A stretch of 64,000 bases of DNA from Desulfobacteraceae bacterium. Its GTDB lineage: Bacteria > Desulfobacterota > Desulfobacteria > Desulfobacterales > JAABSP01. The stretch is from the NCBI GenBank assembly GCA_011390345.1, contig JAABSP010000008.1:21277-85276 (forward strand), written 5' to 3'. The notes under the pieces are model-generated. The model was not told where the DNA came from. It did no database searches and saw nothing but the letters and a program-made list of their open reading frames with translations. Made by a program: the position numbers and the translations under genes. This document shows, in pieces, positions 1-64,000 of the stretch; positions within the stretch are counted from its first letter, which is position 1, and each line of letters begins with the position of its first letter.

Positions 1-1013
1 TCGGTCTTCCGGTCGATGTAGAACTCTTTTACGACCAGATGGGTCATGGCCATGGCCAGTGCCCCGTCCGTGCCGGCCTTTGCCGGCAGCCAGGTGTCTG
101 CAAATTTGACGTATTCGGCATAGTCGGGCGCGACGGCCGCGACCTTCGCGCCCCGGTACCGGGCCTCGGTGAAGAAGTGCGCGTCCGGGGTGCGGGTCAT
201 GGGCAGGTTGGTTCCCCAGACTATCATATAGGTGGATGCGAACCAGTCCGCGCTCTCGGGAACATCGGTCTGCTCTCCCCATATCTGCGGGGAGGCCGGA
301 GGCAGGTCGCAGTACCAGTCATAGAAGCTGATCATGGAGGCTCCGATCAGGGAGAGGAACCGGGCCCCGGAGATGTAGCAGACCATGGACATGGCCGGAA
401 TCGGGGTGAAGCCGAAGATCCGGTCAGGGCCGTAAGTCTTGATGGTGCGGATGAGGGCGGCCGCGATCAATGTGGCTGCCTCGTTCCACTCCACCCGGAC
501 CAATCCGCCCTTGCCCCGAGCCTTCTGAAACCGGTCTCTTTTCTCCGGGTCCGACGCGATCGCCTCCCATGCGGCCACCGGATCATTTCCCCGGGAGAGT
601 TCTTCCCGCCACATCTCCAGCAGGGCAGAGCGGATTAGCGGGTATTTGAGGCGGACCGGACTGTAGGTGTACCAGGAAAATGTTGCGCCCCGGGGGCAGC
701 CGCGGGGCTCGTGGTTCGGATAGCCGACACCGCAGTCGGGATAGTCGGTCCGCTGCATTTCCCAGACGATGATGCCGTTTTTCACATAGACATCCCAGGA
801 GCAGGAGCCGGTGCAGTTGACGCCGTGGGTGGAGCGGACCTTTTTGTCATACTGCCATCTTCGGCGGTAGAAATCTTCCCATTCCCGCTGGCCGGTCCGG
901 ACCTCGGCCAGGCCTTGGGAGATGGGCTCGGCCGGGGGCCGGATCTTTTCGAGTATTTGGCCGGACAGGGGGCGCAGATAACGGAAATGGGAGAGGAGCT
1001 TTTCCAAAGCCAT
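1..1013 (-). CDS. narG: Respiratory nitrate reductase alpha subunit (NarG-type molybdopterin oxidoreductase), N-terminal ~337 codons; the gene continues beyond the window start
   Basis: Missing from the ORF track because the window edge truncates it. Reverse-strand translation from ATG 1013-1011 (GGAGG 5 nt upstream) reads MALEKLLSHFRYL...WEDFYRRRWQYDKKVRSTHGVNCTGSCSWDVYVKNG...NHEPRGCPRGATFSWY...FYDWYCDLPPASPQIWGEQTDVPESADW...RTPDAHFFTEARYRG. This is collinear with the NarG N-terminus, including the H-x3-C-x3-C FS0 cluster motif. Confidence 0.9.
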   Translation of the reverse strand, partial: MALEKLLSHFRYLRPLSGQILEKIRPPAEPISQGLAEVRTGQREWEDFYRRRWQYDKKVRSTHGVNCTGSCSWDVYVKNGIIVWEMQRTDYPDCGVGYPNHEPRGCPRGATFSWYTYSPVRLKYPLIRSALLEMWREELSRGNDPVAAWEAIASDPEKRDRFQKARGKGGLVRVEWNEAATLIAAALIRTIKTYGPDRIFGFTPIPAMSMVCYISGARFLSLIGASMISFYDWYCDLPPASPQIWGEQTDVPESADWFASTYMIVWGTNLPMTRTPDAHFFTEARYRGAKVAAVAPDYAEYVKFADTWLPAKAGTDGALAMAMTHLVVKEFYIDRKT

Positions 1014-1228
1014 AGAACCTCCGATCGCTGTGGGCATAAAAGGAAAGGGAGGATAAATCCCCCTGATTCTTCTTGATATGATTTAGCAGGTGATACGGAA
1101 TTTGGATATACAGCCAATCCCCCATTTTGGAGGAAATTGGACAGTACGTCAGCTTCTTTTGAGGAGTGTTCGAGGCGCTGCGGTTTCTTCCGAGGATCGG
1201 TTTACATTTTCCGATGTCGCAGAGAAGA

Positions 1229-1609
1229 CTATGCCAGAACGGGAATCTTCAGAATCTTTTCCATCAGACCGAAATGGTTGTCCAGAGTGTAGATTTCACA
1301 ATAGTTCTGCGCTGCATTCTGGACAATGATCAAATCCGGTATGCCGATTCCGTTCAATCCGTTTTTCAGACACCGGTACTGATATGTCATAATCTGATTC
1401 CAATCGATCCGCAATTCCAGCTTCCGGATGTTCTGCAACAGTTCGATGATCTTCCTCTGGCTGCGGATCTTGAGAAAAGGAATCAGCTCCGTTAATATCA
1501 GATCATTGGTTACGATCAGATTTTCATCGATCAGGAAGTCGAGTTTGCCGGAATCGTCGCCGCTTCTGAAATAATCGATCCATACGGAGGTATCGACGAG
1601 TACATGCAT
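1229..1609 (-). CDS. vapC: PIN-domain toxin, VapC family
   Basis: Small ORF reading MHVLVDTSVWIDYFRSG..., a PIN-type N-terminus. The ATG at 1609 overlaps the upstream antitoxin stop (TGATG); the track extends it one codon to a TTG at 1612. Confidence 0.8.
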   Translation of the reverse strand: MHVLVDTSVWIDYFRSGDDSGKLDFLIDENLIVTNDLILTELIPFLKIRSQRKIIELLQNIRKLELRIDWNQIMTYQYRCLKNGLNGIGIPDLIIVQNAAQNYCEIYTLDNHFGLMEKILKIPVLA

Positions 1610-1800
1610 CAACGGCCTCTGATTTCGTTCAAATCGATCTTCAAATCGACTTTCCCTTTAAAGTCCTTCAGCTTTGAAATTTTTCTCTTCCGGATCAACT
1701 CTTCAAGGGCTGTGATGATGACCTGGGTTTTGGTGTTGATGCGGGTTGCCTTCATGGCATCATTCAATAATTCTTCCGGTAAATCAAGGGTGGTTCTCAT
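1609..1800 (-). CDS. vapB: Type II antitoxin, VapB (DUF2191-like)
   Basis: 63-aa ORF reading MRTTLDLPEELLNDAMKATRINTKTQVIITALEELIRKRKI.... It lies immediately upstream of the PIN gene and overlaps it. Confidence 0.7.
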   Translation of the reverse strand: MRTTLDLPEELLNDAMKATRINTKTQVIITALEELIRKRKISKLKDFKGKVDLKIDLNEIRGR

Positions 1801-1925
1801 CCATTGCCTCCTTTTTAGATGCTTAAAATAATGATATTATATGCATCATATGTCAAGCCGAAGGAACAAAAATGCCGCCCGGAAAAACGATCTCCGGACG
1901 GCATCAAAAAAAGGTCGGAAAGGGC

Positions 1926-4900
1926 TTACGCCGATTTCCGGTTGAGATCGGAGAGGATGATTTCGGAGACCTTCTCAGCGGACTGGCCGAAGAGTTCGTC
2001 TACGGGAACCATCTCCAGATATTGATCCTCCCAGGGAATGCTCGATTCGAGTACCAGATCCTTGATGTGCTGGTATTTACCGCCCAGTGCCTTGATCCTG
2101 GTGGAGAGGGGAACCTCCTCCTTGAACTCGATGTGGAGCAGCATCAGATGCTCGATGGTGTTGGGAGTCTCCGACGCCTCAGAGAGGATCGGGATATAGA
2201 CGATGCTGCGCTGATCCTTTCGGCCTTTGCCGATGTAGACATTTTCCTGCCGGACGATGATCAGCTTCGTTCCCTGAAGCTTGTGATCCTTCTCCACCCG
2301 GGAGGCCATGCCGGCTGAAGATCCCTCTTTTGTAAGCACCTCCACTGCGGTCTTTTCCGTCGGTTCTCCCAGAAGATCGAGGCCCCTCACCTGATAGAGG
2401 GTGAGCCCCTTGACCGTCTCGATGATCCCCTGGAGGTTTTTGACGACGATCAGATTGCTCGGAGTGAGCTGAGAGATGGAAAATCCCTTCTCCTCCAGCA
2501 GATTGAAGAGAACGCCCTCGAACTTCTCGCTGATCCGGCTCGTGCCTACGGTGACGGTCTTGGCCTGGTGCTTGATCGCATCCACGGGCCGGGCCATCGC
2601 GTTGACCCCTGTGCTGAGGCAGGCAAAGAGGGTGTTGATCATGTTCTGTGCGGTCCCCTTCATCCCGAAATCGAGTTCGAAATCGGTCACCGGAAGTCTT
2701 CCCGCGAGATATTTGAGCAGCAGGGTCAGGTCCGAGAAGATATCGAGCGCATCCGGGAGCTGGTGATCTGTCCTCTTCTTTCGGAAGACGGCATAAAATC
2801 GGGCCATCTTCTCCCGGAAGGGCTTCTCCAGTACCACTTCATAGATCCCCATTCCCGATTCCTCATAGCTTTGCAGATCGGACCGGATCTCCTGGCGGAA
2901 TTCATAGAGAAACCGCGATCCGTCGTTGATGGCAAGCGCGGAGTAGTAGCCCCAGATATGGCCCGCCAGGGTGTTGACGATCGGCGCAAGGTGCTCGGGG
3001 ATTGCCGGTACATGGAAGACGGCCGCGGCATGGGAGTCGAAGCGATCCTCGCCCTCATCCGCGATCACGATGGGGACGGCCTTGTGCGCCTTGAAGATGG
3101 CCGTGTCCTTGACGATGTCTCCGATCACCGTGGGACGGGTTCCGGCCGCGCAGACGATGATCAGCGGTTCCGAGGAGAGGTCGATGTGCTTCTTGTCCTC
3201 CACATAGTCCGAAGAGATAGTCTTGTAGCAGAGTTCGCTCAACTTGATCCGGATCTCATCGGCCGAGGCCTTGTTGGGACCGCTGCCGACCGCGGCCCAG
3301 TAGGTGCGGGTGATGGCGTGCTGCTTTGCCGCTTTCTCGATCTGCGGAGCCAGGGTCAGTACTTTGCGCATCTGTGCGGGAAGTGCCAGGAGCTGCTTGA
3401 CCTCGCGTGCCACAGCTTCATCGTTTCTGGTTCCCTTCAGGCTCGTGAGAAATAGCCCAAGCAGGGCCCCGGCCACGATCTGGGAGTAGAAGGCCTTGGT
3501 GGAGGCTACCGACATCTCGATGTCCCGGCCGCTGCTGGTGTAGAGAACTCCGTCAGCTTTGAAGGTCAAATCCGAATCCCGGCGGTTGACGATGCCGATG
3601 GTCTTCGCGCCCCGCTCTTTGGCCATATCAACGGCCCGGTTGGTGTCGGTGGTGGTTCCGGACTGGCTGATGGCCACCACCAGAGCATCCTCCATGGAAC
3701 ACATGTCCCTGTCGGCCCCCAGCTTGAAGCCGCTCAGCTCCGACGCCTTCATGGCCGAGATGACCAGAGACGGATCGTTCAAGTAATGGGTGAAGATGTC
3801 CGCACAGGCCTGGGATGCGACTCCCGCGGTCCCCTGTCCCACAAAGAAGATCCGCCGGATTTTTCCAGACGAAATGGCCTCTTTGAGATGGGCTGACACC
3901 ACACTCTCGTTCAGACTGACAACGTACCGATGGGTTCCGTCTTCAGCTTTGGCCACCTTCCATCGGTTCAAAAGCGTCTTCTCCACCGAGTCCGGGGCTT
4001 CGGAGATCTCCTTTAGAAAGTAGTGCTCGAACTCCTGGCGGTCGATATCCCGGGAGGTTAGTTCTGTGGCGCGGATGTTCTCTTCGGTCAATTCCAGGGG
4101 CGTGCCGTCGTAATACATGGCCGTGATGCCTGCAAGTCCGCCTTCGGAATTCTGGTCCAGGATGAAAAGCTGACCCTGGGTCTTCCCGCTTTTGCCCTGA
4201 ACCACCTTCTCTCCGTCCAGCTTTAAGAAGCGGTTCGTCTCCTCGATGAAGCCGTAGACTTCGGATGCGGGGAGATAATGGTCATCGGCAAGGCCGATGA
4301 AAAGGGCCTGACCGCTGCCCCGCTGGGCCAGAAAGAGTCTGCCCGGGGCCAGGTCGGTCTGCATCGCGATGGCATGGGAGCCGTCGAAATCGTTCAAGGC
4401 CATCCGGAATGCCTCTTCCACTGCAAAGCCCTGGCGCAGGTAGGTCTCCACCTGCAGGGGGATGATCTTGGTGTCGGTGGTAATCTCTTCGTGGATTCGA
4501 TCCCCATCCCGCTCGAACTCCCGCTTCAGATCCCCATAGTTGTCGATATCTCCGTTCAGGCAGACATGGATGATCGCATCCTCGCTTCGGGCCGTTTCCG
4601 CATTCGGGCCCCGGATCACCCGGCTGTCCACCGGGTGGCAGTTGGGCTCGCTGATGGCCCCAACCGATGCCCAGCGGGTGTGGGAGAGAACCGTATAATT
4701 GCGGTAGGGGAGACCGGCGATTGTGTGCAGCAGGTCATCGCTTCGGATCTGCTCCCGGAGAAACGCGATGTTGTCGCCCAGACTGCCCACCTCGGCCGAG
4801 ACCTTGTAGGTGAGGCTGATCACGATCCGGTTTTTTCCTTCAATGGTGATCTCATGCAGAGAGATCCCACGGTTGAGGAGCATCGGATTGCCGAGCCGGG

Positions 4901-5570
4901 CATCGAATGCCTCCTGGGCCATGTTCGCTTTGACCGAGGCTTTAAACCCCTCGAGATCCGATTCCTCGAGAACGAAGAGCAGCGAGATCCCGGCCGAATC
5001 CCTGCCCCGGACCTCCAGCCGGTCGATGCTGTTGAAGACCGCGTTGATCTTCTGGAAGACCCGGAGGCTTTCCAGGGTCACATCCTTCTCCCCCTCCTCC
5101 GGAAGATCCATCAGATCCCGCACCCGTCGGATGTTCTCCGAGATCTCCCTGTCCAGACACCAGGCAATGTCCTTGACCGTGTCGATGGCCCGGGTCATGC
5201 TCTCCACCTGGGAGGGTTCAAGATGTCCCACATGGTCCGCAAAGAGCTTCTCTTCGTTTTTCAGAAAATCAAAAAGCCCATCGCGCATTTCCCGGATCTT
5301 CCCATGAATCTCCGGATGGTTAAATATGGTGTAAAAGGGAACTTCCTTCCTTAAATTCCGTGCCATCTCCCAGAGGGAGGAGACGGTCTTCTCGCCCCCG
5401 AGATAGCCGTCATGGGCATTGCCATCCTTTCGGTCCGAGCGGGTGTAGCCGGTCGTGAGGATTTTTCGGGCCAGATCGTTCATTCGAGAGAGATCGGCCC
5501 GAAAGGCATCTTCGGAAAGGAAATTGCTTTTATGGATATTGACGGGAGTGATCCCTGTCAGTCCGCACAT
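1926..5570 (-). CDS. Giant GlmS-like protein: class-II (Ntn) glutamine amidotransferase + 2 SIS domains + extra C-terminal region; function unassigned
   Basis: 1214-aa ORF starting MCG (Cys2 is the Ntn nucleophile). RLEVRGRDSAGISL and SHTRWASVGAISEPNCHPV match GlmS GATase blocks. SIS blocks are FFVGQGTAGVASQ...AISQSGTTTDT and AAVGSGPNKASADEIRIKLSE. An internal RPVDAIKHQAKTVTVG resembles the GlmS C-terminal tail. The protein is about twice the canonical GlmS length. Confidence 0.75.
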   Translation of the reverse strand: MCGLTGITPVNIHKSNFLSEDAFRADLSRMNDLARKILTTGYTRSDRKDGNAHDGYLGGEKTVSSLWEMARNLRKEVPFYTIFNHPEIHGKIREMRDGLFDFLKNEEKLFADHVGHLEPSQVESMTRAIDTVKDIAWCLDREISENIRRVRDLMDLPEEGEKDVTLESLRVFQKINAVFNSIDRLEVRGRDSAGISLLFVLEESDLEGFKASVKANMAQEAFDARLGNPMLLNRGISLHEITIEGKNRIVISLTYKVSAEVGSLGDNIAFLREQIRSDDLLHTIAGLPYRNYTVLSHTRWASVGAISEPNCHPVDSRVIRGPNAETARSEDAIIHVCLNGDIDNYGDLKREFERDGDRIHEEITTDTKIIPLQVETYLRQGFAVEEAFRMALNDFDGSHAIAMQTDLAPGRLFLAQRGSGQALFIGLADDHYLPASEVYGFIEETNRFLKLDGEKVVQGKSGKTQGQLFILDQNSEGGLAGITAMYYDGTPLELTEENIRATELTSRDIDRQEFEHYFLKEISEAPDSVEKTLLNRWKVAKAEDGTHRYVVSLNESVVSAHLKEAISSGKIRRIFFVGQGTAGVASQACADIFTHYLNDPSLVISAMKASELSGFKLGADRDMCSMEDALVVAISQSGTTTDTNRAVDMAKERGAKTIGIVNRRDSDLTFKADGVLYTSSGRDIEMSVASTKAFYSQIVAGALLGLFLTSLKGTRNDEAVAREVKQLLALPAQMRKVLTLAPQIEKAAKQHAITRTYWAAVGSGPNKASADEIRIKLSELCYKTISSDYVEDKKHIDLSSEPLIIVCAAGTRPTVIGDIVKDTAIFKAHKAVPIVIADEGEDRFDSHAAAVFHVPAIPEHLAPIVNTLAGHIWGYYSALAINDGSRFLYEFRQEIRSDLQSYEESGMGIYEVVLEKPFREKMARFYAVFRKKRTDHQLPDALDIFSDLTLLLKYLAGRLPVTDFELDFGMKGTAQNMINTLFACLSTGVNAMARPVDAIKHQAKTVTVGTSRISEKFEGVLFNLLEEKGFSISQLTPSNLIVVKNLQGIIETVKGLTLYQVRGLDLLGEPTEKTAVEVLTKEGSSAGMASRVEKDHKLQGTKLIIVRQENVYIGKGRKDQRSIVYIPILSEASETPNTIEHLMLLHIEFKEEVPLSTRIKALGGKYQHIKDLVLESSIPWEDQYLEMVPVDELFGQSAEKVSEIILSDLNRKSA

Positions 5571-5615
5571 TATGGATTCCTCCTTTTCATGAAATGAGGA
5601 TGGATTGAAATCTTT

Positions 5616-7055
5616 TCAAGATTGCGGCACAGGGGCGGCGACCGGCGCCTTTTCTCCGATCCCGTGAGATGCTGCCTGGTTCTCGGCTGCGGCTTTTGCG
5701 CGGAAATACAGGCGGAAATGGGTCTCAAAGGCTTTCCTGGCATAGTATCTCGATTTCAGGCCGATATATTTTTCATGGGCCACAACAACAGAGATGACCA
5801 GCTTTTCCGCCCCATCCTTCTCCTCCGCAAATCCCACAAACCAGTCATACCGCCGGTAGGGTCCGCCCCTCCCGTTGATGCTGCCGGTCTTGCCGCCGAT
5901 GCGGAGTCTGGAGAGAACCGGATCATTATTCATGCCCCGGAAGGATTTCCGACAGGTTCCGGTTTTCACAGTCTCCTCCATCAGGTTGAAGAGAAGATCA
6001 GACGCGTCCGGGGTAATGGCCTGATTGAGGAAGGTGGGCAGGCGCTTGTAGATGGAATTTCCCCGATCGTCTTTCACCTGCTCGATAAAGGCCGGCTCGA
6101 CCAGGCGGCCCCGGTTCAGGATCGCCGCGACCATGAGAGCCCCGTGGAGGGGAGAGATGGTGGTCTGCCGGTTGAATCCGCTGGCGATTTCGGCCCAGTG
6201 GTAGGGCTCGTCCGAGATCGCGATGTTGCTGGGTTCGATGGGGATTTCGAATTCGATGCTCCGGTTGAAGCCGAAGGCCTCGGCATAGGTCTCCAGCGCA
6301 CTCTTCCCCACAAAATGGATCCCCAGCTTTCCAAAGACCGGGTTGACGGACTGGGCAAATGAGTCCTTCAGGCTGAGCCGGTGAGACCATTTCCGGGCTC
6401 CCTTTTTCAACTGGCTCTTGTAAAGGGTGTATTTCCGGCCCGTGTACGCGATCTGTGATGCCGGGTTCATCCCGCACTTTTCGATCGCGGCCGCGGCCGT
6501 GACGATCTTGAAGATGCTTGCTGCCGGAAACCGGCTGTCGAGACACGCGTTGTTGTCCGGGTCATCCCGGTCGAAACTGACCAGGGCCCGGATGCTTCCG
6601 GTTGCAGGGTCCAATGCCACGATGCCGATATAGCGGGCATGGGCCGGGTCGATCAGGTCGAGAAGATACTGCTGGAGTTCCATATCCAGCGTCGTCTTTA
6701 CGGTGAAGCGGTCATTTCCGGCCGTCACCGTGAAATGGTCTGCGGTCGGATTCAAGACCCGCTGCGGGTCGATCAAATCCCGGATCGCGGCCTTGGGCAG
6801 AAGGGGCGGAGGCTCATTTTTCCGGCGGATTTCCCCGGAATCTTCAAAGACCTCGATATCCGGATGATATATGGCCTGGCTGAGCCGGCCCGGGATCAGG
6901 TAGAGAAGCGGGATCAGGATGATCGCCAGCAACGCGGAGCAGCGGACCCTTCGTTTCTTCCGGGTTCGGGCCCTCTCCTGCTTCAGTTGCGCTTGGTAAT
7001 CTCTCCAACTCGGACTTCCCATCGGTCTGCGGCGGGTGATGAGTCTTTTTCTCAT
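5616..7055 (-). CDS. Penicillin-binding protein, transpeptidase domain (class B-like)
   Basis: N-terminal basic segment plus a TM helix. The three PBP motifs are present: SxxK (ASIFK), SxN (SVN) and KTG (GKTGS). The start codon is uncertain. Confidence 0.8.
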   Translation of the reverse strand: MRKRLITRRRPMGSPSWRDYQAQLKQERARTRKKRRVRCSALLAIILIPLLYLIPGRLSQAIYHPDIEVFEDSGEIRRKNEPPPLLPKAAIRDLIDPQRVLNPTADHFTVTAGNDRFTVKTTLDMELQQYLLDLIDPAHARYIGIVALDPATGSIRALVSFDRDDPDNNACLDSRFPAASIFKIVTAAAAIEKCGMNPASQIAYTGRKYTLYKSQLKKGARKWSHRLSLKDSFAQSVNPVFGKLGIHFVGKSALETYAEAFGFNRSIEFEIPIEPSNIAISDEPYHWAEIASGFNRQTTISPLHGALMVAAILNRGRLVEPAFIEQVKDDRGNSIYKRLPTFLNQAITPDASDLLFNLMEETVKTGTCRKSFRGMNNDPVLSRLRIGGKTGSINGRGGPYRRYDWFVGFAEEKDGAEKLVISVVVAHEKYIGLKSRYYARKAFETHFRLYFRAKAAAENQAASHGIGEKAPVAAPVPQS

Positions 7056-7103
7056 AAGCGCGATCCGGGTCCTCCGGTCTATTTTTAAATCTTTCGGTTT
7101 ATG

Positions 7104-9020
7104 TCATCTCAGGGCCGTACCGGAATTTGCACGTCTGTCCAAGATTACAACAGAAGTCCCCTTCTCGTCAACTGCTGCAAGCAACATTCCCTGGGAGAGC
7201 ACCCCCATCAGCTTGGCCGGCTTCAGATTGGCCACCACCACGACCTGCTTTCCCACCAGCTCGTCGGGGGCATATTTTTCGGCAATCCCGGCCACGATGG
7301 TGCGGGTCTCCGAGCCGAGATCCACCGTAAGCTTCAGCAGTTTCCTGGCCTTGGGAACGGCCTCGGCCCCGATCACCGTCGCGACTCTCAGGTCGATCTT
7401 TTCCAGGTCATCCAGGGTGATCTGGGCTTTGAAGGGCTTGGTCTTCGGGTTTTCATCCGCCTGCTCTTCGGCCTGTTCCGGCTTTGTTTCGATCCTCGGG
7501 AAAAGCGCTATGACCTTGGGAATTTGAGTTCCCTCGGGAATCACTTCCCAGGCTTTGAGCCGGTCCAGCAGGTAAAAACCGTCATCTTCAAGCCCCAGAT
7601 GGCGCTGCATCTCCTCGGCAGTTTGCGGCATGGCCGGATAGATCAGACCCGAGATCACCCGCAGCCCTGCAAGGAACTGGGCCATTACCGACGCCAACTG
7701 AGGCTGTTGATCCTTCTTCTTCGCCAGCTCCCAGGGCGCGGCCAGGTCGATCGCCTTGTTCATGAAGCTGATCAGCTCCCATACCGCAGCCAGGGCCCGC
7801 TGAAAGGCAAACTTTTCCATCTCGGCTTCAAAGGCTTCGATGGCCTTTCCCGCTTCGGCCCGGATCCCCAGATCCATCGAAGGCTCTGCCGCGCCCCCCG
7901 GCGCCTTTCCCTTGAAATATTTCTGCGTCATCGCGATGACCCGGGAGAAGAGGTTGCCCAGATCGTTTGCCAGATCCGCATTGATCCGCTGGATCAGTCC
8001 ATCCTCGCTGAAGCCGGCATCCAGGCCGAAGGACATCTCCCGCATGAGAAAATAGCGGAACGCATCCAGGCCGTAGACGTTTTTCAGGTTCAACGGGTCC
8101 GCCACATTGCCGAGGCTCTTGGACATCTTGCTGTCGGAGACGTTCCAGTAGCCGTGGACATTGAGGTGCTGATAGACCGGAATCCCCGCGGCCTTGAGCA
8201 TGGTGGGCCAGTAGATCCCGTGCGGTTTTAAAATATCTTTTGCGATGATGTGCTGGGCATGGGGCCAGAAGGTGGTGTAATCCTCACCGTCCGGATAGTT
8301 CAGCGCAGAGACGTAGTTGAGCAGCGCGTCGAACCAGACATAGGTGACATAATTGTCGTCAAAGGGGAGGCTGATCCCCCACTGAAGCCGGGATTTGGGC
8401 CGGGAGATGCAGAGATCCTCCAAGGGTTCCCGGAGAAAGCCGAGCACTTCGTTTTTGTACCGCTCGGGCCGGATGAAATCCGGGTTTTTGCCGATATGGT
8501 CGATGAGCCAATCCTGATACCGGCCCATCCTGAAGAAGTAATTGGACTCTTTGATCTTTTCCGGGGCAACCTCGTGATCCGGACACTTTTCGTCCACCAG
8601 CTCCCGCTCGGTGTAGAAGCGCTCGCACCCGAAGCAGTAGAGCCCCTCGTATTCGCTGAAGTAGATGTCTCCGGCATCATAGATCTTCTGCAGGATCTCC
8701 TGCACCACTTTCATGTGCGCCATGTCCGTGGTGCGGATGAACCGGTCGTATTGGATGTTGAGTTCGGGCCAGAGGGCCTTGAACTGGCCGCTGATCTCAT
8801 CCACATACTCCCGGGGAGTCTTCTTCTCCTTCTGTGCGGCCCGGACGATTTTGTCTCCGTGTTCGTCGGTTCCGGTCAGAAAGAAGGTCTTGGCCCCTTT
8901 CATCTGGTGGAAGCGCCGGATCACATCGGCCGTGATGGTGGTGTAGGCATGACCCAGGTGGGGGCGCGCATTGACATAATAGATGGGCGTTGTGATATAA
9001 AATGGTGAAGGTTGAGCCAT
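7104..9020 (-). CDS. metG: Methionine--tRNA ligase with C-terminal tRNA-binding (Trbp111-like) domain
   Basis: YYVNARPHLGHAYT (HIGH) and KMSKSLGN (KMSKS) are present, and the ORF is collinear with MetRS over its full length. Confidence 0.97.
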   Translation of the reverse strand: MAQPSPFYITTPIYYVNARPHLGHAYTTITADVIRRFHQMKGAKTFFLTGTDEHGDKIVRAAQKEKKTPREYVDEISGQFKALWPELNIQYDRFIRTTDMAHMKVVQEILQKIYDAGDIYFSEYEGLYCFGCERFYTERELVDEKCPDHEVAPEKIKESNYFFRMGRYQDWLIDHIGKNPDFIRPERYKNEVLGFLREPLEDLCISRPKSRLQWGISLPFDDNYVTYVWFDALLNYVSALNYPDGEDYTTFWPHAQHIIAKDILKPHGIYWPTMLKAAGIPVYQHLNVHGYWNVSDSKMSKSLGNVADPLNLKNVYGLDAFRYFLMREMSFGLDAGFSEDGLIQRINADLANDLGNLFSRVIAMTQKYFKGKAPGGAAEPSMDLGIRAEAGKAIEAFEAEMEKFAFQRALAAVWELISFMNKAIDLAAPWELAKKKDQQPQLASVMAQFLAGLRVISGLIYPAMPQTAEEMQRHLGLEDDGFYLLDRLKAWEVIPEGTQIPKVIALFPRIETKPEQAEEQADENPKTKPFKAQITLDDLEKIDLRVATVIGAEAVPKARKLLKLTVDLGSETRTIVAGIAEKYAPDELVGKQVVVVANLKPAKLMGVLSQGMLLAAVDEKGTSVVILDRRANSGTALR

Positions 9021-9061
9021 ATTCTTATCCTATCATGATTTCGGCCTTTTGGCGGCCTTTT

Positions 9062-9898
9062 TTATTCTGCTTTTCGGTTCGATTTCTGCCCGGGGTCGAG
9101 TTCGTCGATGCTGATCTCCATCTCCTGCCCCCCATCCAGACGAACCGCAACCCGTCTGGCGATCACGTTGTGCCGGATGACTTTGGCCTTTCCTGACGGG
9201 GTTTCGATGCTCTTCCCGATCTTGGGCCACCGGTCCTTCATCCGCTCGGTCTTGAGCTGGCGGTAGATCTCATTTTCAAAGGTGAGGCAGCACATGAGTC
9301 GGCCGCACTGGCCCGAGATCTTTGTGGGGTTGAGGGAGAGCCCTTGCTCCTTGGCCATCCGGATGGAGACCGGCTCGAACTTCTCGATAAAGGTGGCGCA
9401 GCAGAGCACCCGGCCGCACCGGCCCAGCCCCCCGCACATCTTGGCCTGGTTCCGGATGCCCACCTGGCGCATCTCGATTCGGATGCGGTACTCCTTCACC
9501 AGAATCTTGACCAGCTCCCGGAAATCGACGCGACCCTCGGCCGTAAAGAAGAAGGTGAGCTTGTTGCCGTCAAAGGTACTCTCTACAGCAAAGAGATTCA
9601 TCTTCAGCTCCAGCTCCAGGATCGTCTTCTGGCAGTAGGCGTGGGCCGCAATCTCGGTCTCCCGGTTCCGGTCCCGCTGCTCGAAATCCTTGGGAGTGGC
9701 CATCCGGAAGACTTTTTTCAAGGGCTTGCCCGATCCCTCCTCCTCCCGGATCCAGGGCTGAACCGCGACCCAGCCCAGACCCAGCCCCTGTTCGGTCTCA
9801 ACGATGACCGGGTCATTCTGCTGTAGAACAAATGCGCCCACTTCGAAGTCATAGACCTTACCCGCGGGCTTGAAACGAATTCCAACGACTTTTTTCAT
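9062..9898 (-). CDS. PSP1 domain protein (RicT/YaaT-like)
   Basis: Probable start is the ATG at 9898 (MKKVVGIRFKPAGKVYDF...); the track ORF extends 34 codons further upstream. Cys-rich PSP1 C-terminal blocks CGGLGRCGRVLCC and CGRLMCCLTFE are present. Confidence 0.85.
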   Translation of the reverse strand: MKKVVGIRFKPAGKVYDFEVGAFVLQQNDPVIVETEQGLGLGWVAVQPWIREEEGSGKPLKKVFRMATPKDFEQRDRNRETEIAAHAYCQKTILELELKMNLFAVESTFDGNKLTFFFTAEGRVDFRELVKILVKEYRIRIEMRQVGIRNQAKMCGGLGRCGRVLCCATFIEKFEPVSIRMAKEQGLSLNPTKISGQCGRLMCCLTFENEIYRQLKTERMKDRWPKIGKSIETPSGKAKVIRHNVIARRVAVRLDGGQEMEISIDELDPGQKSNRKAE

Positions 9899-9908
9899 CC
9901 TGTTTTTT

Positions 9909-10922
9909 TCAACCTGGTGCTTTCCCTGAAGCCCGGGGAAAAGATCCGCAGCCGGCCAACTGCAGCAGCAGACCTTCCAATACCATCCGAGGATTGGCAT
10001 TGGCGATGATCTCCTTCTGTGCCTGGTTCACCGCAGCCATATCCGACAGGAGGCGGGTTTGGGAAAAGCCCTTTGCGGCATTCCTTACCTCCCGGCCCCA
10101 ATCCCGGTTCTTGATCCGGTTCGGATTGTAGCGGCAGATCAGCAGATCCCTGAGCCACATTCGTATAATGGCAAAGACCTCATCGAGGTCCGATTTTTCT
10201 TTTGACAGACGTTCGGCAAGGGAGAAGAGGACCGGCAGGGGCCGATTTGAAAGGGATGTCAATTCCGAAAGAAGCCATCCCCGCCGCTCCATCCGGAGAG
10301 AATCCTTTTCCCCGATGGCACGGCCCACACTTCCCCCTGCAAGCAGCGCCGAGACCATAGCGGCCTTCTCTGAAAAGCCTTTCTTCTCATGCAGGTATCG
10401 CTCCAGCACCCTCTCCGGAATCGGCCGGAACCGGACCTGCTGACAGCGGGAGACCACCGTCGGGAGAAGATCAGTGGTCTGGAGGGCCGTCAGAATCATG
10501 ACGGTCCGGTCCGGGGGCTCTTCAAGAACCTTTAAAAAGGCGTTTGCGGCCTCCGGGTTCATGGTCTGTCCATCTTCCATGATCACCACCCGGGTTCGGG
10601 CCTCATACGGCTTCATGGAGAGAGATCCACAGAGATCCCGGATCTGATCGACCTTGATCCCGGTTTTTGCAGGCGTCACCCGATGGATGTCCGGATGGCT
10701 GCCGGCTTCGATCTTTTTGCAGGATCGGCATCGGCCGCAGGGAGGTCTCTCGCCTGTGCAGTTGAGCGCGGCGCCAAAGGCCAGTGCCGTAGTCCCCTTG
10801 CCGATGCCGTCGATGCCGGTAAAGAGCAGGGCGTGGGGGACCTTGTTCCGGGCCAGGATCGTCCAGAGGATCTCGATTGCCCGCTGCTGACCGATGATTC
10901 CGGAGAAGGCCGAATCGGTCAA
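9909..10922 (-). CDS. holB: DNA polymerase III delta-prime subunit
   Basis: Contains VPHALLFTGIDGIGKGTTA (P-loop), the zinc module CGRCRSCKKIEAGSHPD and the LLPTVVSRCQ sensor block. The start is uncertain. An in-frame TTG at 10922 lies 2 nt after the HU/IHF stop, whereas the track ATG (11081) would overlap that gene by more than 150 nt. Confidence 0.8.
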   Translation of the reverse strand: MTDSAFSGIIGQQRAIEILWTILARNKVPHALLFTGIDGIGKGTTALAFGAALNCTGERPPCGRCRSCKKIEAGSHPDIHRVTPAKTGIKVDQIRDLCGSLSMKPYEARTRVVIMEDGQTMNPEAANAFLKVLEEPPDRTVMILTALQTTDLLPTVVSRCQQVRFRPIPERVLERYLHEKKGFSEKAAMVSALLAGGSVGRAIGEKDSLRMERRGWLLSELTSLSNRPLPVLFSLAERLSKEKSDLDEVFAIIRMWLRDLLICRYNPNRIKNRDWGREVRNAAKGFSQTRLLSDMAAVNQAQKEIIANANPRMVLEGLLLQLAGCGSFPRASGKAPG

Positions 10923-10924
10923 AT

Positions 10925-11221
10925 TCAGCCTTCGGAACGGTTGCCGCTGTAATCTACCCGCTCCTTCAGCTCCTTCCCGCATTTGAAAAAGGGGAGCTTC
11001 TTGGGGGTGATCAGCACCTTGTCTCCGGTCTTGGGGTTTCGTCCGGTGTAGCTTTTGTAATTTTTGACAAAGAAGCTGCACAGCCCCCGGATCTCCACCC
11101 GCTCTTCCTCGGCCAGGGCATCGGCCATGTTGCCGAAAAAGATCTCGACAACCCTTGCGGCCTCTGCTTTGGAGATATTGGCTTCGGTCTTCAATGCGGA
11201 GATAAGCTCTAATTTATTCAT
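10925..11221 (-). CDS. HU/IHF-family DNA-binding protein
   Basis: 98 aa reading MNKLELISALK...RVEIRGLCSFFVKNYKSYTGRNPKTGDKVLITPKKLPFFKCGKELKERV, with the typical IHF/HU beta-arm signature. Confidence 0.9.
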   Translation of the reverse strand: MNKLELISALKTEANISKAEAARVVEIFFGNMADALAEEERVEIRGLCSFFVKNYKSYTGRNPKTGDKVLITPKKLPFFKCGKELKERVDYSGNRSEG

Positions 11222-11307
11222 TCAAAACTCCTTCTGTTTCCAAACTGTATGAGAAAATCAAAGACATTTCTATGTTTTTATAAAAAATCTTATAGGAAGT
11301 CAAGCGG

Positions 11308-11838
11308 TTATGCAAGATGATCCGGAAGAATCTCCACATCCGTATCATCTACATCCACCGCGGCATACTGTCCGAGCACCTGGATATAGACCACAACACG
11401 GGCTCCGCTCTTGTACCGGACAAAGACGCCCGTTACTCCTGCAAAGGGGCCTCCGATAACGATAATCCGCTGCCCCCGCCGGAATCGGCGGCCTGTGAGG
11501 ATGGAATTCTCCTTTTGGGCCACCATGATCTTCAAGGATTCGATATTCTCCTTGGGAACCGGGACCGGTCTGTCATGGGTCCCGATGAGCTTGACCGCGC
11601 CGATCGTCTTCAGGACTTCAAGATGATGTCTCGGATCAAGATCGGTTCTGACAAAGATGTATCCCGGAAACAGGGGGGCCTGGATCGTCACCTTCCGATC
11701 CTTGCGCCGGCTCGGAACAGTGATCTTCGGCAGAAAGACCTCGATATCCTTTTTATATAGCTTGTCATTGACAATATTTTCAAAACGGCTTCGGGTATGC
11801 AGAACATACCATTGGCTTTTCAATGGATCGAATGTCAT
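11308..11838 (-). CDS. NusG/RfaH-family transcription antitermination paralogue (NGN + KOW)
   Basis: WYVLHTRSRFENIV...FPGYIFV matches the NGN domain, and the C-terminal GQRIIVIGGPFAGVTGVF matches KOW. Probable start is the ATG at 11838, which overlaps the lptD stop (ATGA). Confidence 0.8.
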   Translation of the reverse strand: MTFDPLKSQWYVLHTRSRFENIVNDKLYKKDIEVFLPKITVPSRRKDRKVTIQAPLFPGYIFVRTDLDPRHHLEVLKTIGAVKLIGTHDRPVPVPKENIESLKIMVAQKENSILTGRRFRRGQRIIVIGGPFAGVTGVFVRYKSGARVVVYIQVLGQYAAVDVDDTDVEILPDHLA

Positions 11839-14168
11839 TGGCTCGTGCTGAATCCTCCGAGTCCGTGAAGGTTGATCATCAGTGTATACTGCTGCTCCTG
11901 CTCCTCTTCGGTATATTTGAGATCCGCGGACCAGCACCCGGCCACATAGGAGAAGCCGACGCCGGTCTTGACGGCCTTGTCCTCCTGCAGATCCCGCTCG
12001 TAATCTCCGTACAAAGAGAGATTTGAAAATGGCTTTACCAGAAGGCTGGCATAGATGGATTCGCTCAGTTCCCGGGTATAGCGATGTTCGGCAAAAAGAA
12101 TGTCTCCGCGGCCGTCTCTGAGGGTGGCCGCGATATTTCGGCTGTTGAGATCGCCGTCATAGACATCCCATTCTGCATCCGCGATCAGGGAGAAGGAGGG
12201 CGACGGAGTGAGCATCAGTTCCGCCAGGATGGGAGAGAAGGGCTCCTTCTCCTTCGTGCCCTCCAATGGCCCCTCATCTGCCTCCCGGATATCATAGCTC
12301 TGTTCGAGGTTCAGCCGGCAGAACTGCACATAGGGGATCTTTTTCGGAAGCTCTTCTCCGGTTGTCGAAAATTTTGGAGTTCTTTCGGGTTCGGGCCGAT
12401 CTGCCAGCCGGGCCGTAAAGAGATTGGTGAGGGAATAGGTGATCCGATTGTTGACGCCGATCCGGTCTTTCGGGTCAAAAAAGGGATACTCCTCCTGATC
12501 CTCCTCCTCCACATATTCATAGTAGATCCGGGGCAGAAGGGTGTGCTTTATGCCTTCAACCCCCTCCATCCCCGGCCGATAGACCCGGTAGAGATGGGTG
12601 GAGAGATCGATCCGGATATCATATGTCTCCCTTCTGAAGGTCTCCTCTTCAGACGCTGTAAGAGGGGCTTCTCCGGCTGTGAGGGGATCGGAAGCCGTAC
12701 TCTCCTCCTCCACTGCCCAGAAGGTCTCCCGAAGTCCCAGGGAGGGCTCCAGGGTGAAATAGGGGCCAAATCGAAGGGGATAGAAGAATCTGGGATAGAG
12801 GTCTGCCCGGTGTCCGGTTGTCCCCTCCTCCCGATGAAAATAGGTATATTCCGAATCCATTTTCCAGTTGAGGGATGTGTTCCACAGGGGCTGGAGGACC
12901 GTATCAAAAGTGATCATTGGCAGCATGTGGAGGGTGTCATCCCTTTTTTCCACCGGCACAACTCCCTGGCCATCTGCCGGAACAACCGGTTCATCGATGA
13001 CATGATCGTACCAGCGAGCCTCCCCGTAGAAGGCATAGTGAGTTCCCCATCGGTAGAGCCGGAGCCGGTTGGTGCGCACCGGGTCCGTATAGTCGTCCAG
13101 CTCCCGGCCGAAGTTGCCCCGGAAATACCGTTCGGTCCGATCGAAGCCGGTGTAGCCGTCCCTGAACTCATGGAGATAGTCCTGATCGCTCACGATATCG
13201 ATATCCATCTCTCCGGTCAACCCCAGGGGGAGATCCTGATCATGCTTCATCCGAATCCAGTATCGGCTCTCATTGGTTCGGATCGCACTGTCTTCGGTAT
13301 ATCCCCAATTTTCGCTCGCATCCGCGGTTCCGTCATCGATCTTCTCGTCATCCAGATAATTGGCCATCAATGTCCCCTTGGATTGGTCCAGCACATACCG
13401 GTATTCCGCGCCGAACTTGTGGCCCCGATCCGCCATATAATGATCGTAAAAGGTGGCATCCGAGCTTTTGTCGATCGCGAGATAGAGAGGCTGGGTGAAG
13501 GAGAAGCCTTTTCGATCTGAATGGTCCAGCCGGGGCACAAGAAGACCGGTCTGGCGCTTCTCCTTTACCGGAAAGAAGAAGAAGGGGGTATAGAGCAGCG
13601 GGATCTTTTTGGCCCAGAGCGCGGCATGGGTGACATACCCGTACCCCTCGATGGTCACTTTGACATGGTTCCCGGTTATCTTCCAGTCGGGGGTCTTTCC
13701 GTCACAGGAGGTGACGCTGGCGCTGAAGGCCTCGTAGGTGGCCCTGCCCACCTTTTCGATCCGGTCTCCCCGGATGTAGAAATGGTTGGCCCGCAGAAAG
13801 ATATCCCCGTTATGGATCGTTCCGGTCTCGGCCGCCAGATTCAGCTCGATACGGGCCCCGGTGAGGCGCCCTGCATCGCTTTGAATGACCACATCTCCGT
13901 CCGCGATCACGGTCAAGTCATCCCTGTCAAAGATGAGCCGATCCGCCGTAAAGGTGAGATCCTCCCGTTTGATGGTCACATTTCCTTTGGCCCGGTACTG
14001 TTGGGTCACTTGATCGAACTCCACTTGATCCGCAAAGATCCGCCACGGAATGTCCGGATCATCATCCGGAATGAGTTCTTCGAATTGGGCATGGGCCGCA
14101 GAACAGAGGATCAGCAGCATCCCAATCAGAAGGGCAAGATGAAGCGGGGATTTCAGGGTTTTGGACAT
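11835..14168 (-). CDS. lptD: LPS-assembly outer-membrane protein LptD (OstA)
   Basis: Signal peptide MSKTLKSPLHLALLIGMLLILCSAAHA, an OstA N-terminal domain and a long beta-barrel region rich in alternating aromatic residues. The ATG at 14168 is preferred over the track's TTG at 14189. Confidence 0.88.
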   Translation of the reverse strand: MSKTLKSPLHLALLIGMLLILCSAAHAQFEELIPDDDPDIPWRIFADQVEFDQVTQQYRAKGNVTIKREDLTFTADRLIFDRDDLTVIADGDVVIQSDAGRLTGARIELNLAAETGTIHNGDIFLRANHFYIRGDRIEKVGRATYEAFSASVTSCDGKTPDWKITGNHVKVTIEGYGYVTHAALWAKKIPLLYTPFFFFPVKEKRQTGLLVPRLDHSDRKGFSFTQPLYLAIDKSSDATFYDHYMADRGHKFGAEYRYVLDQSKGTLMANYLDDEKIDDGTADASENWGYTEDSAIRTNESRYWIRMKHDQDLPLGLTGEMDIDIVSDQDYLHEFRDGYTGFDRTERYFRGNFGRELDDYTDPVRTNRLRLYRWGTHYAFYGEARWYDHVIDEPVVPADGQGVVPVEKRDDTLHMLPMITFDTVLQPLWNTSLNWKMDSEYTYFHREEGTTGHRADLYPRFFYPLRFGPYFTLEPSLGLRETFWAVEEESTASDPLTAGEAPLTASEEETFRRETYDIRIDLSTHLYRVYRPGMEGVEGIKHTLLPRIYYEYVEEEDQEEYPFFDPKDRIGVNNRITYSLTNLFTARLADRPEPERTPKFSTTGEELPKKIPYVQFCRLNLEQSYDIREADEGPLEGTKEKEPFSPILAELMLTPSPSFSLIADAEWDVYDGDLNSRNIAATLRDGRGDILFAEHRYTRELSESIYASLLVKPFSNLSLYGDYERDLQEDKAVKTGVGFSYVAGCWSADLKYTEEEQEQQYTLMINLHGLGGFSTSQ

Positions 14169-14231
14169 ATATGTGTATCCACCTTCCAAAAGGTCATCAT
14201 TCTAAATGATTATAACCGATTTTTATAAAAG

Positions 14232-14277
14232 ATAAAACCTCCGGATATGGATAAACCGGTATAAACCAATATAAATC
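14232..14277. repeat. Phased ATAAA(A)CC direct repeats in the lptD/surE divergent intergenic region
   Basis: ATAAAACC at 14232, ATAAACC at 14251 and 14261, ATAAATC at 14271. The last three are 10 nt apart. The array is flanked by the inverted repeat CCGATTT/AAATCGG. Confidence 0.4.
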
Positions 14278-14359
14278 GGATTAAACTTGAACCGAGATCA
14301 AATTTAAAGTATAAAGCTCAATTCAGGCGCAATTGTCAAGGTGTACTCTTAAAAAAATT

Positions 14360-15217
14360 ATGGCGACAATCCTTCTGACAAATGATGACGGCATCCATGC
14401 CGAGGGGCTCTGGGCTCTCTACGGACGTTTTTTCAAAAGCCACGGGGTGGTTGTGGTGGCCCCGGACCGGGAGCGGAGCGCAGTGGGCCACGGCATCACC
14501 CTGCACCAGCCTTTAAGAACCCACAGGGTACGGGTCTGGGGAGGATATGAGGGGTATGCGGTGGACGGAACACCGGCCGACTGTGTCAAGATCGGCATCC
14601 TGGAGGTGCTCGGGAAAAAGCCCGATGCCGTGATCTCCGGCATCAATCCGGGTGCGAACGTGGGGGTGAGCATCAACTACTCCGGAACCGTCTCCGCGGC
14701 CCGGGAGGCGGCCCTCTACGGCATCCCCTCCGTTGCAGTATCTGTCAACGCCTCTGATGTCCACAGCTTCGAGCCGGCCGCATCTGTTGCCGAAAAGATC
14801 CTCTGCCAGATCCTGGACAGGGGGCTGCCCTTCGGAACCCTGCTCAATGTCAATGTCCCGGATCTGCCGATGGAAAAGATCAACGGCTTCCGGATCAGCC
14901 GCCAGGGGGTCTCGGTGCTAACCGAATATTTCGAAAAACGGGTCGATCCCCGAAACCGCTCCTATCATTGGCTCGGCGGTGACACCCAGCGGTTTGAAGG
15001 TGATGGGGAGATCGACTGGACAGCGCTCTACCAGGGGTATGTCAGCATCACGCCGATCCGGTGTGATATGACCGATTACCAGATGCTGGAGAAGATGGCA
15101 GAATGGGAGTTCAACTGCCGTTCCCCGAAAGAAGACCCGGAAGAAGACCCGGAAGAAGATCGGGAAGAAGATCGGGAAGAAGACTCCGAAGAAAATCGGG
15201 GAAAAGACCCAAAATGA
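14360..15217 (+). CDS. surE: 5'/3'-nucleotidase SurE with acidic repeat tail
   Basis: Starts MATILLTNDDGIHAEGL and contains GINPGANVG...YSGTVSAAREAA. The ATG at 14360 is preferred over the TTG at 14333. Confidence 0.93.
   Translation: MATILLTNDDGIHAEGLWALYGRFFKSHGVVVVAPDRERSAVGHGITLHQPLRTHRVRVWGGYEGYAVDGTPADCVKIGILEVLGKKPDAVISGINPGANVGVSINYSGTVSAAREAALYGIPSVAVSVNASDVHSFEPAASVAEKILCQILDRGLPFGTLLNVNVPDLPMEKINGFRISRQGVSVLTEYFEKRVDPRNRSYHWLGGDTQRFEGDGEIDWTALYQGYVSITPIRCDMTDYQMLEKMAEWEFNCRSPKEDPEEDPEEDREEDREEDSEENRGKDPK
15131..15202 (+). repeat. Six tandem 12-nt units inside the 3' end of surE
   Basis: The units are gaagacccggaa x2, gaagatcgggaa x2, gaagactccgaa and gaaaatcgggga. They encode EDPE-EDPE-EDRE-EDRE-EDSE-ENRG. 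Confidence 0.9.
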
Positions 15218-15259
15218 AGATCGGGAAAAGGATCTATAAAAGATGAAAAGCCGGAACCG

Positions 15260-16306
15260 ATGAAAAAGCAGTTTGTCGATACCATAAAGGCCGGAGATTC
15301 GGTGGAGGATGTCTTTGTCCTCTACGAGTGTTCCGTTGCCACCAAAAAGGATGGCAACCCCTTTCTCAATATTACGCTGTCAGACAGAACCGGCCGGATC
15401 AAGGGCGTGATCTGGGAGAATGCGGATCAGCTTTCTTCTGTTCTGGCCGCGGCCGATTTTGTGCGGATCAACGGCAGCGCCTCCCAATATATGGGAAATC
15501 TTCAGTTGACGATCCGGCAGGTGGAGATCACGACCCCTGAGGGCATCGACGCCGCGGATTTTATCCCGGCCACCACCCGCAACATCGACGCGATGTTCGA
15601 GAAGCTGGTGGAACTTGTCCGGAATAAAATGAAAAATCCGCATCTGCTGGGGCTGATGGATGCCTTCTTTGCCGATGAAAAATTTGTCCGGGGATTCAAG
15701 ATCGCGCCGGCCGCAAAGAAGATGCACCATGCCTACCTCGGGGGGCTGCTGGAGCATACCCTCTCCATGGCGATTCTAGTGGAACGGCTGGGGGGGCATT
15801 ATTCGGGCATCGATATGGATATGCTGCTGGCCGGCGCGGTTCTTCACGACATCGGCAAGATCCGGGAGTTCGACTACAGTTGCCGGATCGACTATTCTGA
15901 CGAGGGGCGGTTTCTGAGCCATATCCTCATCGGCTGTGAGATGATCGCTGAGAAGATCCGAAAACTGCCCGATTTTCCCGAGGAGCTTTCCCTGCTGGTG
16001 AAACACATGGTAGTGAGCCACCACGGCACAAGGGAGTTCGGCTCTCCGGAATTGCCCAAGACCATCGAGGCGGTACTCTTGAACCATATCGACGATATCG
16101 ATGCCAAAATGAACGGTATCCGGGATTTCATCGCCAAAAAAGGATTGCATCGCTCCTGGACTTCTTATCATAATATGTATGGCCGCCATTTTTACCGGGG
16201 AAGAGACGGAGAGAGCCCGGAACCGATGCCGCAGAATGGAGAAGAACCGGCCGAGGCCGGTTGGCCAGATGGAGAAGAATATAATCAAGATAAGAGCGGT
16301 ATCTGA
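15260..16306 (+). CDS. OB-fold + HD-domain phosphohydrolase (YhaM-like 3'-5' exoribonuclease family)
   Basis: N-terminal OB-fold-like region followed by HD blocks HHAYLGGLLEHT, LHDIGK and VVSHHG. Confidence 0.75.
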   Translation: MKKQFVDTIKAGDSVEDVFVLYECSVATKKDGNPFLNITLSDRTGRIKGVIWENADQLSSVLAAADFVRINGSASQYMGNLQLTIRQVEITTPEGIDAADFIPATTRNIDAMFEKLVELVRNKMKNPHLLGLMDAFFADEKFVRGFKIAPAAKKMHHAYLGGLLEHTLSMAILVERLGGHYSGIDMDMLLAGAVLHDIGKIREFDYSCRIDYSDEGRFLSHILIGCEMIAEKIRKLPDFPEELSLLVKHMVVSHHGTREFGSPELPKTIEAVLLNHIDDIDAKMNGIRDFIAKKGLHRSWTSYHNMYGRHFYRGRDGESPEPMPQNGEEPAEAGWPDGEEYNQDKSGI

Positions 16307-16392
16307 AGGTGGATAGAGGCCGTATAATAGACCTCCGGCCATTGGGGGGTGAAGATCATCAAGAGAAGAGCGTTATCTAAAGGGGCCTTTTC

Positions 16393-17040
16393 ATGTTTAT
16401 CACATTCGAAGGAATAGAGGGCTCCGGAAAGACCACCCGGATGCGGGAGGCGGGCCGTTTTCTGCAAAGCAGGGGGTATGAACTTCTCCTCACCCGGGAG
16501 CCTGGCGGAACAGCCTTGGGAGAACGGATTCGCGCGATCCTTCTCTCGCCTGAGCAGAAGGGCATGGACCCGACGGCTGAGCTTCTCCTCTACATGGCGG
16601 ACCGGGCCGATCATGTGAACACCCTCATCCGGCCGGCCCTAGCGAAAAAAAAGGTGGTTCTCTGCGACCGGTATTTCGACGCCACCCTCGCGTATCAGGG
16701 ATATGCCCGGGGCCTCGATATCGAACTCCTCAGAGCCTTTCACCGGACCGCGTTGAATGATTTCATGCCCGATCTTACTTTTCTTCTCGACCTCCCCCCG
16801 GAGATCGGCCTCTCCAGGGCATTGGGAGATCGGAGCCGATCCGACGCGGAAAGCCGGTTCGAGCAGGAGGCCCTCGATTTTCACGCCCGGGTCCGGGCCG
16901 GGTATCTCTCGCTTGCCGATGAAGATCCGGAGCGTTTCATCCGCATCGATGCCGCAGCCGCGCCCGAGTCTGTGGACCGGCAGATCCGCTCGGCGTTGGA
17001 AGAACGTTTTCCGGAACAGGATCGAAATCCGCAGAAGTAA
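16393..17040 (+). CDS. tmk: Thymidylate kinase
   Basis: Starts MFITFEGIEGSGKTT (P-loop) and contains LLTREPGGT and the DRY motif (CDRYFDATLAYQG). Confidence 0.95.
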   Translation: MFITFEGIEGSGKTTRMREAGRFLQSRGYELLLTREPGGTALGERIRAILLSPEQKGMDPTAELLLYMADRADHVNTLIRPALAKKKVVLCDRYFDATLAYQGYARGLDIELLRAFHRTALNDFMPDLTFLLDLPPEIGLSRALGDRSRSDAESRFEQEALDFHARVRAGYLSLADEDPERFIRIDAAAAPESVDRQIRSALEERFPEQDRNPQK

Positions 17041-17090
17041 AGCAAACGAAAGAGGAGGCAGAAGATCTCTGCCTCGAACAGGAAACCGAT

Positions 17091-19391
17091 ATGGGATATT
17101 CAATACTGGATGCCATCGGCAACACGCCCATGGTCGAGATCGTCAAGCTCAATCCGAACCCCCGGGTCCGGATACTGGCCAAGCTCGAATACTTCAACCC
17201 GGGCGGCTCCATCAAGGATCGGGCGGCTCTCTCCATGATCGAGGCCGGAGAGCGTTCCGGTGAGCTGACCCCCGACAGAACCGTGATCGAGGCCACCTCC
17301 GGCAACACCGGCATCGGCCTTGCCCTGGTCTGCTCCGTCAAGGGGTACCGGCTGCTGCTGGCCATGTCCGAGGCCGCGAGCATCGAGCGGCAGAAAATTT
17401 TAAAGGCGCGGGGGGCAGAGATCCTGCTGACGCCGGGCCATCTGGGAACCGACGGCGCGATCGAGGAGGTCTACCGGCTTGCGCGGGAAAACCCGGATGC
17501 CTATTTCATGGCCGATCAGTATAATAACCCGGCCAACTGGGAGGCCCACTACAGCGGGACCGCACAGGAGATCTGGGAGCAGACAAACGGGGAGGTCACT
17601 GTCGTTGTGGCAACGATGGGAACCACCGGAACCCTCATGGGGATCTCCCGCCGGATGAAGGAGTACAGCCCGAAGATCGAAATCATCGGTGTGGAGCCGT
17701 ATCTGGGTCATAAGATCCAGGGCCTGAAGAACATGAAGGAGGCCTACTGCCCCGAACTCTATGAAAAGGCGCGCCTCGACGAGAAGGTCAACATCGATGA
17801 TGAAGAGGCCTTTGAGATGACCCGCCGGTTGGCCCGGGAGGAGGGCCTTTTTGTGGGGATGAGCAGCGGCGCGGCCCTGGTCATCGCGGCCCAAAAGGCC
17901 GCATCAATGAAGGAGGGGACCATTGTCGTCATCTTCCCGGACAGCGGGGAGCGGTATCTGAGTACCTCTCTTTTTGCCGTAAAGGAGAAGGTCGATCTCA
18001 ATCTCTTCAACACCATGAGCCGCGACAAGGAGACATTTCAGCCCCTGATTCCGGGAAAAGTATCTCTTTATTCCTGCGGCCCTACGGCCGATGCCCGGCT
18101 TCATGCCGGAGAGTACCGGCGCTTCATCTTCTCGGATCTGCTCTGCCGGTATCTCGGTTTCCGGGGGTATGAGGTCAAACAGATCATGAACATCACCGAT
18201 CTGGACGACCGAACCATCAACGGCTCCGAAGAGAAGGGCGTGGAACTGACCGAGTTTACCGAGAAAAATATTGCGGATTTTCAAAGGGATCTCAAAACCC
18301 TCGGCATTCAGCCGGCCGCGGCCTATCCCAGGACCAGCGAGCATGTGGACGACATGGTCGCGGTCGCGGAGAAGCTCGTCAAAAAGGGTGTGGCCTACGA
18401 GAAGCTGCGCTCCTTATATTTCGACATCTCCCGGTTTTCCGACTACGGAAAGCTCTCCGGCGTGGATCTGAACAAGATCCGGCTCGGCGCGACCGTTGAT
18501 CTGGACGAATACGAGAAGGACAACCCCCGAGATTTCACCCTCCTGAAGCGCTCCCGCCTCTCGGAATTGAAGCGGGGCATCTACGTCAAGACCGAGTGGG
18601 GAAATGTCCGCCCCTCATGGCATCTCCAGTGCGCGGCCATCTCCATGAAGTATCTGGGGGAGATCTATGACATCCACACCAGCGGAAGAGAACTCGTATT
18701 TCCCCACCATGAAAACGAGATCGCGATCGCGTCGGCCCTAACCGGAAAGCCTCTGGCCCGATACTGGCTCCATTGCGACCGGGTGCTGGTGGAGGGGAAG
18801 AAGCTGGATGACCACGGCTGGTCCGTGACCATCGATGATCTGACGGAGATGGGTTACACCGGCAAGGAGATCCGCTTCTGGCTCCTTTCGGCCCATTACC
18901 GGAAGCCGGTGATCTTCTCCACGGACCGGCTCGATGCGGCCAGCCGCTCTCTGCAACGCCTGAACGCATGCATCCAGGCGCTGATCAATGTGAAAAACGG
19001 AAAGACCAGAGTATCCCCCGATCCCTTTCCGGAGCTGGATCAACTCCTGTATGACATCAAAAACGGCTTCATCAGCGCGATGGACGATGATTTGAACATC
19101 TCGGCCGCGCTGGCCGCGCTCTTCGGCAATGTCAAACGGATCAACAAGCTGGCCCTGGAAGGCCGTTTCAGCCAGAAGGATGCGGAGAAGATCCTGGAGT
19201 CCTTTTCCGGCATCGATTCTGTGCTGAACGTGCTCGACTTTACCGATTCTCTGGAAGATCCGAAGATCCGGGAGCTGATCCGGCAGCGGGAGGCGGCCAG
19301 AGCCGAAAATAACTGGGCCATCGCGGACCGGATTCGGGAGGAACTGCTCGAAAAGGGCGTCACGGTCCGGGATCGGAAGACGAACGGATAA
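17091..19391 (+). CDS. Fusion protein: cysteine synthase (CysK/CysM, PLP fold type II) + cysteinyl-tRNA-synthetase-like module with degenerate HIGH/KMSKS
   Basis: The N-terminal ~300 aa carry NPGGSIKDR (PLP Lys), TSGNTG and GTTGT. The C-terminal ~460 aa are collinear with CysRS (LYSCGPT, NITDLDD, WHLQCAAIS, DIHTSGRELVFPHHENEIA, AMDDDLN). The HIGH position reads LHAGEY and the KMSKS position reads GKKLD. Confidence 0.85.
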   Translation: MGYSILDAIGNTPMVEIVKLNPNPRVRILAKLEYFNPGGSIKDRAALSMIEAGERSGELTPDRTVIEATSGNTGIGLALVCSVKGYRLLLAMSEAASIERQKILKARGAEILLTPGHLGTDGAIEEVYRLARENPDAYFMADQYNNPANWEAHYSGTAQEIWEQTNGEVTVVVATMGTTGTLMGISRRMKEYSPKIEIIGVEPYLGHKIQGLKNMKEAYCPELYEKARLDEKVNIDDEEAFEMTRRLAREEGLFVGMSSGAALVIAAQKAASMKEGTIVVIFPDSGERYLSTSLFAVKEKVDLNLFNTMSRDKETFQPLIPGKVSLYSCGPTADARLHAGEYRRFIFSDLLCRYLGFRGYEVKQIMNITDLDDRTINGSEEKGVELTEFTEKNIADFQRDLKTLGIQPAAAYPRTSEHVDDMVAVAEKLVKKGVAYEKLRSLYFDISRFSDYGKLSGVDLNKIRLGATVDLDEYEKDNPRDFTLLKRSRLSELKRGIYVKTEWGNVRPSWHLQCAAISMKYLGEIYDIHTSGRELVFPHHENEIAIASALTGKPLARYWLHCDRVLVEGKKLDDHGWSVTIDDLTEMGYTGKEIRFWLLSAHYRKPVIFSTDRLDAASRSLQRLNACIQALINVKNGKTRVSPDPFPELDQLLYDIKNGFISAMDDDLNISAALAALFGNVKRINKLALEGRFSQKDAEKILESFSGIDSVLNVLDFTDSLEDPKIRELIRQREAARAENNWAIADRIREELLEKGVTVRDRKTNG

Positions 19392-19413
19392 AAGCGCACA
19401 TTAGCGCGAACAG

Positions 19414-20400
19414 ATGAAAGGACAGATTAGGATGAACCCTCTATATTTCCCCTTCACCCATATGACGGCGCCGGTTGCGGCCGCGTTTGCCCGCTGTTTT
19501 GAAAAGATTTTGATCTATGGGCCGATCTCTTTGGAATCAAGGCCCGATCCAGCCCCTTCTGACGCTGTTTCGGAAAAGGTGGATATCGATCTCCGCATCC
19601 CGGTTCAGGGGGACGAGGAGAAGCTTCTTCAGCAATTGAATTCCTATGTTGCCTGGGCCGATCTTCACGGCGGTGCGCTCTCACATTTCAAGGGAAGAGG
19701 AGGCGAGATCCCTTTCTATGATGAGAATACTTTGAGCCGAATCCGCTCGGAAATCAAAGGGATGAATCGGGAGATGGATCGGGAGAAGGGGCCGAAGCCG
19801 GACCCGCTCTTTACCGCGAGGATTTTTCTGCTGATGGCCGAACGGTTCGACCGGCAACAGGGAGAGCTTGAGGCCGGGCTGTCGGATTACGAAGGGATGC
19901 AGAAACAGTTGATGAAGGCCCTCAAAAGCGATGATTTCGAGGAGCAGAGCGACCCAATCCTTCCCTGGGGAGAGGACTTGGGGATCTATGCCACCCGGAG
20001 CCGGATCGAAGCCTGGGCCCAATTGGCCCAAAAAGAGAAGGAGATCCCGTCCCTCTGGATCACCCAAAGCCGCGCGGCCTTCGAGCAGATGATCGATGAT
20101 CTGCCCGAAGGCGAGACGGTTGCAGAGATCGAGGGGATACCGCTGATCGAACCGCCGGATCTCTTTGGATGGCGGGAGGCCCTCCAGGGGTTTCTGGAGG
20201 CGGCGCTGACCCAGGGTCCCGCTACAGCGGCCCCCTCGCCACCGGAAGGTGCGGGAAAAAGGATGCTCCGCCTGCGACTCCACCGGATCAGCGGGACAGG
20301 GCCGATGGAGGCCCTTACCCGGTTGAGCGGCGCCCAAAAGGAAGAATCCGAGGCCGGTGAAGAGAATCTGCTGATCGGTCTCCTGGAGCCTGTTCTATAA
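19414..20400 (+). CDS. Hypothetical protein (no recognisable domain)
   Basis: 328-aa ORF starting 22 nt after the CysK-CysRS-like gene, on the same strand and with coding-like composition. The start could instead be the MNPLYF ATG 18 nt downstream. Confidence 0.55.
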   Translation: MKGQIRMNPLYFPFTHMTAPVAAAFARCFEKILIYGPISLESRPDPAPSDAVSEKVDIDLRIPVQGDEEKLLQQLNSYVAWADLHGGALSHFKGRGGEIPFYDENTLSRIRSEIKGMNREMDREKGPKPDPLFTARIFLLMAERFDRQQGELEAGLSDYEGMQKQLMKALKSDDFEEQSDPILPWGEDLGIYATRSRIEAWAQLAQKEKEIPSLWITQSRAAFEQMIDDLPEGETVAEIEGIPLIEPPDLFGWREALQGFLEAALTQGPATAAPSPPEGAGKRMLRLRLHRISGTGPMEALTRLSGAQKEESEAGEENLLIGLLEPVL

Positions 20401-20473
20401 CCTGTTGATATGTATTTATCTATTTCCCCGCTCTTTTTTGAGAGGATTTTTTTAAAAAAAATGATAACAGGGC

Positions 20474-20501
20474 TTGACTCCCCGGATAAATCTGGTATAT
20501 G
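20474..20501 (+). promoter_or_regulatory. Sigma-70-like promoter upstream of the ferredoxin gene
   Basis: TTGACT-N16-TATATG, about 80 nt upstream of the ATG at 20584. Confidence 0.45.
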
Positions 20502-20583
20502 GGGTTTTCTCGTTTTTTACGGAAACATGTGATTCGATGGGAATCGCAGGCGAGGGAATAGAATAGAAAGGAGAAAGAACAAA

Positions 20584-20772
20584 ATGGCATTTATCCCTTC
20601 AGTAGATGAAGAAAAATGTGCGGGCTGCGAAGAGTGTGTGGATGTCTGTCCGGTGGAGGTATTCGAGATGCAGGACGGCAAATCCGTGCCGGTGAACGCT
20701 GAGGAGTGTCTCGGATGCGAGAGCTGCATCGAGGTGTGCGAGGAAGACGCCATCACCGTCGAGGAGACCTGA
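20584..20772 (+). CDS. 2x[4Fe-4S] ferredoxin
   Basis: 62 aa with two CxxCxxCxxxC(P/E) motifs (CAGCEECVDVCP and CLGCESCIEVCE). An AGGAGA RBS lies upstream. Confidence 0.9.
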   Translation: MAFIPSVDEEKCAGCEECVDVCPVEVFEMQDGKSVPVNAEECLGCESCIEVCEEDAITVEET

Positions 20773-20803
20773 TCCGCGTCTGAAGTCGATCCTGGAAGAT
20801 CTT

Positions 20804-20871
20804 AAATCCCCCGGCCTTTGTTCGGCAAAGTTGACTGAGCCGTCAAACGATGAGGCCCGGGGGATTTTTTT
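20804..20871 (+). terminator. Branched (three-way) hairpin followed by a T7 run, downstream of the ferredoxin gene
   Basis: Outer stem AAATCCCCCGGCC / GGCCCGGGGGATTT encloses two small hairpins (CTTTG-ttcgg-CAAAG and TTGAC-tgagcc-GTCAA). TTTTTTT follows. Confidence 0.55.
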
Positions 20872-20886
20872 ATGGAACCATGACCG

Positions 20887-21423
20887 ATGCCAATCCCCCG
20901 TTTATATCAGATAACCTTCTATACCCGATTTGGCCCCATGGGCTTTGTCCATGAAGCCGATCCTTTTCTCCTTCGACGGGTCTATCTGCCCCGGCTCGAC
21001 CTTACGGCCCTTGCCGAAGCCATGACCGCAGAATGGGGTCTTCTTCGGGAAGAGTTCCATACGGATGATTCGGCGCAGCGGATTCGGTCGTCGATTCTGG
21101 GGTATTTTGCAGGCAAGGCGTTGATCCTGCCCTGGGATCGGATGGCAAGAGAGGGGCTAACCGCGCTACAGTGGAGGACGCTGGAAATTGTGGCCGACAT
21201 CCCTGCCGGTGAGGTGCGCTCCTACGGGGAGATCGCCCGACAAATCGGACGGCCCAAAGCCGCCCGGTTCGTGGGAAGCGTCATGGCCAGCAATCCATTC
21301 CCCCTCCTCATTCCCTGCCATCGGGTGGTCCGGCAGGATCGAACCGTGGGCGGCTTTGGCGGCGGCCCCGAACTCAAAAAGCGCCTGCTCGACTTTGAGG
21401 GCGCAGACTACTCTTCAAAATAG
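20887..21423 (+). CDS. ogt: Methylated-DNA--protein-cysteine methyltransferase
   Basis: Active-site block LLIPCHRVV and the helix-turn-helix block SYGEIARQIGRPKAARFVG. The 3' end overlaps the convergent AMMECR1 gene by 16 nt. Confidence 0.85.
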   Translation: MPIPRLYQITFYTRFGPMGFVHEADPFLLRRVYLPRLDLTALAEAMTAEWGLLREEFHTDDSAQRIRSSILGYFAGKALILPWDRMAREGLTALQWRTLEIVADIPAGEVRSYGEIARQIGRPKAARFVGSVMASNPFPLLIPCHRVVRQDRTVGGFGGGPELKKRLLDFEGADYSSK

Positions 21424-21977
21424 AAGGCCTCGTAGGTCTTCACCACCGTATCCGGGTCCTTCCAGCAGTCTGATCCCATCTGCCCCTTCTGGCAGAGGTG
21501 CGTCAGGAAGGTCTCCGTCTCCGGAAGCTGCTCCCAGACCTGGGGCAGGAAGGTGGACTGGCGCCATCCCTTAGAGAGGATGACGCCGTGAACCCCTGGT
21601 TTCAGCTTGGCCTTCAGATCCTCCCCCCCACTCTGTTCGAGGATCTCTGGCGGTGTCAGTACGCTGATCTCGATGTGGATACGGGAAACCTCCTCTTCCG
21701 TAAGGGGGGGAAATCTCGGATCTTTGAAGGCCGAATTGAGGGCATTCTCCCGCACCGCATCCGCAAGCTCCGCGATCGGCTCGATGGTGCCGATGCAGCC
21801 TCTCAGATCCCCGTCCTTGTGAAGGGTGACAAAGCAGCCCCGCTTCTCCTTCATCATGTCCGTGATTTCGGCCGGGGGAGGAGCGGTTCTGCCGGTGAGC
21901 GCCTCTATGATCACATCCCGCGCAAATTTGAGCAGGATCTCCTGTTCCTTCGCGGTCGGATGGGACATTGAAATCAA
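21408..21977 (-). CDS. AMMECR1-domain protein (AmmeMemoRadiSam system protein A-like)
   Basis: Contains the AMMECR1 hallmark GCFVTLHKDGDLRGCIGT and is of typical length (189 aa). Confidence 0.88.
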   Translation of the reverse strand: MISMSHPTAKEQEILLKFARDVIIEALTGRTAPPPAEITDMMKEKRGCFVTLHKDGDLRGCIGTIEPIAELADAVRENALNSAFKDPRFPPLTEEEVSRIHIEISVLTPPEILEQSGGEDLKAKLKPGVHGVILSKGWRQSTFLPQVWEQLPETETFLTHLCQKGQMGSDCWKDPDTVVKTYEAFYFEE

Positions 21978-22192
21978 CCTCCTTTATCTTTTAGGAAAAA
22001 GAGCCAGTAGATGAAACCGGAAAACGCGCCGATGGAGACGACGGCATAGATGTAGCTCATCCAGTCGGTCGGCTTTTTGGCGATCCCGTGATCATCGGGC
22101 TCTCCCACCTTGTTCTTGCAGGAGAAGCATTGCGTGTCATTGATTGCAATGGTAACGGAGCAATAGGGACACTTCTTGGTGGTTTCCCGCAT
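21974..22192 (-). CDS. Small zinc-ribbon membrane protein
   Basis: 72 aa from ATG 22192: MRETTKKCPYCSVTIAINDTQCFSCKNKVG... plus a C-terminal TM helix (YIYAVVSIGAFSGFIYWLFF). The stop overlaps the AMMECR1 start. The longer track ORF overlaps ppiD. Confidence 0.6.
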   Translation of the reverse strand: MRETTKKCPYCSVTIAINDTQCFSCKNKVGEPDDHGIAKKPTDWMSYIYAVVSIGAFSGFIYWLFFLKDKGG

Positions 22193-22226
22193 GGCTTTCT
22201 CTCCTCCGCTGATTAAAAAAAAGCGG

Positions 22227-24116
22227 TTAATCCATATACTGCTCGATCTCACTCGATTCTCTGAGCTGAGCGATCCACTTTTCCAGGGTTTTAAATTCCT
22301 TCTGTCTAAGCAACTGCTTTTCCACCGAATCCTTCTGATTCTCAAATTCTTCGGCCTCCGGCAGCTTTTTCTCCTTTAAAGCGATAATATAATACCCTTT
22401 TTGCGCTTTTAAAGGGGAGTCGGGATAGGGATTTTCCCCAGTCAGTTGAAAAGCGGCCTTTGTGATCTCCTGTTCATAGCCGATCTCGGGAATCGCGCCG
22501 GTCCGCTTGAAGAAATCGGTGGTCTTCACTTCCAGTTCCCCGGCCCCGGCCGCATCGGTCAGGCTTGTTCCCTCTTTTGCGATCTGGGTCGCAAAGGCGT
22601 CTGCCGCTTCCTTTGCCTTCTCTTCCCGGAGTTCTCTGGTCAAATCCCTCTTCACCTTCTCCTTGACCGCATCGTATTCCTCCACCTGTGCCGGAAGTTT
22701 TTCCGTCACCTGGATGAGATAATAGACATCATTCAGATCGATGATGTCGCTGATCCCGTTCTCCTGCAGCTCAAAGGCCGCCCGGGCAAAGCCCCGTTTA
22801 TCGGTAATCTTCTCCGCATCAGGTCCCTGGCGGGTGAAAGGATCGGTTTCTGCCGGTTCAAGATTGTGCATCTTTGCGATCTCGGCAAGATTGTCCCCTT
22901 CGAAGGTAGCATCATAGAGGTTTTCCGCGGCCTCATACGCGAGAGTTTTTGCCCGCTGCTGAGCCAGCTTCTCCCGAATGGTTTCGGTCGCCTCTTCCAC
23001 GGTTTTGGTAGAAGCCTCGTTGACCTTTTCCACCTTTATGACATGCCAGCCGAACTGCGTCTTCACCGGCTCGCTGATCTGGCCGGGGGCCATCGAGAAG
23101 GCCGTATCGGAAAAGGGTTTGACCATGTCCCCCTGTTTGAATTCCCCCAGATCTCCGCCATTCTCCTTGGTGGGGCCTTCGGAGTGAGTCCTGGCCAGCT
23201 CTGCAAAGTCCTCCCCGGCTTTGGCCTTCTCCATGATCTCCAAGGCCTTTTTCCGCTTCTCCTCCACCGACTCTTCGCTCTCATCCGGCTCGGTCTTCAA
23301 CAGAATATGGCGTGCAGAGACGCTCTTTTCGGTCCTGAATTCCTCGATGTTCTCCTCGTAATCGGCCAGGATCTCCTCGTCTGTCACCGTCACCCCATCC
23401 GTAAAGATCTCCGGATCGATGCGGACATACCGGGCCTTGACCTTGGGTTCGCTCTTGTACTTCTCCTTATTCTTCTCGTAATAGGAGTGCAGCGCCTCTT
23501 CTGCCGGCTCGACATCTTCATACGCGGCCGGATCGAAGAGCACATAGTCGATTTTTACCTGGCTGTTGTTCCAGTGGAACCATTCCCGGGTCTCCAGCTC
23601 CGAGACCTTGACGTTTCCGGTGATAAAGGAGCGGATCTTTTCCGTGAGCATGGACTGGCGCTGCAGCACCTCGAAGGTTTCGGGGGTCAGCCGGTTCTGG
23701 CTCAGCACCGCCTGATAGATCCGATTGCTGAACCTTCCATCCTGCTGAAATACCGGCATGGTTCGGATGGCTTCAGCCAATTCCTCGTCCGTCACCCGGA
23801 ATTCCAGGCGCTTGGCCTCCTGAAGCAGAAGCCGCTGCTCGATCAGGCTGTTGATGGCCTGATTTTCCAGATCGAGCATCTTCAGGATATCATCGTTGAA
23901 ATTCTCACCGTACATCTGGCGGTACCGCTCTAGAAGATTGTTGTAGGCGGTCCGATACTCCTCAACGGTAATCGGCTCTCCGTTGACAAGGGCAATCTGG
24001 TTCTGGCTCTGGTCTCCATAGTTGCCGACACCCCACAGAACAAAGACAATGACAATGGCCCCTAAAATGATCTTGATAAACCAGCTTGTGGCATAATCCC
24101 GCATTAACCTGAGCAT
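22227..24116 (-). CDS. ppiD: Periplasmic chaperone / peptidyl-prolyl isomerase PpiD
   Basis: N-terminal TM anchor, a SurA-N-like region and a parvulin block (SARHILLK...FGWHVIKVE). Confidence 0.85.
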   Translation of the reverse strand: MLRLMRDYATSWFIKIILGAIVIVFVLWGVGNYGDQSQNQIALVNGEPITVEEYRTAYNNLLERYRQMYGENFNDDILKMLDLENQAINSLIEQRLLLQEAKRLEFRVTDEELAEAIRTMPVFQQDGRFSNRIYQAVLSQNRLTPETFEVLQRQSMLTEKIRSFITGNVKVSELETREWFHWNNSQVKIDYVLFDPAAYEDVEPAEEALHSYYEKNKEKYKSEPKVKARYVRIDPEIFTDGVTVTDEEILADYEENIEEFRTEKSVSARHILLKTEPDESEESVEEKRKKALEIMEKAKAGEDFAELARTHSEGPTKENGGDLGEFKQGDMVKPFSDTAFSMAPGQISEPVKTQFGWHVIKVEKVNEASTKTVEEATETIREKLAQQRAKTLAYEAAENLYDATFEGDNLAEIAKMHNLEPAETDPFTRQGPDAEKITDKRGFARAAFELQENGISDIIDLNDVYYLIQVTEKLPAQVEEYDAVKEKVKRDLTRELREEKAKEAADAFATQIAKEGTSLTDAAGAGELEVKTTDFFKRTGAIPEIGYEQEITKAAFQLTGENPYPDSPLKAQKGYYIIALKEKKLPEAEEFENQKDSVEKQLLRQKEFKTLEKWIAQLRESSEIEQYMD

Positions 24117-24303
24117 TCATTCACCTCTGATGCTAAAAGAATTTGGAAGCAGCAAATGGAGAGTCCTCTTCCATTTTACAGCAAAACCCTATCTATAAAC
24201 TTCGTATTTTATGATGCTTTTTTCGGCTTGTCAATCCTTTCCCGAATTGATTTGCAACGGTTCGGCCGGGGCGGCGCAGGGCGATGAAAAAGTCTGAAAG
24301 TAT

Positions 24304-24331
24304 TTGACAAACCCTGTAAATTTCTTACATT
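24304..24331 (+). promoter_or_regulatory. Sigma-70-like promoter upstream of the zinc-ribbon/HEAT gene
   Basis: TTGACA-N16-TACATT, about 80 nt upstream of the GTG start at 24411. Confidence 0.4.
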
Positions 24332-24410
24332 GTTTCCGCATCAACACGAATTTTCAAGACATTGATCGAAATCGGTTCGATATCCAAAATCGCTCACGGA
24401 GGAATATCCA

Positions 24411-25088
24411 GTGCATATAATCACCAAAGAAGAGGTTTTTGCCAAAATCATGTCTGCGGAGCGCCCCCAGTGTCCCCATTGCGGCGTCGAGATGAACATC
24501 TGGGAGGTTCCGCCGGTCCCCTGCGACGATGGTCTCGGGTGGGGAACCCCATACCTTTATATGTGTTTCAACGATGAATGTCCCACCTATGTCCAGGGCT
24601 GGGATCATATCGAGGGAACCTATGGGCGGACCGCATCCTACCGGTGCATCTGCTATCCCGAAGGCCGGAATTTCGAATATATGTCGGTTTTCGGGCCATT
24701 TGGCGGGAAGGGACAGATCATCGATGAGGAGGTCCTGGCAGAGCAGGAGGCCATGAAGGAGAAGGTCGAGAAGGGTTTTGCGGTACTCGATGAGATGGAA
24801 GCCCGAAAGGACGCGGCCGGGGTGCTGACGATCCTGGTGGATGCCAATGAACCGGCACGGGTTCGGGTCAGGGCTGCGGAGATGATCCGGGATATCGGAA
24901 CCCCGGCCGAGATCGACCCCCTGCGGGAGAAGGATTTCGGCAACGACATCATCCGCAAGAAGGTCGAGGCGGCCGTCAAGAAGATCCATGAGCGCAACTT
25001 CACCCGGGAATGTCCCTTCTGCGCCGAGATCATCAAGAGCCGGGCCAAGATCTGCAAGCACTGCTCCAAAGAGGTGGCTGGCCAGTAA
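24411..25088 (+). CDS. Zinc-ribbon / HEAT-like repeat / zinc-ribbon protein (paralogue A), function unknown
   Basis: Contains CPHCGVEM...CFNDEC, a central HEAT-like stretch (ARVRVRAAEMIRDIG) and the terminal CPFCAEIIKSRAKICKHC. It is collinear with the ORF at 52349..53020. Confidence 0.7.
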   Translation: MHIITKEEVFAKIMSAERPQCPHCGVEMNIWEVPPVPCDDGLGWGTPYLYMCFNDECPTYVQGWDHIEGTYGRTASYRCICYPEGRNFEYMSVFGPFGGKGQIIDEEVLAEQEAMKEKVEKGFAVLDEMEARKDAAGVLTILVDANEPARVRVRAAEMIRDIGTPAEIDPLREKDFGNDIIRKKVEAAVKKIHERNFTRECPFCAEIIKSRAKICKHCSKEVAGQ

Positions 25089-25184
25089 TTTCCGGGCGGT
25101 CAAGAGCGATCCGAAGTGCATGGCGTTTTTCCTCAAAAATCAGGTTGCTTTTTAAATCAGGTTGATTTTTCCGTCCGATGGTGT

Positions 25185-25412
25185 ACTCTCTTGACCGGTT
25201 GTGGTGTCGCCTTTTTGGGCGGTGAAAAGGGAATGCGGTGAGAATCCGCAGCGTTGGACCGGCGCTGTAAGCAGGGACCGGCCCCGCATATTGCCACTGC
25301 TTTTTTAAAGCATCGGATATGGATTTTCAAAATCCCCGATGTTTTATAGTGCGGGAAGGCGCGGGCCACGGAAAGATCTGCAAGCCAGAAGACCTGCCAT
25401 AACCGCAGGAAG
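25185..25412 (+). promoter_or_regulatory. Cobalamin (B12) riboswitch
   Basis: GGTGAAAAGGGAATGCGGTGAGAATCCGCAGCG...GGCGCTGTAAGC...GCCACTG...GGGAAGGC...AGCCAGAAGACCTGCC (B12 box at 25383-25398). These match the conserved cobalamin-riboswitch core blocks in the correct order. Confidence 0.85.
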
Positions 25413-25430
25413 ATGCGTCCGACAGATTCC

Positions 25431-25468
25431 GTGCTACAGGTATAAATCCTGTAGCACGGTTTTTTTTT
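25431..25468 (+). terminator. Intrinsic terminator (riboswitch expression platform)
   Basis: Perfect 10-bp stem GTGCTACAGG / CCTGTAGCAC with a 7-nt loop, followed by GG and T9. It lies 35 nt before the cobT start. Confidence 0.8.
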
Positions 25469-25502
25469 GCCTGAAAATCATGACAAAGAGATGGAGGTAA
25501 GA

Positions 25503-26564
25503 ATGGAGCTTCTGAAAAAGACCGTCGATGGAATTCAAACCCCGGATGCCCAAATCTATGAGGCCGCAAAGGATCGCCTCCGGAATCATGCCAGGCCCGC
25601 GGGAAGTTTGGGGCTGCTGGAGGAGATCTCTGCAAGACTTGCCGGAATCTTCAAGACCCTGGATGTGCGTCTGGAGAAGAAAGCGATTGTCACCTGCGCC
25701 GGAGATCACGGCATCTGCAAGGAGGGGGTGAGCCTCTTCCCCTCGGAGGTGACGCGGCAGATGGTGATGAACTTCGTCAATGGCGGCGCGTCCATCAATG
25801 TGCTGGCCCGTCATGCCGGGGCCGAGGTGAGGGTTGCCGACCTGGGGGTGTGCGGAGATTTCCCCGCGGATCTGCCGATCTTTCACAAAAAGGTCTGCAA
25901 AGGGACCCGAAACTTTGCCAAGGGGCCTGCCATGACCCGGGACGAGGCGGTCCAAAGTATCGAGGCCGGGATCGAGATCGTCAACGAGCTGATGGAAAAG
26001 GAGCCGCTTCATCTTCTGGGAACCGGAGATATGGGCATCGGGAACACGACTCCCTCCACTGCGATCATCGCGGCCTTTTCCGGCATTCCTGTGGAGCGGT
26101 TGACCGGCAGAGGGACCGGGGTGGATGATGCGGGGCTTACGCGGAAGATCCGGGCTATCGAAACCGGGCTGGCGCGGAACCGTCCAGATCCACGCGATCC
26201 CATCGACGTGCTGGCAAAGGTGGGGGGATGTGAGATCGGAGGTCTTGCGGGGCTGGTGATCGGTGCGGCCGGAAAAGGGATTCCGGTGATCTGTGATGGG
26301 TTGATCTCCACGGCCGGGGCACTGGTTGCGTGTGAGCTGGCCCCGGCCGCAAGGGCATATCTCTTTGCCGGGCACAACTCGGTGGAGGTGGGACATCGGT
26401 ATATGCTGGAGCGCCTCGATCTTCAGCCGCTGCTGGATCTCCGGTTCCGGCTCGGAGAGGGAACCGGCGCGGCTCTGGCCATGGAGCTGATGGATGCCGC
26501 GACCCGAATCCTGTGCGAGATCAAAACCTTTGAAGAGGTGGCCATCGCGGACGCCCAAAGCTGA
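25503..26564 (+). CDS. cobT: Nicotinate-nucleotide--dimethylbenzimidazole phosphoribosyltransferase
   Basis: Contains GDMGIGNTTPS, GGCEIGGLAG and FRLGEGTGAALA blocks. The ATG at 25503 has a GGAGG 5 nt upstream. Confidence 0.93.
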   Translation: MELLKKTVDGIQTPDAQIYEAAKDRLRNHARPAGSLGLLEEISARLAGIFKTLDVRLEKKAIVTCAGDHGICKEGVSLFPSEVTRQMVMNFVNGGASINVLARHAGAEVRVADLGVCGDFPADLPIFHKKVCKGTRNFAKGPAMTRDEAVQSIEAGIEIVNELMEKEPLHLLGTGDMGIGNTTPSTAIIAAFSGIPVERLTGRGTGVDDAGLTRKIRAIETGLARNRPDPRDPIDVLAKVGGCEIGGLAGLVIGAAGKGIPVICDGLISTAGALVACELAPAARAYLFAGHNSVEVGHRYMLERLDLQPLLDLRFRLGEGTGAALAMELMDAATRILCEIKTFEEVAIADAQS

Positions 26565-26689
26565 AAACCTTTGGTTTCGGGCTTTTTTTCTTGATCCTGA
26601 AGCGCTGCTGCTGTATCCATAACAGGATGGGAGGATTCAACATCCCTGTTCCAATGATCCGCTATGAATGATATCCGGGGAGGTTCAGC

Positions 26690-27901
26690 ATGCGACAAAA
26701 AGCTTTGGGAATTTCGGCAATAGCGATATTGATTATCGTGGGGCTGTCTGGCTCGCCCCCAGCCTTTTCAGAGACGGTTCTGGGGCAATCCTGCGCGCTC
26801 ACAGGACCCACGGCCTTTCTGGGGACCCAGATGCACCGGGGGGCTGCGGCCTATTTCGATCGTAACGCCCAGAACATCCGCCTGCTCGTAAAGGATGACG
26901 GGTATGAGCCGGATCGATGTATCCAAAACACCGAAGCCTTTGTTGCAGAACCGGTTCATGCCCTTTTCGGCTATGTGGGAACCCCCACTTCCAAGGTGGC
27001 GGTTCCCCTTGCCAAAGCCGCGAACACCATCTTCTTCGGTGCGTTTACAGGCGCGGATTTTCTCAGCGACCCCAGAGCCAATCCCCATTCCTTCAGCCTG
27101 CGCGCGAGCTATGATGCGGAGATCGAGAACATGATCCGCCGACTCAAAGAGGATGTCGGGGTCAAAAAGATCTCCCTGTTTGTCCAGCGGGATGCATTCG
27201 GCTTTGCCGGAGTATCGGGCGCACGCAAGGCCGTCTCCCAAATCGAAGGCATCGAGATAATTCCGGCCCTTCCCTCCATACCCCCAGACGGGGCAACGGA
27301 CGCGGAATGGGAGAAGTTCTGGAGATTCGTTCCCAACTATAAACGGAACAGCCTTCAGGTGGGGCAGAGTGTGCGCCAGATCGCGGGAAACCGGGTGGAT
27401 GCGGTGATCATGGTCGGCGCCTATCTCCCCTGTGCGGCCGCGATCAATATGTGGCGAAGGCTCGATTTCGATGCGGTCTTCATGAACATCTCCTTTGTGG
27501 GCTCCCATGCCCTGGCCAGATCCCTGCGGGGAAACACCGCAAATGTTTTCATAAGCCAGGTGGTCCCGGACCCCTGGGATGCGGGAGTCCCTGTGGTGCG
27601 GGAGTATCAGGAAGCCATCGGCGGCAGCGACTTCGGCTTTGTCAGCCTCGAGGGCTTTCTTGCAGCCAAGGCGATGGACATGGCCCTCGGGGCTGCGGGA
27701 GACGCGCCCGACTTCTCCCGGCTGAAACGGGCCATCGAATCCATGTCAAACGCGGATCTCGGGGGCTATTTTGTATCCTTTGGCCCGGCGGACCACCGGG
27801 GATCGGATACGGTCTATCTGACGGAGATCGAAGCGGTTCCGGGCCCCGATGGGAAATTCGACTACACCTTCAGCTATATCGACCGCATCAGCAAGCGGTG
27901 A
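26690..27901 (+). CDS. Periplasmic solute-binding protein, type I (LivJ/branched-chain amino-acid family); no adjacent permease or ATPase
   Basis: Signal peptide followed by GQSCALTGPTAFLGTQMHRGAAAYF, typical of PBP1 ABC substrate-binding proteins. Confidence 0.8.
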   Translation: MRQKALGISAIAILIIVGLSGSPPAFSETVLGQSCALTGPTAFLGTQMHRGAAAYFDRNAQNIRLLVKDDGYEPDRCIQNTEAFVAEPVHALFGYVGTPTSKVAVPLAKAANTIFFGAFTGADFLSDPRANPHSFSLRASYDAEIENMIRRLKEDVGVKKISLFVQRDAFGFAGVSGARKAVSQIEGIEIIPALPSIPPDGATDAEWEKFWRFVPNYKRNSLQVGQSVRQIAGNRVDAVIMVGAYLPCAAAINMWRRLDFDAVFMNISFVGSHALARSLRGNTANVFISQVVPDPWDAGVPVVREYQEAIGGSDFGFVSLEGFLAAKAMDMALGAAGDAPDFSRLKRAIESMSNADLGGYFVSFGPADHRGSDTVYLTEIEAVPGPDGKFDYTFSYIDRISKR

Positions 27902-28035
27902 CAGGAGATTTCCGGACCCTTGCCGCTTTATCTTCGAATCGTCTCCAACATGGCGAAGGGAGTTGCATTTTTTCCTCGATTCACGTACCCTTGGATAATG
28001 GAAGAAATGTCTATGGAACCAGAAGAGGAGGGGGC

Positions 28036-28563
28036 ATGAGAAGATTTTGGGCTGCTGGCTGGATCATTGCCGCTGGATTGCATCTGCTGTTTGCTCCTTT
28101 CCTGTGGGCGCAGGATACCCGCTTTTACGATCCTGAAGGAAATCCCCTCTCGGAGGCCGAATACCGGGTTATGATCTCCCGATGGAAGGATTGCCGTTCG
28201 GTTGCAAAAGATGAGCGCCAGTTCAACAGATGTCTCAAAGAGGGGGTGAAAGCCATTGCCCCGCCGGCCCCGGCCCCTGAATTGTCCGCTTCCCCTCCGG
28301 AGAGGGCTGTGCCCGAAAGCGCGGCACAGGGAAAAGTGATCTGGCTCTTGGGGCCCGAGGAGGAGGCTGCGGCTGCCTCCGGTAAAGCCCCGGAGGCGCC
28401 GGTGGCGGCCCATGCCGGAAAACGCAAGATCGCCGGGGTGAAGGCGGCGCTGCCCGGCTCCGATTCGGACGATGCCGATGATCAGCCGGTGCGCGTGATC
28501 GAACGGGAGATCCCTGTTCCCGGCGGCGGTGTGTTGAAAGTCAGGGAGTTCATCTACGAATAA
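28036..28563 (+). CDS. Secreted Pro/Ala-rich hypothetical protein
   Basis: The ATG at 28036 has a GAGGAGGGGG RBS. The signal-like N-terminus is MRRFWAAGWIIAAGLHLLFAPFLWAQD. The upstream part of the longer track ORF 27451..28563 overlaps the solute-binding gene out of frame. Confidence 0.55.
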   Translation: MRRFWAAGWIIAAGLHLLFAPFLWAQDTRFYDPEGNPLSEAEYRVMISRWKDCRSVAKDERQFNRCLKEGVKAIAPPAPAPELSASPPERAVPESAAQGKVIWLLGPEEEAAAASGKAPEAPVAAHAGKRKIAGVKAALPGSDSDDADDQPVRVIEREIPVPGGGVLKVREFIYE

Positions 28564-28577
28564 TCATCACAGAGGAG

Positions 28578-29423
28578 ATGGTAGAGCGGATGAAAGTTCA
28601 ATGCCCCAACTGCAGTTTCACCTCCCAGATCGATGATGCCAAGGTTCCGGATAAGGAGGTCAAGATCCGGTGTCCCAAGTGCAGCACCCGTTTTCCGATC
28701 CAAAAAGGGGGAGATGCCCCCATCGCGTCGAAAAAGCAACCCCCAAAACCGCAGAAGGATTCTTCAAAATCCTCTTCCCAAAAGAAGGACGGGGAGGAGA
28801 TGGTTCAATGTTCCAAGTGCAGACATAAGCAGCATCCGAGAGCGGCCTGTGTCTATTGCGGAACCCCTTTTCCCGACTATGTTCCGCGGTCGGAACCGGA
28901 ATCTGCCCCATCTCCTCCGGCCCCGAGGGGAGAGCCGAAGATCACCGAAGCTTTTCAGCGATCCAGCACTACCGTAAAATCTCCGCTGATGGATCGTGAA
29001 AAAGAGGCCGATGCAGAGGAGAACGATGCAGAGCTTGTCCGCTGCCCCTATTGTGATGAGCGGATCCGAAAAAAGGCGATCAAGTGTAAACATTGCCAGG
29101 AAAGACTGGAGCCTTCCGAGTCGGAATCTGAGGTGGGAAAGCCGAGAAGTCGATCGCCGGTGGATGCTCTGAAGGGATTGATCGATTTCTCCTTTACCCG
29201 CTATTTCACCCCGCCGCTCATCAAGATCCTCTATGCCGTGGGAATGGTCGTCGGAGCCATTCTGATGATCATTGCCATTGTCATGGGTTTTATGCAGGGG
29301 CAGATCATAAGACCCCTGCTCGGAATCCTGGCCTTATTCCTCTATCTGCTGAGCATCCGGGTCTATGCCGAGATCCTGCTGGTCATCTTTGATATCGAAA
29401 AGAATACTCAAGCGAGACGGTAA
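28578..29423 (+). CDS. Multi-zinc-ribbon protein (MJ0042-type N-terminus) with C-terminal DUF4282-like membrane domain
   Basis: Zinc-ribbon blocks are VQCPNCSF...IRCPKCSTRFPI, VQCSKCRH...CVYCGTPF and RCPYCDERIRKKAIKCKHCQ. The C-terminus reads DFSFTRYFTPPLIKILYAVGMVV followed by 2 TM helices. The start may be the second ATG (28590). Confidence 0.7.
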   Translation: MVERMKVQCPNCSFTSQIDDAKVPDKEVKIRCPKCSTRFPIQKGGDAPIASKKQPPKPQKDSSKSSSQKKDGEEMVQCSKCRHKQHPRAACVYCGTPFPDYVPRSEPESAPSPPAPRGEPKITEAFQRSSTTVKSPLMDREKEADAEENDAELVRCPYCDERIRKKAIKCKHCQERLEPSESESEVGKPRSRSPVDALKGLIDFSFTRYFTPPLIKILYAVGMVVGAILMIIAIVMGFMQGQIIRPLLGILALFLYLLSIRVYAEILLVIFDIEKNTQARR

Positions 29424-29439
29424 AGAAGGAGAGAGCACC

Positions 29440-29814
29440 ATGAAATGCCCCAAGTGCCAAACGGATATGGAGAAGATCGAATACGAGGAGGTGACTGTTG
29501 ACCGCTGCCTTGGCTGCAAAGGGCTCTGGTTCGACATGCTCGAGCATGAAAAGCTCAAAGGGATTCCCGGTTCTGAGATCATCGATTCCGGTGATCCGGA
29601 GACCGGCAGAAAATACAATGAGATCGATGAGGTCAACTGCCCGGTCTGCCGGGCCCGGATGATCCGGATGGTGGACAAGGATCAGCCCCATATCTGGTAT
29701 GAATCCTGCGGGGTCTGCTACGGCGTCTTCTTCGATGCCGGGGAGTTCACCGATTACAAGGAGAAGACGATCCTCGATTATTTCAAAGGGTTTGTGGCAA
29801 AAGAACGGAGGTAG
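29440..29814 (+). CDS. Tandem TFIIB-type zinc-finger (zf-TFIIB/PF13453-like) protein
   Basis: First copy: MKCPKCQTDMEKIEYEEVTVDRCLGCKGLWFDMLEHEKL. Second copy: CPVCRARMIRM...CGVCYGVFFDAGEF. Confidence 0.65.
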   Translation: MKCPKCQTDMEKIEYEEVTVDRCLGCKGLWFDMLEHEKLKGIPGSEIIDSGDPETGRKYNEIDEVNCPVCRARMIRMVDKDQPHIWYESCGVCYGVFFDAGEFTDYKEKTILDYFKGFVAKERR

Positions 29815-29881
29815 GCTTTCTTTGAATCGATCCGTTGGCCATGAAAACCGGGAACATGACCATGGCTTGTCCCGGAAGTCG

Positions 29882-30790
29882 ATGATTGTGGTTCTCAATC
29901 TCGGGGCCGGCTACTTCTCCCGGTCCGGGGGGCAGGAGCGAAAGGCGCATCTGTCTCAGCTTTTCAACGAGTGCTGCCCCAATGCCCGGCTGGTATGGGC
30001 TCCTCCTGATAACATGGGAAAGGAGATATTGAAAGCCGTAGAGAGTTCTTCGGATATCCTGATCGTGGGCGGAGGCGACGGAACCATCAACCGGACCGTC
30101 AACGCGCTCGGGGGAACCGAAAAGGCCATCGGCGTGCTTCCCCTGGGTACCTTCAACCTGATCGCAAGGGATCTTCACATACCGCTGGATGTGGAGACCG
30201 CGGTCAAAACCCTGACTGCCGGCCGGATCGAAGAGGTCGATGTGGGGGAGATCAACGGCTATATCTTTGTCCACAATATCTCATTGGGCATCCATCGGAA
30301 GGCCGTGGAGATGCGGGAGGTGTATCGGAAAAAGATGAATATCGGGAAGATTGCCGCGGTCGCGTTTGCCGCGTTCAAGGCTGCACTCCAGCCGCCCCTG
30401 ATGTCGGGCTATCTGGAATCTGTGGATGATGCCGAATTCATCCGTGCCCCCTTTGTATTTGTGGGAGTCAACCGGTTCGAGACCGATATCTTCACCCTGA
30501 TGCAGCGTCTCTCCCTGACGGACGGGAATCTGAGCGTTCTCTATTCTCCCCAGGTCAAGCCCCCGGCCCGGCTCTTCATGTTCAAATTGGGACTCTATGC
30601 GATCTTCAAGCGCCGGTTCAAGGAGGTTCCGGAACTCAAGTCGATTCTGACCCAGGAGTTTACGATCCACAGCCGGAAGAAGAGGCTCAAGGCCCTGGCC
30701 GACGGCGAGTTCGTCCGCTTCCGAACGCCATTGAGATTCAGTATCCGGCCCCGATACCTGCGGATGATGATCCCAAAGCTTGAAGAATGA
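29882..30790 (+). CDS. Diacylglycerol-kinase-catalytic-domain lipid kinase (YegS/LCB5 family)
   Basis: Contains MIVVLNLGAG and ILIVGGGDGTINRTVNAL (GGDGT motif). The track ORF extends upstream without support. The stop overlaps the next start (ATGA). Confidence 0.75.
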   Translation: MIVVLNLGAGYFSRSGGQERKAHLSQLFNECCPNARLVWAPPDNMGKEILKAVESSSDILIVGGGDGTINRTVNALGGTEKAIGVLPLGTFNLIARDLHIPLDVETAVKTLTAGRIEEVDVGEINGYIFVHNISLGIHRKAVEMREVYRKKMNIGKIAAVAFAAFKAALQPPLMSGYLESVDDAEFIRAPFVFVGVNRFETDIFTLMQRLSLTDGNLSVLYSPQVKPPARLFMFKLGLYAIFKRRFKEVPELKSILTQEFTIHSRKKRLKALADGEFVRFRTPLRFSIRPRYLRMMIPKLEE

Positions 30791-31701
30791 AGCGGATCGC
30801 ACATATCTCCGACATCCATTTCGGCAGGGTGGTCCCGGAAATCGCAGACGCTCTGGTGGCGGATTTGAAGGCGCTGAATCCCGATCTGGTGGCGGTGAGC
30901 GGGGATCTGACCCAGCGGGCCCGGCCGTGGCAGTATCGAGCGGCAAGGGATTTTTTAAGACGGATTCCCTTTCCCAAGATCGTGGTCCCGGGAAACCATG
31001 ATGTTCCCCTGTATGATGTGGGCCGGCGGTTTTTGCGGCCATTGAAGCGGTTTGAGCGGTATATCACTAACGATTTCAGCCCGTTTTATGCCGATGACGA
31101 GATCGCTGTACTCGGGGTTAATACCGCGAGATCCTTCACCTTCACGAACGGCAGCATCTCTGCAAAGCAGGTGGAGATCATCCGGGAGCATTTCTGTGGG
31201 ATTCCGCAGGAGACCCGAAAAATTCTGGTCACCCACCATCCCTTTCTGCCGCCACCGGACGACCTGAAAAGGCGGCTGATGGGCAGCGCTGGAAAGGTTC
31301 TTACGACCCTGGAGAGCTGCAACCTCGATCTGCTCCTGGCCGGCCACTTTCATATGAGCTACGCTGGCGGCTCCCATTCCGTCTACCGGACTCTGGCCCG
31401 CTCCGTGCTGGTGATCCAGGCGGGGACGGCCACCTCCAGCCGGGTGCGGAAGGAGAAGAACGCCTACAATACCATCTCGGTGGAGGGAGATCAGGTCGAA
31501 CTGGAGGTCCGGATGTGGGAGGGCCGCGGTTTCGTCCATTATCGGAAACAGCGGTTTCACCATGATGATGAAAGGGGATGGGATCTGGGACATGCTCCTC
31601 ATTCGACCGCAGATCCTTCCCAGCATTTGTCGAAAAGCGGAGACGGAATCGAAGAGAACCTTGAACATATCAGCCTTCAGGCAAGGAGGGAATTCAGATG
31701 A
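30787..31701 (+). CDS. Calcineurin-like metallophosphoesterase
   Basis: Contains HISDIHFG, GDLTQR, GNHD and VTHHP motifs. The stop overlaps the next start (ATGA). Confidence 0.85.
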   Translation: MKRIAHISDIHFGRVVPEIADALVADLKALNPDLVAVSGDLTQRARPWQYRAARDFLRRIPFPKIVVPGNHDVPLYDVGRRFLRPLKRFERYITNDFSPFYADDEIAVLGVNTARSFTFTNGSISAKQVEIIREHFCGIPQETRKILVTHHPFLPPPDDLKRRLMGSAGKVLTTLESCNLDLLLAGHFHMSYAGGSHSVYRTLARSVLVIQAGTATSSRVRKEKNAYNTISVEGDQVELEVRMWEGRGFVHYRKQRFHHDDERGWDLGHAPHSTADPSQHLSKSGDGIEENLEHISLQARREFR

Positions 31702-33053
31702 AAAAAGAGCGACTGGTAGTAATCGGCGGAGACGCGGCCGGGATGAGCGCGGCCTCCCAGGCCCGTCGGCGGAAGCCGGAGATGGAGATCATAGCCTTTG
31801 AAAAGAGTCCGCACACATCCTATTCGGCCTGAGGGGTTCCCTATTACATCGGCAGTCTTGTCGATGACGAAAACGATCTGGTGGCAAGAACCCCGGAAGC
31901 CTTCAAGAAGAATCAGGACATCGACGCATATGTCCGCCATGAGGTGACGGAGATCGATCTTTCTGACAGAAGAGTCCGGGTCGAAAATCTCGATACCGGA
32001 AAGGAGTGGTGGGAGCCCTTTGATCAACTGATGGTCGCGACAGGCGCGGTTGCACTCCGCCCCCCCATCGAAAACATCGATGCGGAGGGGATCTACGGGA
32101 TCACGACCCTGAAGAGCGGGATGATCTTCAAGGGGGTAGTCGATCGGGAGAAGCCGAGACGGGGGGTGGTGATCGGCGGCGGATACATCGGCCTGGAGAT
32201 GGCTGAGGCCATGCTGATGCGGGGGATGGAGGTCTCGCTGGTGGAGATGGCTCCCGAGGTGATGGGAACCCTGGACCCGGATATCGGCGCGATCGTCTCC
32301 CAGTCCCTCATCGATCACAAGGTTGACCTCTACCGGGAGGAGGCGCTCACCGGCATCGAAGTCAAGAACGGAAAAGTCACGGCAGTGATCACGGAAAACC
32401 GTGTGCTGCCGGCAGACATCGTGGTCCTCGGGACCGGGGTGAGGCCCAACTCGGATCTGGCAAAGGCGGCCGGGATTCCCGTAGGCGTCCGGGACGGCAT
32501 CATTGTAAACGAGCGGCAGCAGACCGAGATCGAAGGCGTCTGGTCAGCAGGAGACTGCGTCCAGACCCATCACCTGATCAGCAAAAAGCCCTTCTATGTG
32601 GCCCTGGGAACCGTTGCCAATAAACAGGGGATGGTGGCAGGCATCAACATCGGCGGCGACGATGCGGTCTTCCCGGGTGCGATCGGAACGGCCATCACAA
32701 AGTTCATGGAGACCGAGATCTCCCGCACGGGATTGAGCCAAAAGGAGATCGAGGATCTGGGATGGGAGTTCATCACCGGGAAGGTCAAGACCAGGAACAA
32801 GCCGGGCTACTATCCCGGGGCGGCCGAGATCACGGTTAAGATCCATGCGGAAAAGGGGAGCGGTAAATTGCTCGGCGGCCAGATCGTGGGCAAACAGGAG
32901 TCCGGAAAGCGGATCGACACCATTGCCACCTGCCTTCATGCCGGATTTACGGTAGAACAGATGGTCTTTCTCGATCTGAGCTATGCCCCGCCCTTCTCTC
33001 CGGTCTGGGACCCGGTGGCGGTCGCGGCCCGCAAGGCTGTCAAAGAGATCTGA
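31698..33053 (+). CDS. CoA-disulfide reductase / NADH oxidase-family flavoprotein with in-frame TGA (predicted selenocysteine) at the active-site Cys position
   Basis: The ATG at 31698 (AAGGAGG upstream) opens the frame of track ORF 31881..33053. It reads MKKERLVVIGGDAAGMSAAS...SPHTSYSA-TGA(31830-31832)-GVPYYIG, collinear with the SFANCALPY active-site block of CoADR/Nox. The rest shows the typical two-Rossmann-fold plus dimerisation-domain layout. Confidence 0.85.
31847..31866 (+). promoter_or_regulatory. Candidate bacterial SECIS hairpin
   Basis: CAUCGGC-AGUCUU-GUCGAUG forms a 7-bp stem (one G-U pair). It starts 15 nt after the UGA and has a GU in the apical loop. Confidence 0.5.
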
Positions 33054-33068
33054 CGACCAGTTGGGATT

Positions 33069-33839
33069 ATGCTTTCTCTTATTACTCTGCTGACAGTAAT
33101 GGTTCTTTCGATTCTCGTCACCCGGATTGCAACGGTCGCCCTCACACATACGGGCCTTTCGAAGCAGGCCGCGAGATTCCAGGCCCGCTCCGCATTCACC
33201 GGGGTCGGCTTCACCACCAACGAATCGGAGAAGATGGTCAACCACCCAGTTCGGCGTAAGGTTCTGCTGCTGCTGATGCTTTTGGGCAATGCCGGGATCG
33301 TGACGGTGATGTCAACCCTGATCCTCTCCTTCATGAATCTGGAGACGACCCAGTCGGTCGCGGTCCGGGTGGCCATTATCCTTTTCGGACTGCTCCTCCT
33401 CTGGGCATTGGCCGCAAGCCAATGGGTGGATCGCCACCTCTCCAACCTGATCACCTGGGCACTGAAGCACTATACGAACATGGATGTCCGTGATTACGCG
33501 GCCATGCTCCACCTGGCCGGAGAGTATGCGGTGAGCGAGATGCAGGTGGAGCCGGAGGACTGGCTTTCGGGAAAGAGCCTCGAGGAGCTGAAGCTGAAGA
33601 AAGAGGGGGTGATGGTGCTGGGCATCACGCGGAAGAACGGAACCTATATCGGCGGGCCCATGGGAAATACGAAGCTGCTTCCCTATGATACGATAATGCT
33701 CTACGGCCGGACCTCTGCGGTGCAGAAGCTCGACGAGCGGAAAAGAGGCCGCACCGGGGATGAGGAGCACGTCCGGGAGGTGGTGCGCCAGATGGGGGTG
33801 GTGCAGGATCAGGAGGCCGATGATTCTGCGGAAAAATGA
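33069..33839 (+). CDS. Membrane protein with TrkA-C (RCK_C) domain and a single KtrB/TrkH-like pore-loop motif
   Basis: TM1, then ARSAFTGVGFTT, then TM2, then further TM helices. The C-terminal block VEPEDWLSGKSLEELKLKKEGVMVLGITR...LLPYDTIMLYG matches RCK_C. Confidence 0.65.
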   Translation: MLSLITLLTVMVLSILVTRIATVALTHTGLSKQAARFQARSAFTGVGFTTNESEKMVNHPVRRKVLLLLMLLGNAGIVTVMSTLILSFMNLETTQSVAVRVAIILFGLLLLWALAASQWVDRHLSNLITWALKHYTNMDVRDYAAMLHLAGEYAVSEMQVEPEDWLSGKSLEELKLKKEGVMVLGITRKNGTYIGGPMGNTKLLPYDTIMLYGRTSAVQKLDERKRGRTGDEEHVREVVRQMGVVQDQEADDSAEK

Positions 33840-33854
33840 GGAGAATGGCTTGGA

Positions 33855-34844
33855 ATGAGTCCTGAAAGTGCTATTTTGCCAAAGTCCGTTCCCTGGGTGA
33901 TCAAACCCCTGGTTCCGGAGCCGGTCTATACGGACCGGGAGGAGCATCTGGAATACCTTTACCATGCCGCGACAGAGGCGGCCCGCCGGCGCACCATGTC
34001 CACGGTGCTGCTGGGTCAGCGCCGGATGGGCAAGACCGAGGTATTCAAGCGGGTGGTCAACCGCCTCTTTTTCGAGCAGGACCCGGAAGATCCAAACGCG
34101 GTTGTTCCTGTCTACTACAGCTTTCCGGATCAGCCGATGGATGTCACCGCGTTTGCCGTCGATTATCTGGAGAACCTGATCCGCTATTATGTAGGTTTTT
34201 ACACCCGCCAGCCTTGGATCGTTGAAAAACGGATCACCGGGGATGCGCTGATCCGGACGGTTCATGAAGCCAAAGAATGCTTTCCTTTTACCGGGCGCCT
34301 GGACTGGATGCTCGACTGGCATGATGCGATCTGCCGGAAGGATACACCTTTTCCCCAGCGGGATGCGCTGGATGCCGTGCGGCGGGTGGCCGATTCCGAC
34401 GATTCCACCATTGTCGTCTTTTTAGACGAGTTCCAGAACATCCGCCTGCCCCGGCACAATTTCGAACTGACCGGCTTCATGCAGGAGGCCGTGGAATCGC
34501 CGAACTGCCCTCATTTCGTCACCGGGTCAGAAATAAATGATTCGGTACAGGAGAAATTTAGTTGGCATGCATGTGGAAAATTTAAGATTCGTACCCTTGA
34601 TGCCATGACCGGCTATTGGGGCGCGGAACTGGCCAAAAAAGTGGCGGCCTATTACGATGCGGAGCTTTCCGAAAAAATGGCCCCAGTTGTTGCAGACCGG
34701 TGTGGCGGTAATCCTTTCTATATCACTACAATGATCCGTCAAGCAGCCTTTCGGCAAATACCAATTGAAAATAATGAGGTGTTAGACAGAATTCTAAAAC
34801 TGGACTTATTCCTCAGTTTCTACATGGATGAACGATATAGCTAA
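33855..34844 (+). CDS. AAA-type ATPase (archaeal-ATPase/PF01637-like), possibly 3'-truncated
   Basis: Walker A GQRRMGKT, Walker B VVFLDEFQNI and a GGNPFYI block. The last ~100 codons and the downstream spacer are visibly AT-richer than the flanks. Confidence 0.65.
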   Translation: MSPESAILPKSVPWVIKPLVPEPVYTDREEHLEYLYHAATEAARRRTMSTVLLGQRRMGKTEVFKRVVNRLFFEQDPEDPNAVVPVYYSFPDQPMDVTAFAVDYLENLIRYYVGFYTRQPWIVEKRITGDALIRTVHEAKECFPFTGRLDWMLDWHDAICRKDTPFPQRDALDAVRRVADSDDSTIVVFLDEFQNIRLPRHNFELTGFMQEAVESPNCPHFVTGSEINDSVQEKFSWHACGKFKIRTLDAMTGYWGAELAKKVAAYYDAELSEKMAPVVADRCGGNPFYITTMIRQAAFRQIPIENNEVLDRILKLDLFLSFYMDERYS

Positions 34845-34945
34845 GAGGCACATGAGGTTTTTCAGGTCAGTGGTTGTTGCTGCATCCAAAGCTGAAAGAG
34901 AAGCAGGAAGGATAAGTATAGGCGGCAGACAATAAAAAAGATCAC

Positions 34946-35839
34946 TCAGGCTGCAGACCCGCTGATAGTCTTCAGCGGCTCCTTGAAGGTCAACGTCCGA
35001 TATGGGAAGGGGATTTCGATGCCGGCCGCGTCCAGATCCCGCTTGATCGCGGCCACCACTTCGCCCCGGGATCTGCGGATGTCCACGGGCCTCGGATTTG
35101 TCCACCAGGCCACCTCGATGTCGATGCTGCTGGAACCGAAGCCCTGAGGAAAGACCTGGATCTCTTTGGACAAGTCCACACTCTTGCAGGAACGGACCGC
35201 ATTTTCGATCACTTCGACCGACTCATAGACATCCTCGCCATAGGCCACCCCCGCCATGATGGCGGCCCTGCGCTTGGGCCGGCTGGTAAGGACTTCCACG
35301 GGATTTTTGAAGAGATAGGTGTTGGGAACCACCACCAGTTTTCCGCTCATGTGGCGGATCTTGGTCATCCGGACCGTCACATCCTCCACCTGCCCCGTAA
35401 CATCCTCGCAGGTAATGTAGTCCCCGTGCTCAAAGGGGAATTTCCAAAGGATCAGCACCCCCGCAAAGAAATTTTCAAAGATATCCTTGAACGCGAGGCC
35501 GATGGCAATGGAGGCCACTCCCAGCGCGCCCAGCGCTTTTGAAGGAGTCAGCCCCGGGAAGACCACCATGGCCGCGATGAGCAGACCCATAAACCAGATC
35601 ACGATGCTCGTGAAGCGCCGGGCCAGCTCCTTCAGGGATGGCCGGAACCGGGAGCGGTTCATGATCCGGGTCACTATCATAGACCCTGCTGCCGCAGCCC
35701 CCCATGTGGTCAGTACCGCCAGCAGGCCCGCAGCGAGATAGGGCAGATGGGATACGAAGTCTCCCCAGATGTCGAGGACCGTCTTTTGAATGGATTGGGC
35801 GATGCTTGTGAGGGAAAAGGCTTCTATGATAGATTTCAA
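34946..35839 (-). CDS. Small-conductance mechanosensitive channel (MscS family)
   Basis: Three N-terminal TM helices, the pore-lining block GVASIAIGLAFKDIFENFFAG, and a beta-domain containing GDYI...G.VEDV. Confidence 0.9.
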   Translation of the reverse strand: MKSIIEAFSLTSIAQSIQKTVLDIWGDFVSHLPYLAAGLLAVLTTWGAAAAGSMIVTRIMNRSRFRPSLKELARRFTSIVIWFMGLLIAAMVVFPGLTPSKALGALGVASIAIGLAFKDIFENFFAGVLILWKFPFEHGDYITCEDVTGQVEDVTVRMTKIRHMSGKLVVVPNTYLFKNPVEVLTSRPKRRAAIMAGVAYGEDVYESVEVIENAVRSCKSVDLSKEIQVFPQGFGSSSIDIEVAWWTNPRPVDIRRSRGEVVAAIKRDLDAAGIEIPFPYRTLTFKEPLKTISGSAA

Positions 35840-35841
35840 TT

Positions 35842-36330
35842 CTACCCCTGAATCATGTGACCGTAGCGTTTGTTTAGCCAGCCGATAAAGAAATAGCCGA
35901 TCACCAGTATGGCCCCAAAGATCGACAGCAGCTTCCAGTCCATTTCAGCCGCTCCGCTGCCGATGCCTAAAAAGACGACCCCCATGATCCACTGCACCCC
36001 CCAGGCAATGGGAAGAAAATAGCGGAACGGAACCCCGGCAAGAGGGAGTACATAGTTTTTCAAGGTGTAGGGAAGGCCGGGAACCGCTGTGAAGATCAGG
36101 GCAAATGGAAGAATCTTCTCCTCCGGCACTTGGGGAATGGTGTATTTGGTCTTTGCCACCAATGCCTCGATATGCTGCTTGAAGAGATATCGGGCGATGG
36201 CAAAGGAGGCCAGAACATGGAACAGCATGGTCAGCGCACTGACCAGAAGCCCCCAAATGATCCCGAATTTGACCCCTGCCGTGATCAGAAATAGGCTGAT
36301 GGGAAAACCCAACAGAGGCAGAAAGGTCAT
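35842..36330 (-). CDS. DedA/TVP38-TMEM64-like membrane protein; the annotated ORF probably lacks its true N-terminus
   Basis: FLPLLGFPISLFLITAGVKFG is the family core motif and sits at residue 3 of the ORF. The same frame stays open about 80 codons upstream and encodes a basic stretch plus a TM helix, but has no ATG/GTG/TTG. Confidence 0.6.
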   Translation of the reverse strand: MTFLPLLGFPISLFLITAGVKFGIIWGLLVSALTMLFHVLASFAIARYLFKQHIEALVAKTKYTIPQVPEEKILPFALIFTAVPGLPYTLKNYVLPLAGVPFRYFLPIAWGVQWIMGVVFLGIGSGAAEMDWKLLSIFGAILVIGYFFIGWLNKRYGHMIQG

Positions 36331-36599
36331 CAGGGAGATAAACAGCGCAGGGTGCGTATTCTCATCTTTGATAAAATTGATGATGGTCTCTACACCCCCG
36401 ACTGCACCGTACCGGGAGAGCAGATAGATGATCCCGGCGATGACCAGTGTAAGGACGAGGGTTACGAGAAGTATCGATGACGTTCGCCTGCGCGGTTTAT
36501 CGGCCTGTTCTTCTTTTTCCTTCTCCGGTTCCGGAGATCTGGGTGATCGGGCAAAAACGGGGTCCTCCCTTGTTCTTTATATTCAATGAAAAACCGCGC

Positions 36600-36827
36600 C
36601 TAATTCACATACGAGCTGATGTTGGCGGGCAGCTCATAGCAGGGTGCGGCCTCTTTTACCAGAACATGGTCTTCGACAATGGGCTTCTGAATCGCTCTGT
36701 GGGAACACTGGGAGCAATCCCAGAACTGCCAATTTCTTTTTGCAGAGTAATCGAGGCATCCCTCATAATGCGGGCAGTATATGTTTCTCATGCCAGATTT
36801 CCGGACCGGGTTCGTCTTGATCGCCAT
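36600..36827 (-). CDS. Small Cys/His-rich protein (75 aa), unknown function
   Basis: Contains CPHYEGCLDYSAKRNWQFWDCSQCSH, a putative zinc-binding arrangement. It is co-directional with its neighbours. Confidence 0.45.
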   Translation of the reverse strand: MAIKTNPVRKSGMRNIYCPHYEGCLDYSAKRNWQFWDCSQCSHRAIQKPIVEDHVLVKEAAPCYELPANISSYVN

Positions 36828-36904
36828 CTTCTTTCTCCTTGTGTAATGTGCGTTTCGTCTCCGTAAGAATGGGATGCCTCCGCAGCGGCTGGGTCAGTCG
36901 GATT

Positions 36905-37186
36905 CTAGTGTGTCGTCGGATCGAGCTGTGCGGCGTTCACCCCGGTAAACAACATGGTGGGACGACTTCCGTTGAGAATCTGAAGATTCTTGTGAAAAAC
37001 ATTGCGGCCAAACGGGTGGACATCTTTGAGCGCATCGGTATGAATGAAGACCTTTGTGGTGTTCCCGGAGTACCGCTGGAGCACATTGATCAGCTCGTGT
37101 GCGGAGCTGCCGTCGAAATCTCCCGTCAGTTTCAGGTGAAGATTGTCACTGTTCTTGTGGATGTATATTCCGAAGTTGCCTGCCAT
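36905..37186 (-). CDS. Small hypothetical protein (93 aa), possibly STAS-like
   Basis: MAGNFGIYIHKNSDNLHLKLTGDFDGSSAHELINVL... An AGGGAGGA RBS lies upstream. The fold assignment is only a guess. Confidence 0.45.
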   Translation of the reverse strand: MAGNFGIYIHKNSDNLHLKLTGDFDGSSAHELINVLQRYSGNTTKVFIHTDALKDVHPFGRNVFHKNLQILNGSRPTMLFTGVNAAQLDPTTH

Positions 37187-37339
37187 GATCTAAATCCTCC
37201 CTCGTAGGGGTTATTTTAACATTCGCGTTTCATCTATCACTAAACGATTCCGGTGTAGGGGTAAATACAGTCAAACCCCCATTTGCGAGGGAGGACCACA
37301 GTATATGTAATCTTCATTATTCAGCCGCATTTCATCCAT

Positions 37340-37504
37340 TTATATCGACTGATGGCCGTTACATGCCATGCACTTCCAGCCATCGGATCTCTTGGCCGGT
37401 GAGATATTGGGCGCGGCAAAAGATTTGATCCAGCGCAGCACCTCTACCCAGCGGGTTTTTTTCTTACATGTCGGACAATACTTTTCTACGCTCTTGACAG
37501 TCAT
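37340..37504 (-). CDS. Small zinc-ribbon protein (54 aa)
   Basis: The ATG at 37504 is preceded by GAAGGAGGTGA. Sequence: MTVKSVEKYCPTCKKKTRW...WKCMACNGH. It starts 30 nt after the TrxR-like stop. Confidence 0.55.
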   Translation of the reverse strand: MTVKSVEKYCPTCKKKTRWVEVLRWIKSFAAPNISPAKRSDGWKCMACNGHQSI

Positions 37505-37533
37505 TGGATCACCTCCTTCAGGATCGCTTTTAT

Positions 37534-38454
37534 CTATTTTCTGCGTCTCTTCTTTACATAGGCTGCAGCCTCCAGCCCGGCAACACATCCTTCTCCGATG
37601 GCCTTTGCCATCTGCCAAGGAGGACCGCAGATATCACCGGCCGCATAAGCACCGGGAATATTCGTCTGCTGTTTTCGGTCCACCTGGATAAAGCGGATAT
37701 CCTCCATATCCAGTGCCACGCCGATCTTGGTGGCGATCTCCAGCGCGCCTTTGGCCCCGAGTTCCACAAAGACCGCACTGACCTTCACCGTCTCATCATT
37801 GTCCAGAAGGACCGCCTCCACCGCATACTCGCCCTGGATGGCCGAGATCCATCTGCCCGGATGGGTAATGATGCTGCTGCTCTGGATATGATCCACGAGT
37901 CGCTCATCCACATCCAGGCTCCGGTAGATCAGGTGAACTTCGCCCGCGATCATCAGAAGAGTGAGCGCGCCGGCTGCGGCCGCGCTCCCTTCCCCCACCA
38001 CTGCGACCGGCTGATTTTTGTAGAAGTTGCCATCGCAGTCCACACAGTAGCTCACGCCTTTGGCCTGCAGCTCCTTTTCTCCGGGAACCTTGAGCCGGTT
38101 TCTGGAGATTCCCATGGCCAGAATAACGGTCCAGGTGCGGATAATGGTCCTGGATTCCAGAGTAATGACAAACCCCCCGTCTGCATTCTCTTCGATATCC
38201 AGTACATCCTCGTCAAAGAAATCCGCACCGAACCGCTCGGCCTGATCTTTTCCCTGCGCCAGCATCTCCTCGCCGCTGGAGAGGTTGCTGGTGCAGCAGT
38301 AGTTTTCCACATGAGCCTTGTGCAGGGAGCTTCGCTTCAGCCTGCCCAGCACAGCCACGTCCGTTTTGGCTCTTGCGCCGTGGATGGCGGCCTGAAGTCC
38401 TGCGGGCCCCGATCCGATAATCACGATGTCATATTGTTCTTTTGCCGTTGTCAA
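37534..38454 (-). CDS. Thioredoxin-reductase-like FAD-dependent disulfide oxidoreductase (low-MW TrxR fold)
   Basis: Contains YDIVIIGSGPAGLQAA, a CVDCDG redox pair, VVGEGSAAAAGA and GAYAAGDI. The likely start is the TTG at 38454 (AAGGAG 7 nt upstream); the track uses the TTG at 38478. Confidence 0.85.
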   Translation of the reverse strand: MTTAKEQYDIVIIGSGPAGLQAAIHGARAKTDVAVLGRLKRSSLHKAHVENYCCTSNLSSGEEMLAQGKDQAERFGADFFDEDVLDIEENADGGFVITLESRTIIRTWTVILAMGISRNRLKVPGEKELQAKGVSYCVDCDGNFYKNQPVAVVGEGSAAAAGALTLLMIAGEVHLIYRSLDVDERLVDHIQSSSIITHPGRWISAIQGEYAVEAVLLDNDETVKVSAVFVELGAKGALEIATKIGVALDMEDIRFIQVDRKQQTNIPGAYAAGDICGPPWQMAKAIGEGCVAGLEAAAYVKKRRRK

Positions 38455-39098
38455 AATATCACTCCTTGGTTCTTTCAATGTTGGCTCTAACTCTAAACCC
38501 TTTGCATTGGGAAAATAAGTAGGTAAAGTCTGTATTTCAGCGATCCGGATACTCTAATCCTCCCTCGGTTCCTACCCTATTTTTCAAAGAACGCTCTGCA
38601 CTTATCCGCTTAGGCTCCGGCCTGTTATTCCGTTGTCCTGATGCCGGGCGCAAGCTCAGAAACAGTATTACTCTCTTGGTCGCTATTAAATACACCTTGC
38701 GGCCCATTTTTCTAACGGATCGATCGCTTTATTCTGGGGATAGTTTCTGTAAAGGAAGAAAAAAGATAATGGAGAAAAGAAAAGGAGATGCCGGGAGCGG
38801 ATCTTGACAGGCCGGTCAGATTTTTATCCAAAAAGAGTGTGAATACGATCTTTTTTCTCTACAGTGTTGCATTTCCGGCAAAAGGATGGCAGTAATAATA
38901 ATGACCATGTCTATGCCGATACCGGAGCAAAGGGTGCTGGTACGGATCTGAAAAAGGGCTGGATGGGGTTGATTCTCTGGATCGGCGCTATCCTCGGCTT
39001 AATGTTCGTCATCGGCTCGCGCTCTACCCGATGGCAGAAGAAGACAAGTAACTTAATGGGACGGGAGAGATCTCGCCCTTTCAGGTAATGAAAGCGGT

Positions 39099-40013
39099 AT
39101 GAATCAGACATTCGAAAAAATCGTCGATCAGATCGGCCATGTGGTTCTGGGAAAGGATCAGGAGATTCGGCTTGCGCTGGCCTGCCTCTTTGCAAAGGGT
39201 CATCTTCTCATCGAGGACCTGCCGGGCATCGGCAAGACAACACTGGCCAAGGTGCTGTCTGTCTGTCTGGGACTCAATTTTCGGCGCATCCAGTTTACCA
39301 GCGACATGCTGCCGGGGGATATTCTTGGGATCTCCATCTTTGAGCAGAAGACCGGCTCCTTTGTCTTTCATCCGGGGCCCATATTCACCCAGGTACTCCT
39401 GGCCGACGAGATCAACCGGGCCACCCCCAAGACCCAGAGTGCATTGCTCGAGGCGATGGAGGAGGGACAGGTGACTATGGAGGGGAATACCCGCGCTCTG
39501 GAGAAGCCCTTTTTCGTGATTGCGACCCAGAATCCTTTGGAGCAGTCCGGAACCTTTCCCCTGCCCGAATCCCAGTTGGACCGTTTTCTCATGCGCATCG
39601 AAATAGGCTATCCGGGACGGGAGGCTGAAAACCGGCTCTTAAGGGAGGAGGGAACCCAGCAGCTTGTTGGAGACATGAAGCCCTGCATCCTCCGGGAGCA
39701 GGTAGTGGATATCCAGAAGAAGATCGGAGAGGTTCATGTCTCGGATGCTTTTCTGGAGTACCTCCAGGATCTTCTTGTCTTTACCCGCACATCTCCCCAT
39801 TTCCATGTGGGCCTCTCTCCCAGAGCCGGCATTGCGATGCTGCGCGCAGTCCGCTCCTGGGCCTACATCCACGGCAGAGACTATGCCATTCCCGAAGATC
39901 TCCAGACGGTGCTTCCCTGGGTGGTGGGGCACAGGCTCCGGTCTGCGGAGGATCGAACCGAGATTCCGAGGGATCGACTGCTTTCGCTTTTTTTGGAAGT
40001 GCCGATCCCCTGA
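39099..40013 (+). CDS. MoxR-family AAA+ ATPase
   Basis: Contains VVLGKDQEIRLALACLFAKGHLLIEDLPGIGKTTLAK, LADEINRATPKTQSALLEAMEE and FFVIATQNP. Confidence 0.92.
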   Translation: MNQTFEKIVDQIGHVVLGKDQEIRLALACLFAKGHLLIEDLPGIGKTTLAKVLSVCLGLNFRRIQFTSDMLPGDILGISIFEQKTGSFVFHPGPIFTQVLLADEINRATPKTQSALLEAMEEGQVTMEGNTRALEKPFFVIATQNPLEQSGTFPLPESQLDRFLMRIEIGYPGREAENRLLREEGTQQLVGDMKPCILREQVVDIQKKIGEVHVSDAFLEYLQDLLVFTRTSPHFHVGLSPRAGIAMLRAVRSWAYIHGRDYAIPEDLQTVLPWVVGHRLRSAEDRTEIPRDRLLSLFLEVPIP

Positions 40014-40164
40014 TAATGGTCTGCGCTGAAGGCTATTTGGAATTTACGATAACCTTTTGAACTCGCCGCTGTAATTCCATATGATTTGGAACCGGTATTG
40101 TAATCGTTGTATCTGCAAGCCGCTTTTGCATCACGATATGACTTCCCCGCCGGCGCACTTCGAC

Positions 40165-40198
40165 AACGGGATCAGGAATGAATCTTTCTGATCCCGTT
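40165..40198. terminator. Hairpin between the convergent MoxR and acyl-CoA ligase genes (possible bidirectional terminator)
   Basis: 11-bp stem AACGGGATCAG / CTGATCCCGTT with a 12-nt loop. The flanking T tracts are short. Confidence 0.45.
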
Positions 40199-40209
40199 TC
40201 ACCGGAGTC

Positions 40210-41856
40210 TTACAAAAACTCCTTCCGCAGCACCTTCTTGTTGATTTTTCCAACACTCGTCTTCGCGATGGTATCCACAATGGCAACCCGCTCCGGCACG
40301 CCATATTTGGGAATGATTCCGTCCTCGTAATATTTCAGGCAGAAATTCTTGATATCGGCCTCCGAAACCTTTCCCTTGTATTCTTCTCTGATAACAACCA
40401 GCGCCAAAGGCCGCTCTCCCCACTTCTCGTCCGGTACGCCGATGACCGCGACCTCGCTCACGGCCTCATGCTGGCTGACGATGTCCTCCACCTGCAGCGA
40501 TGACACCCACTCCCCGCCGGTCTTGATCACATCCTTGAGCCGGTCCGTGATCTGCAGATATCCGTCCGGGTCGATCCAGCCGATGTCGCCGGTGTGGAGG
40601 CGGCCCCCCTGCCAGAGCTGCTCGCTCATCTCCGGCTCCTTGAGATACCCCTGGGTGAGCCACGGGGTTCTGGCCGTCACCTCGCCGGTGCTCTTCGCGT
40701 CGTGGGGGACCGGATTTCCATCCAGATCCACAATCTCCAGATCCACCAGCGGGATGGGAAGGCCCGTGCGGCACCGGATCTCGGCCTGTGCGTCGGCCTC
40801 CCAGTCGAGCATATCCGGCTTTAAATTGGCGATGGTCAGAATAGGGCAGGTCTCAGACATCCCGTAGCCGGTGGTGAGGTTGATCCCCCGCTCCATCGCG
40901 GCCTTGCAGAGTCCCCGGGAGAGGGCCGATCCGCCGATGATCACCTTCCAGCCGTTCAGATCAACTTCCTTTGCCTTGGGGCTGGTCAGTAGCATGTGCA
41001 GGATCGTGGGCACGCAGTGGGAGAATGTGACGCCCTCATTTTGAATGAGGGAGAGGATCGTATCGGGCTCGTACCGGCCCGGATAGACCTGCTTGGTTCC
41101 CATCATGGTGCAGAGATAGGGGACCCCCCAGGCATGGACGTGGAACATGGGGGTTAAGGGCATGTAGATGTCGTCGGAGCCGATGCTGAACATCGATTTG
41201 AAGATCCCCAGCGCGGTGGCAACGCCGAAGGTGTGGAGGACGAGCTGCCGATGGCTGAAATAGACCCCCTTGGGCATGCCGGTGGTTCCGGTGGTGTAGA
41301 AGGTGGTGGCCCGGGCATTCTCGTCAAAGTCGGGGAAATCATAGGCGGTGTCCGATTCTGCCAGCAGATCCTCGTATTCGGCCGCAAATTCCAGTGTCGT
41401 CTTGGGGGACTTCTCCCCGTCCGTCATAAGCACCAGCTTCTTCACGGTGGTGAACTGATCCTTGACCGCCTCCAGCAGGGGCAGAAAATCCGCGTTGACC
41501 AGGATCACATCATCTTCTGCATGGTTGATGGTGTAGATGAGCTGCTCCGGGGAGAGGCGGATGTTGATGGTGTGAAGCACCGCGCCCGTCATCGGAACCG
41601 CGAAGAAGCACTCCAGATACCGGTTGCTGTCCCAGTCCATCACCGCGATCGTGTCCCCCTGTTTCACGCCGATCTTCTCCAGGGCGTTGGCCAGGCGGTG
41701 AATCCGCTCGTTCAAGGTGCGATAGTTATACCGCTTCAGATCCCGATAGACGATCTCCTGCTCCGGGGAGTAGATCAGCGGTGTGGTGAGGAGGTTCTTG
41801 ATCAGCAGCGGGTAGTCATAGGCCGATGGGGTCCGTTGGATAAGGTCAACCGTCAT
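40210..41856 (-). CDS. AMP-dependent acyl-CoA synthetase/ligase (fatty-acid--CoA ligase family)
   Basis: AMP-binding motif YTTGTTGMPKGV, plus the GYGMSE and GDIGWIDPDGYLQITDRLKDVIKTGGEWV blocks. Confidence 0.9.
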   Translation of the reverse strand: MTVDLIQRTPSAYDYPLLIKNLLTTPLIYSPEQEIVYRDLKRYNYRTLNERIHRLANALEKIGVKQGDTIAVMDWDSNRYLECFFAVPMTGAVLHTINIRLSPEQLIYTINHAEDDVILVNADFLPLLEAVKDQFTTVKKLVLMTDGEKSPKTTLEFAAEYEDLLAESDTAYDFPDFDENARATTFYTTGTTGMPKGVYFSHRQLVLHTFGVATALGIFKSMFSIGSDDIYMPLTPMFHVHAWGVPYLCTMMGTKQVYPGRYEPDTILSLIQNEGVTFSHCVPTILHMLLTSPKAKEVDLNGWKVIIGGSALSRGLCKAAMERGINLTTGYGMSETCPILTIANLKPDMLDWEADAQAEIRCRTGLPIPLVDLEIVDLDGNPVPHDAKSTGEVTARTPWLTQGYLKEPEMSEQLWQGGRLHTGDIGWIDPDGYLQITDRLKDVIKTGGEWVSSLQVEDIVSQHEAVSEVAVIGVPDEKWGERPLALVVIREEYKGKVSEADIKNFCLKYYEDGIIPKYGVPERVAIVDTIAKTSVGKINKKVLRKEFL

Positions 41857-41898
41857 TCTCTGTCTCCTTTTGGGTAGGGGGATAAAATAAAAAATGGC

Positions 41899-42396
41899 TC
41901 ACCGGATAAAGGTGTAGAATCCGATGGCCAGGTCATATGCCTTGTCAATGGGGTTGTTCGGGTCTCTGGAGGTGAATTCGGTCCCCAGCTCCTTTCCGGA
42001 GATGCTTTTGACGATCACCTCTTTCTGGATCAGGGTCTTCTGCTTGTTGTCGAGATGGAACTCCAGAAAGAGATGATCCCCCACCCGGAGAAGCTCACCA
42101 TTCTCCACCTCCAGCTTGACGCCGGAACGGGAGAGATCCCGAACCGCCATCTTGTGCTGAACCGTTCCTTTGCCGAGGCGGAAGGTTCCGGGGATGTTGA
42201 CATCCTTTCGAAAGAACTGCCGCCGTTCCAGCAGAAAACTGCTGGTATATCCGCAGGCACAGCGCCGCTTGACCCGGATGGCTCTTTTCAGATCCTTGAA
42301 TTTGGAAACATCCGCGGCCTTGGCCTCTCCGCAGTTGGGGCAGACGAAAGTCGCTTTGTCATTTTTGATAAAGGCTTTTCTTACTGTCATTTGCAA
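41899..42396 (-). CDS. PilZ-domain protein with N-terminal zinc ribbon
   Basis: CPNCGE...RCACGY precedes RRQFFRKD (RxxxR) and VRDLSRSGVKL (DxSxxG), the c-di-GMP-binding PilZ signatures. Confidence 0.8.
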   Translation of the reverse strand: MQMTVRKAFIKNDKATFVCPNCGEAKAADVSKFKDLKRAIRVKRRCACGYTSSFLLERRQFFRKDVNIPGTFRLGKGTVQHKMAVRDLSRSGVKLEVENGELLRVGDHLFLEFHLDNKQKTLIQKEVIVKSISGKELGTEFTSRDPNNPIDKAYDLAIGFYTFIR

Positions 42397-42408
42397 AGCC
42401 TCTGATGG

Positions 42409-42957
42409 TTAGGATTCTTTCAATACCGCCGCGACCTGTGCCGCGAGATCGGCTGCGTCGGACTTTTCCAGTACTGTTTTGATGGAGCGAAAGGACTCTC
42501 GAATCACGGCTGTTTTCGGGCGGGGGGAGCAGAGTTGGGCATCCAGGGTTCGGATGTCGGCCATCAGCTCTGACAGTCGCTCGTAATCGAGGCCCAATTG
42601 ACCCGCGCCGGCCTTCAATTTCGCAGCCAGTTCCTCGATCCCCTCCCGCACATCATTACCCGGAACCGGATCATTTCCCAAGGCAAACCCGCCCCCTTCC
42701 GCAGATTTTCCCCTGCCGGCCGAATCCATCGCGGCAGCGCCCTCCGCGGTGACCCCGATATCGCCGGAAAGTGTCCGGACCTCGGCAAAATTCCATCCCA
42801 TCAGCTCCTGGGCCGCATGGGAGGCCGCGTCCCTGTCCATGCCCACCGCAGCGCCTACGTCATACATGGATGCCTTTCCGGCCGGATCTCCGCCCACGGC
42901 TTCCCAGAGCGCGGTCAGAAATCGCTTTTCATCTTCGTTCAGGTTATCAACGCTCAT
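42409..42957 (-). CDS. Hypothetical protein (182 aa)
   Basis: ORF ending 12 nt upstream of the PilZ gene on the same strand. No recognisable motif. Confidence 0.5.
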   Translation of the reverse strand: MSVDNLNEDEKRFLTALWEAVGGDPAGKASMYDVGAAVGMDRDAASHAAQELMGWNFAEVRTLSGDIGVTAEGAAAMDSAGRGKSAEGGGFALGNDPVPGNDVREGIEELAAKLKAGAGQLGLDYERLSELMADIRTLDAQLCSPRPKTAVIRESFRSIKTVLEKSDAADLAAQVAAVLKES

Positions 42958-43190
42958 TCAATCCCCTTTTTCATTCGGGTTTTGTCTTTTATGATACTTT
43001 TCTATTAGAAAGGCTTACAACAAGCGGTATAAAACTTCAACTCTTTTTGCAATGATCCGGCGGGCCAAACCCGTTGAGCTGCGACAATTCCCTTGACTTC
43101 GGAAGGGGAGACCAGTAGATTTTTCTATGATGTTCGACGATGTTGCAGCATTTTCGTCAAACCCAAAAAAGAGTGAATGGAGATCGATTC

Positions 43191-43877
43191 ATGGCGGCAA
43201 AAAAGCAGACCCGTGGAAAATGCGCCTTCTGCGGAAAGGAGACGGCAAAGGGTTGGATGACCCGTCATCTCAAATCGTGCGAAGCACGGGCAGCGGCCGT
43301 AGAGAAGGCCGACGGGAAAAAGGGAACCGAGCAGAACATCTACCATCTCCAGATCGAAGATGCCTATCAGAAGGATTTCTGGCTCCATCTCGAGATGAAC
43401 GGAAATGCGACGATGGAAGAGCTGGATGCCTACCTCAGGGCCATCTGGCTCGAATGCTGCGGCCATCTGAGCGAATTCACCTTCGAAGCCTGGAGCGAAG
43501 ATGCCACCGTCGATATGGAGACCAGAGCCGACAAGGTCTTCTCCGTCGGAGCCGAACTGCTGCACCTCTATGATTTCGGCACCACCTCCGAAACCGTAGT
43601 CAAGGTGATCGATGAACGAGAGGGGCAGCCCATGTCCGAACATCCGATCTTTCTGATGTCCCGAAACGGAATGCCCGAAGTCACCTGTCTGGAGTGTGAC
43701 AGGAGGGCAGAATGGCTCTGCATGGAGTGCCTCATCGAGGATGGAGAGATGGGCATCTTCTGCCGCGAACATATCGAAGAACATCCCCATGACGGCTACG
43801 GAGATCCGGTGGAGCTGGTCAACTCTCCCCGGGTGGGGATGTGCGGATATGACGGCCCTGCGGAGCCGCCCTATTGA
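43191..43877 (+). CDS. Cys/His-rich hypothetical protein (possible MM3350/pRiA4b-ORF3-like core)
   Basis: MAAKKQTRGKCAFCGKE...HLKSC at the N-terminus and CLECDRRAEWLCMEC...CREHIEEHPH at the C-terminus. Family assignment is tentative. The track start at 43140 is also possible. Confidence 0.5.
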   Translation: MAAKKQTRGKCAFCGKETAKGWMTRHLKSCEARAAAVEKADGKKGTEQNIYHLQIEDAYQKDFWLHLEMNGNATMEELDAYLRAIWLECCGHLSEFTFEAWSEDATVDMETRADKVFSVGAELLHLYDFGTTSETVVKVIDEREGQPMSEHPIFLMSRNGMPEVTCLECDRRAEWLCMECLIEDGEMGIFCREHIEEHPHDGYGDPVELVNSPRVGMCGYDGPAEPPY

Positions 43878-45346
43878 GGGCTCGAGCAACGGCTGGCCAT
43901 TCAGAGGATACCCCGGGGCCAAATCGATGGGTCGTCTTTGCGCTGGTCTCCATCGGTATCTTCATGTCCACCCTGGACGGCAGTATTGTCAACATTGCGC
44001 TGCCGGTCATCATGGAGGATCTCAATTCTTCCCTGTCGGTGATCGAGTGGGTGATGATGATATACCTGCTCACGGTCTCCTCGCTGCTGCTGAGCTTTGG
44101 CCGGCTGAGCGACATCCGGGGCCGGCGCTGGGTCTACAGCCGGGGGCTGCTCATCTTTGCGGCCGGTTCCCTCTTCTGCGGGATGGCCTCGACAGCGCGC
44201 TGGCTCATTGCCGCGCGCGCGTTTCAGGGGGTGGGAGCGGCAATGATCATGTCCTGCACCCCCGCGCTGGTGGCCGATGCATTTCCGGCTGCAGAGCGTG
44301 GAAAGGCTCTCGGGATGATGGGAACCGTTGTGGCCTCGGGGCTGACTCTGGGGCCGGCACTGGGCGGCTGGATCGTGAGTATCCTCTCCTGGCAGTTCAT
44401 CTTCTACATCAACGTCCCCATCGGGATCGTGGCCGCGTGGATCGTGGCTCGGATTCTAAAGGGAAGCGCAGCCGACGAGATCCGTCCCGAGCCCTTTGAC
44501 TGGGCCGGCGCGCTCCTGCTCACCTTCTCTTTGGCCCCGTTCATCTATGCGGTCTCCCGGGGCTATGACTGGGGCTACGGCTCCCTCTCCTTTCTGCTGC
44601 TCTGCGGCCTCTCGGCTGCCGCACTGATCGGGCTGGTCATCGCGGAGCGACATATCGACCCGCCCCTGATCGACCCGGCAATATTAAAGATCAGGATGTT
44701 CACCCTGCCGCTGATCTCGGCCATGATCCTCTTTGTGGGACTCTTTGTCCTGATCTTTCTGATGCCCTTCTTCATGATCCACCCGATGGGAGTTCCGGTG
44801 CAGCATGCCGGGTATGTGATGGTGATTCCCTTCTTCTTTCTCTTTCTCCTCTCTCCGATCTCGGGAAGCCTTTCGGACCGGATCGGCTCCCGGGTTCTCT
44901 GCACGGTCGGTCTGGGAGGATTGAGCGCGGGGCTCTTCTTTCTCTCCCGCCTCACCCCGGATGCCGGATTTATCGATATCGGCTGGCCCATGGCCCTGGC
45001 CGGGGTGGGAACAGCGATCTTTGTTCCCCCCAACAACGCGGCCATCATGAGCGCCGTTCCCCGGCCCCGAGTGGGGGTGGCATCGGCCACGCTGGCTGCA
45101 TCCCGGAATCTGGGGATGGTCTTTGGCGTCACCCTGGCCGGAACCCTGTTCAACACCATCTTCCACCATCTCAGCGGCGGAAAGGAATTCAAGACCTACA
45201 GCCCCGAGATCGCATCCACCTTCATGACCGCGTTCGAATATGCCATGCTGGCCGGCGCGGCTGTTGCAGCCCTTGGGATGATCACGAGCGCGCTGCGGGG
45301 AAAGGAGAGCCGGATTCGGGAGAAGGGCGAGAACAAGGGGGGTTAA
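43874..45346 (+). CDS. MFS transporter, DHA2/EmrB-like (14 TMS)
   Basis: Contains FMSTLDGSIVNIALPVI and GRLSDIRGRRW, with 14 hydrophobic segments by eye. The start codon is uncertain (the track uses TTG). Confidence 0.85.
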   Translation: MRARATAGHSEDTPGPNRWVVFALVSIGIFMSTLDGSIVNIALPVIMEDLNSSLSVIEWVMMIYLLTVSSLLLSFGRLSDIRGRRWVYSRGLLIFAAGSLFCGMASTARWLIAARAFQGVGAAMIMSCTPALVADAFPAAERGKALGMMGTVVASGLTLGPALGGWIVSILSWQFIFYINVPIGIVAAWIVARILKGSAADEIRPEPFDWAGALLLTFSLAPFIYAVSRGYDWGYGSLSFLLLCGLSAAALIGLVIAERHIDPPLIDPAILKIRMFTLPLISAMILFVGLFVLIFLMPFFMIHPMGVPVQHAGYVMVIPFFFLFLLSPISGSLSDRIGSRVLCTVGLGGLSAGLFFLSRLTPDAGFIDIGWPMALAGVGTAIFVPPNNAAIMSAVPRPRVGVASATLAASRNLGMVFGVTLAGTLFNTIFHHLSGGKEFKTYSPEIASTFMTAFEYAMLAGAAVAALGMITSALRGKESRIREKGENKGG

Positions 45347-46143
45347 TACTTCTTCCAGAGCGATTTGAACCGGTCCCGGCCCCACCGGAGATAGTTTCTG
45401 TCCGGCGTAAAGATCTCGAAGGTTGCAGTGCCGTCGAAGCCGATCTTTTTCAGCGCCTTTATGATGGACTTGAAGTCGATCCGGCCCGCGCCCGGAGGCA
45501 GGTGATCGTCGCTTCGGCCCCGGTTGTCGCTTACATGGAGATGTTCCAGCCGGTCCCCGTACCGCTCGATAAACCCGATGGCCTTTCGGCTCTTCGGGTC
45601 CCCGCCGATGTTGGCATGGCCCGTGTCAAAGGTGAAGTGCAGCTCGGGGAATCGGCGGAAGAGTCCCTCGAACTCGTCCGGCTTGTAAAAGATGCCGCAG
45701 TCCGGGGGCATATTCTCCGCGCACAGGGTGATGCCGGCACTGCTTCCGGCCCCTGTGATCTTTTCCAGGCTCTCATAGGCGTACTCCATGGAAAGCTCGG
45801 GCACAAATCCGCCAAGGCCGCTCAGGTAGGGAGGATGGAGTACGGCATTTTTCGCGCCGATCTCGGCTGCCGTCTCGATGGAGCGGATCATCTCCTCCAC
45901 CGATGCCTTCCGGATCGATGGGGTCAGATCGGCCGTATATACAAAGGTGGGCAGATGGCAGACAAGATCGAGATTCTGGTCTGCAAGCAGACTCCGGATC
46001 TCGTTCTTTTCCTTCAGTACCTGTGTGTAATGGGCATTGGGGGCATCCAGGGTCAGCTCCAGATAGTCGAACCCCAGTTCCGCAATGGCCTTGATCTCAT
46101 TTGTGATCGGCTCCAGCGGGGAGTTCATCGCGCCGTATTTCAT
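45343..46143 (-). CDS. Sugar-phosphate isomerase/epimerase (xylose-isomerase-like TIM barrel)
   Basis: The ATG at 46143 has an AAAGGAGA RBS. Contains LELTLD, VLHPP and LHVSDN blocks typical of the AP_endonuc_2 fold. Confidence 0.8.
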   Translation of the reverse strand: MKYGAMNSPLEPITNEIKAIAELGFDYLELTLDAPNAHYTQVLKEKNEIRSLLADQNLDLVCHLPTFVYTADLTPSIRKASVEEMIRSIETAAEIGAKNAVLHPPYLSGLGGFVPELSMEYAYESLEKITGAGSSAGITLCAENMPPDCGIFYKPDEFEGLFRRFPELHFTFDTGHANIGGDPKSRKAIGFIERYGDRLEHLHVSDNRGRSDDHLPPGAGRIDFKSIIKALKKIGFDGTATFEIFTPDRNYLRWGRDRFKSLWKKY

Positions 46144-46156
46144 GATCTTTCTCCTT

Positions 46157-47686
46157 TCAATGTTTACCGATTGGCGTGGATGCTTTCGGATCTCGAACCT
46201 CTTTCGGCAGCAGCCATCCAAAGACAAGACAGAGGATCGCAGCGCAGAAAGCGGCCCGGAAGACAATTTGGATGCCTTGAGACATCGCGGTCCTGAGGGC
46301 GTTCTGTACCGTCTGGCTCAACCCCTCCTGAATCTCCGGGGAGAAGAGATGCTCCAGGCTTCCGCCGATCTTCTCCTGCAGTTGGAGGGGAAATTTTTCC
46401 CGCCAGTCTCGGCCCATGATCCCCTCCATGCTTCTCATGAATGCGGCCGTCAGAAAGCTGCCCGCGATTCCGATGCCCACGGTTCCCCCCAGGGTCCGGG
46501 TGAACTGGTGGGAGGAGGTGGCCACCCCGAGATTCGAGATCTCGATGCTCTCCTGCACGATGAGCAGGGTGCTGATGGAGATGAATCCCATCCCGGTTCC
46601 GGCCAGGCCCACCGCAGCGGAGCAGAGGATCAGGGATGTGGCGGGGGTGAAAAAGAGGGTCATGCCGCATCCTCCAATGAGACAGAGTCCTCCGAATCGT
46701 GCGGCCGACCGGTTTCCGGTCCTCTCGACGATCTGGCCGCAGAGCAGTGCCCCCAAAGACCACCCGAGGCTGAGGGAGATCATGGCGATTCCGAGCTGCG
46801 CGGCTGTTTTTCCTAAAGCGCCCTGGATGAAGAGCGGAATATAGGCCGAGAGTGTAAAGATGGCAAAGCTGCTGAAGAAGACGCAGAGGTTGCCCATAGA
46901 AAAACCCGGAATCCGGAAGAAGGGGAGGGGGAGAATCGGCTCTGGAGCCCGCTTTTCCGCAATGTAGAAGAAGGCGGAGGAGATGAAGAAGAGGAGCACC
47001 AGACCCATGATCTCCGGGGAGAGCCATCGGGCCTCCCGTCCCCCCATCAGAAAAGCCCCCAGCAGGGAGAGGATCGATACGGAAAGGGTGAGAGCCCCAA
47101 GAAGATCGAGACTTACGGCCTTTCGTTTTTCTCTGGTTTCCTGTAAAAAGATGAGGATGCCGGCCAGGGAGAAGCCGCCCAGGGGCAGGTTGATGTAGAA
47201 GATCCAGCGCCAGGAGACATAGGTGACGATAAAGCCGCCGATGGTGGGCCCTAAAACGCTGGCAAGCCCCCAGACAAAGCTGGCCAGAGACATCATCTTC
47301 CCCCGCTTTCCGGGCGGAGAGATGTCTGAAAGAACGATATAGGCCAGCGCGAAATTTCCCCCCGCGCCGATCCCCTGGATGGTCCGCCAGAAGATGAGCT
47401 GGGTCATGCTCGTGGATGTGCCCGAAAGGACAGATCCCAAAAGGAAGATCCCGATGGCAATTCCGTAGAGAATGCGGTTTTCGAAAAGATCGCAGAGCTT
47501 ACCGAAGATCGGCAGAGAGACGGCCCGGCTCAACATATATGAGGAGAACGCCCAACTGTAGAGATGGAGCCCCCCGAGATCCGCGATGATGGTGGGCATG
47601 GCAGCCGACATGATCAGGGTGTCCAGTGCCCCCAGAAAGAGCGCGAGGAGGGTTGCGAGGATGATGTAGATTTTGCTTTTTTCCAT
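46157..47686 (-). CDS. MFS transporter, DHA2-like (14 TMS)
   Basis: MEKSKIYIILATLLALFLGALDTLIMSAAMPTI... and FGKLCDLFENR. Start at ATG 47686. Confidence 0.85.
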   Translation of the reverse strand: MEKSKIYIILATLLALFLGALDTLIMSAAMPTIIADLGGLHLYSWAFSSYMLSRAVSLPIFGKLCDLFENRILYGIAIGIFLLGSVLSGTSTSMTQLIFWRTIQGIGAGGNFALAYIVLSDISPPGKRGKMMSLASFVWGLASVLGPTIGGFIVTYVSWRWIFYINLPLGGFSLAGILIFLQETREKRKAVSLDLLGALTLSVSILSLLGAFLMGGREARWLSPEIMGLVLLFFISSAFFYIAEKRAPEPILPLPFFRIPGFSMGNLCVFFSSFAIFTLSAYIPLFIQGALGKTAAQLGIAMISLSLGWSLGALLCGQIVERTGNRSAARFGGLCLIGGCGMTLFFTPATSLILCSAAVGLAGTGMGFISISTLLIVQESIEISNLGVATSSHQFTRTLGGTVGIGIAGSFLTAAFMRSMEGIMGRDWREKFPLQLQEKIGGSLEHLFSPEIQEGLSQTVQNALRTAMSQGIQIVFRAAFCAAILCLVFGWLLPKEVRDPKASTPIGKH

Positions 47687-47942
47687 TAAGCCCCAAAATT
47701 TCAGTTTTCGGATGCATAACCGGTAAAGGAGTGATATTATCACAGGGGCTCGGATTTTAACAGACGAATCCGCCCGAATCTGCTATAATCTCTCCTCCTG
47801 TCTTCCGGTCTTCAGAAGAGCGGCGGATCGGGAGAAGAGGAGCCCCGATAAGAAATGAATGGGACGAAACCATTGTCTCCTGTAAAAGGAAATGGCCCTG
47901 TGAGCCATTATCGATAAGAAAGAGAGTACTGAGGGGAAGAAG

Positions 47943-50900
47943 ATGAAGGTATTGGGTATTTGCATCGGCGCATCGACCATTTCAACCGTACAACTGGAAA
48001 CCCCGCAGCCCTGGATTGCAGGAGCCGAACCCTCCGCAGAGGGTAGGCCCCGGGTGATCCGCCATTCCCTCCATCCCCACGGCGGCGATCCCCGGCAGAC
48101 CCTGAGCGACGCACTTGCGGAGATCAACCCGGATCAGTTCGACCGGATCGCGGTCACGGGCCGGCGGTTCCGCCATTTTGTCAACCTCTCCCAGATCTCC
48201 GAGCCCGAGGCCGTGGAGTATGCCTACCGCCATGTGAAGCCCGAAGGGGTGGACTGCCCGGCAGTGATCTCGGCCGGCGGGGAAACCTTCATGGCCTATG
48301 TCCTCAATGGTGCGGGGCAGATTGCAAACGTGCTTACCGGAAACAAGTGCGCATCCGGAACCGGAGAGTTCTTTCTCCAGCAGCTCCGGCGCCTCAACGT
48401 GCCGGTGGAGGCTGTGGGGGAGCTTGCGGATACCGATTCGCCCTACCGGCTTTCTGGCCGCTGCTCGGTCTTCTGCAAGTCGGACTGCACCCATGCCACC
48501 AACAAAGGGGTTCCCATCGAGCGGGTCACCGCGGGCCTCTGCCGGATGATGTCCAACAAGATTTTAGAGCTGTTGAAGAATGTGGAGAAGCGAAATGTCA
48601 TGATCACCGGCGGCACGGTGCGCAACCCGGTGATGGTCCGCTATCTCGAAGAAGAGATCCCGGGGCTGATCGTTCCCGCGGAGGCGCCCTATTTCGAGGC
48701 ACTCGGGGCAGCGCTCTGGGCTCTCACCAACGAGACCCGGCCATTTACCTCGGACGACAGCGCAAAACTCTTCCTGCCGGACGCTGCCACCTTCGACACT
48801 CTGCCCCGCCTCTCCGACTTCGAGGACGCGGTCGCGTTCAAGGATATCGCAAAAGGGGAGGTCGCAGAGGGAGACGTCTGCATCCTGGGGCTCGACGTCG
48901 GCTCCACTACCACAAAGGCCGTGCTGATGCGAACGGAAGAGAGTGCGATCCTCGCGTCGGTCTATCTCAAGACCAACGGCAACCCGGTGGGGGCATCCCG
49001 GGAGTGCTACCGGAGCATCCTCGATAAGGTGAAGGAGAAGATCGATCCGGAGAAGATCGAAATCATCGGGCTGGGGGTCTGCGGATCGGGCCGGCAGATC
49101 GCGGGGCTCCACGGGCTCACCGACGGCGTGATCAACGAGATCATCGCGCACGCGGCCGCAGCAGTCTATTTTGATCCCGAGGTGGATACGATTTTGGAGA
49201 TCGGGGGGCAGGATGCCAAATATACCTACATCACCAATGGGGTTCCGTCGGACTATGCCATGAACGAGGCCTGTTCGGCCGGCACGGGCTCCTTTCTGGA
49301 GGAGTCGGCCCTGGAGACTCTGGGAATTCCCATGGAGGGGATCGCGGAGATCGCAGTCAAAGGGGAGCGTCCTCCCAACTTCAACGATCAGTGCGCGGCC
49401 TTCATCTCCTCGGACATCAAGACCGCCATCCATGACGGGGTTCGCCAGAACGACGTGGTGGCAGGATTGGTCTACTCCATATCCATGAACTACTGCAACC
49501 GGGTCAAGGGCAACCGTCCCGTGGGGGAGAAGATCTTCATGCAGGGCGGGGTCTGCTACAACCGGGCCGTTCCCCTGGCCATGGCCTCCATCCTCGGAAA
49601 GCCCATTGTGGTGCCGCCGGAGCCGGGGCTGATGGGCGCGTTCGGGGTGGCACTCGAAGTGGAGAAGCGGATCGACGCGGGGCTGATGGAGGCCGGACGC
49701 TTCGACCTGCAGACCCTGATCGACCGGGATGTGAAGTACGGGAAATCCTTTACCTGCAAGGGCGGAAAGGAGCGGTGCGACCGCCACTGCGAGATCGCGG
49801 CCATCGACCTGGAGGGGAAGAAGTACCCCTTTGGCGGCGCATGCAACCGATATTACAACCTCCGCCGGAACATCCGGTACGACATCATCAAGCTCGATCT
49901 GGTGGGGGCCCGGCAGCGGATCATCTTCGAAGCGGAGGCGGAAAAGCCGGAAAGCCTACCGGAAAACCTTTCGGAAAGCCTTCCGGAGAAGGATCAGCGG
50001 CCCCGGATCGGCTTCAACCGGAGCTTTCTGGTCAACACCTACTTCCCCCTCTATGCGACCTTCTTCTCGGAGATCGGCTTTGAACCGGTGATTCCGGACG
50101 AGCCTTCCGAAGCGGGCATTGACCGGCGAAACGCGCCTTTTTGCTTTCCCGCGGAGCTGGCCCACGGCTTTTTCCATGCACTGATCGCAGAAGAGAGCCC
50201 GCCCGAGTATCTCTTCCTGCCCCATTTCAAGGCGGTTCCCACCCAGATTGAAGATTGCAACGCACAGGTCTGTCCTCTTGTGCAGGGGGAGACCTTCTAT
50301 CTCAAGACCACCTTCAAGGCGGAACTGGACCGGTTAAAAGAGGAGGGGACTGGGGTGATCTCGCCCCTCATCGATCTGACAAAGGGGCTTCACACGATCC
50401 GAAAGCCCCTGGTTTCGGCTGCGGCAGAGATGGGGGTGGATGCCCAAAAGGCCAATGCCGCGGTCGATAAGGCCATAGCCGCGCAGGCCGAGGCTGTCGA
50501 ACGGATGAAGAGGATGGGAAAAGAGGCGCTGGCAGAGCTTGAGGCCGATCCGGAGCGGATCGCGGCCGTGATTTTTGCCCGGCCTTACAGCGGCTTTGCC
50601 GAGGAGGCCCACATGGGCATCCCGAGAAAGCTCGCCTCCCGGGGGGTGATGGTGATCCCCATGGATTTCCTTCCCTATGAAGAGGAGCCCCTCATGGGCC
50701 ACATGTACTGGGGCCTGGGCCAGACCATCATGAAGGCCGCGGCCCTGGCCGAGCGCCATCCCCAGCTCTTCGGGGTCTATATCACAAACTTCTCCTGCGG
50801 CCCCGACTCATTTATAATCACCTATTTCAGAAACCTGATGGGCAGAAAGCCGGCCCTGACTCTGGAGCTGGACAGCCATACCGCGGACGCGGGGCTGGAG

Positions 50901-52340
50901 ACGAGAATCGAGGCATTTCTGGATGTGGTTGCCGCATACCGGCAGCAGCAGGCCGCAGACCGGCTTCCCCCGGTCCGGGAGAACGGTTTTGTTCCGGCAG
51001 AGACGGTTCGGGAAGATGGCAGAATCAAGGTGATCGCCTCCTCCGGTGAGAAACTGGCCTTTACGGATCCGCGGGTAGTCTTTCTCACCCCCTCTATGGG
51101 CCGCTATTCGACCGAGGCCATCACTACAGTTTTCCGTGCGGAAGGGATCAATGCTGTGCATCTGGCCCCTGCGGACGAGGCCGTGCTGAAGCTGGGCCGG
51201 GCCAACACCACCTGCAAGGAGTGCCTCCCGCTACAGCTCACCACAGGCGGGCTTCTCGATTTCATCCGGAACCGGAAAAAGCCGGATGAGGTGCTGGTAT
51301 ATTTCATGGCCACGGCCTCGGGCCCCTGCCGCTTCGGCCAGTACTCGATCTTCATGCAGGAGCTGATCAAGCGACACCAGATCCCGGATGTGGCCTTCTT
51401 CTCTTTAAGCGGCGAAGACTCCTATTCCGGGATGAGCGGCGCGTTCGAGCGGCGGGCCTGGTGGGCCGTCCTTCTGTCGGATGCGATGGAGGACATGCGC
51501 GCGATGCTGCTGGCCAATGCTGTCGATCCGGGTGGCGCTGTTTCGCTTCTGGACCAGGAGTGGGAGGAGATCCTCTTCGGCATTCAGTATGGTGGCTTTG
51601 AGGAGATCTCGGCCATTGCCAGGAAATCCTCGGCCCGCCTGAAGGAGATTCCTCTGAGCCGGCCCGTGGACGCGGTTCCCAAGGTTGCGCTCACCGGAGA
51701 GATCTATGTGAGAAGAGATGGCCTTTCCCGACAGTATCTCACGGAAAAGCTTGCGGAGAAGGGGTTTGCAGTGACCTGCTCCCCCATCGCGGAGTGGGTG
51801 CTCTACTGCGATTATCTCTACTACAACGGGATCTGCGGGGGGAAGGTCACGCCTTTGAAGGCGCTCAAAGGCATTTTGAAAAAGCGGTATATGTCCAGAA
51901 GCGAGCGGCGGCTGAAGTCGATTCTGGCCGAATCGGGATTGATCGATTTCCATCCCGTGGATATTGAAAAGATCATCCGAAATGCCAGCCCGGACATCGG
52001 CGTGAATCTGACAGGGGAGGCGGTGCTGACGGTGGGTGCATCCCTTGCGGAGATCGCAACAGATGTCTGCGGCGTGATCGCTATCGGCCCTTTTGGCTGT
52101 ATGCCCAACCGGCTGTCGGAATCGATTCTGGCAACCTCGATGGTTAAGGAGCGGAAACTCTCCACCGATCCCGGGGATGATCGGCTTCGCGCCACCCTGA
52201 CCCATTTCGACGATTTGCCCTTTTTCGCCATCGAGACCGACGGATCGCCCTTTCCGCAACTGGTCAACGCGAAGCTGGAGACCTTCTGCCTCAGGGCCGA
52301 GCGGCTTCACCGGCAGATGCTCGGCGCCCAGAGGAACTAG
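47943..52340 (+). CDS. Fused double BcrA/BadF/HgdC-type ATPase ('activase') + DUF2229/HgdB-like domains (CoA-substrate-specific enzyme activase family)
   Basis: 1465 aa. There are two acetate/sugar-kinase-fold modules (VLGICIGASTIS...CASGTGEFF and ILGLDVGSTTTKAV...CSAGTGSFLE). A ~900-aa region typical of the long YjiL/YjiM-like fusions follows. Confidence 0.88.
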   Translation: MKVLGICIGASTISTVQLETPQPWIAGAEPSAEGRPRVIRHSLHPHGGDPRQTLSDALAEINPDQFDRIAVTGRRFRHFVNLSQISEPEAVEYAYRHVKPEGVDCPAVISAGGETFMAYVLNGAGQIANVLTGNKCASGTGEFFLQQLRRLNVPVEAVGELADTDSPYRLSGRCSVFCKSDCTHATNKGVPIERVTAGLCRMMSNKILELLKNVEKRNVMITGGTVRNPVMVRYLEEEIPGLIVPAEAPYFEALGAALWALTNETRPFTSDDSAKLFLPDAATFDTLPRLSDFEDAVAFKDIAKGEVAEGDVCILGLDVGSTTTKAVLMRTEESAILASVYLKTNGNPVGASRECYRSILDKVKEKIDPEKIEIIGLGVCGSGRQIAGLHGLTDGVINEIIAHAAAAVYFDPEVDTILEIGGQDAKYTYITNGVPSDYAMNEACSAGTGSFLEESALETLGIPMEGIAEIAVKGERPPNFNDQCAAFISSDIKTAIHDGVRQNDVVAGLVYSISMNYCNRVKGNRPVGEKIFMQGGVCYNRAVPLAMASILGKPIVVPPEPGLMGAFGVALEVEKRIDAGLMEAGRFDLQTLIDRDVKYGKSFTCKGGKERCDRHCEIAAIDLEGKKYPFGGACNRYYNLRRNIRYDIIKLDLVGARQRIIFEAEAEKPESLPENLSESLPEKDQRPRIGFNRSFLVNTYFPLYATFFSEIGFEPVIPDEPSEAGIDRRNAPFCFPAELAHGFFHALIAEESPPEYLFLPHFKAVPTQIEDCNAQVCPLVQGETFYLKTTFKAELDRLKEEGTGVISPLIDLTKGLHTIRKPLVSAAAEMGVDAQKANAAVDKAIAAQAEAVERMKRMGKEALAELEADPERIAAVIFARPYSGFAEEAHMGIPRKLASRGVMVIPMDFLPYEEEPLMGHMYWGLGQTIMKAAALAERHPQLFGVYITNFSCGPDSFIITYFRNLMGRKPALTLELDSHTADAGLETRIEAFLDVVAAYRQQQAADRLPPVRENGFVPAETVREDGRIKVIASSGEKLAFTDPRVVFLTPSMGRYSTEAITTVFRAEGINAVHLAPADEAVLKLGRANTTCKECLPLQLTTGGLLDFIRNRKKPDEVLVYFMATASGPCRFGQYSIFMQELIKRHQIPDVAFFSLSGEDSYSGMSGAFERRAWWAVLLSDAMEDMRAMLLANAVDPGGAVSLLDQEWEEILFGIQYGGFEEISAIARKSSARLKEIPLSRPVDAVPKVALTGEIYVRRDGLSRQYLTEKLAEKGFAVTCSPIAEWVLYCDYLYYNGICGGKVTPLKALKGILKKRYMSRSERRLKSILAESGLIDFHPVDIEKIIRNASPDIGVNLTGEAVLTVGASLAEIATDVCGVIAIGPFGCMPNRLSESILATSMVKERKLSTDPGDDRLRATLTHFDDLPFFAIETDGSPFPQLVNAKLETFCLRAERLHRQMLGAQRN

Positions 52341-52348
52341 AAGGTCAG

Positions 52349-53020
52349 CTACTCCAGCTCTTTGCTGCAGTGCTTGCAGACCTTGGCCTGCTGCTTGATG
52401 ATCTCCGCGCAGAAGGGGCACTCCCGGGTGAAGTATCGGGCATGAATCTTTTTAATGGATTCCTCCACCTTCTCCTGGATCAGCGGATTGCCTAACTTGA
52501 AATTGCGCAGCGGATCGATGGCCTCAAGCTCTCCGATGTCGCCGATCATCTCCGCAGCCTTGAGCCGCACCTTGGGGGGCTCGGCCCCATCAGTCAGGAT
52601 ATTCAAGACCGTAACCCCGTCCTTCTGCACATAGCACTCCGCCAGCACGGAAAAACCCCGCTTGGTGTTCTCCTTCAGCACCTCCTGCTGCATGAGGATT
52701 TGGTCGTCGATCACCTGGCCCTTTGCACCCTCGGGGCTGAAGACCGGCATGCATTCGAACTTCTCCTCCCCGGGATAGCACATGCACCGGTACGAGGCGG
52801 TCTGCCCGAAGTTCTCCTCCATGTTGGACCACCCTTCGGTAAAGAGGGAGCACTCGTCATTGAAGCAGACAAAGATATAGGGAACTCCCCAGCCCAGGCC
52901 GTCGCTGAAGGAGATGGGCGGCACCTCCCACAGGCTCATCTCCTGGCTGCAGTGGGGGCATAAAGGCTTATCCATCGCCATGACGCGCTCGCAGAATTCA
53001 TCTCTGGTTTCGATCGGCAT
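52349..53020 (-). CDS. Zinc-ribbon / HEAT-like / zinc-ribbon protein (paralogue B), function unknown
   Basis: The ATG at 53020 has an AGGAG RBS. Contains CPHCSQEM...CFNDEC, KVRLKAAEMIGDIG and CPFCAEIIKQQAKVCKHC. It is collinear with 24411..25088. Confidence 0.7.
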   Translation of the reverse strand: MPIETRDEFCERVMAMDKPLCPHCSQEMSLWEVPPISFSDGLGWGVPYIFVCFNDECSLFTEGWSNMEENFGQTASYRCMCYPGEEKFECMPVFSPEGAKGQVIDDQILMQQEVLKENTKRGFSVLAECYVQKDGVTVLNILTDGAEPPKVRLKAAEMIGDIGELEAIDPLRNFKLGNPLIQEKVEESIKKIHARYFTRECPFCAEIIKQQAKVCKHCSKELE

Positions 53021-53170
53021 AATTTCTTCTCCTGATTTTCGACCGCAGGGCGCGGTAAAGCCCTTCCCATGCGATCCTGTTGGATGGGTCAAATAAGATG
53101 GGTAAAATAAACGGTGCGGATCATCTTTTCAAAATCCGGCTCTATAAGCATAAGGATGATCCGGAAGGAA

Positions 53171-53494
53171 TCAATCCGATTTCGTCGATTCTTTTTCCTC
53201 GGTCAAAAACGAGCGGACCCGTTCCGAGAGGATGTCAGTGAGAAACCGATAGTTGTTCTCATTGATGGCCTCCAGCCCCCGCAGAAGTTCGTGGATGAGC
53301 TTCATGCTCTTCTCCCGGTATTCCGCAGCCTGCCGGGTCTGAAGCGCGAGCGCCCGTTCTTGAAGCGCAATCTTCTCCTCCAGTTCGGCCAACACCTTCC
53401 CATGCTCTTTTTTAACCTTTCTGGCTTTCATCTTGGGCACATCCTCTTCGACATCCTGGTTTTTCCACTTTTTACAGATTCTTCCAGCATACAC
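53171..53494 (-). CDS. Hypothetical coiled-coil protein
   Basis: Charged, heptad-like sequence (KVLAELEEKIALQERALALQTRQAAEYREK). The start could be the internal MKARK ATG at 53431. Confidence 0.4.
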   Translation of the reverse strand: MYAGRICKKWKNQDVEEDVPKMKARKVKKEHGKVLAELEEKIALQERALALQTRQAAEYREKSMKLIHELLRGLEAINENNYRFLTDILSERVRSFLTEEKESTKSD

Positions 53495-53495
53495 C

Positions 53496-53524
53496 TTGCC
53501 TTTATATCACCGCCGCATTATATT
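53496..53524 (+). promoter_or_regulatory. Sigma-70-like promoter upstream of a terminator-capped short transcript / NifX-like gene leader
   Basis: TTGCCT-N17-TATATT. Confidence 0.4.
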
Positions 53525-53551
53525 TCAAGCCAATAGTGACGGCTCTCAAAA

Positions 53552-53611
53552 ATCGGGCCGTTCTTCCTTTCGGGTTCACTTGTTTCAATCGGGAAGAGCC
53601 CGATTTTTTTT
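53552..53611. terminator. Strong hairpin flanked by A5 and T8 (bidirectional intrinsic-terminator shape), located between divergent genes
   Basis: ATCGGGC/GCCCGAT (7 bp) plus CTTCC/GGAAG (5 bp), followed by TTTTTTTT on the + strand. Confidence 0.55.
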
Positions 53612-53713
53612 ATGGGAGAATGCTTTTTAGCCTTGAATCGGAGCCGGTAATGCGTTATAGAACAAAACCAGAACAGAAGAAGATCAGATTTTTATCAAAG
53701 GAGTGAGAAGCTT

Positions 53714-54091
53714 ATGAAGATCGCATTTCCAACACAGAATGACCAGGGCATGGAAAGCCCTGTATTCAGCCACTTCGGATCGGCCCCCTTTTTTGTGATC
53801 GTGGAGACCGAGACCCGGGCATCGGAGACTATCACCAATAAAGATCTCCATCATACCCACGGACAGTGCAATCCCATGGCCGCATTGAACGGCGTCAAGA
53901 CGGACGCGATTGCGGCCGGCGGCATTGGAAGAGGGGCTCTCATGAAGCTCAACAATGGCGGTGTCTCGGTCTACCGGGCCGTGGAGGGAACCGTTTCCGA
54001 GAATCTGGAACTGATCGCAGCCGGAAAGCTGCCGAAATTCGATCCGGAACATACCTGCGCCGGCCACAGCGGCGGAGAATGCGCCCACTAG
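53714..54091 (+). CDS. NifB/NifX-family (dinitrogenase FeMo-cofactor-binding domain) protein
   Basis: MKIAFPTQNDQGMESPVFSHFGSAPFFVIVE...AIAAGGIGRGALMKLNNGGVSVY, typical of PF02579 proteins. Confidence 0.82.
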   Translation: MKIAFPTQNDQGMESPVFSHFGSAPFFVIVETETRASETITNKDLHHTHGQCNPMAALNGVKTDAIAAGGIGRGALMKLNNGGVSVYRAVEGTVSENLELIAAGKLPKFDPEHTCAGHSGGECAH

Positions 54092-54112
54092 GGCAACCCA
54101 AAGGAGGGAAAG

Positions 54113-54361
54113 ATGCCGCTCTACGATTTTCTCTGTGCAGAGTGCGGAAAAACCTGCGAACTTTTAGTCACATCATCGGCTGAGACCCAGATCTGCACTT
54201 CCTGTGGGAGTGACAAACTCAAGAAGATGCTCTCTGCGCCCTCTTCCCTGACCGGCAGCACCCGGCAGAGTATGCCGGGGCAAGGCGATACTGCCTGTTG
54301 CGGCAGCACTCCGAGCCATGCCGGATGTGCCGGACCCGGCAGTTGTTGCGGGAAGGGATAG
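54113..54361 (+). CDS. FmdB-family zinc-ribbon protein (CxxC_CxxC_SSSS)
   Basis: MPLYDFLCAECGKTCELLV...CTSCGSDKLKKMLSAPS, with a Cys/Gly-rich tail. Confidence 0.8.
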   Translation: MPLYDFLCAECGKTCELLVTSSAETQICTSCGSDKLKKMLSAPSSLTGSTRQSMPGQGDTACCGSTPSHAGCAGPGSCCGKG

Positions 54362-54450
54362 CACTAACGCAGCGCAGCGCATCTCAAAAGGTCTTTGGCA
54401 ATGGATGCCGGAGACCTTATTTTATAAAGGATGAAGGAAAAGGGGATCTT

Positions 54451-55845
54451 CTATCCCGTTTTCCGAACCAGCCGTGTCACCGACTCGATGTGAAAGGTAT
54501 GGGGGAACATATCCACCGGCTGCACCTCCATGACCTCGTACATCTCCTTTAAAGTCAAAAGATCCCTTGCCAGAGTCGAGGGATTGCAGGAGACATAGAC
54601 GATCCTCCCGGGCCCAGCTTCCATCACCCCCTTTACCACATCCTTGTGCATTCCGTCTCTGGGCGGGTCGATGATCATCACATCGGGGTCTGTTCCGATC
54701 TCATCGAGGTTTTTCCTGATATCCCCAAGGACATACCGGCAGTTTTCGATCCCGTTGATCCGGCAGTTTTTCTCCGCGTCGGCCACCGCACTCTCCACAA
54801 TCTCCATGCCGACCACCGATTCTGCCATATCCGACAGGGTGATCCCGATGGTTCCGGTGCCGCAGTAGAGATCGAAGACCGTCTCCGTTCCGGTCAGCTC
54901 CGCATATTCCCGGACGCAGGCGTAGAGCTTTTGGGCTCCTCGGCTGTTGGTCTGGAAAAAGGAGTTTGCCGAGATCTCGAAGGTGTAGGAACCGATTTTA
55001 TCCGTCAGAACCGGCGCGCCGGCCAGTTGAATCTCATACTCCCCCACCGCGATCCCGGCCTTTCTGGCGGTGATGTTGTTCACCACGGATACCACCTGGG
55101 GATATTTCTCCATGAGCATATCCGCCAAAGGTCTGAGCAGCTCCCGGTTTTCCGCTGAAGTAATCAGGTTGACCATCCACTGATCCCCAGCAGCCGAATG
55201 GCGCAGCATCAGAAACCGCCAGAACCCCTCCTGGCTCTTCAGACCGTAGGGCGGTGCGCCTGAATTCTTCATGAATGCGCGCACATCCTCCATGATGAGA
55301 TTGCCCAGCGCCGGATGGAGGAGACAGCGCTTGGTGTCGATGACCTTGTGAAAGGTTCCGGGCATATGCAGCCCCAGGGCAAAGTCCGTTTCCAGCCCCT
55401 CCTCTCCCATCTCCGACGGCAGCAGCCACCGCCGGTCCGAGCAGGAGAACTCCATCTTGTTCCGGTATTCGAAGATCCTCTCCGACGGCAGGGTCTCATG
55501 CACCGTCACCCCCTTCAGCAGCGCGATATGCTCTAACGATTCGGCCACATGGCGCCGCTTGTATTCGATCTGCCGGTCATAGTCAAGAAACTGCCATTTG
55601 CAGCCTCCGCAATAGCCGCTGTATCGGCAGGGGGGGTGAACCCGGTCCGGCGAAGGTGTCAGAATCTCTTGGGTGCGGGCCTCGGCATAATTCTTCTTTT
55701 TTTTGAAAATCCTTGCCTTCACCCGGTCTCCGGGCACCGCGCCATCCACAAACAGGGTATATCCGTCGATTTTGGCGATCCCTCTGCCGCCGAATGCGAT
55801 GTCTGTGACCGCCAGTTCGATCTCCTGTCCTTTTTTAATGCTCAT
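54451..55845 (-). CDS. rlmD: 23S rRNA (uracil-C5)-methyltransferase RlmD/RumA family
   Basis: TRAM domain, an Fe-S cysteine block (CRYSGYCGGCKWQ), the SAM motif DLYCGTGTIG, and C-terminal VYVSCNP. Confidence 0.9.
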   Translation of the reverse strand: MSIKKGQEIELAVTDIAFGGRGIAKIDGYTLFVDGAVPGDRVKARIFKKKKNYAEARTQEILTPSPDRVHPPCRYSGYCGGCKWQFLDYDRQIEYKRRHVAESLEHIALLKGVTVHETLPSERIFEYRNKMEFSCSDRRWLLPSEMGEEGLETDFALGLHMPGTFHKVIDTKRCLLHPALGNLIMEDVRAFMKNSGAPPYGLKSQEGFWRFLMLRHSAAGDQWMVNLITSAENRELLRPLADMLMEKYPQVVSVVNNITARKAGIAVGEYEIQLAGAPVLTDKIGSYTFEISANSFFQTNSRGAQKLYACVREYAELTGTETVFDLYCGTGTIGITLSDMAESVVGMEIVESAVADAEKNCRINGIENCRYVLGDIRKNLDEIGTDPDVMIIDPPRDGMHKDVVKGVMEAGPGRIVYVSCNPSTLARDLLTLKEMYEVMEVQPVDMFPHTFHIESVTRLVRKTG

Positions 55846-56041
55846 CTTTATTTTGATTTCTTTTGTTTCTGTTTGATTTCAGGTTAAAAAGGGGCCTCTT
55901 TTGATGTGCGTTTTCCACTCGGGACTCTATCATGGAAAGGGAAAAAATGACAGCCCCCATGGGATTTGGATTTTAAGACTTGTCCAGGGCGGCAAGTTGG
56001 TATAGAAGCCAGAGAGTTTTTAAAATGATTTGAGAGGTCGA

Positions 56042-56374
56042 ATGAAGTCTGTTCTGATCATTTCAGATAAAGATGAGGCCGTTGGGACCCTGCGATCCGC
56101 TTTTGCCAAAAAGGATCGTATCGCCCATGCCCAGAATATGGAGAATGCACTGGAGATCCTTCATAAGCGGCGGTTTGATCTCCTCTTCGTGGATATCGAA
56201 GCCTGTCTGCGGGAGAGCCGTCAGCACGGGAAGGCGATCCAGCCCTTTTTGGATCTCTATCCCACTTCTGCGGATCATCGTGATGGCGCCGAGGGACAAG
56301 ATCAGAGATGCGCTGATGACGGTAAATGGCTGATGCTCCGGTACGATCTCCACAAGGAGGAATTTAAGGCCTGA
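56042..56374 (+). pseudogene. Decayed response-regulator receiver domain (frameshifted and truncated)
   Basis: MKSVLIISDKDEAV...FDLLFVDIE is a receiver N-terminal half. The expected continuation (IIVMAPRDKIRDALMTVNG) lies in a different frame (track ORF 56073..56333). No output domain follows. Confidence 0.5.
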
Positions 56375-56832
56375 AATAATTTAAGGCCAGCCGGAACCGC
56401 TCCGACTGGCCTTAAAAAGAAGGAAAAAAGATGAAGAAATTATTAGGTCTGCTCTTACAATATGCAAGAGCCTTGCCAGTTATTCTCTTTAGATGGAATT
56501 TTTTTGGGAATAGATGGTATATTATAAATATATTAGAGGGTTAATTGATTTGGAGCACTGCAGATGCTCTCCCATTTCCTGGAGAAATCCTGAAGCTGAG
56601 GAGGGGAATTGTTCATTAATTTTAACGAAAGAGAGATGGTTTACTTATTTAGGGCTAAAATATCAATGGTTTAAATCTATCATTAAGTCGTTCAGATTTT
56701 TGAACCCGGTGAGTTCAAAAACAGAAATTATTCTATAAGCGACTAACATTTAAATAGATAAAACCTGTTTATACTTTTGAACTGATCTGCAGCGCATACC
56801 TTCCGGACGCTTTTGCCTCTGACGTTTATTCG

Positions 56833-56866
56833 GTCCTTTACGTCCTTTTTGTCCTTTATGTCCCTT
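56833..56866. repeat. Four tandem GTCC(C)TTT units (AAAGGAC on the minus strand) with 8-9-nt spacing
   Basis: cgGTCCTTTAcGTCCTTTTtGTCCTTTAtGTCCCTTTgcc, located 20-55 nt downstream of the DUF1566 gene stop. Confidence 0.6.
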
Positions 56867-56887
56867 TGCCTCCATTTTGCTCTCAAT

Positions 56888-57850
56888 CTATCCCCGCACG
56901 GGCCAGAGATGAAACTGCGCATTCGGCTTGTATCCCACGCCAACGGGGCCGTCTCTCAGATAGATAACCCATGCATACGCGGGATCGTAGAAGCTTGTGG
57001 TGGATGACCAGTAATCCTCCCGGACATTTTGGAATGGATGGCCTTCGGAGATGGCCGGGGAATGGTATCGAAGATCGGTGATGCTCTCCATCTCCCGGAT
57101 GTTGGGCAGTCGCCAGTCCGAATAACCCATCGCGTTTTGCCGGTTCATCTCCAAGACATAATCGAGGGCATCCTGCCAGGAGACTTCGCCCTTTGCAAGA
57201 TCCCCATCCCTTGCCCAGACCAGCCCTGTATACTGATCGGCCGCGATCTCTTCATTTTCCGATATTGTAAATCGAAAGGAGATCTCCCGAGAGGGAAAGC
57301 CTTTTCCCCGCACGGGCCAGAGCATATAGGAGCCGTGTTTCATTCCCTTGAAGACCCTCCCGCCGCCGAAATGGACATACCAGGCCTGATCCGGCAATCT
57401 CGCACAGGACGTTGCGGTCCAGTAGTATCCGGTGAAGACCTCTTCAAAGGGATGATCCAGCGGAAGGCTGGGATTGATACGGCTGTGGCTGATCAGGGAG
57501 AAGAGTTCGGGCCGGGTGGGCAGGCGCCAATCGTCATGATCGGATGCTTTGGAGCGGTTCATCTCCTCGATGAAGGCAAAGGATTCGGACCAGGTAAGGG
57601 GAAATTCGGCCGGCGCGGCATTGCGGCTCCAGGTCAGGCCGGTATGCTGGTCCAAAACAATTTGGCCGTGGGGCCGGAAACGATCCCCTGACGCATCTTT
57701 CCGGGCATGCGCAGATGTATCGGTTTTTCTCTCGCCGTCCTGGCCCGTCCCCGGGCAGGGGACGGGAAGGCCGGCCGGGTCATAGCAGTCAGTCTGATCG
57801 GTTTCCAGCAAAAGGGTGCGAGAATCGGGGGCAACCAAAGATCGAGGCAT
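56888..57850 (-). CDS. Protein with two DUF1566 (Lcl C-terminal/CLec-like) domains
   Basis: Two copies of DWRLP(T/N)..E(L/M) ... YW(T/S)(A/S)T ... LWPVRG. Confidence 0.78.
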   Translation of the reverse strand: MPRSLVAPDSRTLLLETDQTDCYDPAGLPVPCPGTGQDGERKTDTSAHARKDASGDRFRPHGQIVLDQHTGLTWSRNAAPAEFPLTWSESFAFIEEMNRSKASDHDDWRLPTRPELFSLISHSRINPSLPLDHPFEEVFTGYYWTATSCARLPDQAWYVHFGGGRVFKGMKHGSYMLWPVRGKGFPSREISFRFTISENEEIAADQYTGLVWARDGDLAKGEVSWQDALDYVLEMNRQNAMGYSDWRLPNIREMESITDLRYHSPAISEGHPFQNVREDYWSSTTSFYDPAYAWVIYLRDGPVGVGYKPNAQFHLWPVRG

Positions 57851-57861
57851 GGGCGGCGATA

Positions 57862-58089
57862 TCAGATTCCGCCCCGGCTGGCCTCGTAGCAGCGCTTCTC
57901 CACATACTGCCCCTGTTTCTCGTCGAAAACAGCCTCGTTCTCATGAACCAGCTTCTGGACATCTCCCCAGGCGCCGCAGGCCATGACTGCGCTCTCGCCC
58001 ATCTCGAACCGCTTGCCGCAGGATGCGCATCCCTCGTTCAGGGTGTTCATCAGTTCCCGGCTGACGATGGTCTTCTGTGGGGTATTCAT
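57862..58089 (-). CDS. Small hypothetical protein (75 aa)
   Basis: Strong RBS (AAAGGAGGAG 4 nt before the ATG). Contains CASCGKRF...ACG. It ends 11 nt before the DUF1566 gene start. Confidence 0.55.
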   Translation of the reverse strand: MNTPQKTIVSRELMNTLNEGCASCGKRFEMGESAVMACGAWGDVQKLVHENEAVFDEKQGQYVEKRCYEASRGGI

Positions 58090-58108
58090 TTGGCTCCTCC
58101 TTTACAGA

Positions 58109-58303
58109 TTATAGTTTTTCGTCAAATGTTCCCCCCCGCCCCTGATCGCAGGCATCCTCATCCTGGTCGTTCCGGATCGCTTCAGGGTTTCCGGGATTGA
58201 CGCAATAGTCGAGTCCTTCGGTCGATTCTCTATTGGCCGGGTCTGTGACTTCTTTTTCTCTTTTCTCTTTGCTTTTCTTCTCTTCGGTATTCTCTTTTGA
58301 CAT
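58109..58303 (-). CDS. Small acidic/lysine-rich hypothetical protein (64 aa)
   Basis: The ATG at 58303 is preceded by GAGGAG plus a 6-nt spacer. Sequence: MSKENTEEKKSKEKREKEV.... The longer track ORF has no RBS. Confidence 0.45.
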   Translation of the reverse strand: MSKENTEEKKSKEKREKEVTDPANRESTEGLDYCVNPGNPEAIRNDQDEDACDQGRGGTFDEKL

Positions 58304-58490
58304 GATTACTCCTCTCTGTCGGGTCTGTTTCAGGCCATTTCCCATTTTCCTCGAATAGGATTCAAAAAGGAAAAAGCCTGAAAATGCAATCTCATCATAA
58401 GGCATAAAGAGCCTGTTTTGAAATTGGGTAAAGACCCTATTTTTGAGGAGTGGACACCCCAAATTCTGCTCTGCTCACTAATATTCAGAT

Positions 58491-60896
58491 CTATTCAAGC
58501 TGTTCGGCCCGCTGTTTGTAAAGAAAATGATAGATGAATTCGCAGTACCGGTCCATCTTCTTCTTTCCCTCTGCCGAGACGCTAAACCGCCAGAATCCAT
58601 ACAGTTTCGCCAGATTGATGAGCCGCTCGCTGTAGAGGCTCCAGGTGAAGCTCTCCCGGACCCGCTCGATGCCCTTTTCTGAAATCTCCTTCCAGAGATC
58701 GGGATTTTTCTCCTCACTGTCGGCAAATCCTTCAATGGCCGCTGCGATGAGCTGGGGTTCACTGGTATTGATCAGAAAGCCGTCCTGACCATCCCGGATG
58801 ATCTCCCTTGGCCCGCCGAAATGGGTGGCAAAGGTGACAAGACCCGAGGCCATCGCCTCAAGAATGGTGAGGCCGAAGGCTTCGAAAAGAGCCGGCTGGA
58901 CAAAAAAGCCTTTGCGGTCCGCAATTACACGATAGGCCTCTCCTGTCTCCAGCTTGGGAATGCTCGGCAGCCACCGGAGGCTTCCCTGAAGTTGATACTG
59001 GTCGATCAGAGCATAGGCCTGGCGGATCTGCTCCCGCTCCTCCTCGTCCTGGGATTCATCCAGATGGATGGTTCCGGCCGCAAAGACGAGGTTGTACTTC
59101 TCCCGCAGTTTCCGGCTCATGCCAAAGGCTTCGATGAGCCCGGTGATGTTTTTGATTTTGTCGAAGCGGGCCATGGTGAAGATCGGCGGCTTCTCAGGCG
59201 CATCCAGTTGTCCGTAGATCTCATCAGAACTATCCGTAAAGAGGCGGCCCTCCCATTTCCGGGTCTGGTGCTGAATCCGCTGATCCGCAGCCGTATAGGG
59301 AAAGTAGATCTGCTCGTCAACACCAGGGGGAATGACATTGAACTTGGGCGCGAAGAGATTGACGCCGCTCACCACCTGATAGAGCTGGGGCATGGTGAAG
59401 AACTGGTAGGATTCGTACTGCCCCATCTCGTATTCGGTTCCCACAATCTCCTGCGTGGTGCTGGTGATGATGAAGTCGGACTTGTTCATGGCCAGAATAT
59501 CTGCGGTGAACTGGATGGAGAAGTTGTACTCCCTCTCCATATCCTGCCAGTAGAGGTCCGAAAAGAGGTATTTCGATTTCTCCAGAGCGTGGGCGATGGT
59601 GCATTGGATCACATTCATCTTGTCGGAAAGGAGAGTGGCCACCAGATTGCCGTCCGAATAGTTGCCGATGATCAGATCGGGCCTTCCGTGAAAGGTGTGC
59701 ATCAGTTCGGTCTCGGCATCGCTGGCAAACCGCTCCAGGTATGGCCAGATCTTGAAGCGGGAGATCCAGTGGCGGATCACGTTCTGGTTTTGATCCCTAA
59801 ACGGGATTCTGACAATCCATGCATTCTCCGTGCCGTGGATCTTCTCCTTTCGCTGGTCGCAGGAGGTATTCCCGGCATCGGGAATGAGCCGGGTCAGCAC
59901 GATGATCTGGGGTTTGATGTCGAGGCCCGTTAGGGCGATCTCCTTTTCCAGATACTTCTCCAGTGCCCGGACCTGATCCAGGATATATATCACCTGCCCC
60001 CCGGTATCCGGCTTTCCCAGTACGTTCTCCTGACCGAACCAGCCGTGGGGAGAGAGGATCGCGATCTTGGAGATCAGCGGCAGCGTCACCCGGGAGAGAA
60101 AGCTTTCCAGCATCACATCCGTGGGTTCGTCGATGAGTTCCTTGAGCATCTCCATGCTCTCGACGATTCGGCCCACACTGTTTCCCCAGCCCGGCTCGAA
60201 CCCGGCTTTTTTCATGTCCGAAGCCACCTCATTGTAAGGTGTTTGGGCCGGCAGGGTTTCGAGGCGGGCGATCATCTTCTCGATCTCGTTCAGGCAGTGC
60301 CTGAAATTTTCGATGATATCCCCGTTGATAAGCAATTGTGTCCCGTTGTACTTGTGGAGCTTGATGAAGTCGAAGCTTTTGCGCTTCCACTCCCGGGGAT
60401 GCTGGAAGATGTTGCTGCAGAGGTAGCGGCTTAAAAAACGGATGCCGTTGCCCAGCTTCTTAGGGTCCCGGATGGAGGGGGAGAAATCGTAAAAGGGCTT
60501 GAAGTCGAGGTGCAGATGCCGCATCCGATCCTCTGCAGACCCTCCGCCGAAATAGCGGTCCTTGAACTCGAGGTACTGATCTGTTGATATCTCCTCCATA
60601 TATTCCGCGTCATTTCGAAGCATCAGGAGCCGATAGCGCGCCAGCGCGTGTCGATAGGAGATGACGGTGTAGGATTCCAGGATAAAAAGATCCTGTACCT
60701 TGTTCAAAAAGCGAACGGTCTCGGATGTTGTTTTATAGGATTCTTCCTTGCCCTGGGAGTCGCAGAAGCGTTCAAAGGCAAGTATGATATCGTTTCGCAG
60801 CAGTAGTTTTTTCTCCTGCTGGGTGAGCATGGAGATGAACTCTTTGAAATCCCTTTTCTCATCATTGGGGATGATGCTCTCTAGAAGACCTTGCAT
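58491..60896 (-). CDS. Sucrose synthase (GT4 family, UDP/ADP-glucose:fructose glucosyltransferase)
   Basis: GNYSDGNLVATLLSDKMNVIQCTIAHALEKSKY...FTADILAMNKSDFIITSTTQEI...GQYES...PKFNVIPPGVD is nearly motif-for-motif identical to plant and cyanobacterial SuSy. Start at ATG 60896. Confidence 0.92.
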   Translation of the reverse strand: MQGLLESIIPNDEKRDFKEFISMLTQQEKKLLLRNDIILAFERFCDSQGKEESYKTTSETVRFLNKVQDLFILESYTVISYRHALARYRLLMLRNDAEYMEEISTDQYLEFKDRYFGGGSAEDRMRHLHLDFKPFYDFSPSIRDPKKLGNGIRFLSRYLCSNIFQHPREWKRKSFDFIKLHKYNGTQLLINGDIIENFRHCLNEIEKMIARLETLPAQTPYNEVASDMKKAGFEPGWGNSVGRIVESMEMLKELIDEPTDVMLESFLSRVTLPLISKIAILSPHGWFGQENVLGKPDTGGQVIYILDQVRALEKYLEKEIALTGLDIKPQIIVLTRLIPDAGNTSCDQRKEKIHGTENAWIVRIPFRDQNQNVIRHWISRFKIWPYLERFASDAETELMHTFHGRPDLIIGNYSDGNLVATLLSDKMNVIQCTIAHALEKSKYLFSDLYWQDMEREYNFSIQFTADILAMNKSDFIITSTTQEIVGTEYEMGQYESYQFFTMPQLYQVVSGVNLFAPKFNVIPPGVDEQIYFPYTAADQRIQHQTRKWEGRLFTDSSDEIYGQLDAPEKPPIFTMARFDKIKNITGLIEAFGMSRKLREKYNLVFAAGTIHLDESQDEEEREQIRQAYALIDQYQLQGSLRWLPSIPKLETGEAYRVIADRKGFFVQPALFEAFGLTILEAMASGLVTFATHFGGPREIIRDGQDGFLINTSEPQLIAAAIEGFADSEEKNPDLWKEISEKGIERVRESFTWSLYSERLINLAKLYGFWRFSVSAEGKKKMDRYCEFIYHFLYKQRAEQLE

Positions 60897-60925
60897 AAAA
60901 AAACCCTTTTTTGCCGTTCCTTTGA

Positions 60926-61813
60926 TTATGAAAAGATGGAGGAAAAGTCCCGATAAAAATCCTGTGATTCCGGAATTGCCCCCTGTATCCTGCAGATTTT
61001 GCTGGCGAACCGGGTGGCGGTCTCCAGCGTCTTTTTCGGGGGCCACCCCTTTAGAATTCCGATGGCCAGAACCGAGGTAAATGCGTCGCCCGCGCCCACC
61101 GTATCCACAATCTTCAGATCCTTTTCCGGCTCGGCCTCGACCCTCTCGCTTTCCGTATAGAGGCGGCTGCCGGCCCCGCCAAGGGTGAGACAGATCATTT
61201 CGATGGGATAATTTCCAAAAAGATGTTCGATAAACGCGTCATCCCCGCGGCCAAAGGAGAGCAGCCCACGAATGGCCGGCAGCTCCTCATCGTTGAGCTT
61301 GAGGATATGGCACTGGTCCAGGGAGGCTTCGACGATCTTGCGGTTATAGCAATCGGGCCGCAGGTTGACATCGTAGAGGGTCCGGGTCTTCTCCCCCCGA
61401 TCTGCCAGCATCTTCTGGACGTTTTGGAATCCGTGATCGGTTCGCTGGATCAATGTGCCGTAATATATGAGATCAGCCCGGGAAAGCATCGGGGAGAGAT
61501 CCGGGGAGTAAGTGATGTGATCATAGGCCACATCCCGGACGATGTCGAAGGATGCGCTGCCGTCGGGCTTTACGGTCACGATCACTTCGCCGGTTTTGTG
61601 ATCCTCATCCATCTGGATGTACTCTGCGTCGAATCCATTCGCCTTTAAAAATGAGAGGATCTCCTCTCCGTTGCTCTCCTTGCCCACGCGGCTGATAAAT
61701 CGGGTTTCAAACCCAAGCGCATGGGTATGGAAGGCAAAATTGAAGGGGGCCCCGCCCATCCGTTTTCCATTCGGAAACCGATCAAAGAGGATTTCTCCGA
61801 TGGATACGATCAT
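60926..61813 (-). CDS. Fructokinase (PfkB family)
   Basis: MIVSIGEILFDRFPNGKRMGGAPFNFAFH... and DTVGAGDAFTS. It lies directly upstream of the sucrose synthase gene. Confidence 0.88.
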   Translation of the reverse strand: MIVSIGEILFDRFPNGKRMGGAPFNFAFHTHALGFETRFISRVGKESNGEEILSFLKANGFDAEYIQMDEDHKTGEVIVTVKPDGSASFDIVRDVAYDHITYSPDLSPMLSRADLIYYGTLIQRTDHGFQNVQKMLADRGEKTRTLYDVNLRPDCYNRKIVEASLDQCHILKLNDEELPAIRGLLSFGRGDDAFIEHLFGNYPIEMICLTLGGAGSRLYTESERVEAEPEKDLKIVDTVGAGDAFTSVLAIGILKGWPPKKTLETATRFASKICRIQGAIPESQDFYRDFSSIFS

Positions 61814-62027
61814 GGCTTCTCTCCTTCTTCCCTTTTGGATGGTGTTGGTGGATATTTCTCCATTTCTCTGCCATTCCCCCTATTTAAACATATTTTATCT
61901 GAAAAAGAAAGCGTGTCGAAACCGGATGAATCCCGCAAATGTTTGCTTTCCCGGGCCGAGTGGCGTAAAAATAGAGAGGATGAAGGTGAAGGCAGAACCG
62001 TAAAAATATTTAAAAAGGAGAGAGGTT

Positions 62028-62909
62028 ATGAGGAGATTGAGCTTGAAGAGCGGATGCTGGATGTTGGCGTTTTTTCTGGTCTTATTTTCCGCAGCGAGCG
62101 GAGCGGAGACCGAAGAGATTGAAAGAGGGAGGGGAGGGGAGCCGTCCGCGGTCATTCCGGGAAAAAGGCTCTTCTCCCCTCTGATCGCGGATCCCCGTTG
62201 GCCCCATTTTTCGGCCAGCTACCAATATTATATGGATGACGAGGAACTGGAGAGCGTCGGGGCCACGAGCTTCGGGGAGACCTTCGGCATCTTTCGGGGA
62301 GACAATTTTTTAAACGGCCTGTGGCAGTTGAACATCCAGGCCGGGGTATTTGCCATCTTCAATCTCGATGCCGACTCCAATGATCTGGTCAATGCGGACT
62401 ACTGGGTCGGATTTCCCTTCAGTTGCCGGTGGGACGGCTTTTCAACGATCTTCAGGATCTTCCATCAGAGTTCCCATCTCGGAGATGAGTATCTTCTGAG
62501 AAACCGGGTGGATCGGGTCAATCTCAGTTATGAGGCCCTCGATCTGAAGCTCTCCTATGAGCCCTGGAAATGGCTGCGGGTGTACGGCGGCGGCGGATAC
62601 CTGATCCGCCATGAGCCCGATGACCTTGAACCGGCATCCCTCCAGTACGGCCTGGAGTTGAGAAGCCCGCAGACCTGGATGGGCCGGCATGTCCGGCCCC
62701 TCATCGGGGTAGATATCCAGGAGTGGGAGGAGAACGACTGGGATTCGGATATCTCGATCCGGGGGGGCTTGCAGTTCGAAGGGCAGGAAGGGGGGGCCGG
62801 AAGCCGGTTTCAGATCATGATCGAATACTATACCGGGAACTCTCCTCACGGGCAGTTCTACGAGCGGGACATCGAAAGCCTCGGGATCGGCATCCACTAC
62901 TACTTTTAA
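62028..62909 (+). CDS. Outer-membrane beta-barrel-like protein, DUF1207-like
   Basis: Signal peptide, an LFSPLIADPRWPHF block, and a C-terminal aromatic residue (YYF). Family assignment is from memory of the motif. Confidence 0.55.
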   Translation: MRRLSLKSGCWMLAFFLVLFSAASGAETEEIERGRGGEPSAVIPGKRLFSPLIADPRWPHFSASYQYYMDDEELESVGATSFGETFGIFRGDNFLNGLWQLNIQAGVFAIFNLDADSNDLVNADYWVGFPFSCRWDGFSTIFRIFHQSSHLGDEYLLRNRVDRVNLSYEALDLKLSYEPWKWLRVYGGGGYLIRHEPDDLEPASLQYGLELRSPQTWMGRHVRPLIGVDIQEWEENDWDSDISIRGGLQFEGQEGGAGSRFQIMIEYYTGNSPHGQFYERDIESLGIGIHYYF

Positions 62910-62975
62910 AATGGATTTACCGTCCTGCGGGGCCGAGGGAAGCCGGCATCCCGGCCCCGCGTCTTTCTCCGTTCT

Positions 62976-63911
62976 TCAGTGAACGATATACTTTTTCGGA
63001 TTGACGCGCTTTCCGTTGACGGAGACCTCATAGTGGACATGGGGGCCGGTGCTTCTGCCGGTATTGCCCACGAGCGCGATGATCTCTCCTTTTTTGACCG
63101 GGTCCCCCAGCTTCTTCTTGAATTTCGAGATGTGCGCGTATCGGGTGCGGGTTCCGTAGCCGTGGTCGACGATCATCACATTTCCGAAGGAGCCGTCATA
63201 CGCGGCAAAGACCACCTTTCCGTGGGCCGCGGCCCGGATCGGCGCACCGTGGCCCGTAGCGATATCGAGCCCCTCGTGGAACTCCCGCTCCCCGGTGAAG
63301 GGGGAGGCGCGCATGCCGTAGGTGGAGGTGACCCGGCCCGTTACGGGAGAGATGGAAGGAGTGGCATTCAAAAGATCCCGCTGACGGTTCAAGGCATTCA
63401 GCAGGGCTTTTAAGCCCTCCTCCTGATCGGCAAGAGAGGTGTCGAGCTGGCCGATCTGGTCGTAGATCTCCCGGATGATCCGGTGGTGATCCTTGGTCAG
63501 ATCGATGCTGCCGTCCAGATCGAGGGGGATGGAGCCGCCAATCCCCTCGAGGGACTGGGGGGATTCTTTTTTAACGAACTCGGAGACCTTTCGGATCTCC
63601 TGTTCCATACGGTTCAAAACGATGAGCTTCAGTTTCAGCGAATTGACCTGCTCGGCAAAGTCTTCGAGGTGCTTCTGCTGATTATTGATCCGCTGCTGCT
63701 GGAGGGATATTTTGTCCTGCTGGTTTTCCACGACCGATTCCAGCTTTACCTTGATCGCGACCGCATCCTGGAGATGCCAGTACTCATAAAGGCTGTACCC
63801 CCAGATGAAAATAAAAAGGGCTATGCAAAAGATGATGATGTCATGGAATAAACCGCTTTTTCTGCTGGAAAAGGGCTCCTTACGAGCTAGTAAGATCCGC
63901 TCTCCTTGCAT
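62976..63911 (-). CDS. M23-family peptidoglycan metalloendopeptidase with N-terminal TM and coiled coil
   Basis: Contains HEGLDIA and GNTGRSTGPHVHYEV (LytM motifs). Confidence 0.9.
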   Translation of the reverse strand: MQGERILLARKEPFSSRKSGLFHDIIIFCIALFIFIWGYSLYEYWHLQDAVAIKVKLESVVENQQDKISLQQQRINNQQKHLEDFAEQVNSLKLKLIVLNRMEQEIRKVSEFVKKESPQSLEGIGGSIPLDLDGSIDLTKDHHRIIREIYDQIGQLDTSLADQEEGLKALLNALNRQRDLLNATPSISPVTGRVTSTYGMRASPFTGEREFHEGLDIATGHGAPIRAAAHGKVVFAAYDGSFGNVMIVDHGYGTRTRYAHISKFKKKLGDPVKKGEIIALVGNTGRSTGPHVHYEVSVNGKRVNPKKYIVH

Positions 63912-64000
63912 TCTCTGTCCTCGATGGGTTTGGGGTTGTCAATAAGTATCTGATCCCGAGTCATTCACCGTTTCAATCCATCGTCTCCTTAACAGAATTT

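Follow-up and report, generated by a model that had tools for sequence, protein, structure and literature searches.

A 766-amino-acid protein encoded in the window (the whole 64-kb stretch of DNA analysed) joins a cysteine synthase to a cysteinyl-tRNA synthetase (CysRS)-like body in which the ATP site has been dismantled and the zinc/cysteine pocket and anticodon contacts have been retained. This degenerate fusion has a single evolutionary origin and is genetically linked to an orphan partner protein. We tentatively favour, with somewhat less than even confidence, the reading that the CysRS half no longer aminoacylates and survives as a tRNA-Cys/cysteine binding module with a coupling or regulatory role towards the attached cysteine synthase. 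Judging from motif conservation, the most likely task of the fusion is to sense or tether tRNA-Cys/cysteine and not to charge tRNA. A literature search found no publication describing this fusion protein.

Architecture of the fusion protein

The fusion is encoded by one open reading frame (ORF) with an ATG start (17091..19391, + strand), and no other long ORF lies at this position. An N-terminal CysK/CysM-type O-acetylserine sulfhydrylase (OASS) domain (aa 1–296; 17091..17978, +; Pfam PALP at aa 5–284, 5e-74) is followed by a linker of about eight residues, AVKEKVD (about aa 297–303; 17979..17999, +), which precedes the first CysRS strand, LNLFNT. The C-terminal 460 residues are CysRS-derived and comprise a catalytic body with Rossmann fold, CP insertion and stem-contact fold (aa 316–617; 18036..18941, +; tRNA-synt_1e, 1e-77), a DALR_2 helical-bundle domain with the AMDDDLN motif, in which E. 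coli D348, D349 and N351 are retained (Pfam, aa 660–715; 19068..19235, +), and a CysS_C anticodon-binding domain whose final segment is missing (Pfam, aa 724–764; 19260..19382, +). The CysRS half aligns colinearly with PDB chains 8qhp (E 6.9e-96) and 1li5 (E. coli CysRS; E 1.6e-75). The original prediction, that a single 766-aa ORF joins a cysteine synthase to a full-length CysRS body, is therefore borne out by Pfam and the PDB alignments, and every motif that it quoted was found: GGSIKDR (aa 38), TSGNTG (69), GTTGT (177), SCG (328), WHLQCAA (510), FPHHENEIA (537) and AMDDDLN (663).

The synthase half resembles CysK/CysM-type OASS in being complete, with all pyridoxal phosphate (PLP)- and substrate-binding motifs. 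It passes the TIGR01136 (cysKM) cut-off (361.8 versus 344.15) and OASS enzymes are its top matches in the PDB (5e-76), but neither equivalog cut-off is reached (cysM, 349.1 < 394.2; cysK, 312.5 < 350.95) and, unlike those enzymes, it carries the 460-aa extension. PLP Lys42, the Asn loop TSGNTG (69–74), Q143, GTTGT (177–181) and S258/S259 are all present, and Lys42, TSGNTG, Q143, GTxGT and S258/S259 are invariant in 31 homologues; we take the TSGNTG loop to be the binder of the free substrate's carboxylate in OASS enzymes. Profile score and invariant motifs agree with the predicted intactness of the CysK/CysM domain, and the N-terminal half is expected to be an active PLP-dependent cysteine synthase of the OASS type.

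An assembly or frameshift artefact is ruled out by the occurrence of the identical 766-aa ORF in two independent Logan assemblies, a 99% identical fusion ORF in the NCBI metagenome-assembled genome GCA_011390135.1 and the same architecture in at least 120 protein clusters; a check for a stop or frameshift separating two genes found the fusion intact in the independent assemblies. The AlphaFold model of the full-length fusion was poor (pLDDT 69.5 overall and below 50 in the CP domain; pTM 0.51), so that the relative orientation of the active sites is not readable and structural backing for inter-domain coupling is absent.

Retention of the zinc/cysteine pocket and anticodon contacts

Alignment with E. 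coli CysRS (E. coli numbering in brackets) identified the zinc ligand C329 with the adjoining G330 (C28, G29; 18075..18080, +), W510, H511 and C514 of SWHLQC (W205, H206, C209; 18615..18632, +) and the zinc ligands H539 and E543 of HHENE (H234, E238; 18705..18719, +). The window protein has the zinc ligands C28, C209, H234 and E238 together with the cysteine-contact residues T68 and W205, and within the clade C28, H234, T68 and W205 are retained in 100% of members, C209 in 98% and E238 in 88%. The clade-kept zinc/cysteine set consists of C28, G29, T68, W205, H206, C209, H234 and E238, and other clade-kept positions are R290, Y298 and R299; D348, D349 and N351; and R423, D436 and R439. Two clade-specific substitutions flank the pocket, G204S and E208Q, the latter placing Gln beside the zinc ligand C209.

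The anticodon contacts of E. coli CysRS are R427, W432, D436 and R439 (PMC13449415). Their equivalents in the window protein are R737, W742, D746 and R749, and the four residues are kept in 120/120, 118/120, 120/120 and 120/120 clade members, respectively, as well as in 8/8 divergent degenerate members and 11/11 intermediates compared. The alignment thus upholds the earlier claim that the zinc/cysteine residues and the anticodon domain are retained. Constraint on the zinc pocket is weaker than on the anticodon site: some lineages have C209S or W205L, and some members lack C209, W205 or E238 yet keep the anticodon residues. Cysteine sensing cannot be the universal role because the zinc pocket varies among members, and those lacking C209, W205 or E238 cannot, because of these losses, be CysRS.

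Dismantling of the ATP site

In the alignment with 1li5 and 8qhp, HIGH is replaced by HAGE (aa 338–341, E. coli H37–H40; 18102..18113, +) and KMSKS by KLDDH (aa 571–575, E. coli K266–S270; 18801..18815, +); in addition, GGxD reads SGRE (E. coli G226–D229; 18681..18692, +). The loss of HIGH and KMSKS had been predicted, and the alignment adds the replacement of GGxD and two refinements: HAGE preserves the initial His and the Gly of the motif but falls short of the H-x-G-H/N signature, and canonical relatives of the same CysRS subtype have HIGN in place of HIGH. Of the 120 homologues, 93% have Glu at position 40, where canonical CysRS have Asn or His (Asn in 94% of 69). The GGxD signature before HHENE is lost through G226S (96% of the clade) and D229E (97%), and the second lysine of KMSKS, K269, has given way to Glu in 88% of the clade and to Asp in the window protein itself; among divergent clade members the KMSKS loop is variable. 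The colinear alignment with the PDB chains revealed no intact HIGH or KMSKS elsewhere in the fusion protein.

Our comparison drew on 113 positions of E. coli CysRS, each at least 85% conserved in the 69 canonical CysRS. The 120-member clade keeps 83/113 and has replaced 30/113, and the replaced ATP-site elements include V32, Y33, position 40 (Glu), G226, G227, D229, M267, S268, K269, S270, G272 and N273. Three replaced positions (40, 268 and 269) are acidic in most of the clade, and such an acidic pocket might hinder entry of the tRNA 3' end. About ten C-terminal residues of the anticodon domain (the DTxxGxxW segment) are also missing. The earlier inference that loss of the ATP signatures with retention of the cysteine/zinc and tRNA-binding parts reflects something other than simple decay is upheld, as the substitutions are family-wide and the core is conserved.

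The fusion could instead be a working bifunctional enzyme, a cysteine synthase plus a CysRS whose ATP site is unconventional and which might be the only one in its host, channelling new cysteine directly onto tRNA-Cys. Databases name it 'cysteine--tRNA ligase', and its whole-protein score against TIGR00435, the cysS equivalog, exceeds the cut-off (359.1 versus 340 bits), which is why pipelines name it cysS. The intact zinc pocket and anticodon contacts, the existence of canonical-motif versions of the pair or fusion (L011, P0132), the KMSRS motif of intermediates and the location in a housekeeping operon, beside tmk and near metG, would all fit an active enzyme, and there are class I enzymes that work with a non-canonical KMSKS. 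However, three separate ATP-site elements have been replaced together, with acidic residues at positions 40, 268 and 269 in most of the clade; the KMSKS loop varies in divergent members, as expected of a functionless loop; sister lineages lack the zinc ligands C209 or E238, or W205; and the anticodon domain has a truncated terminal segment. We therefore regard an active CysRS as very improbable. Under the favoured binding-module reading, the CysRS-derived pseudo-synthetase would not activate cysteine with ATP and therefore would not charge tRNA. Hundreds of Desulfobacterales (sulfate-reducing) database entries bear the name 'cysteine--tRNA ligase' despite the dismantled ATP site, and translation-gene inventories drawn from these genomes are therefore probably wrong.

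Origin of the family and selection on the CysRS half

The same motif pattern occurs in 120 homologues with 72–76% identity, and the degenerate clade is monophyletic within the Desulfobacterales (98/100 bootstrap). Carriers of the fusion include Desulfonema magnum (CP061800.1), the 4.83-Mb contig ERZ21869602:ctg94874l and the metagenome-assembled genomes GCA_011390135.1 and GCA_964435205.1. It is nested in a graded series of intermediates together with an unfused canonical pair: an adjacent but unfused cysK–cysS pair with canonical motifs, active-looking fusions with KMSRS-type motifs, the window clade, in which the ATP site has been lost, and finally members that have also lost zinc ligands. 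This near-complete series makes the family a natural system for studying the evolution of a synthetase into a pseudoenzyme.

Such gradual erosion of the catalytic motifs, extending in some lineages to zinc-pocket residues and leaving a variable KMSKS loop, would also be compatible with a structural relic, that is, a CysRS half that binds no ligand and persists for folding, solubility or oligomerization of the synthase. A mere scaffold would not, however, hold four anticodon contacts invariant across clade, divergent and intermediate members. Nor would it account for the 47/94 canonical near-invariant positions that none of the eight divergent members has lost, or for a Rossmann/CP core whose identity across the clade, 84%, nearly equals the 85% of the CysK half. 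These observations make a relic unlikely. On the binding-module reading, the CysRS half would be under strong selection because binding of tRNA-Cys (and mostly also of zinc/cysteine) persists, and the combination of lost catalytic signatures with ligand-binding residues kept under purifying selection is the one that marks regulatory or sensor synthetase paralogues (HisZ, the HisRS-like domain of GCN2).

Comparison with CysRS and its known paralogues

Homology to canonical CysRS (E. coli CysS, 1LI5/1U0B; closest solved structure, 8QHP) is full-length and colinear (E 7e-96 to 1.6e-75), encompassing the same zinc ligands, T68, W205, the DALR bundle and an anticodon domain with R427/W432/D436/R439. 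Unlike canonical CysRS, the fusion has HAGE/SGRE/KLDDH, E208Q and G204S by the pocket, no terminal segment and a position behind a cysteine synthase.

MshC (Cys:GlcN-Ins ligase) likewise combines a CysRS-derived catalytic body and zinc/cysteine pocket with a non-translational role. MshC keeps the ATP chemistry and lacks an anticodon domain, whereas the fusion has lost the ATP site and kept the anticodon domain, the reverse situation. Membership of the MshC family was rejected, given a score of 174.5 against TIGR03447 (cut-off, 485.1) for a match that covers only aa 299–635. The option of an MshC-type ligase raised in the original prediction finds no support, given this score and because MshC chemistry needs the very ATP site that is dismantled here.

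A broader possibility is that the former active site has acquired new chemistry, ATP-independent or acting on a pre-activated substrate, such as attack of a zinc-bound thiolate on an adenylate like adenosine phosphosulfate (APS), or an MshC-like ligation of cysteine to some other acceptor. The clade-fixed replacements E229, S204 and Q208 could mark a newly evolved catalytic site and not a sensor: S204 and E229 are found in 8/8 divergent members and Q208 in 7/8, and D229E still provides a carboxylate. APS is abundant in sulfate reducers, the host lineage. Against this, the MshC model fails and MshC-type ligation requires ATP, an anticodon domain would be needless for a small-molecule ligase, and no sulfate-activation or other supporting genes were found among the neighbours. 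Such chemistry seems highly improbable to us.

The CysRS* proteins of Desulfobacterales have no anticodon domain, carry a PTVS CP1 motif, are encoded behind selC*/selB* and are thought to aminoacylate (Mukai et al. 2017, PMC5389517). The fusion resembles them in being a lineage-specific extra CysRS-type gene of the same bacterial order, but it differs in having DALR_2 and CysS_C and LGAT at the CP1 position, in a window that contains no tRNA gene and with annotated neighbours that do not include selB; on these grounds membership was rejected. Short representatives that might have been CysRS* proved to be fragments or frameshifted calls. The only CysRS paralogues listed in reviews are MshC and CysRS* (PMC9437257), beside which the fusions would form a third, larger family.

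Proposed role

Of the three options in the original prediction, the cysteine sensor or regulator and the tRNA-linked scaffold are both still plausible, and we favour a sensing or coupling role. The pseudo-synthetase would bind tRNA-Cys through the anticodon site, and most members would also bind zinc and cysteine. We infer that, working together with the adjacent orphan protein of about 330 aa, it makes cysteine synthesis depend on the state of the tRNA-Cys/cysteine pool. It might do so allosterically, as a sensor controlling the attached synthase, much as the HisRS-like domain of GCN2 does for tRNA or HisZ for histidine and HisG, or by holding tRNA-Cys where cysteine is produced.

HisZ, a HisRS paralogue and regulatory subunit of HisG, offers the likeness of a non-aminoacylating synthetase-derived module on the biosynthetic enzyme of its own amino acid, with the amino-acid pocket kept. 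HisZ is a class II protein and a separate subunit without an anticodon domain, whereas the module here is class I, covalently fused and in possession of its anticodon contacts, and its regulatory function is putative. The functional analogy that we favour is with the HisRS-like domain of GCN2, a catalytically dead synthetase domain that binds tRNA and controls the enzyme to which it is fused. GCN2 is a eukaryotic protein whose domain controls a kinase and binds uncharged tRNAs of many kinds; in contrast, the window protein is bacterial, has a metabolic enzyme as its putative target and keeps residues specific for one anticodon. A more specific form, which we consider possible but doubtful, is a bacterial protein-level sensor in which the dead CysRS domain reads the GCA anticodon of uncharged (or charged) tRNA-Cys and, with the partner, switches the synthase on or off. 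If the tRNA-binding half does control the synthase, it would provide a direct protein-level link from tRNA charging status to bacterial amino-acid synthesis; this link is directly testable because the protein is soluble and easily assayed. A true sensor would place GCN2-like logic inside a metabolic enzyme and constitute a third functional class of CysRS paralogue.

Partner protein and gene neighbourhood

The orphan partner is encoded directly downstream of the fusion by an ORF spanning 19414–20400 (+), which has no Pfam or NCBIfam match. Gene callers and all homologues indicate that translation probably starts at M7 (nt 19432), giving a 322-aa protein (19432..20400, +) with an invariant N-terminal YFPFT motif and hence a gap of about 40 nt to the fusion. 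The original prediction of a co-transcribed 328-aa protein with no recognizable domain thus stands as to the missing domain and, with strong support, co-transcription, and needs correction as to the gap, given there as 22 nt. The partner adjoins the fusion in 12/12 distinct degenerate loci with flanking sequence, at two of which (L084/L085) the gap is only 1–3 nt, and was absent from 70 canonical cysS loci, which answers the co-occurrence question raised with the prediction. At one intermediate-motif fusion locus (L090), a partner homologue (hhalign 99%, E 8e-18) lies upstream and overlaps the fusion start; this refutes the idea that partner acquisition coincided with full motif loss. By comparison with the CysE–CysK complex, the partner has no conserved CysE-like C-terminal tail, and insertion of a CysE-like C-terminal Ile into CysK was rejected because partner C termini are variable. 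The AlphaFold model of the partner (pLDDT 77, pTM 0.74) gave no Foldseek match in the PDB below E = 0.2; the top match, not significant, was a cyclodipeptide synthase. Further downstream lies a gene for a 62-aa 2x[4Fe-4S] ferredoxin (20584..20772, +), a frequent and not universal neighbour whose standing as an obligate partner is weakened by its absence in L084/L085.

The constant presence of the partner, usually with the ferredoxin next to it, bears on a further alternative, in which the dead CysRS half holds (acylated) tRNA-Cys while the PLP domain, or the partner with the ferredoxin, acts on the esterified amino acid, for example by making Cys-tRNA from Sep- or O-acetylseryl-tRNA or by handling a persulfide, as an analogue of SepCysS. 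Such a complex has a precedent in SepRS/SepCysS/SepCysE, the anticodon contacts do not vary, and no more than about eight residues separate the CysRS half from a PLP beta-replacement enzyme. Opposing this, TSGNTG and Q143 are invariant, as would suit an enzyme that acts on a free amino acid; neither SepRS nor any other tRNA-Cys precursor-loading or mis-acylating enzyme was found in the 64-kb window or the fetched loci; and the ferredoxin is missing in L084/L085. Invariance of the carboxylate-binding loop in particular makes literal tRNA-dependent cysteine synthesis, as first suggested for the scaffold option, unlikely, and we judge tRNA-dependent chemistry as a whole to be improbable.

Upstream of the fusion, surE, a yhaM-like HD/OB gene and tmk lie on the same strand (14333..17040, +; profile annotation) and probably form one transcription unit with it; no terminator-like site was found on the + strand between genes, and no T-box or riboswitch before the fusion gene. 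The 64-kb window contains no second cysS or cysK, and a scan of 22 fusion-linked loci with E. coli CysRS detected no second CysRS. Housekeeping genes such as metG, holB and tmk are among the fusion neighbours, as they might be for a real cysS. Across the same genome pairs, the fusion is 69–74% identical, compared with 54–60% for SurE, YhaM and Tmk.

Architecture of the fusion and its ATP-site motifs

The fusion gene (17091–19391, + strand) is a single unbroken open reading frame of 766 amino acids, in which a PLP-dependent PALP domain (residues 5–284; Pfam, 5e-74) is joined to a cysteinyl-tRNA synthetase (CysRS) catalytic domain (residues 316–617; Pfam, 1e-77), DALR_2 (residues 660–715) and the CysRS C-terminal anticodon domain (residues 724–764), with an interdomain linker of approximately 8 residues. 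A frameshift or chimaeric origin was ruled out because two independent Logan assemblies carry the identical ORF and the MAG GCA_011390135.1 has a copy with 99% identity. The N-terminal half belongs to the cysteine synthase subfamily (NCBIfam score 361.8; cut-off 344.15) and lies below both the CysK and CysM equivalog cut-offs; the C-terminal half slightly exceeds the cysS cut-off (359.1 versus 340). It falls far below the MshC cut-off (174.5 versus 485.1), contrary to the original prediction's option of an MshC-type ligase. A full-length AlphaFold model was of too low quality to reveal the domain geometry.

All motifs named in the original prediction were found where it had placed them, and the CysRS body is colinear throughout with solved CysRS structures (phmmer; 8qhp, 6.9e-96; E. 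coli 1li5, 1.6e-75). Given that E. coli CGITVYDLCHIGHGRTF pairs with CGPTADARLHAGEYRRF of the fusion, and VDREKMSKSLGNF with VEGKKLDDHGWSV, in the phmmer alignment, the HIGH equivalent is HAGE (18102–18113, + strand) and the KMSKS equivalent KLDDH (18801–18815, + strand), confirming the proposed loss of both motifs. The zinc ligands C28, C209, H234 and E238 of E. coli CysRS correspond to C329, C514, H539 and E543, and T68 and W205 are retained as T369 and W510.

Conservation across the Desulfobacterales clade

A protein search recovered at least 120 clusters (758–773 amino acids; 72–100% identity to the fusion), all with the same four-domain architecture; the named members are Desulfobacterales (Desulfonema magnum, Desulfococcaceae and many MAGs), entered in databases as 'cysteine--tRNA ligase'. 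The HIGH position reads H-x-G-E or is more diverged in 120/120, H-x-G-H/N occurring in none, and the KMSKS position is KK[VL]D[ED][QH]-like, while the PLP lysine, TSGNTG, WH[IL]QC, FPHHENEIA and AMDDDLN are conserved. We compared columns across four aligned sets: E. coli CysRS, 69 canonical CysRS of many phyla (among the matches listed by a genome scan), the 120 clade sequences and exhaustive-search representatives. Of 113 columns that are ≥85% conserved in the canonical matches listed, the clade retains 83 and substitutes 30. Substitutions affect, among others, the ATP site (V32A, Y33H, position 40 to Glu (93%), G226S, G227S and D229E (97%)), including its KMSKS region (M267V, S268D, K269E (88%), S270Q, G272A and N273G), the CP domain (R168T, W184L and W194T) and E208Q (100%), G204S and Q241I. 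Retained columns include the zinc/cysteine pocket, R290/Y298/R299, D348/D349/N351 and R423/A426/D436/R439. A 2026 study based on structure 1U0B (PMC13449415) identifies R427, W432, D436 and R439 as the residues through which E. coli CysRS contacts the anticodon; W432 is present in 118/120 clade members and the other three in 120/120. The O-acetylserine sulfhydrylase (OASS) domain is intact, the ATP site dismantled and the anticodon contacts fully preserved, and most members preserve the zinc/cysteine pocket.

Clade members share 84% identity over the Rossmann/CP core and 85% over the CysK half; between the same genome pairs, the fusion is 69–74% identical, versus 54–60% for SurE, YhaM and Tmk. 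Together with the 83 retained columns, these values support the earlier argument against simple decay, and the pattern appears to be selective removal of ATP handling with the remainder under strong purifying selection. The CysRS half is probably dead for aminoacylation; that it is still active, as an unconventional CysRS, is very doubtful.

A graded evolutionary series

Exhaustive-search representatives and genome loci form a graded motif series. In a 'Pseudobdellovibrionaceae' MAG (L011; contig CAZLRI010000403.1, 183–2429), an unfused cysK (297 amino acids) is separated by a 75-nt spacer from a stand-alone CysRS with canonical motifs (HIGN/GGVD/WHLEC/KMSKS) that already bears the clade CP signature DFTLLKRS..ELKRGIY; this looks like the pre-fusion state. 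Intermediate fusions, from Desulfobulbales-type and other MAGs, read HLGN/SGTD/KMSRS (P0122), HMGL/KMSRS (L007) or KMSAE or NMSSE (L008, L010 and L012), and retain E208 as well as the C-terminal segment. In the window's clade, the motifs are HxGE, Q208 and SSRE, KMSKS is absent and the C terminus is truncated. In a neighbour-joining tree, the fully degenerate group is monophyletic (98/100 bootstraps) and nested inside the intermediates; further out lie L011 and the canonical P0155. A canonical CysK–CysRS fusion from a Nanoarchaeota MAG (P0132, MFW6014224.1; 768 amino acids; HIGN/GGID/KMSKS) falls outside the bacterial fusion clade; it is an independent fusion, and this DPANN protein is probably truly bifunctional. 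Another covalent tie between cysteine synthesis and CysRS is P0181 (711 amino acids; 167-kb ENA contig), in which a serine acetyltransferase, judged by eye from a CysE-like hexapeptide-repeat N terminus, precedes a canonical CysRS (HIGH, KMSKS).

Some members show further losses: C209 is absent from P0121, P0123 and P0146, W205 and N351 are absent from L006 and P0124, and 12% of core-clade sequences have no E238. By sequence, members without the thiolate-binding zinc site cannot be CysRS. R427, W432, D436 and R439 occur in all divergent and intermediate members that we compared; because members without the zinc site still keep these residues, the pattern argues that tRNA binding, rather than catalysis, is what selection maintains. 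The invariant anticodon contacts also disfavour a ligand-free structural relic, which appears unlikely, and a remodelled pocket with a new ATP-independent activity is highly improbable. In O-acetylserine sulfhydrylases, the TSGNTG loop binds the carboxylate of the free substrate; its invariance disfavours tRNA-dependent chemistry on an esterified substrate, which we consider quite unlikely. Our tentative reading, somewhat short of an even chance as a whole, is that a non-aminoacylating CysRS half would bind tRNA-Cys, and usually cysteine, and thereby regulate or localize the fused synthase, most plausibly as a sensor or coupler, like HisZ or the HisRS-like domain of GCN2.

Reviews and surveys give only CysRS* and MshC as known CysRS paralogues (PMC5389517, PMC7609411, PMC9437257); CysRS*, likewise found in Desulfobacterales, differs in having no anticodon domain and being selC*/selB*-linked. 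A census of >2,500 genomes found CysRS paralogues to be frequent and does not mention the fusion (PMC5388404), and our full-text literature searches found no description of it. The fusion is best classed as a putative non-catalytic synthetase paralogue attached to the pathway that makes its cognate amino acid.

Genomic neighbourhood and the orphan partner

Most relatives carry, in this order, metG, PSP1, holB, HU, nusG-like and lptD on one strand and, on the other, surE, yhaM-like, tmk, the fusion, an approximately 330-aa gene, a 62-aa 2x[4Fe-4S] ferredoxin (68–92% identical) and ogt. At two related loci (L084 and L085), the ferredoxin is missing, there is a 4-nt overlap between tmk and the fusion, and the start of the approximately 330-aa gene lies 1–3 nt past the fusion stop. 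No T-box or riboswitch was found ahead of the fusion gene, no terminator-like site on the + strand between surE and the partner gene, and no cysE, second cysS, second cysK or tRNA gene in the 64-kb window. The 50-nt tmk–fusion spacer contains a perfect 8-bp inverted repeat (17055–17075; GAGGCAGA-AGATC-TCTGCCTC) just 5' of an AGGA Shine–Dalgarno sequence (17080), with no + strand T-run after it; this hairpin is not general, because tmk overlaps the fusion in L084 and L085.

The orphan partner (probable start 19432, end 20400) is constant. A survey of its co-occurrence with the fusion, as first suggested from this locus, covered the 12 distinct fully degenerate loci that extend ≥1 kb downstream and placed it directly 3' in 11 of them; in the exception (L002), two opposite-strand genes intervene. 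Linkage persists despite broken upstream synteny (D. magnum and L089). Adjacency also survives a change of gene order, since at L090, a locus with intermediate motifs, a homologue of 370 amino acids (hhalign 99%, E = 8e-18) stands upstream, overlapping the fusion start by 14 nt. No homologue was found at the intermediate locus L007 or, among the matches listed, near canonical cysS (0/70 loci). The family is limited to the fusion lineage (45/45 matches of 323–360 amino acids, labelled 'hypothetical') and evolves fast (24–35% identity), with no Pfam or NCBIfam match and no fold match in the PDB. Near the start, YFPFT (residues 5–9) is invariant (A2; 19432–19458 in the window, and all homologues); apart from this motif, invariant polar residues are few (H79, D140, R191 and T211). 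An AlphaFold model shows alpha/beta halves linked by long low-confidence helices.

Other features of the window

The sole Rfam match in the window is a full-length cobalamin riboswitch (25185–25415, + strand; RF00174, 104.5 bits, E = 4e-25). An 851-aa sucrose-synthase-type glycosyltransferase (58491–61046, − strand; GT-B_Sucrose_synth, 9e-135; SUS_N and EPBD domains) is uncommon for a Desulfobacterales-type genome. A GlmS-like ORF of 1,214 amino acids (1926–5570, − strand; GATase_6, residues 293–437; SIS, 572–704) is about twice the usual length and may be over-extended or a larger fusion. A 1,465-aa protein (47943–52340, + strand) combines a BcrAD_BadFG ATPase with DUF2229 (CoA-enzyme activase type).

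Follow-up and report, generated by a model that had tools for sequence, protein, structure and literature searches.

Does the TGA at positions 31830-31832 of the 64-kb stretch of Desulfobacteraceae DNA analyzed here (64,000 nt; hereafter the window) end a short gene, or is it read as selenocysteine (Sec) within a longer one? A single forward-strand frame runs from an ATG at 31698 through this in-frame TGA to a TGA stop at 33051-33053. A Shine-Dalgarno sequence, AAGGAGG (31683-31689, forward strand), lies 8 nt 5' of the ATG, and an ATGA (31698-31701, forward strand) joins the start codon to the stop of an upstream Metallophos gene (TGA 31699-31701), an overlap that implies translational coupling. 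All of these elements were found where the original prediction for this locus had placed them. We conclude that 31698-33053 (forward strand, 451 codons, Sec at codon 45) very probably encodes a 451-residue flavoprotein of the single-cysteine CoA-disulfide reductase (CoADR)/NADH-oxidase/persulfide-reductase group, in which a recoded UGA replaces the redox Cys with Sec. Direct support comes from the collinearity of the frame across the UGA, the correspondence between the UGA and Cys, conservation of the arrangement in at least 85 loci, and selection, confined to TGA forms, on a hairpin.

An in-frame UGA at the position of the redox-active cysteine

The extent of the gene was established from its translation, profile and domain matches, and Cys-containing orthologues. 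Residues 5-444 match profile positions 1-439 of 439 of TIGR03385 (CoA-disulfide reductase, E = 4e-134). Because the alignment covers the whole profile, the 44 codons that precede the TGA represent a true N-terminus. Together with the Pfam domains Pyr_redox_2, Pyr_redox, and Pyr_redox_dim, the FAD and NAD(P)H Rossmann folds, the dimerization domain, and the single N-terminal redox Cys/Sec are all present. The N-terminal FAD-binding dinucleotide motif is IGGDAAG (residues 9-15; 31722-31742, forward strand), and all seven of its residues are invariant across 19 sequences. This corrects the earlier reading of a GxGxxG motif: the sequence is GGDAAG (G-x-D-x-x-G), and Asp12, invariant in the subfamily, stands where the Pyrococcus CoADR/6ruz group has the middle Gly of GxGxxG. 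The IGGDAAG motif falls within the 44 codons omitted by the mechanical ORF track. A second dinucleotide-binding motif, GGGYIG (residues 160-165; 32175-32192, forward strand), marks the NAD(P)H site within the Pfam Pyr_redox match at 156-233. In the orthologue alignment G160, G161, G162, Y163, and G165 are invariant and I164 is nearly so.

With U45 entered as C, the protein scored below the equivalog cutoffs of TIGR03385 (447.6 vs 578.8) and NF007123 (422.8 vs 458), and it also fell short of the cutoff for the H2O-forming NADH oxidase NF046103 (227.7 vs 600). Since both CoADR equivalog cutoffs were missed, we refer to the protein as CoADR-like and make no equivalog assignment. The predicted product is thus a CoADR/NADH-oxidase-like, FAD-dependent pyridine nucleotide-disulfide oxidoreductase.

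The TGA (31830-31832, forward strand) had been predicted to occupy the position of the redox-active Cys. When the protein was aligned with its Cys-containing orthologues, as the original prediction had proposed, the match was full length (18 proteins of 450-459 aa, 58-63% identical) and column 45 was Cys in all 18. The context of this column is invariant among them, P-H-T-S-x-x-A-C-G-x-P-Y, and the window reads S-A-U-G-V-P-Y-Y, which contains the family motif U-G-x-P. Upstream of U45, 24 of 44 residues are invariant relative to the Cys forms, and the stretch of 48 nt that separates the TGA from a GTG at 31881 also encodes conserved family sequence (GVPYYIGSLVDDENDL). In structure-sequence alignments U45 falls in the column of the active-site Cys in both PDB 6ruz and 5l1n, and across the orthologue and structure alignments residue 45 is the sole active-site-aligned Cys/Sec.

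The closest solved structures are those of Pyrococcus CoADR/NAD(P)H sulfur (polysulfide) reductase (4fx9, 5l1n, 3kd9) and an NADH oxidase (6ruz), all of which align end to end (E = 1e-95 to 2.5e-106, the latter for 6ruz). They share with the window protein a GG-x-AAGMSAAS-type N-terminus and a single active-site residue opposite U45, but this residue is Cys in the four structures and Sec in the window protein. The searchable literature yielded no biochemical characterization of a Sec-containing CoADR, nor anything usable on PDB 6ruz.

That the class was already known, as the original prediction had noted, agrees with the papers that cite its first description: the family has been catalogued as a selenoprotein since 2004, with a UGxP protein from Geobacter metallireducens, WP_011365774.1, as its type example (Kryukov and Gladyshev, 2004, as cited in PMC1794560, PMC9312934, and PMC13188914). 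The window protein shares with this family the TIGR03385/COG0446 fold, Sec in place of the single catalytic Cys, the U-G-x-P motif (here U-G-V-P), and a host group, the Desulfobacterota. It differs in being divergent and in lying within a Desulfobacteraceae-specific gene cluster, the comparison with WP_011365774.1 being one of motifs.

Conservation of the arrangement in other genomes

We scanned species-representative genomes with a degenerate DNA pattern that required TGA at the position of codon 45. The same TGA was found in at least 85 loci, mostly from Desulfobacterota but also from Chloroflexota, Rokubacteria, and Nitrospinota. The Geobacter loci (e.g., L036 and L081) have the same TGA and a hairpin at the same position as in the window. 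Carriers available in culture include Geobacter hydrogenophilus DSM 13691, Geomobilimonas luticola JCM 17780, Desulfacinum hydrothermale, D. infernum, and Thermalbibacter longus. In all 83 loci not cut by the end of the available sequence, the conserved frame is present on both flanks of the TGA. The conserved N-terminus contributes no fewer than 43 in-frame sense codons ahead of it, and wherever the locus permits an ORF of about 406 codons follows. The segment 31698-31880, on whose conservation as coding sequence in relatives the prediction depended, is therefore under the same reading frame throughout this set. When the window gene was compared with five other TGA orthologues, codons 1-44 showed more synonymous than non-synonymous differences.

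Sec and Cys forms are interleaved, with identities of up to 87% between them. The closest Sec form to the window protein is that of L037 (MAG JAABSZ01), from which it differs in amino acid at 11 of 451 codons; identity to the other Sec forms is about 61-66%. The window and L037 share an identical stretch of 253 nt that includes the start, the UGA, and the SECIS element. We considered this as a sign of special constraint and rejected the idea, because this 96-97%-identical pair commonly shows runs of 230-334 nt free of mismatches.

A SECIS-type hairpin under selection in the TGA forms

A putative bacterial SECIS hairpin (31847-31866, forward strand) begins 14 nt past the UGA, within the codons for Y-I-G-S-L-V-D-D. 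It had been described as a 7-bp stem with an AGUCUU loop. The hairpin itself was recovered, and RNAfold gives it 8 bp (31847-31854 paired with 31859-31866) and a GUCU loop (31855-31858), an additional A-U pair closing the loop. Its free energy is -10.1 kcal/mol, and the spacing from the UGA to the loop G at 31855 is 22 nt. Published criteria for bacterial SECIS elements call for a loop of 3-9 nt with G in its first two positions, a stem of at least 4 bp, a spacing of 16-37 nt, and a free energy of no more than -7.5 kcal/mol (PMC13188914). The window hairpin agrees with all four criteria, as do 61 of 76 distinct TGA sequences (30-nt fold). Like the bSECISearch consensus, it is a stem-loop that falls within coding sequence a short way 3' of the UGA, with a small apical loop that opens G-U. 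It has no primary-sequence resemblance to the SECIS of Escherichia coli fdhF and lacks a bulged U, which is present on the 3' arm in the Ala-type variants of the family. Across the family, the codons that contain the element specify Y-[VI]-[GA]-x-[VLM]-V-D.

The 61-nt fold by itself was not exceptional (z = -0.29), with 68 of 200 shuffles folding at least as well, so the hairpin cannot be judged from the window alone and its significance derives from comparative and codon-level tests. Rfam searches of the whole window at gathering thresholds, and of 31780-31930 at E <= 10, gave no SECIS-type family and returned just two chance snoRNA matches. Across the 76 distinct TGA sequences, 91% of cells are paired, and two pairs show compensatory changes (UA in 31 and CG in 27; GC in 66 and AU in 8, with none unpaired). 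The observed covariation score was reached by none of 500 shuffles, and slid registers gave pairing of only 14-65%.

Our first Cys control consisted of metagenome TGY matches with the same downstream peptide (n = 8). Some close Cys orthologues (four of the eight closest matches), which encode identical residues with GC-rich codons, can also form the hairpin, and pairing thus partly follows from the peptide sequence. The eight-sequence control was replaced by a synonymous-codon resampling null that uses the codon usage of each gene itself. Against this null the window hairpin is unusually stable (p = 0.0005). The TGA genes (n = 63) had a median p of 0.023, with 75% at or below 0.05; the Cys genes (n = 61) had a median p of 0.51, with none at or below 0.05. 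Stability of the hairpin is thus selected at synonymous sites in the TGA forms only, and the expectation of bacterial SECIS geometry was borne out by the four criteria, the covariation, and this codon-level signal.

Alternatives to selenocysteine insertion

The Sec pathway can place Cys at UGA codons when selenium is limiting. Read-through could thus occur without selenium: near-cognate decoding, or a Cys-charged tRNA(Sec), would supply Cys, Trp, or some other amino acid, and the full-length product would be no selenoprotein. This would fit the absence of any Sec-machinery gene from the 64-kb window. No selA, selB, selD, or tRNA-Sec was found there: about 45 window ORFs scanned gave no Pfam match to SelA, SelB, or SelD, and ARAGORN predicted no tRNA in the window and only tRNA-Met in 60 related loci. 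We nevertheless regard this explanation as unlikely. The SECIS-type hairpin with its loop G is selected specifically in the TGA forms and would be purposeless for SECIS-independent decoding, and the lineages that carry these genes are on record as rich in selenoproteins. TGA also ends other genes of the window efficiently as an ordinary stop, and it is the commonest terminator there (16 of 35 domain-supported genes, including the selenoprotein gene's own). The genetic code is therefore not reassigned, and any recoding must be local. A scan of the window for further selenoprotein genes (in-frame TGA, Cys-containing redox motifs) yielded 590 candidates, about 100 of them with Cys-containing motifs, and was noisy at 56% GC. 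An MGMT-like gene at 20887-21423 is a Cys form (PCHRV).

Less likely still is that the TGA is a genuine stop in a decaying or split gene, which would yield a 44-residue peptide and a separate 390-residue protein from GTG 31881. This is what mechanical ORF finding reports, with separate ORFs at 31698-31832 (44 aa) and 31881-33053 (390 aa), and public gene calls for the identical contig make the same split at the TGA. The 390-residue product, however, would be without the FAD-binding fold and the redox center, as judged from the profile, Pfam, and orthologue alignments, and conserved family sequence is encoded in the 48-nt gap ahead of the GTG. Inspection of the sequence revealed no Shine-Dalgarno before 31881, and a start-type codon occurs at this position in only 10 of 76 TGA orthologues. 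The arrangement is moreover kept in 85 other loci, and the excess of synonymous over non-synonymous differences in the first 44 codons speaks against decay. The 390-aa ORF from GTG 31881 is a gene-calling artefact. The missing N-terminus, which the original prediction had considered noteworthy, is a routine consequence of automatic callers cutting at UGA.

An error for TGC or TGT, although a single base separates TGA from a Cys codon, can be dismissed almost entirely, since three assemblies independent of one another, those of the window, of Logan run DRR846332 [L001], and of MAG JAABSZ01 [L037], agree on the TGA. It also recurs in 85 other loci and is accompanied by a hairpin that in the synonymous-codon test has no counterpart in Cys forms.

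Neighboring genes

Coupling to a lipid-kinase-like gene and a phosphoesterase gene had been emphasized as a feature of this locus, and in the window it is real. The DAGK_cat gene (29699-30790, forward strand, Pfam DAGK_cat; start at about 29882 in public gene calls for the identical contig) is a predicted upstream operon partner whose best NCBIfam matches are the lipid kinases MamU and PRK13057, both below cutoff. Its stop overlaps the start of the second partner, a calcineurin-like metallophosphoesterase gene (30787-31701, forward strand, Pfam Metallophos), so that ATGA stop/start overlaps occur at both junctions of the window cluster. Downstream lies a gene for a TrkA_C-domain protein (33069-33839, forward strand, Pfam), whose synteny with the selenoprotein gene extends to related Desulfobacteraceae (tblastn).

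The full cluster comprises a zinc-ribbon/DUF4282 protein, the MamU/YegS-like lipid kinase, the metallophosphoesterase, the Sec-flavoprotein, and the TrkA_C protein. At least four other MAG species have the genes in this order, with 64-71% protein identity (tblastn); in those relatives an unrelated ShlB/POTRA gene lies between the phosphoesterase and selenoprotein genes. None of the 94 informative Cys loci has the cluster, nor do the other approximately 65 informative Sec loci. A family-wide linkage to lipid kinase and phosphoesterase genes was therefore rejected on the basis of synteny, the coupling being limited to a few Desulfobacteraceae. It is doubtful that the cluster forms a functional module in which the selenoenzyme would have a lipid- or phosphometabolite-linked redox task instead of a generic CoA-disulfide or oxygen-detoxifying role.

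Proposed mechanism and implications

Under the preferred reading as a Sec-containing flavoprotein, the UGA at 31830-31832 would be recoded during translation, with Sec inserted and no termination. The apical GU of the SECIS element would recruit SelB-GTP-Sec-tRNA(Sec) to the ribosome, and the source genome would be expected to carry selA, selB, selC, and selD. In the mature enzyme, electrons would pass from NAD(P)H to FAD and on to Sec45. Sec45 may cycle between a selenolate and a selenenyl-sulfide formed with CoA or another small thiol or persulfide; if O2 or peroxide were the oxidant, Sec45 would instead pass through a selenenic acid.

The practical value for annotation is that one 451-codon coding sequence with Sec45 replaces a 44-aa ORF and a 390-aa fragment. 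The case is real but ordinary, a further member of a selenoprotein family that has been listed since 2004. Our survey leaves the general understanding of selenoproteins unchanged and adds modest detail to a known family, for which the substrate of the Sec form is one question of some interest.

Gene model and active site of the predicted selenoprotein

The predicted selenoprotein gene occupies 31698-33053 (+) as 451 codons in one frame, with one internal TGA at 31830-31832 that reads ...EKSPHTSYSA-*-GVPYYIGSLVDD... in translation. The sequence places the start exactly where the original prediction had it, at ATG 31698, with the Shine-Dalgarno sequence AAGGAGG (31683-31689, +) 8 nt upstream and an ATGA overlap between this ATG and the TGA stop of the upstream gene (31699-31701, +). 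Mechanical ORF finding cuts the gene in two, giving 31698-31832 (44 aa) and 31881-33053 (390 aa, GTG start), and the public annotation of an identical contig (sequencing run DRR846332) splits it the same way. Among 76 distinct TGA orthologues, just 10 carry a start-type codon where that GTG lies. An alignment of 18 Cys-containing homologues (450-459 aa) identified 24 invariant positions among the 44 residues before the TGA, including the FAD-binding IGGDAAGMSAA. The segment missing from the ORF track is thus the genuine N-terminus, as had been proposed, and an indispensable one. The predicted N-terminal FAD fold was also recovered, but not its literal GxGxxG motif; the first dinucleotide motif of this subfamily is G-x-D-x-x-G.

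Family searches, in which Cys was put in at the TGA position of the query protein, matched TIGR03385 (CoA-disulfide reductase; residues 5-444 to profile positions 1-439 of 439) at 447.6 bits and NF007123 at 422.8 bits, both below the curated equivalog cutoffs (578.8 and 458, respectively). The Pfam domains were Pyr_redox_2, Pyr_redox, and Pyr_redox_dim. The closest solved structures were the NADH oxidase 6ruz (2.5e-106) and the Pyrococcus CoA-disulfide reductases 5l1n, 4fx9, and 3kd9 (about 1e-95), whose active-site Cys aligns opposite residue 45 of our protein. Database searches returned thousands of homologues, and nearly all of the best 120 were about 451 aa long with 57-63% identity. Column 45 was Cys in all 18 aligned homologues, within the invariant context P-H-T-S-x-x-A-C-G-x-P-Y. 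The TGA thus stands in place of the redox-active Cys, in agreement with the earlier reading.

Conservation of the TGA as a recoding site

We searched GTDB representative genomes, one per species, with a degenerate DNA pattern for H-T-S-[YF]-[SA]-A-TGA-G-x-P-Y-[YH]; its information content is about 45 bits, for which about 0.03 matches would arise by chance. It matched 85 loci. All 83 loci not truncated by the locus end had, ahead of the TGA, at least 43 in-frame sense codons of a conserved N-terminus that begins with an initiator Met near -44, and the ORF ran about 406 more codons beyond it wherever locus length permitted. The segment before the TGA is therefore conserved as coding sequence in relatives. 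When these first 44 codons were compared with those of five more distant TGA orthologues, synonymous changes outnumbered non-synonymous ones. Over the whole gene, the window and L037, a Desulfobacteraceae MAG (S20.Bin068), differ synonymously at 44 codons and non-synonymously at 11. L037, which shares about 96-97% identity with the window across 8 kb, has the same TGA, so the codon is present in three independent assemblies (the window, the DRR846332 contig, and L037), and a TGC or TGT misread as TGA is very unlikely. TGA is also the commonest ordinary stop in the window (16 of 35 domain-supported genes) and terminates both the selenoprotein gene itself and the gene upstream. The code is thus not reassigned, and recoding at 31830-31832 must be local.

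The hosts were mainly Desulfobacterota (Geobacteraceae, Desulfuromonadaceae, Desulfobulbaceae, Desulfobacteraceae, Desulfacinum, and Desulfosoma), with a few Chloroflexota (Anaerolineae, Thermomicrobiaceae) and one MAG each from Rokubacteria, Nitrospinota, and Acidobacteriota. Cultured isolates among them were Geobacter hydrogenophilus, Geomobilimonas luticola, Desulfacinum hydrothermale, D. infernum, and Thermalbibacter longus. Four Thermomicrobiaceae loci (L079, L061, L076, L045), including isolate T. longus CFH 74404, and the Rokubacteria (L039) and Nitrospinota (L075) MAGs have TGA forms with the same hairpin; these carriers fall outside the Deltaproteobacteria, the group recorded for the family in the literature compared. 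One Desulfobulbus MAG has two separate TGA-containing copies on different contigs (L048 and L065; NZ_CAXXTL01 contigs 2 and 3). Locus L025 (DATNCC010000134.1), labelled Dongiaceae and binned as alphaproteobacterial, is identical to the Geobacteraceae MAG locus L058 over the first 54 nt from the TGA, with one difference in 50 upstream residues compared, and is probably a mis-binned contig.

The downstream hairpin as a probable SECIS element

The predicted SECIS-like hairpin at 31847-31866 (+) was confirmed in position, but RNAfold redrew its 7-bp stem and AGUCUU loop as an 8-bp stem (31847-31854 with 31859-31866) closed by the loop GUCU. [quoted passage not shown] So did 61 of 76 distinct TGA sequences in a 30-nt fold, the remainder failing the energy threshold only, on that short fold. 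The single-sequence fold of the region was not significant (z = -0.29), and no Rfam family matched the hairpin.

Comparative evidence came from the same 76 sequences. The seven-pair helix was 91% paired, and slid registers reduced pairing to 14-65%. One compensatory pair was U-A in 31 and C-G in 27; another, joining the first base of an Ile/Val codon with an Asp-codon wobble base, was G-C in 66, A-U in 8, and G-U in 2, with none unpaired. No shuffle of 500 matched the covariation score. Alignment columns 21 and 24, both wobble positions, were invariably C, and the loop G at column 26 was at least 90% conserved.

Because the hairpin sits within conserved codons, we used a codon-level null in which its eight codons were synonymously resampled from each gene's own codon usage. 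The window hairpin was far more stable than this null (-10.1 versus a mean of -4.0 kcal/mol, p = 0.0005), as were the distinct TGA genes (n = 63; mean -8.7 versus -3.6 kcal/mol; p of 0.05 or less in 75%, with a median of 0.023), whereas Cys genes from metagenomes were not (n = 61; mean -3.8 versus -3.7 kcal/mol; p above 0.05 in all, with a median of 0.51). The hairpin is therefore under synonymous-site selection only where the codon is TGA, as a SECIS predicts, with the caveat that the shared peptide also lets it form in some GC-rich Cys orthologues.

Predicted mechanism

In the best-supported reading of the sequence, the hairpin at 31847-31866 would direct SelB-dependent Sec insertion at UGA 31830. 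The same reading, by analogy with the family's characterised Cys enzymes, makes the product a homodimeric flavoenzyme: NAD(P)H would reduce FAD, and FAD in turn would reduce Sec45 from its selenenyl-sulfide or selenenic acid form. With the CoADR equivalog cutoffs missed, the candidate substrates range from CoA disulfide, CoA persulfide, and polysulfide to O2 and peroxide. Our searches of the literature found no biochemical study of the Sec form. No selA, selB, selD, or tRNA-Sec lies within the 64-kb window, and no tRNA-Sec was found in 60 related loci.

Gene neighbourhood

The coupling noted originally to lipid-kinase and phosphoesterase genes is real in the window, where ATGA overlaps join a DAGK_cat lipid-kinase-like gene (best matches MamU and PRK13057, both below cutoff), a Metallophos gene, and the selenoprotein gene, with a TrkA_C gene next, but it does not extend widely. 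The order zinc-ribbon/DUF4282, kinase, phosphoesterase, Sec-flavoprotein, TrkA_C was otherwise confined to a few Desulfobacteraceae MAGs. L030, L056, L063, and L072 have the phosphoesterase at 64-71% identity, and the TrkA_C gene is common to L014 and L040. The linkage was missing in the other informative Sec loci (71 with at least 900 nt upstream) and in all 94 informative Cys loci. It is thus lineage-specific synteny, and is weak evidence of shared function. In L072 an ShlB/FhaC-type POTRA outer-membrane beta-barrel gene (2933-4579, +; 548 aa) lies between the phosphoesterase and selenoprotein genes, and ORFs of 546-791 aa at this position in L030, L056, and L063 suggest, by size, the same arrangement; the POTRA gene is absent from the window and L037, where the ATGA overlap occurs. 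Despite its high identity, L037 lacks about 600 nt of window 33030-33630, most of the TrkA_C gene, and has an indel near 31587-31679 at the Metallophos 3' end (ORF of 323 aa versus 304 aa in the window).

Elsewhere in the window, a single 766-aa ORF at 17091-19391 (+) fuses a cysteine synthase domain (residues 5-295; TIGR01136 cysKM, 361.8 against a cutoff of 344.15) to a complete cysteinyl-tRNA synthetase (residues 303-763; TIGR00435 cysS, 359.1 against 340). The synthetase half has HAGE at the HIGH motif and KKLDDHG at the KMSKS region, and so may be non-canonical. A methylated-DNA-protein-cysteine methyltransferase homologue at 20887-21423 (+) has the ordinary Cys form, PCHRV, of a family with Sec forms elsewhere. 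A cobalamin riboswitch at 25185-25415 (+; RF00174, 104.5 bits) is followed on the + strand by DBI_PRT (CobT-like) and Peripla_BP_6 genes, as called on the identical contig L001. A plant-type sucrose synthase (58491-61813, -; GT-B_Sucrose_synth, 448.6 bits, 851 aa) adjoins a PfkB-family sugar kinase, and a 1214-aa protein at 1926-5570 (-) is GlmS-like by its GATase_6 and SIS domains, at about twice the usual GlmS length.

Relationship to known selenoproteins

The class was already known, as had been stated: a 2006 survey (PMC1794560) lists a Sec-containing "NADH oxidase" for Geobacter metallireducens, and one is also on record from an Olavius symbiont (PMC1976440). The U-G-V-P of the window protein agrees with the U-G-x-P motif published for the Sec NADH-oxidase-like family, and the Geobacter loci from our scan share its TGA and hairpin. 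Sec and Cys forms are interleaved, with identities of up to 87%, in keeping with the Sec/Cys exchange on record among bacterial selenoproteins. Within the family the window protein is divergent, sharing 61-66% identity with other Sec forms (the near-identical L037 excepted) and about 61% with the best-matching Cys forms. Taken as a whole, the original observation and its reading hold on the frame, the Cys alignment, the TGA loci, and the hairpin tests: the gene at 31698-33053 genuinely belongs to a selenoprotein family that has been known since 2004, and had been mis-called. What the analysis usefully adds is a corrected model of the gene and a cleaner description of the SECIS of this family.
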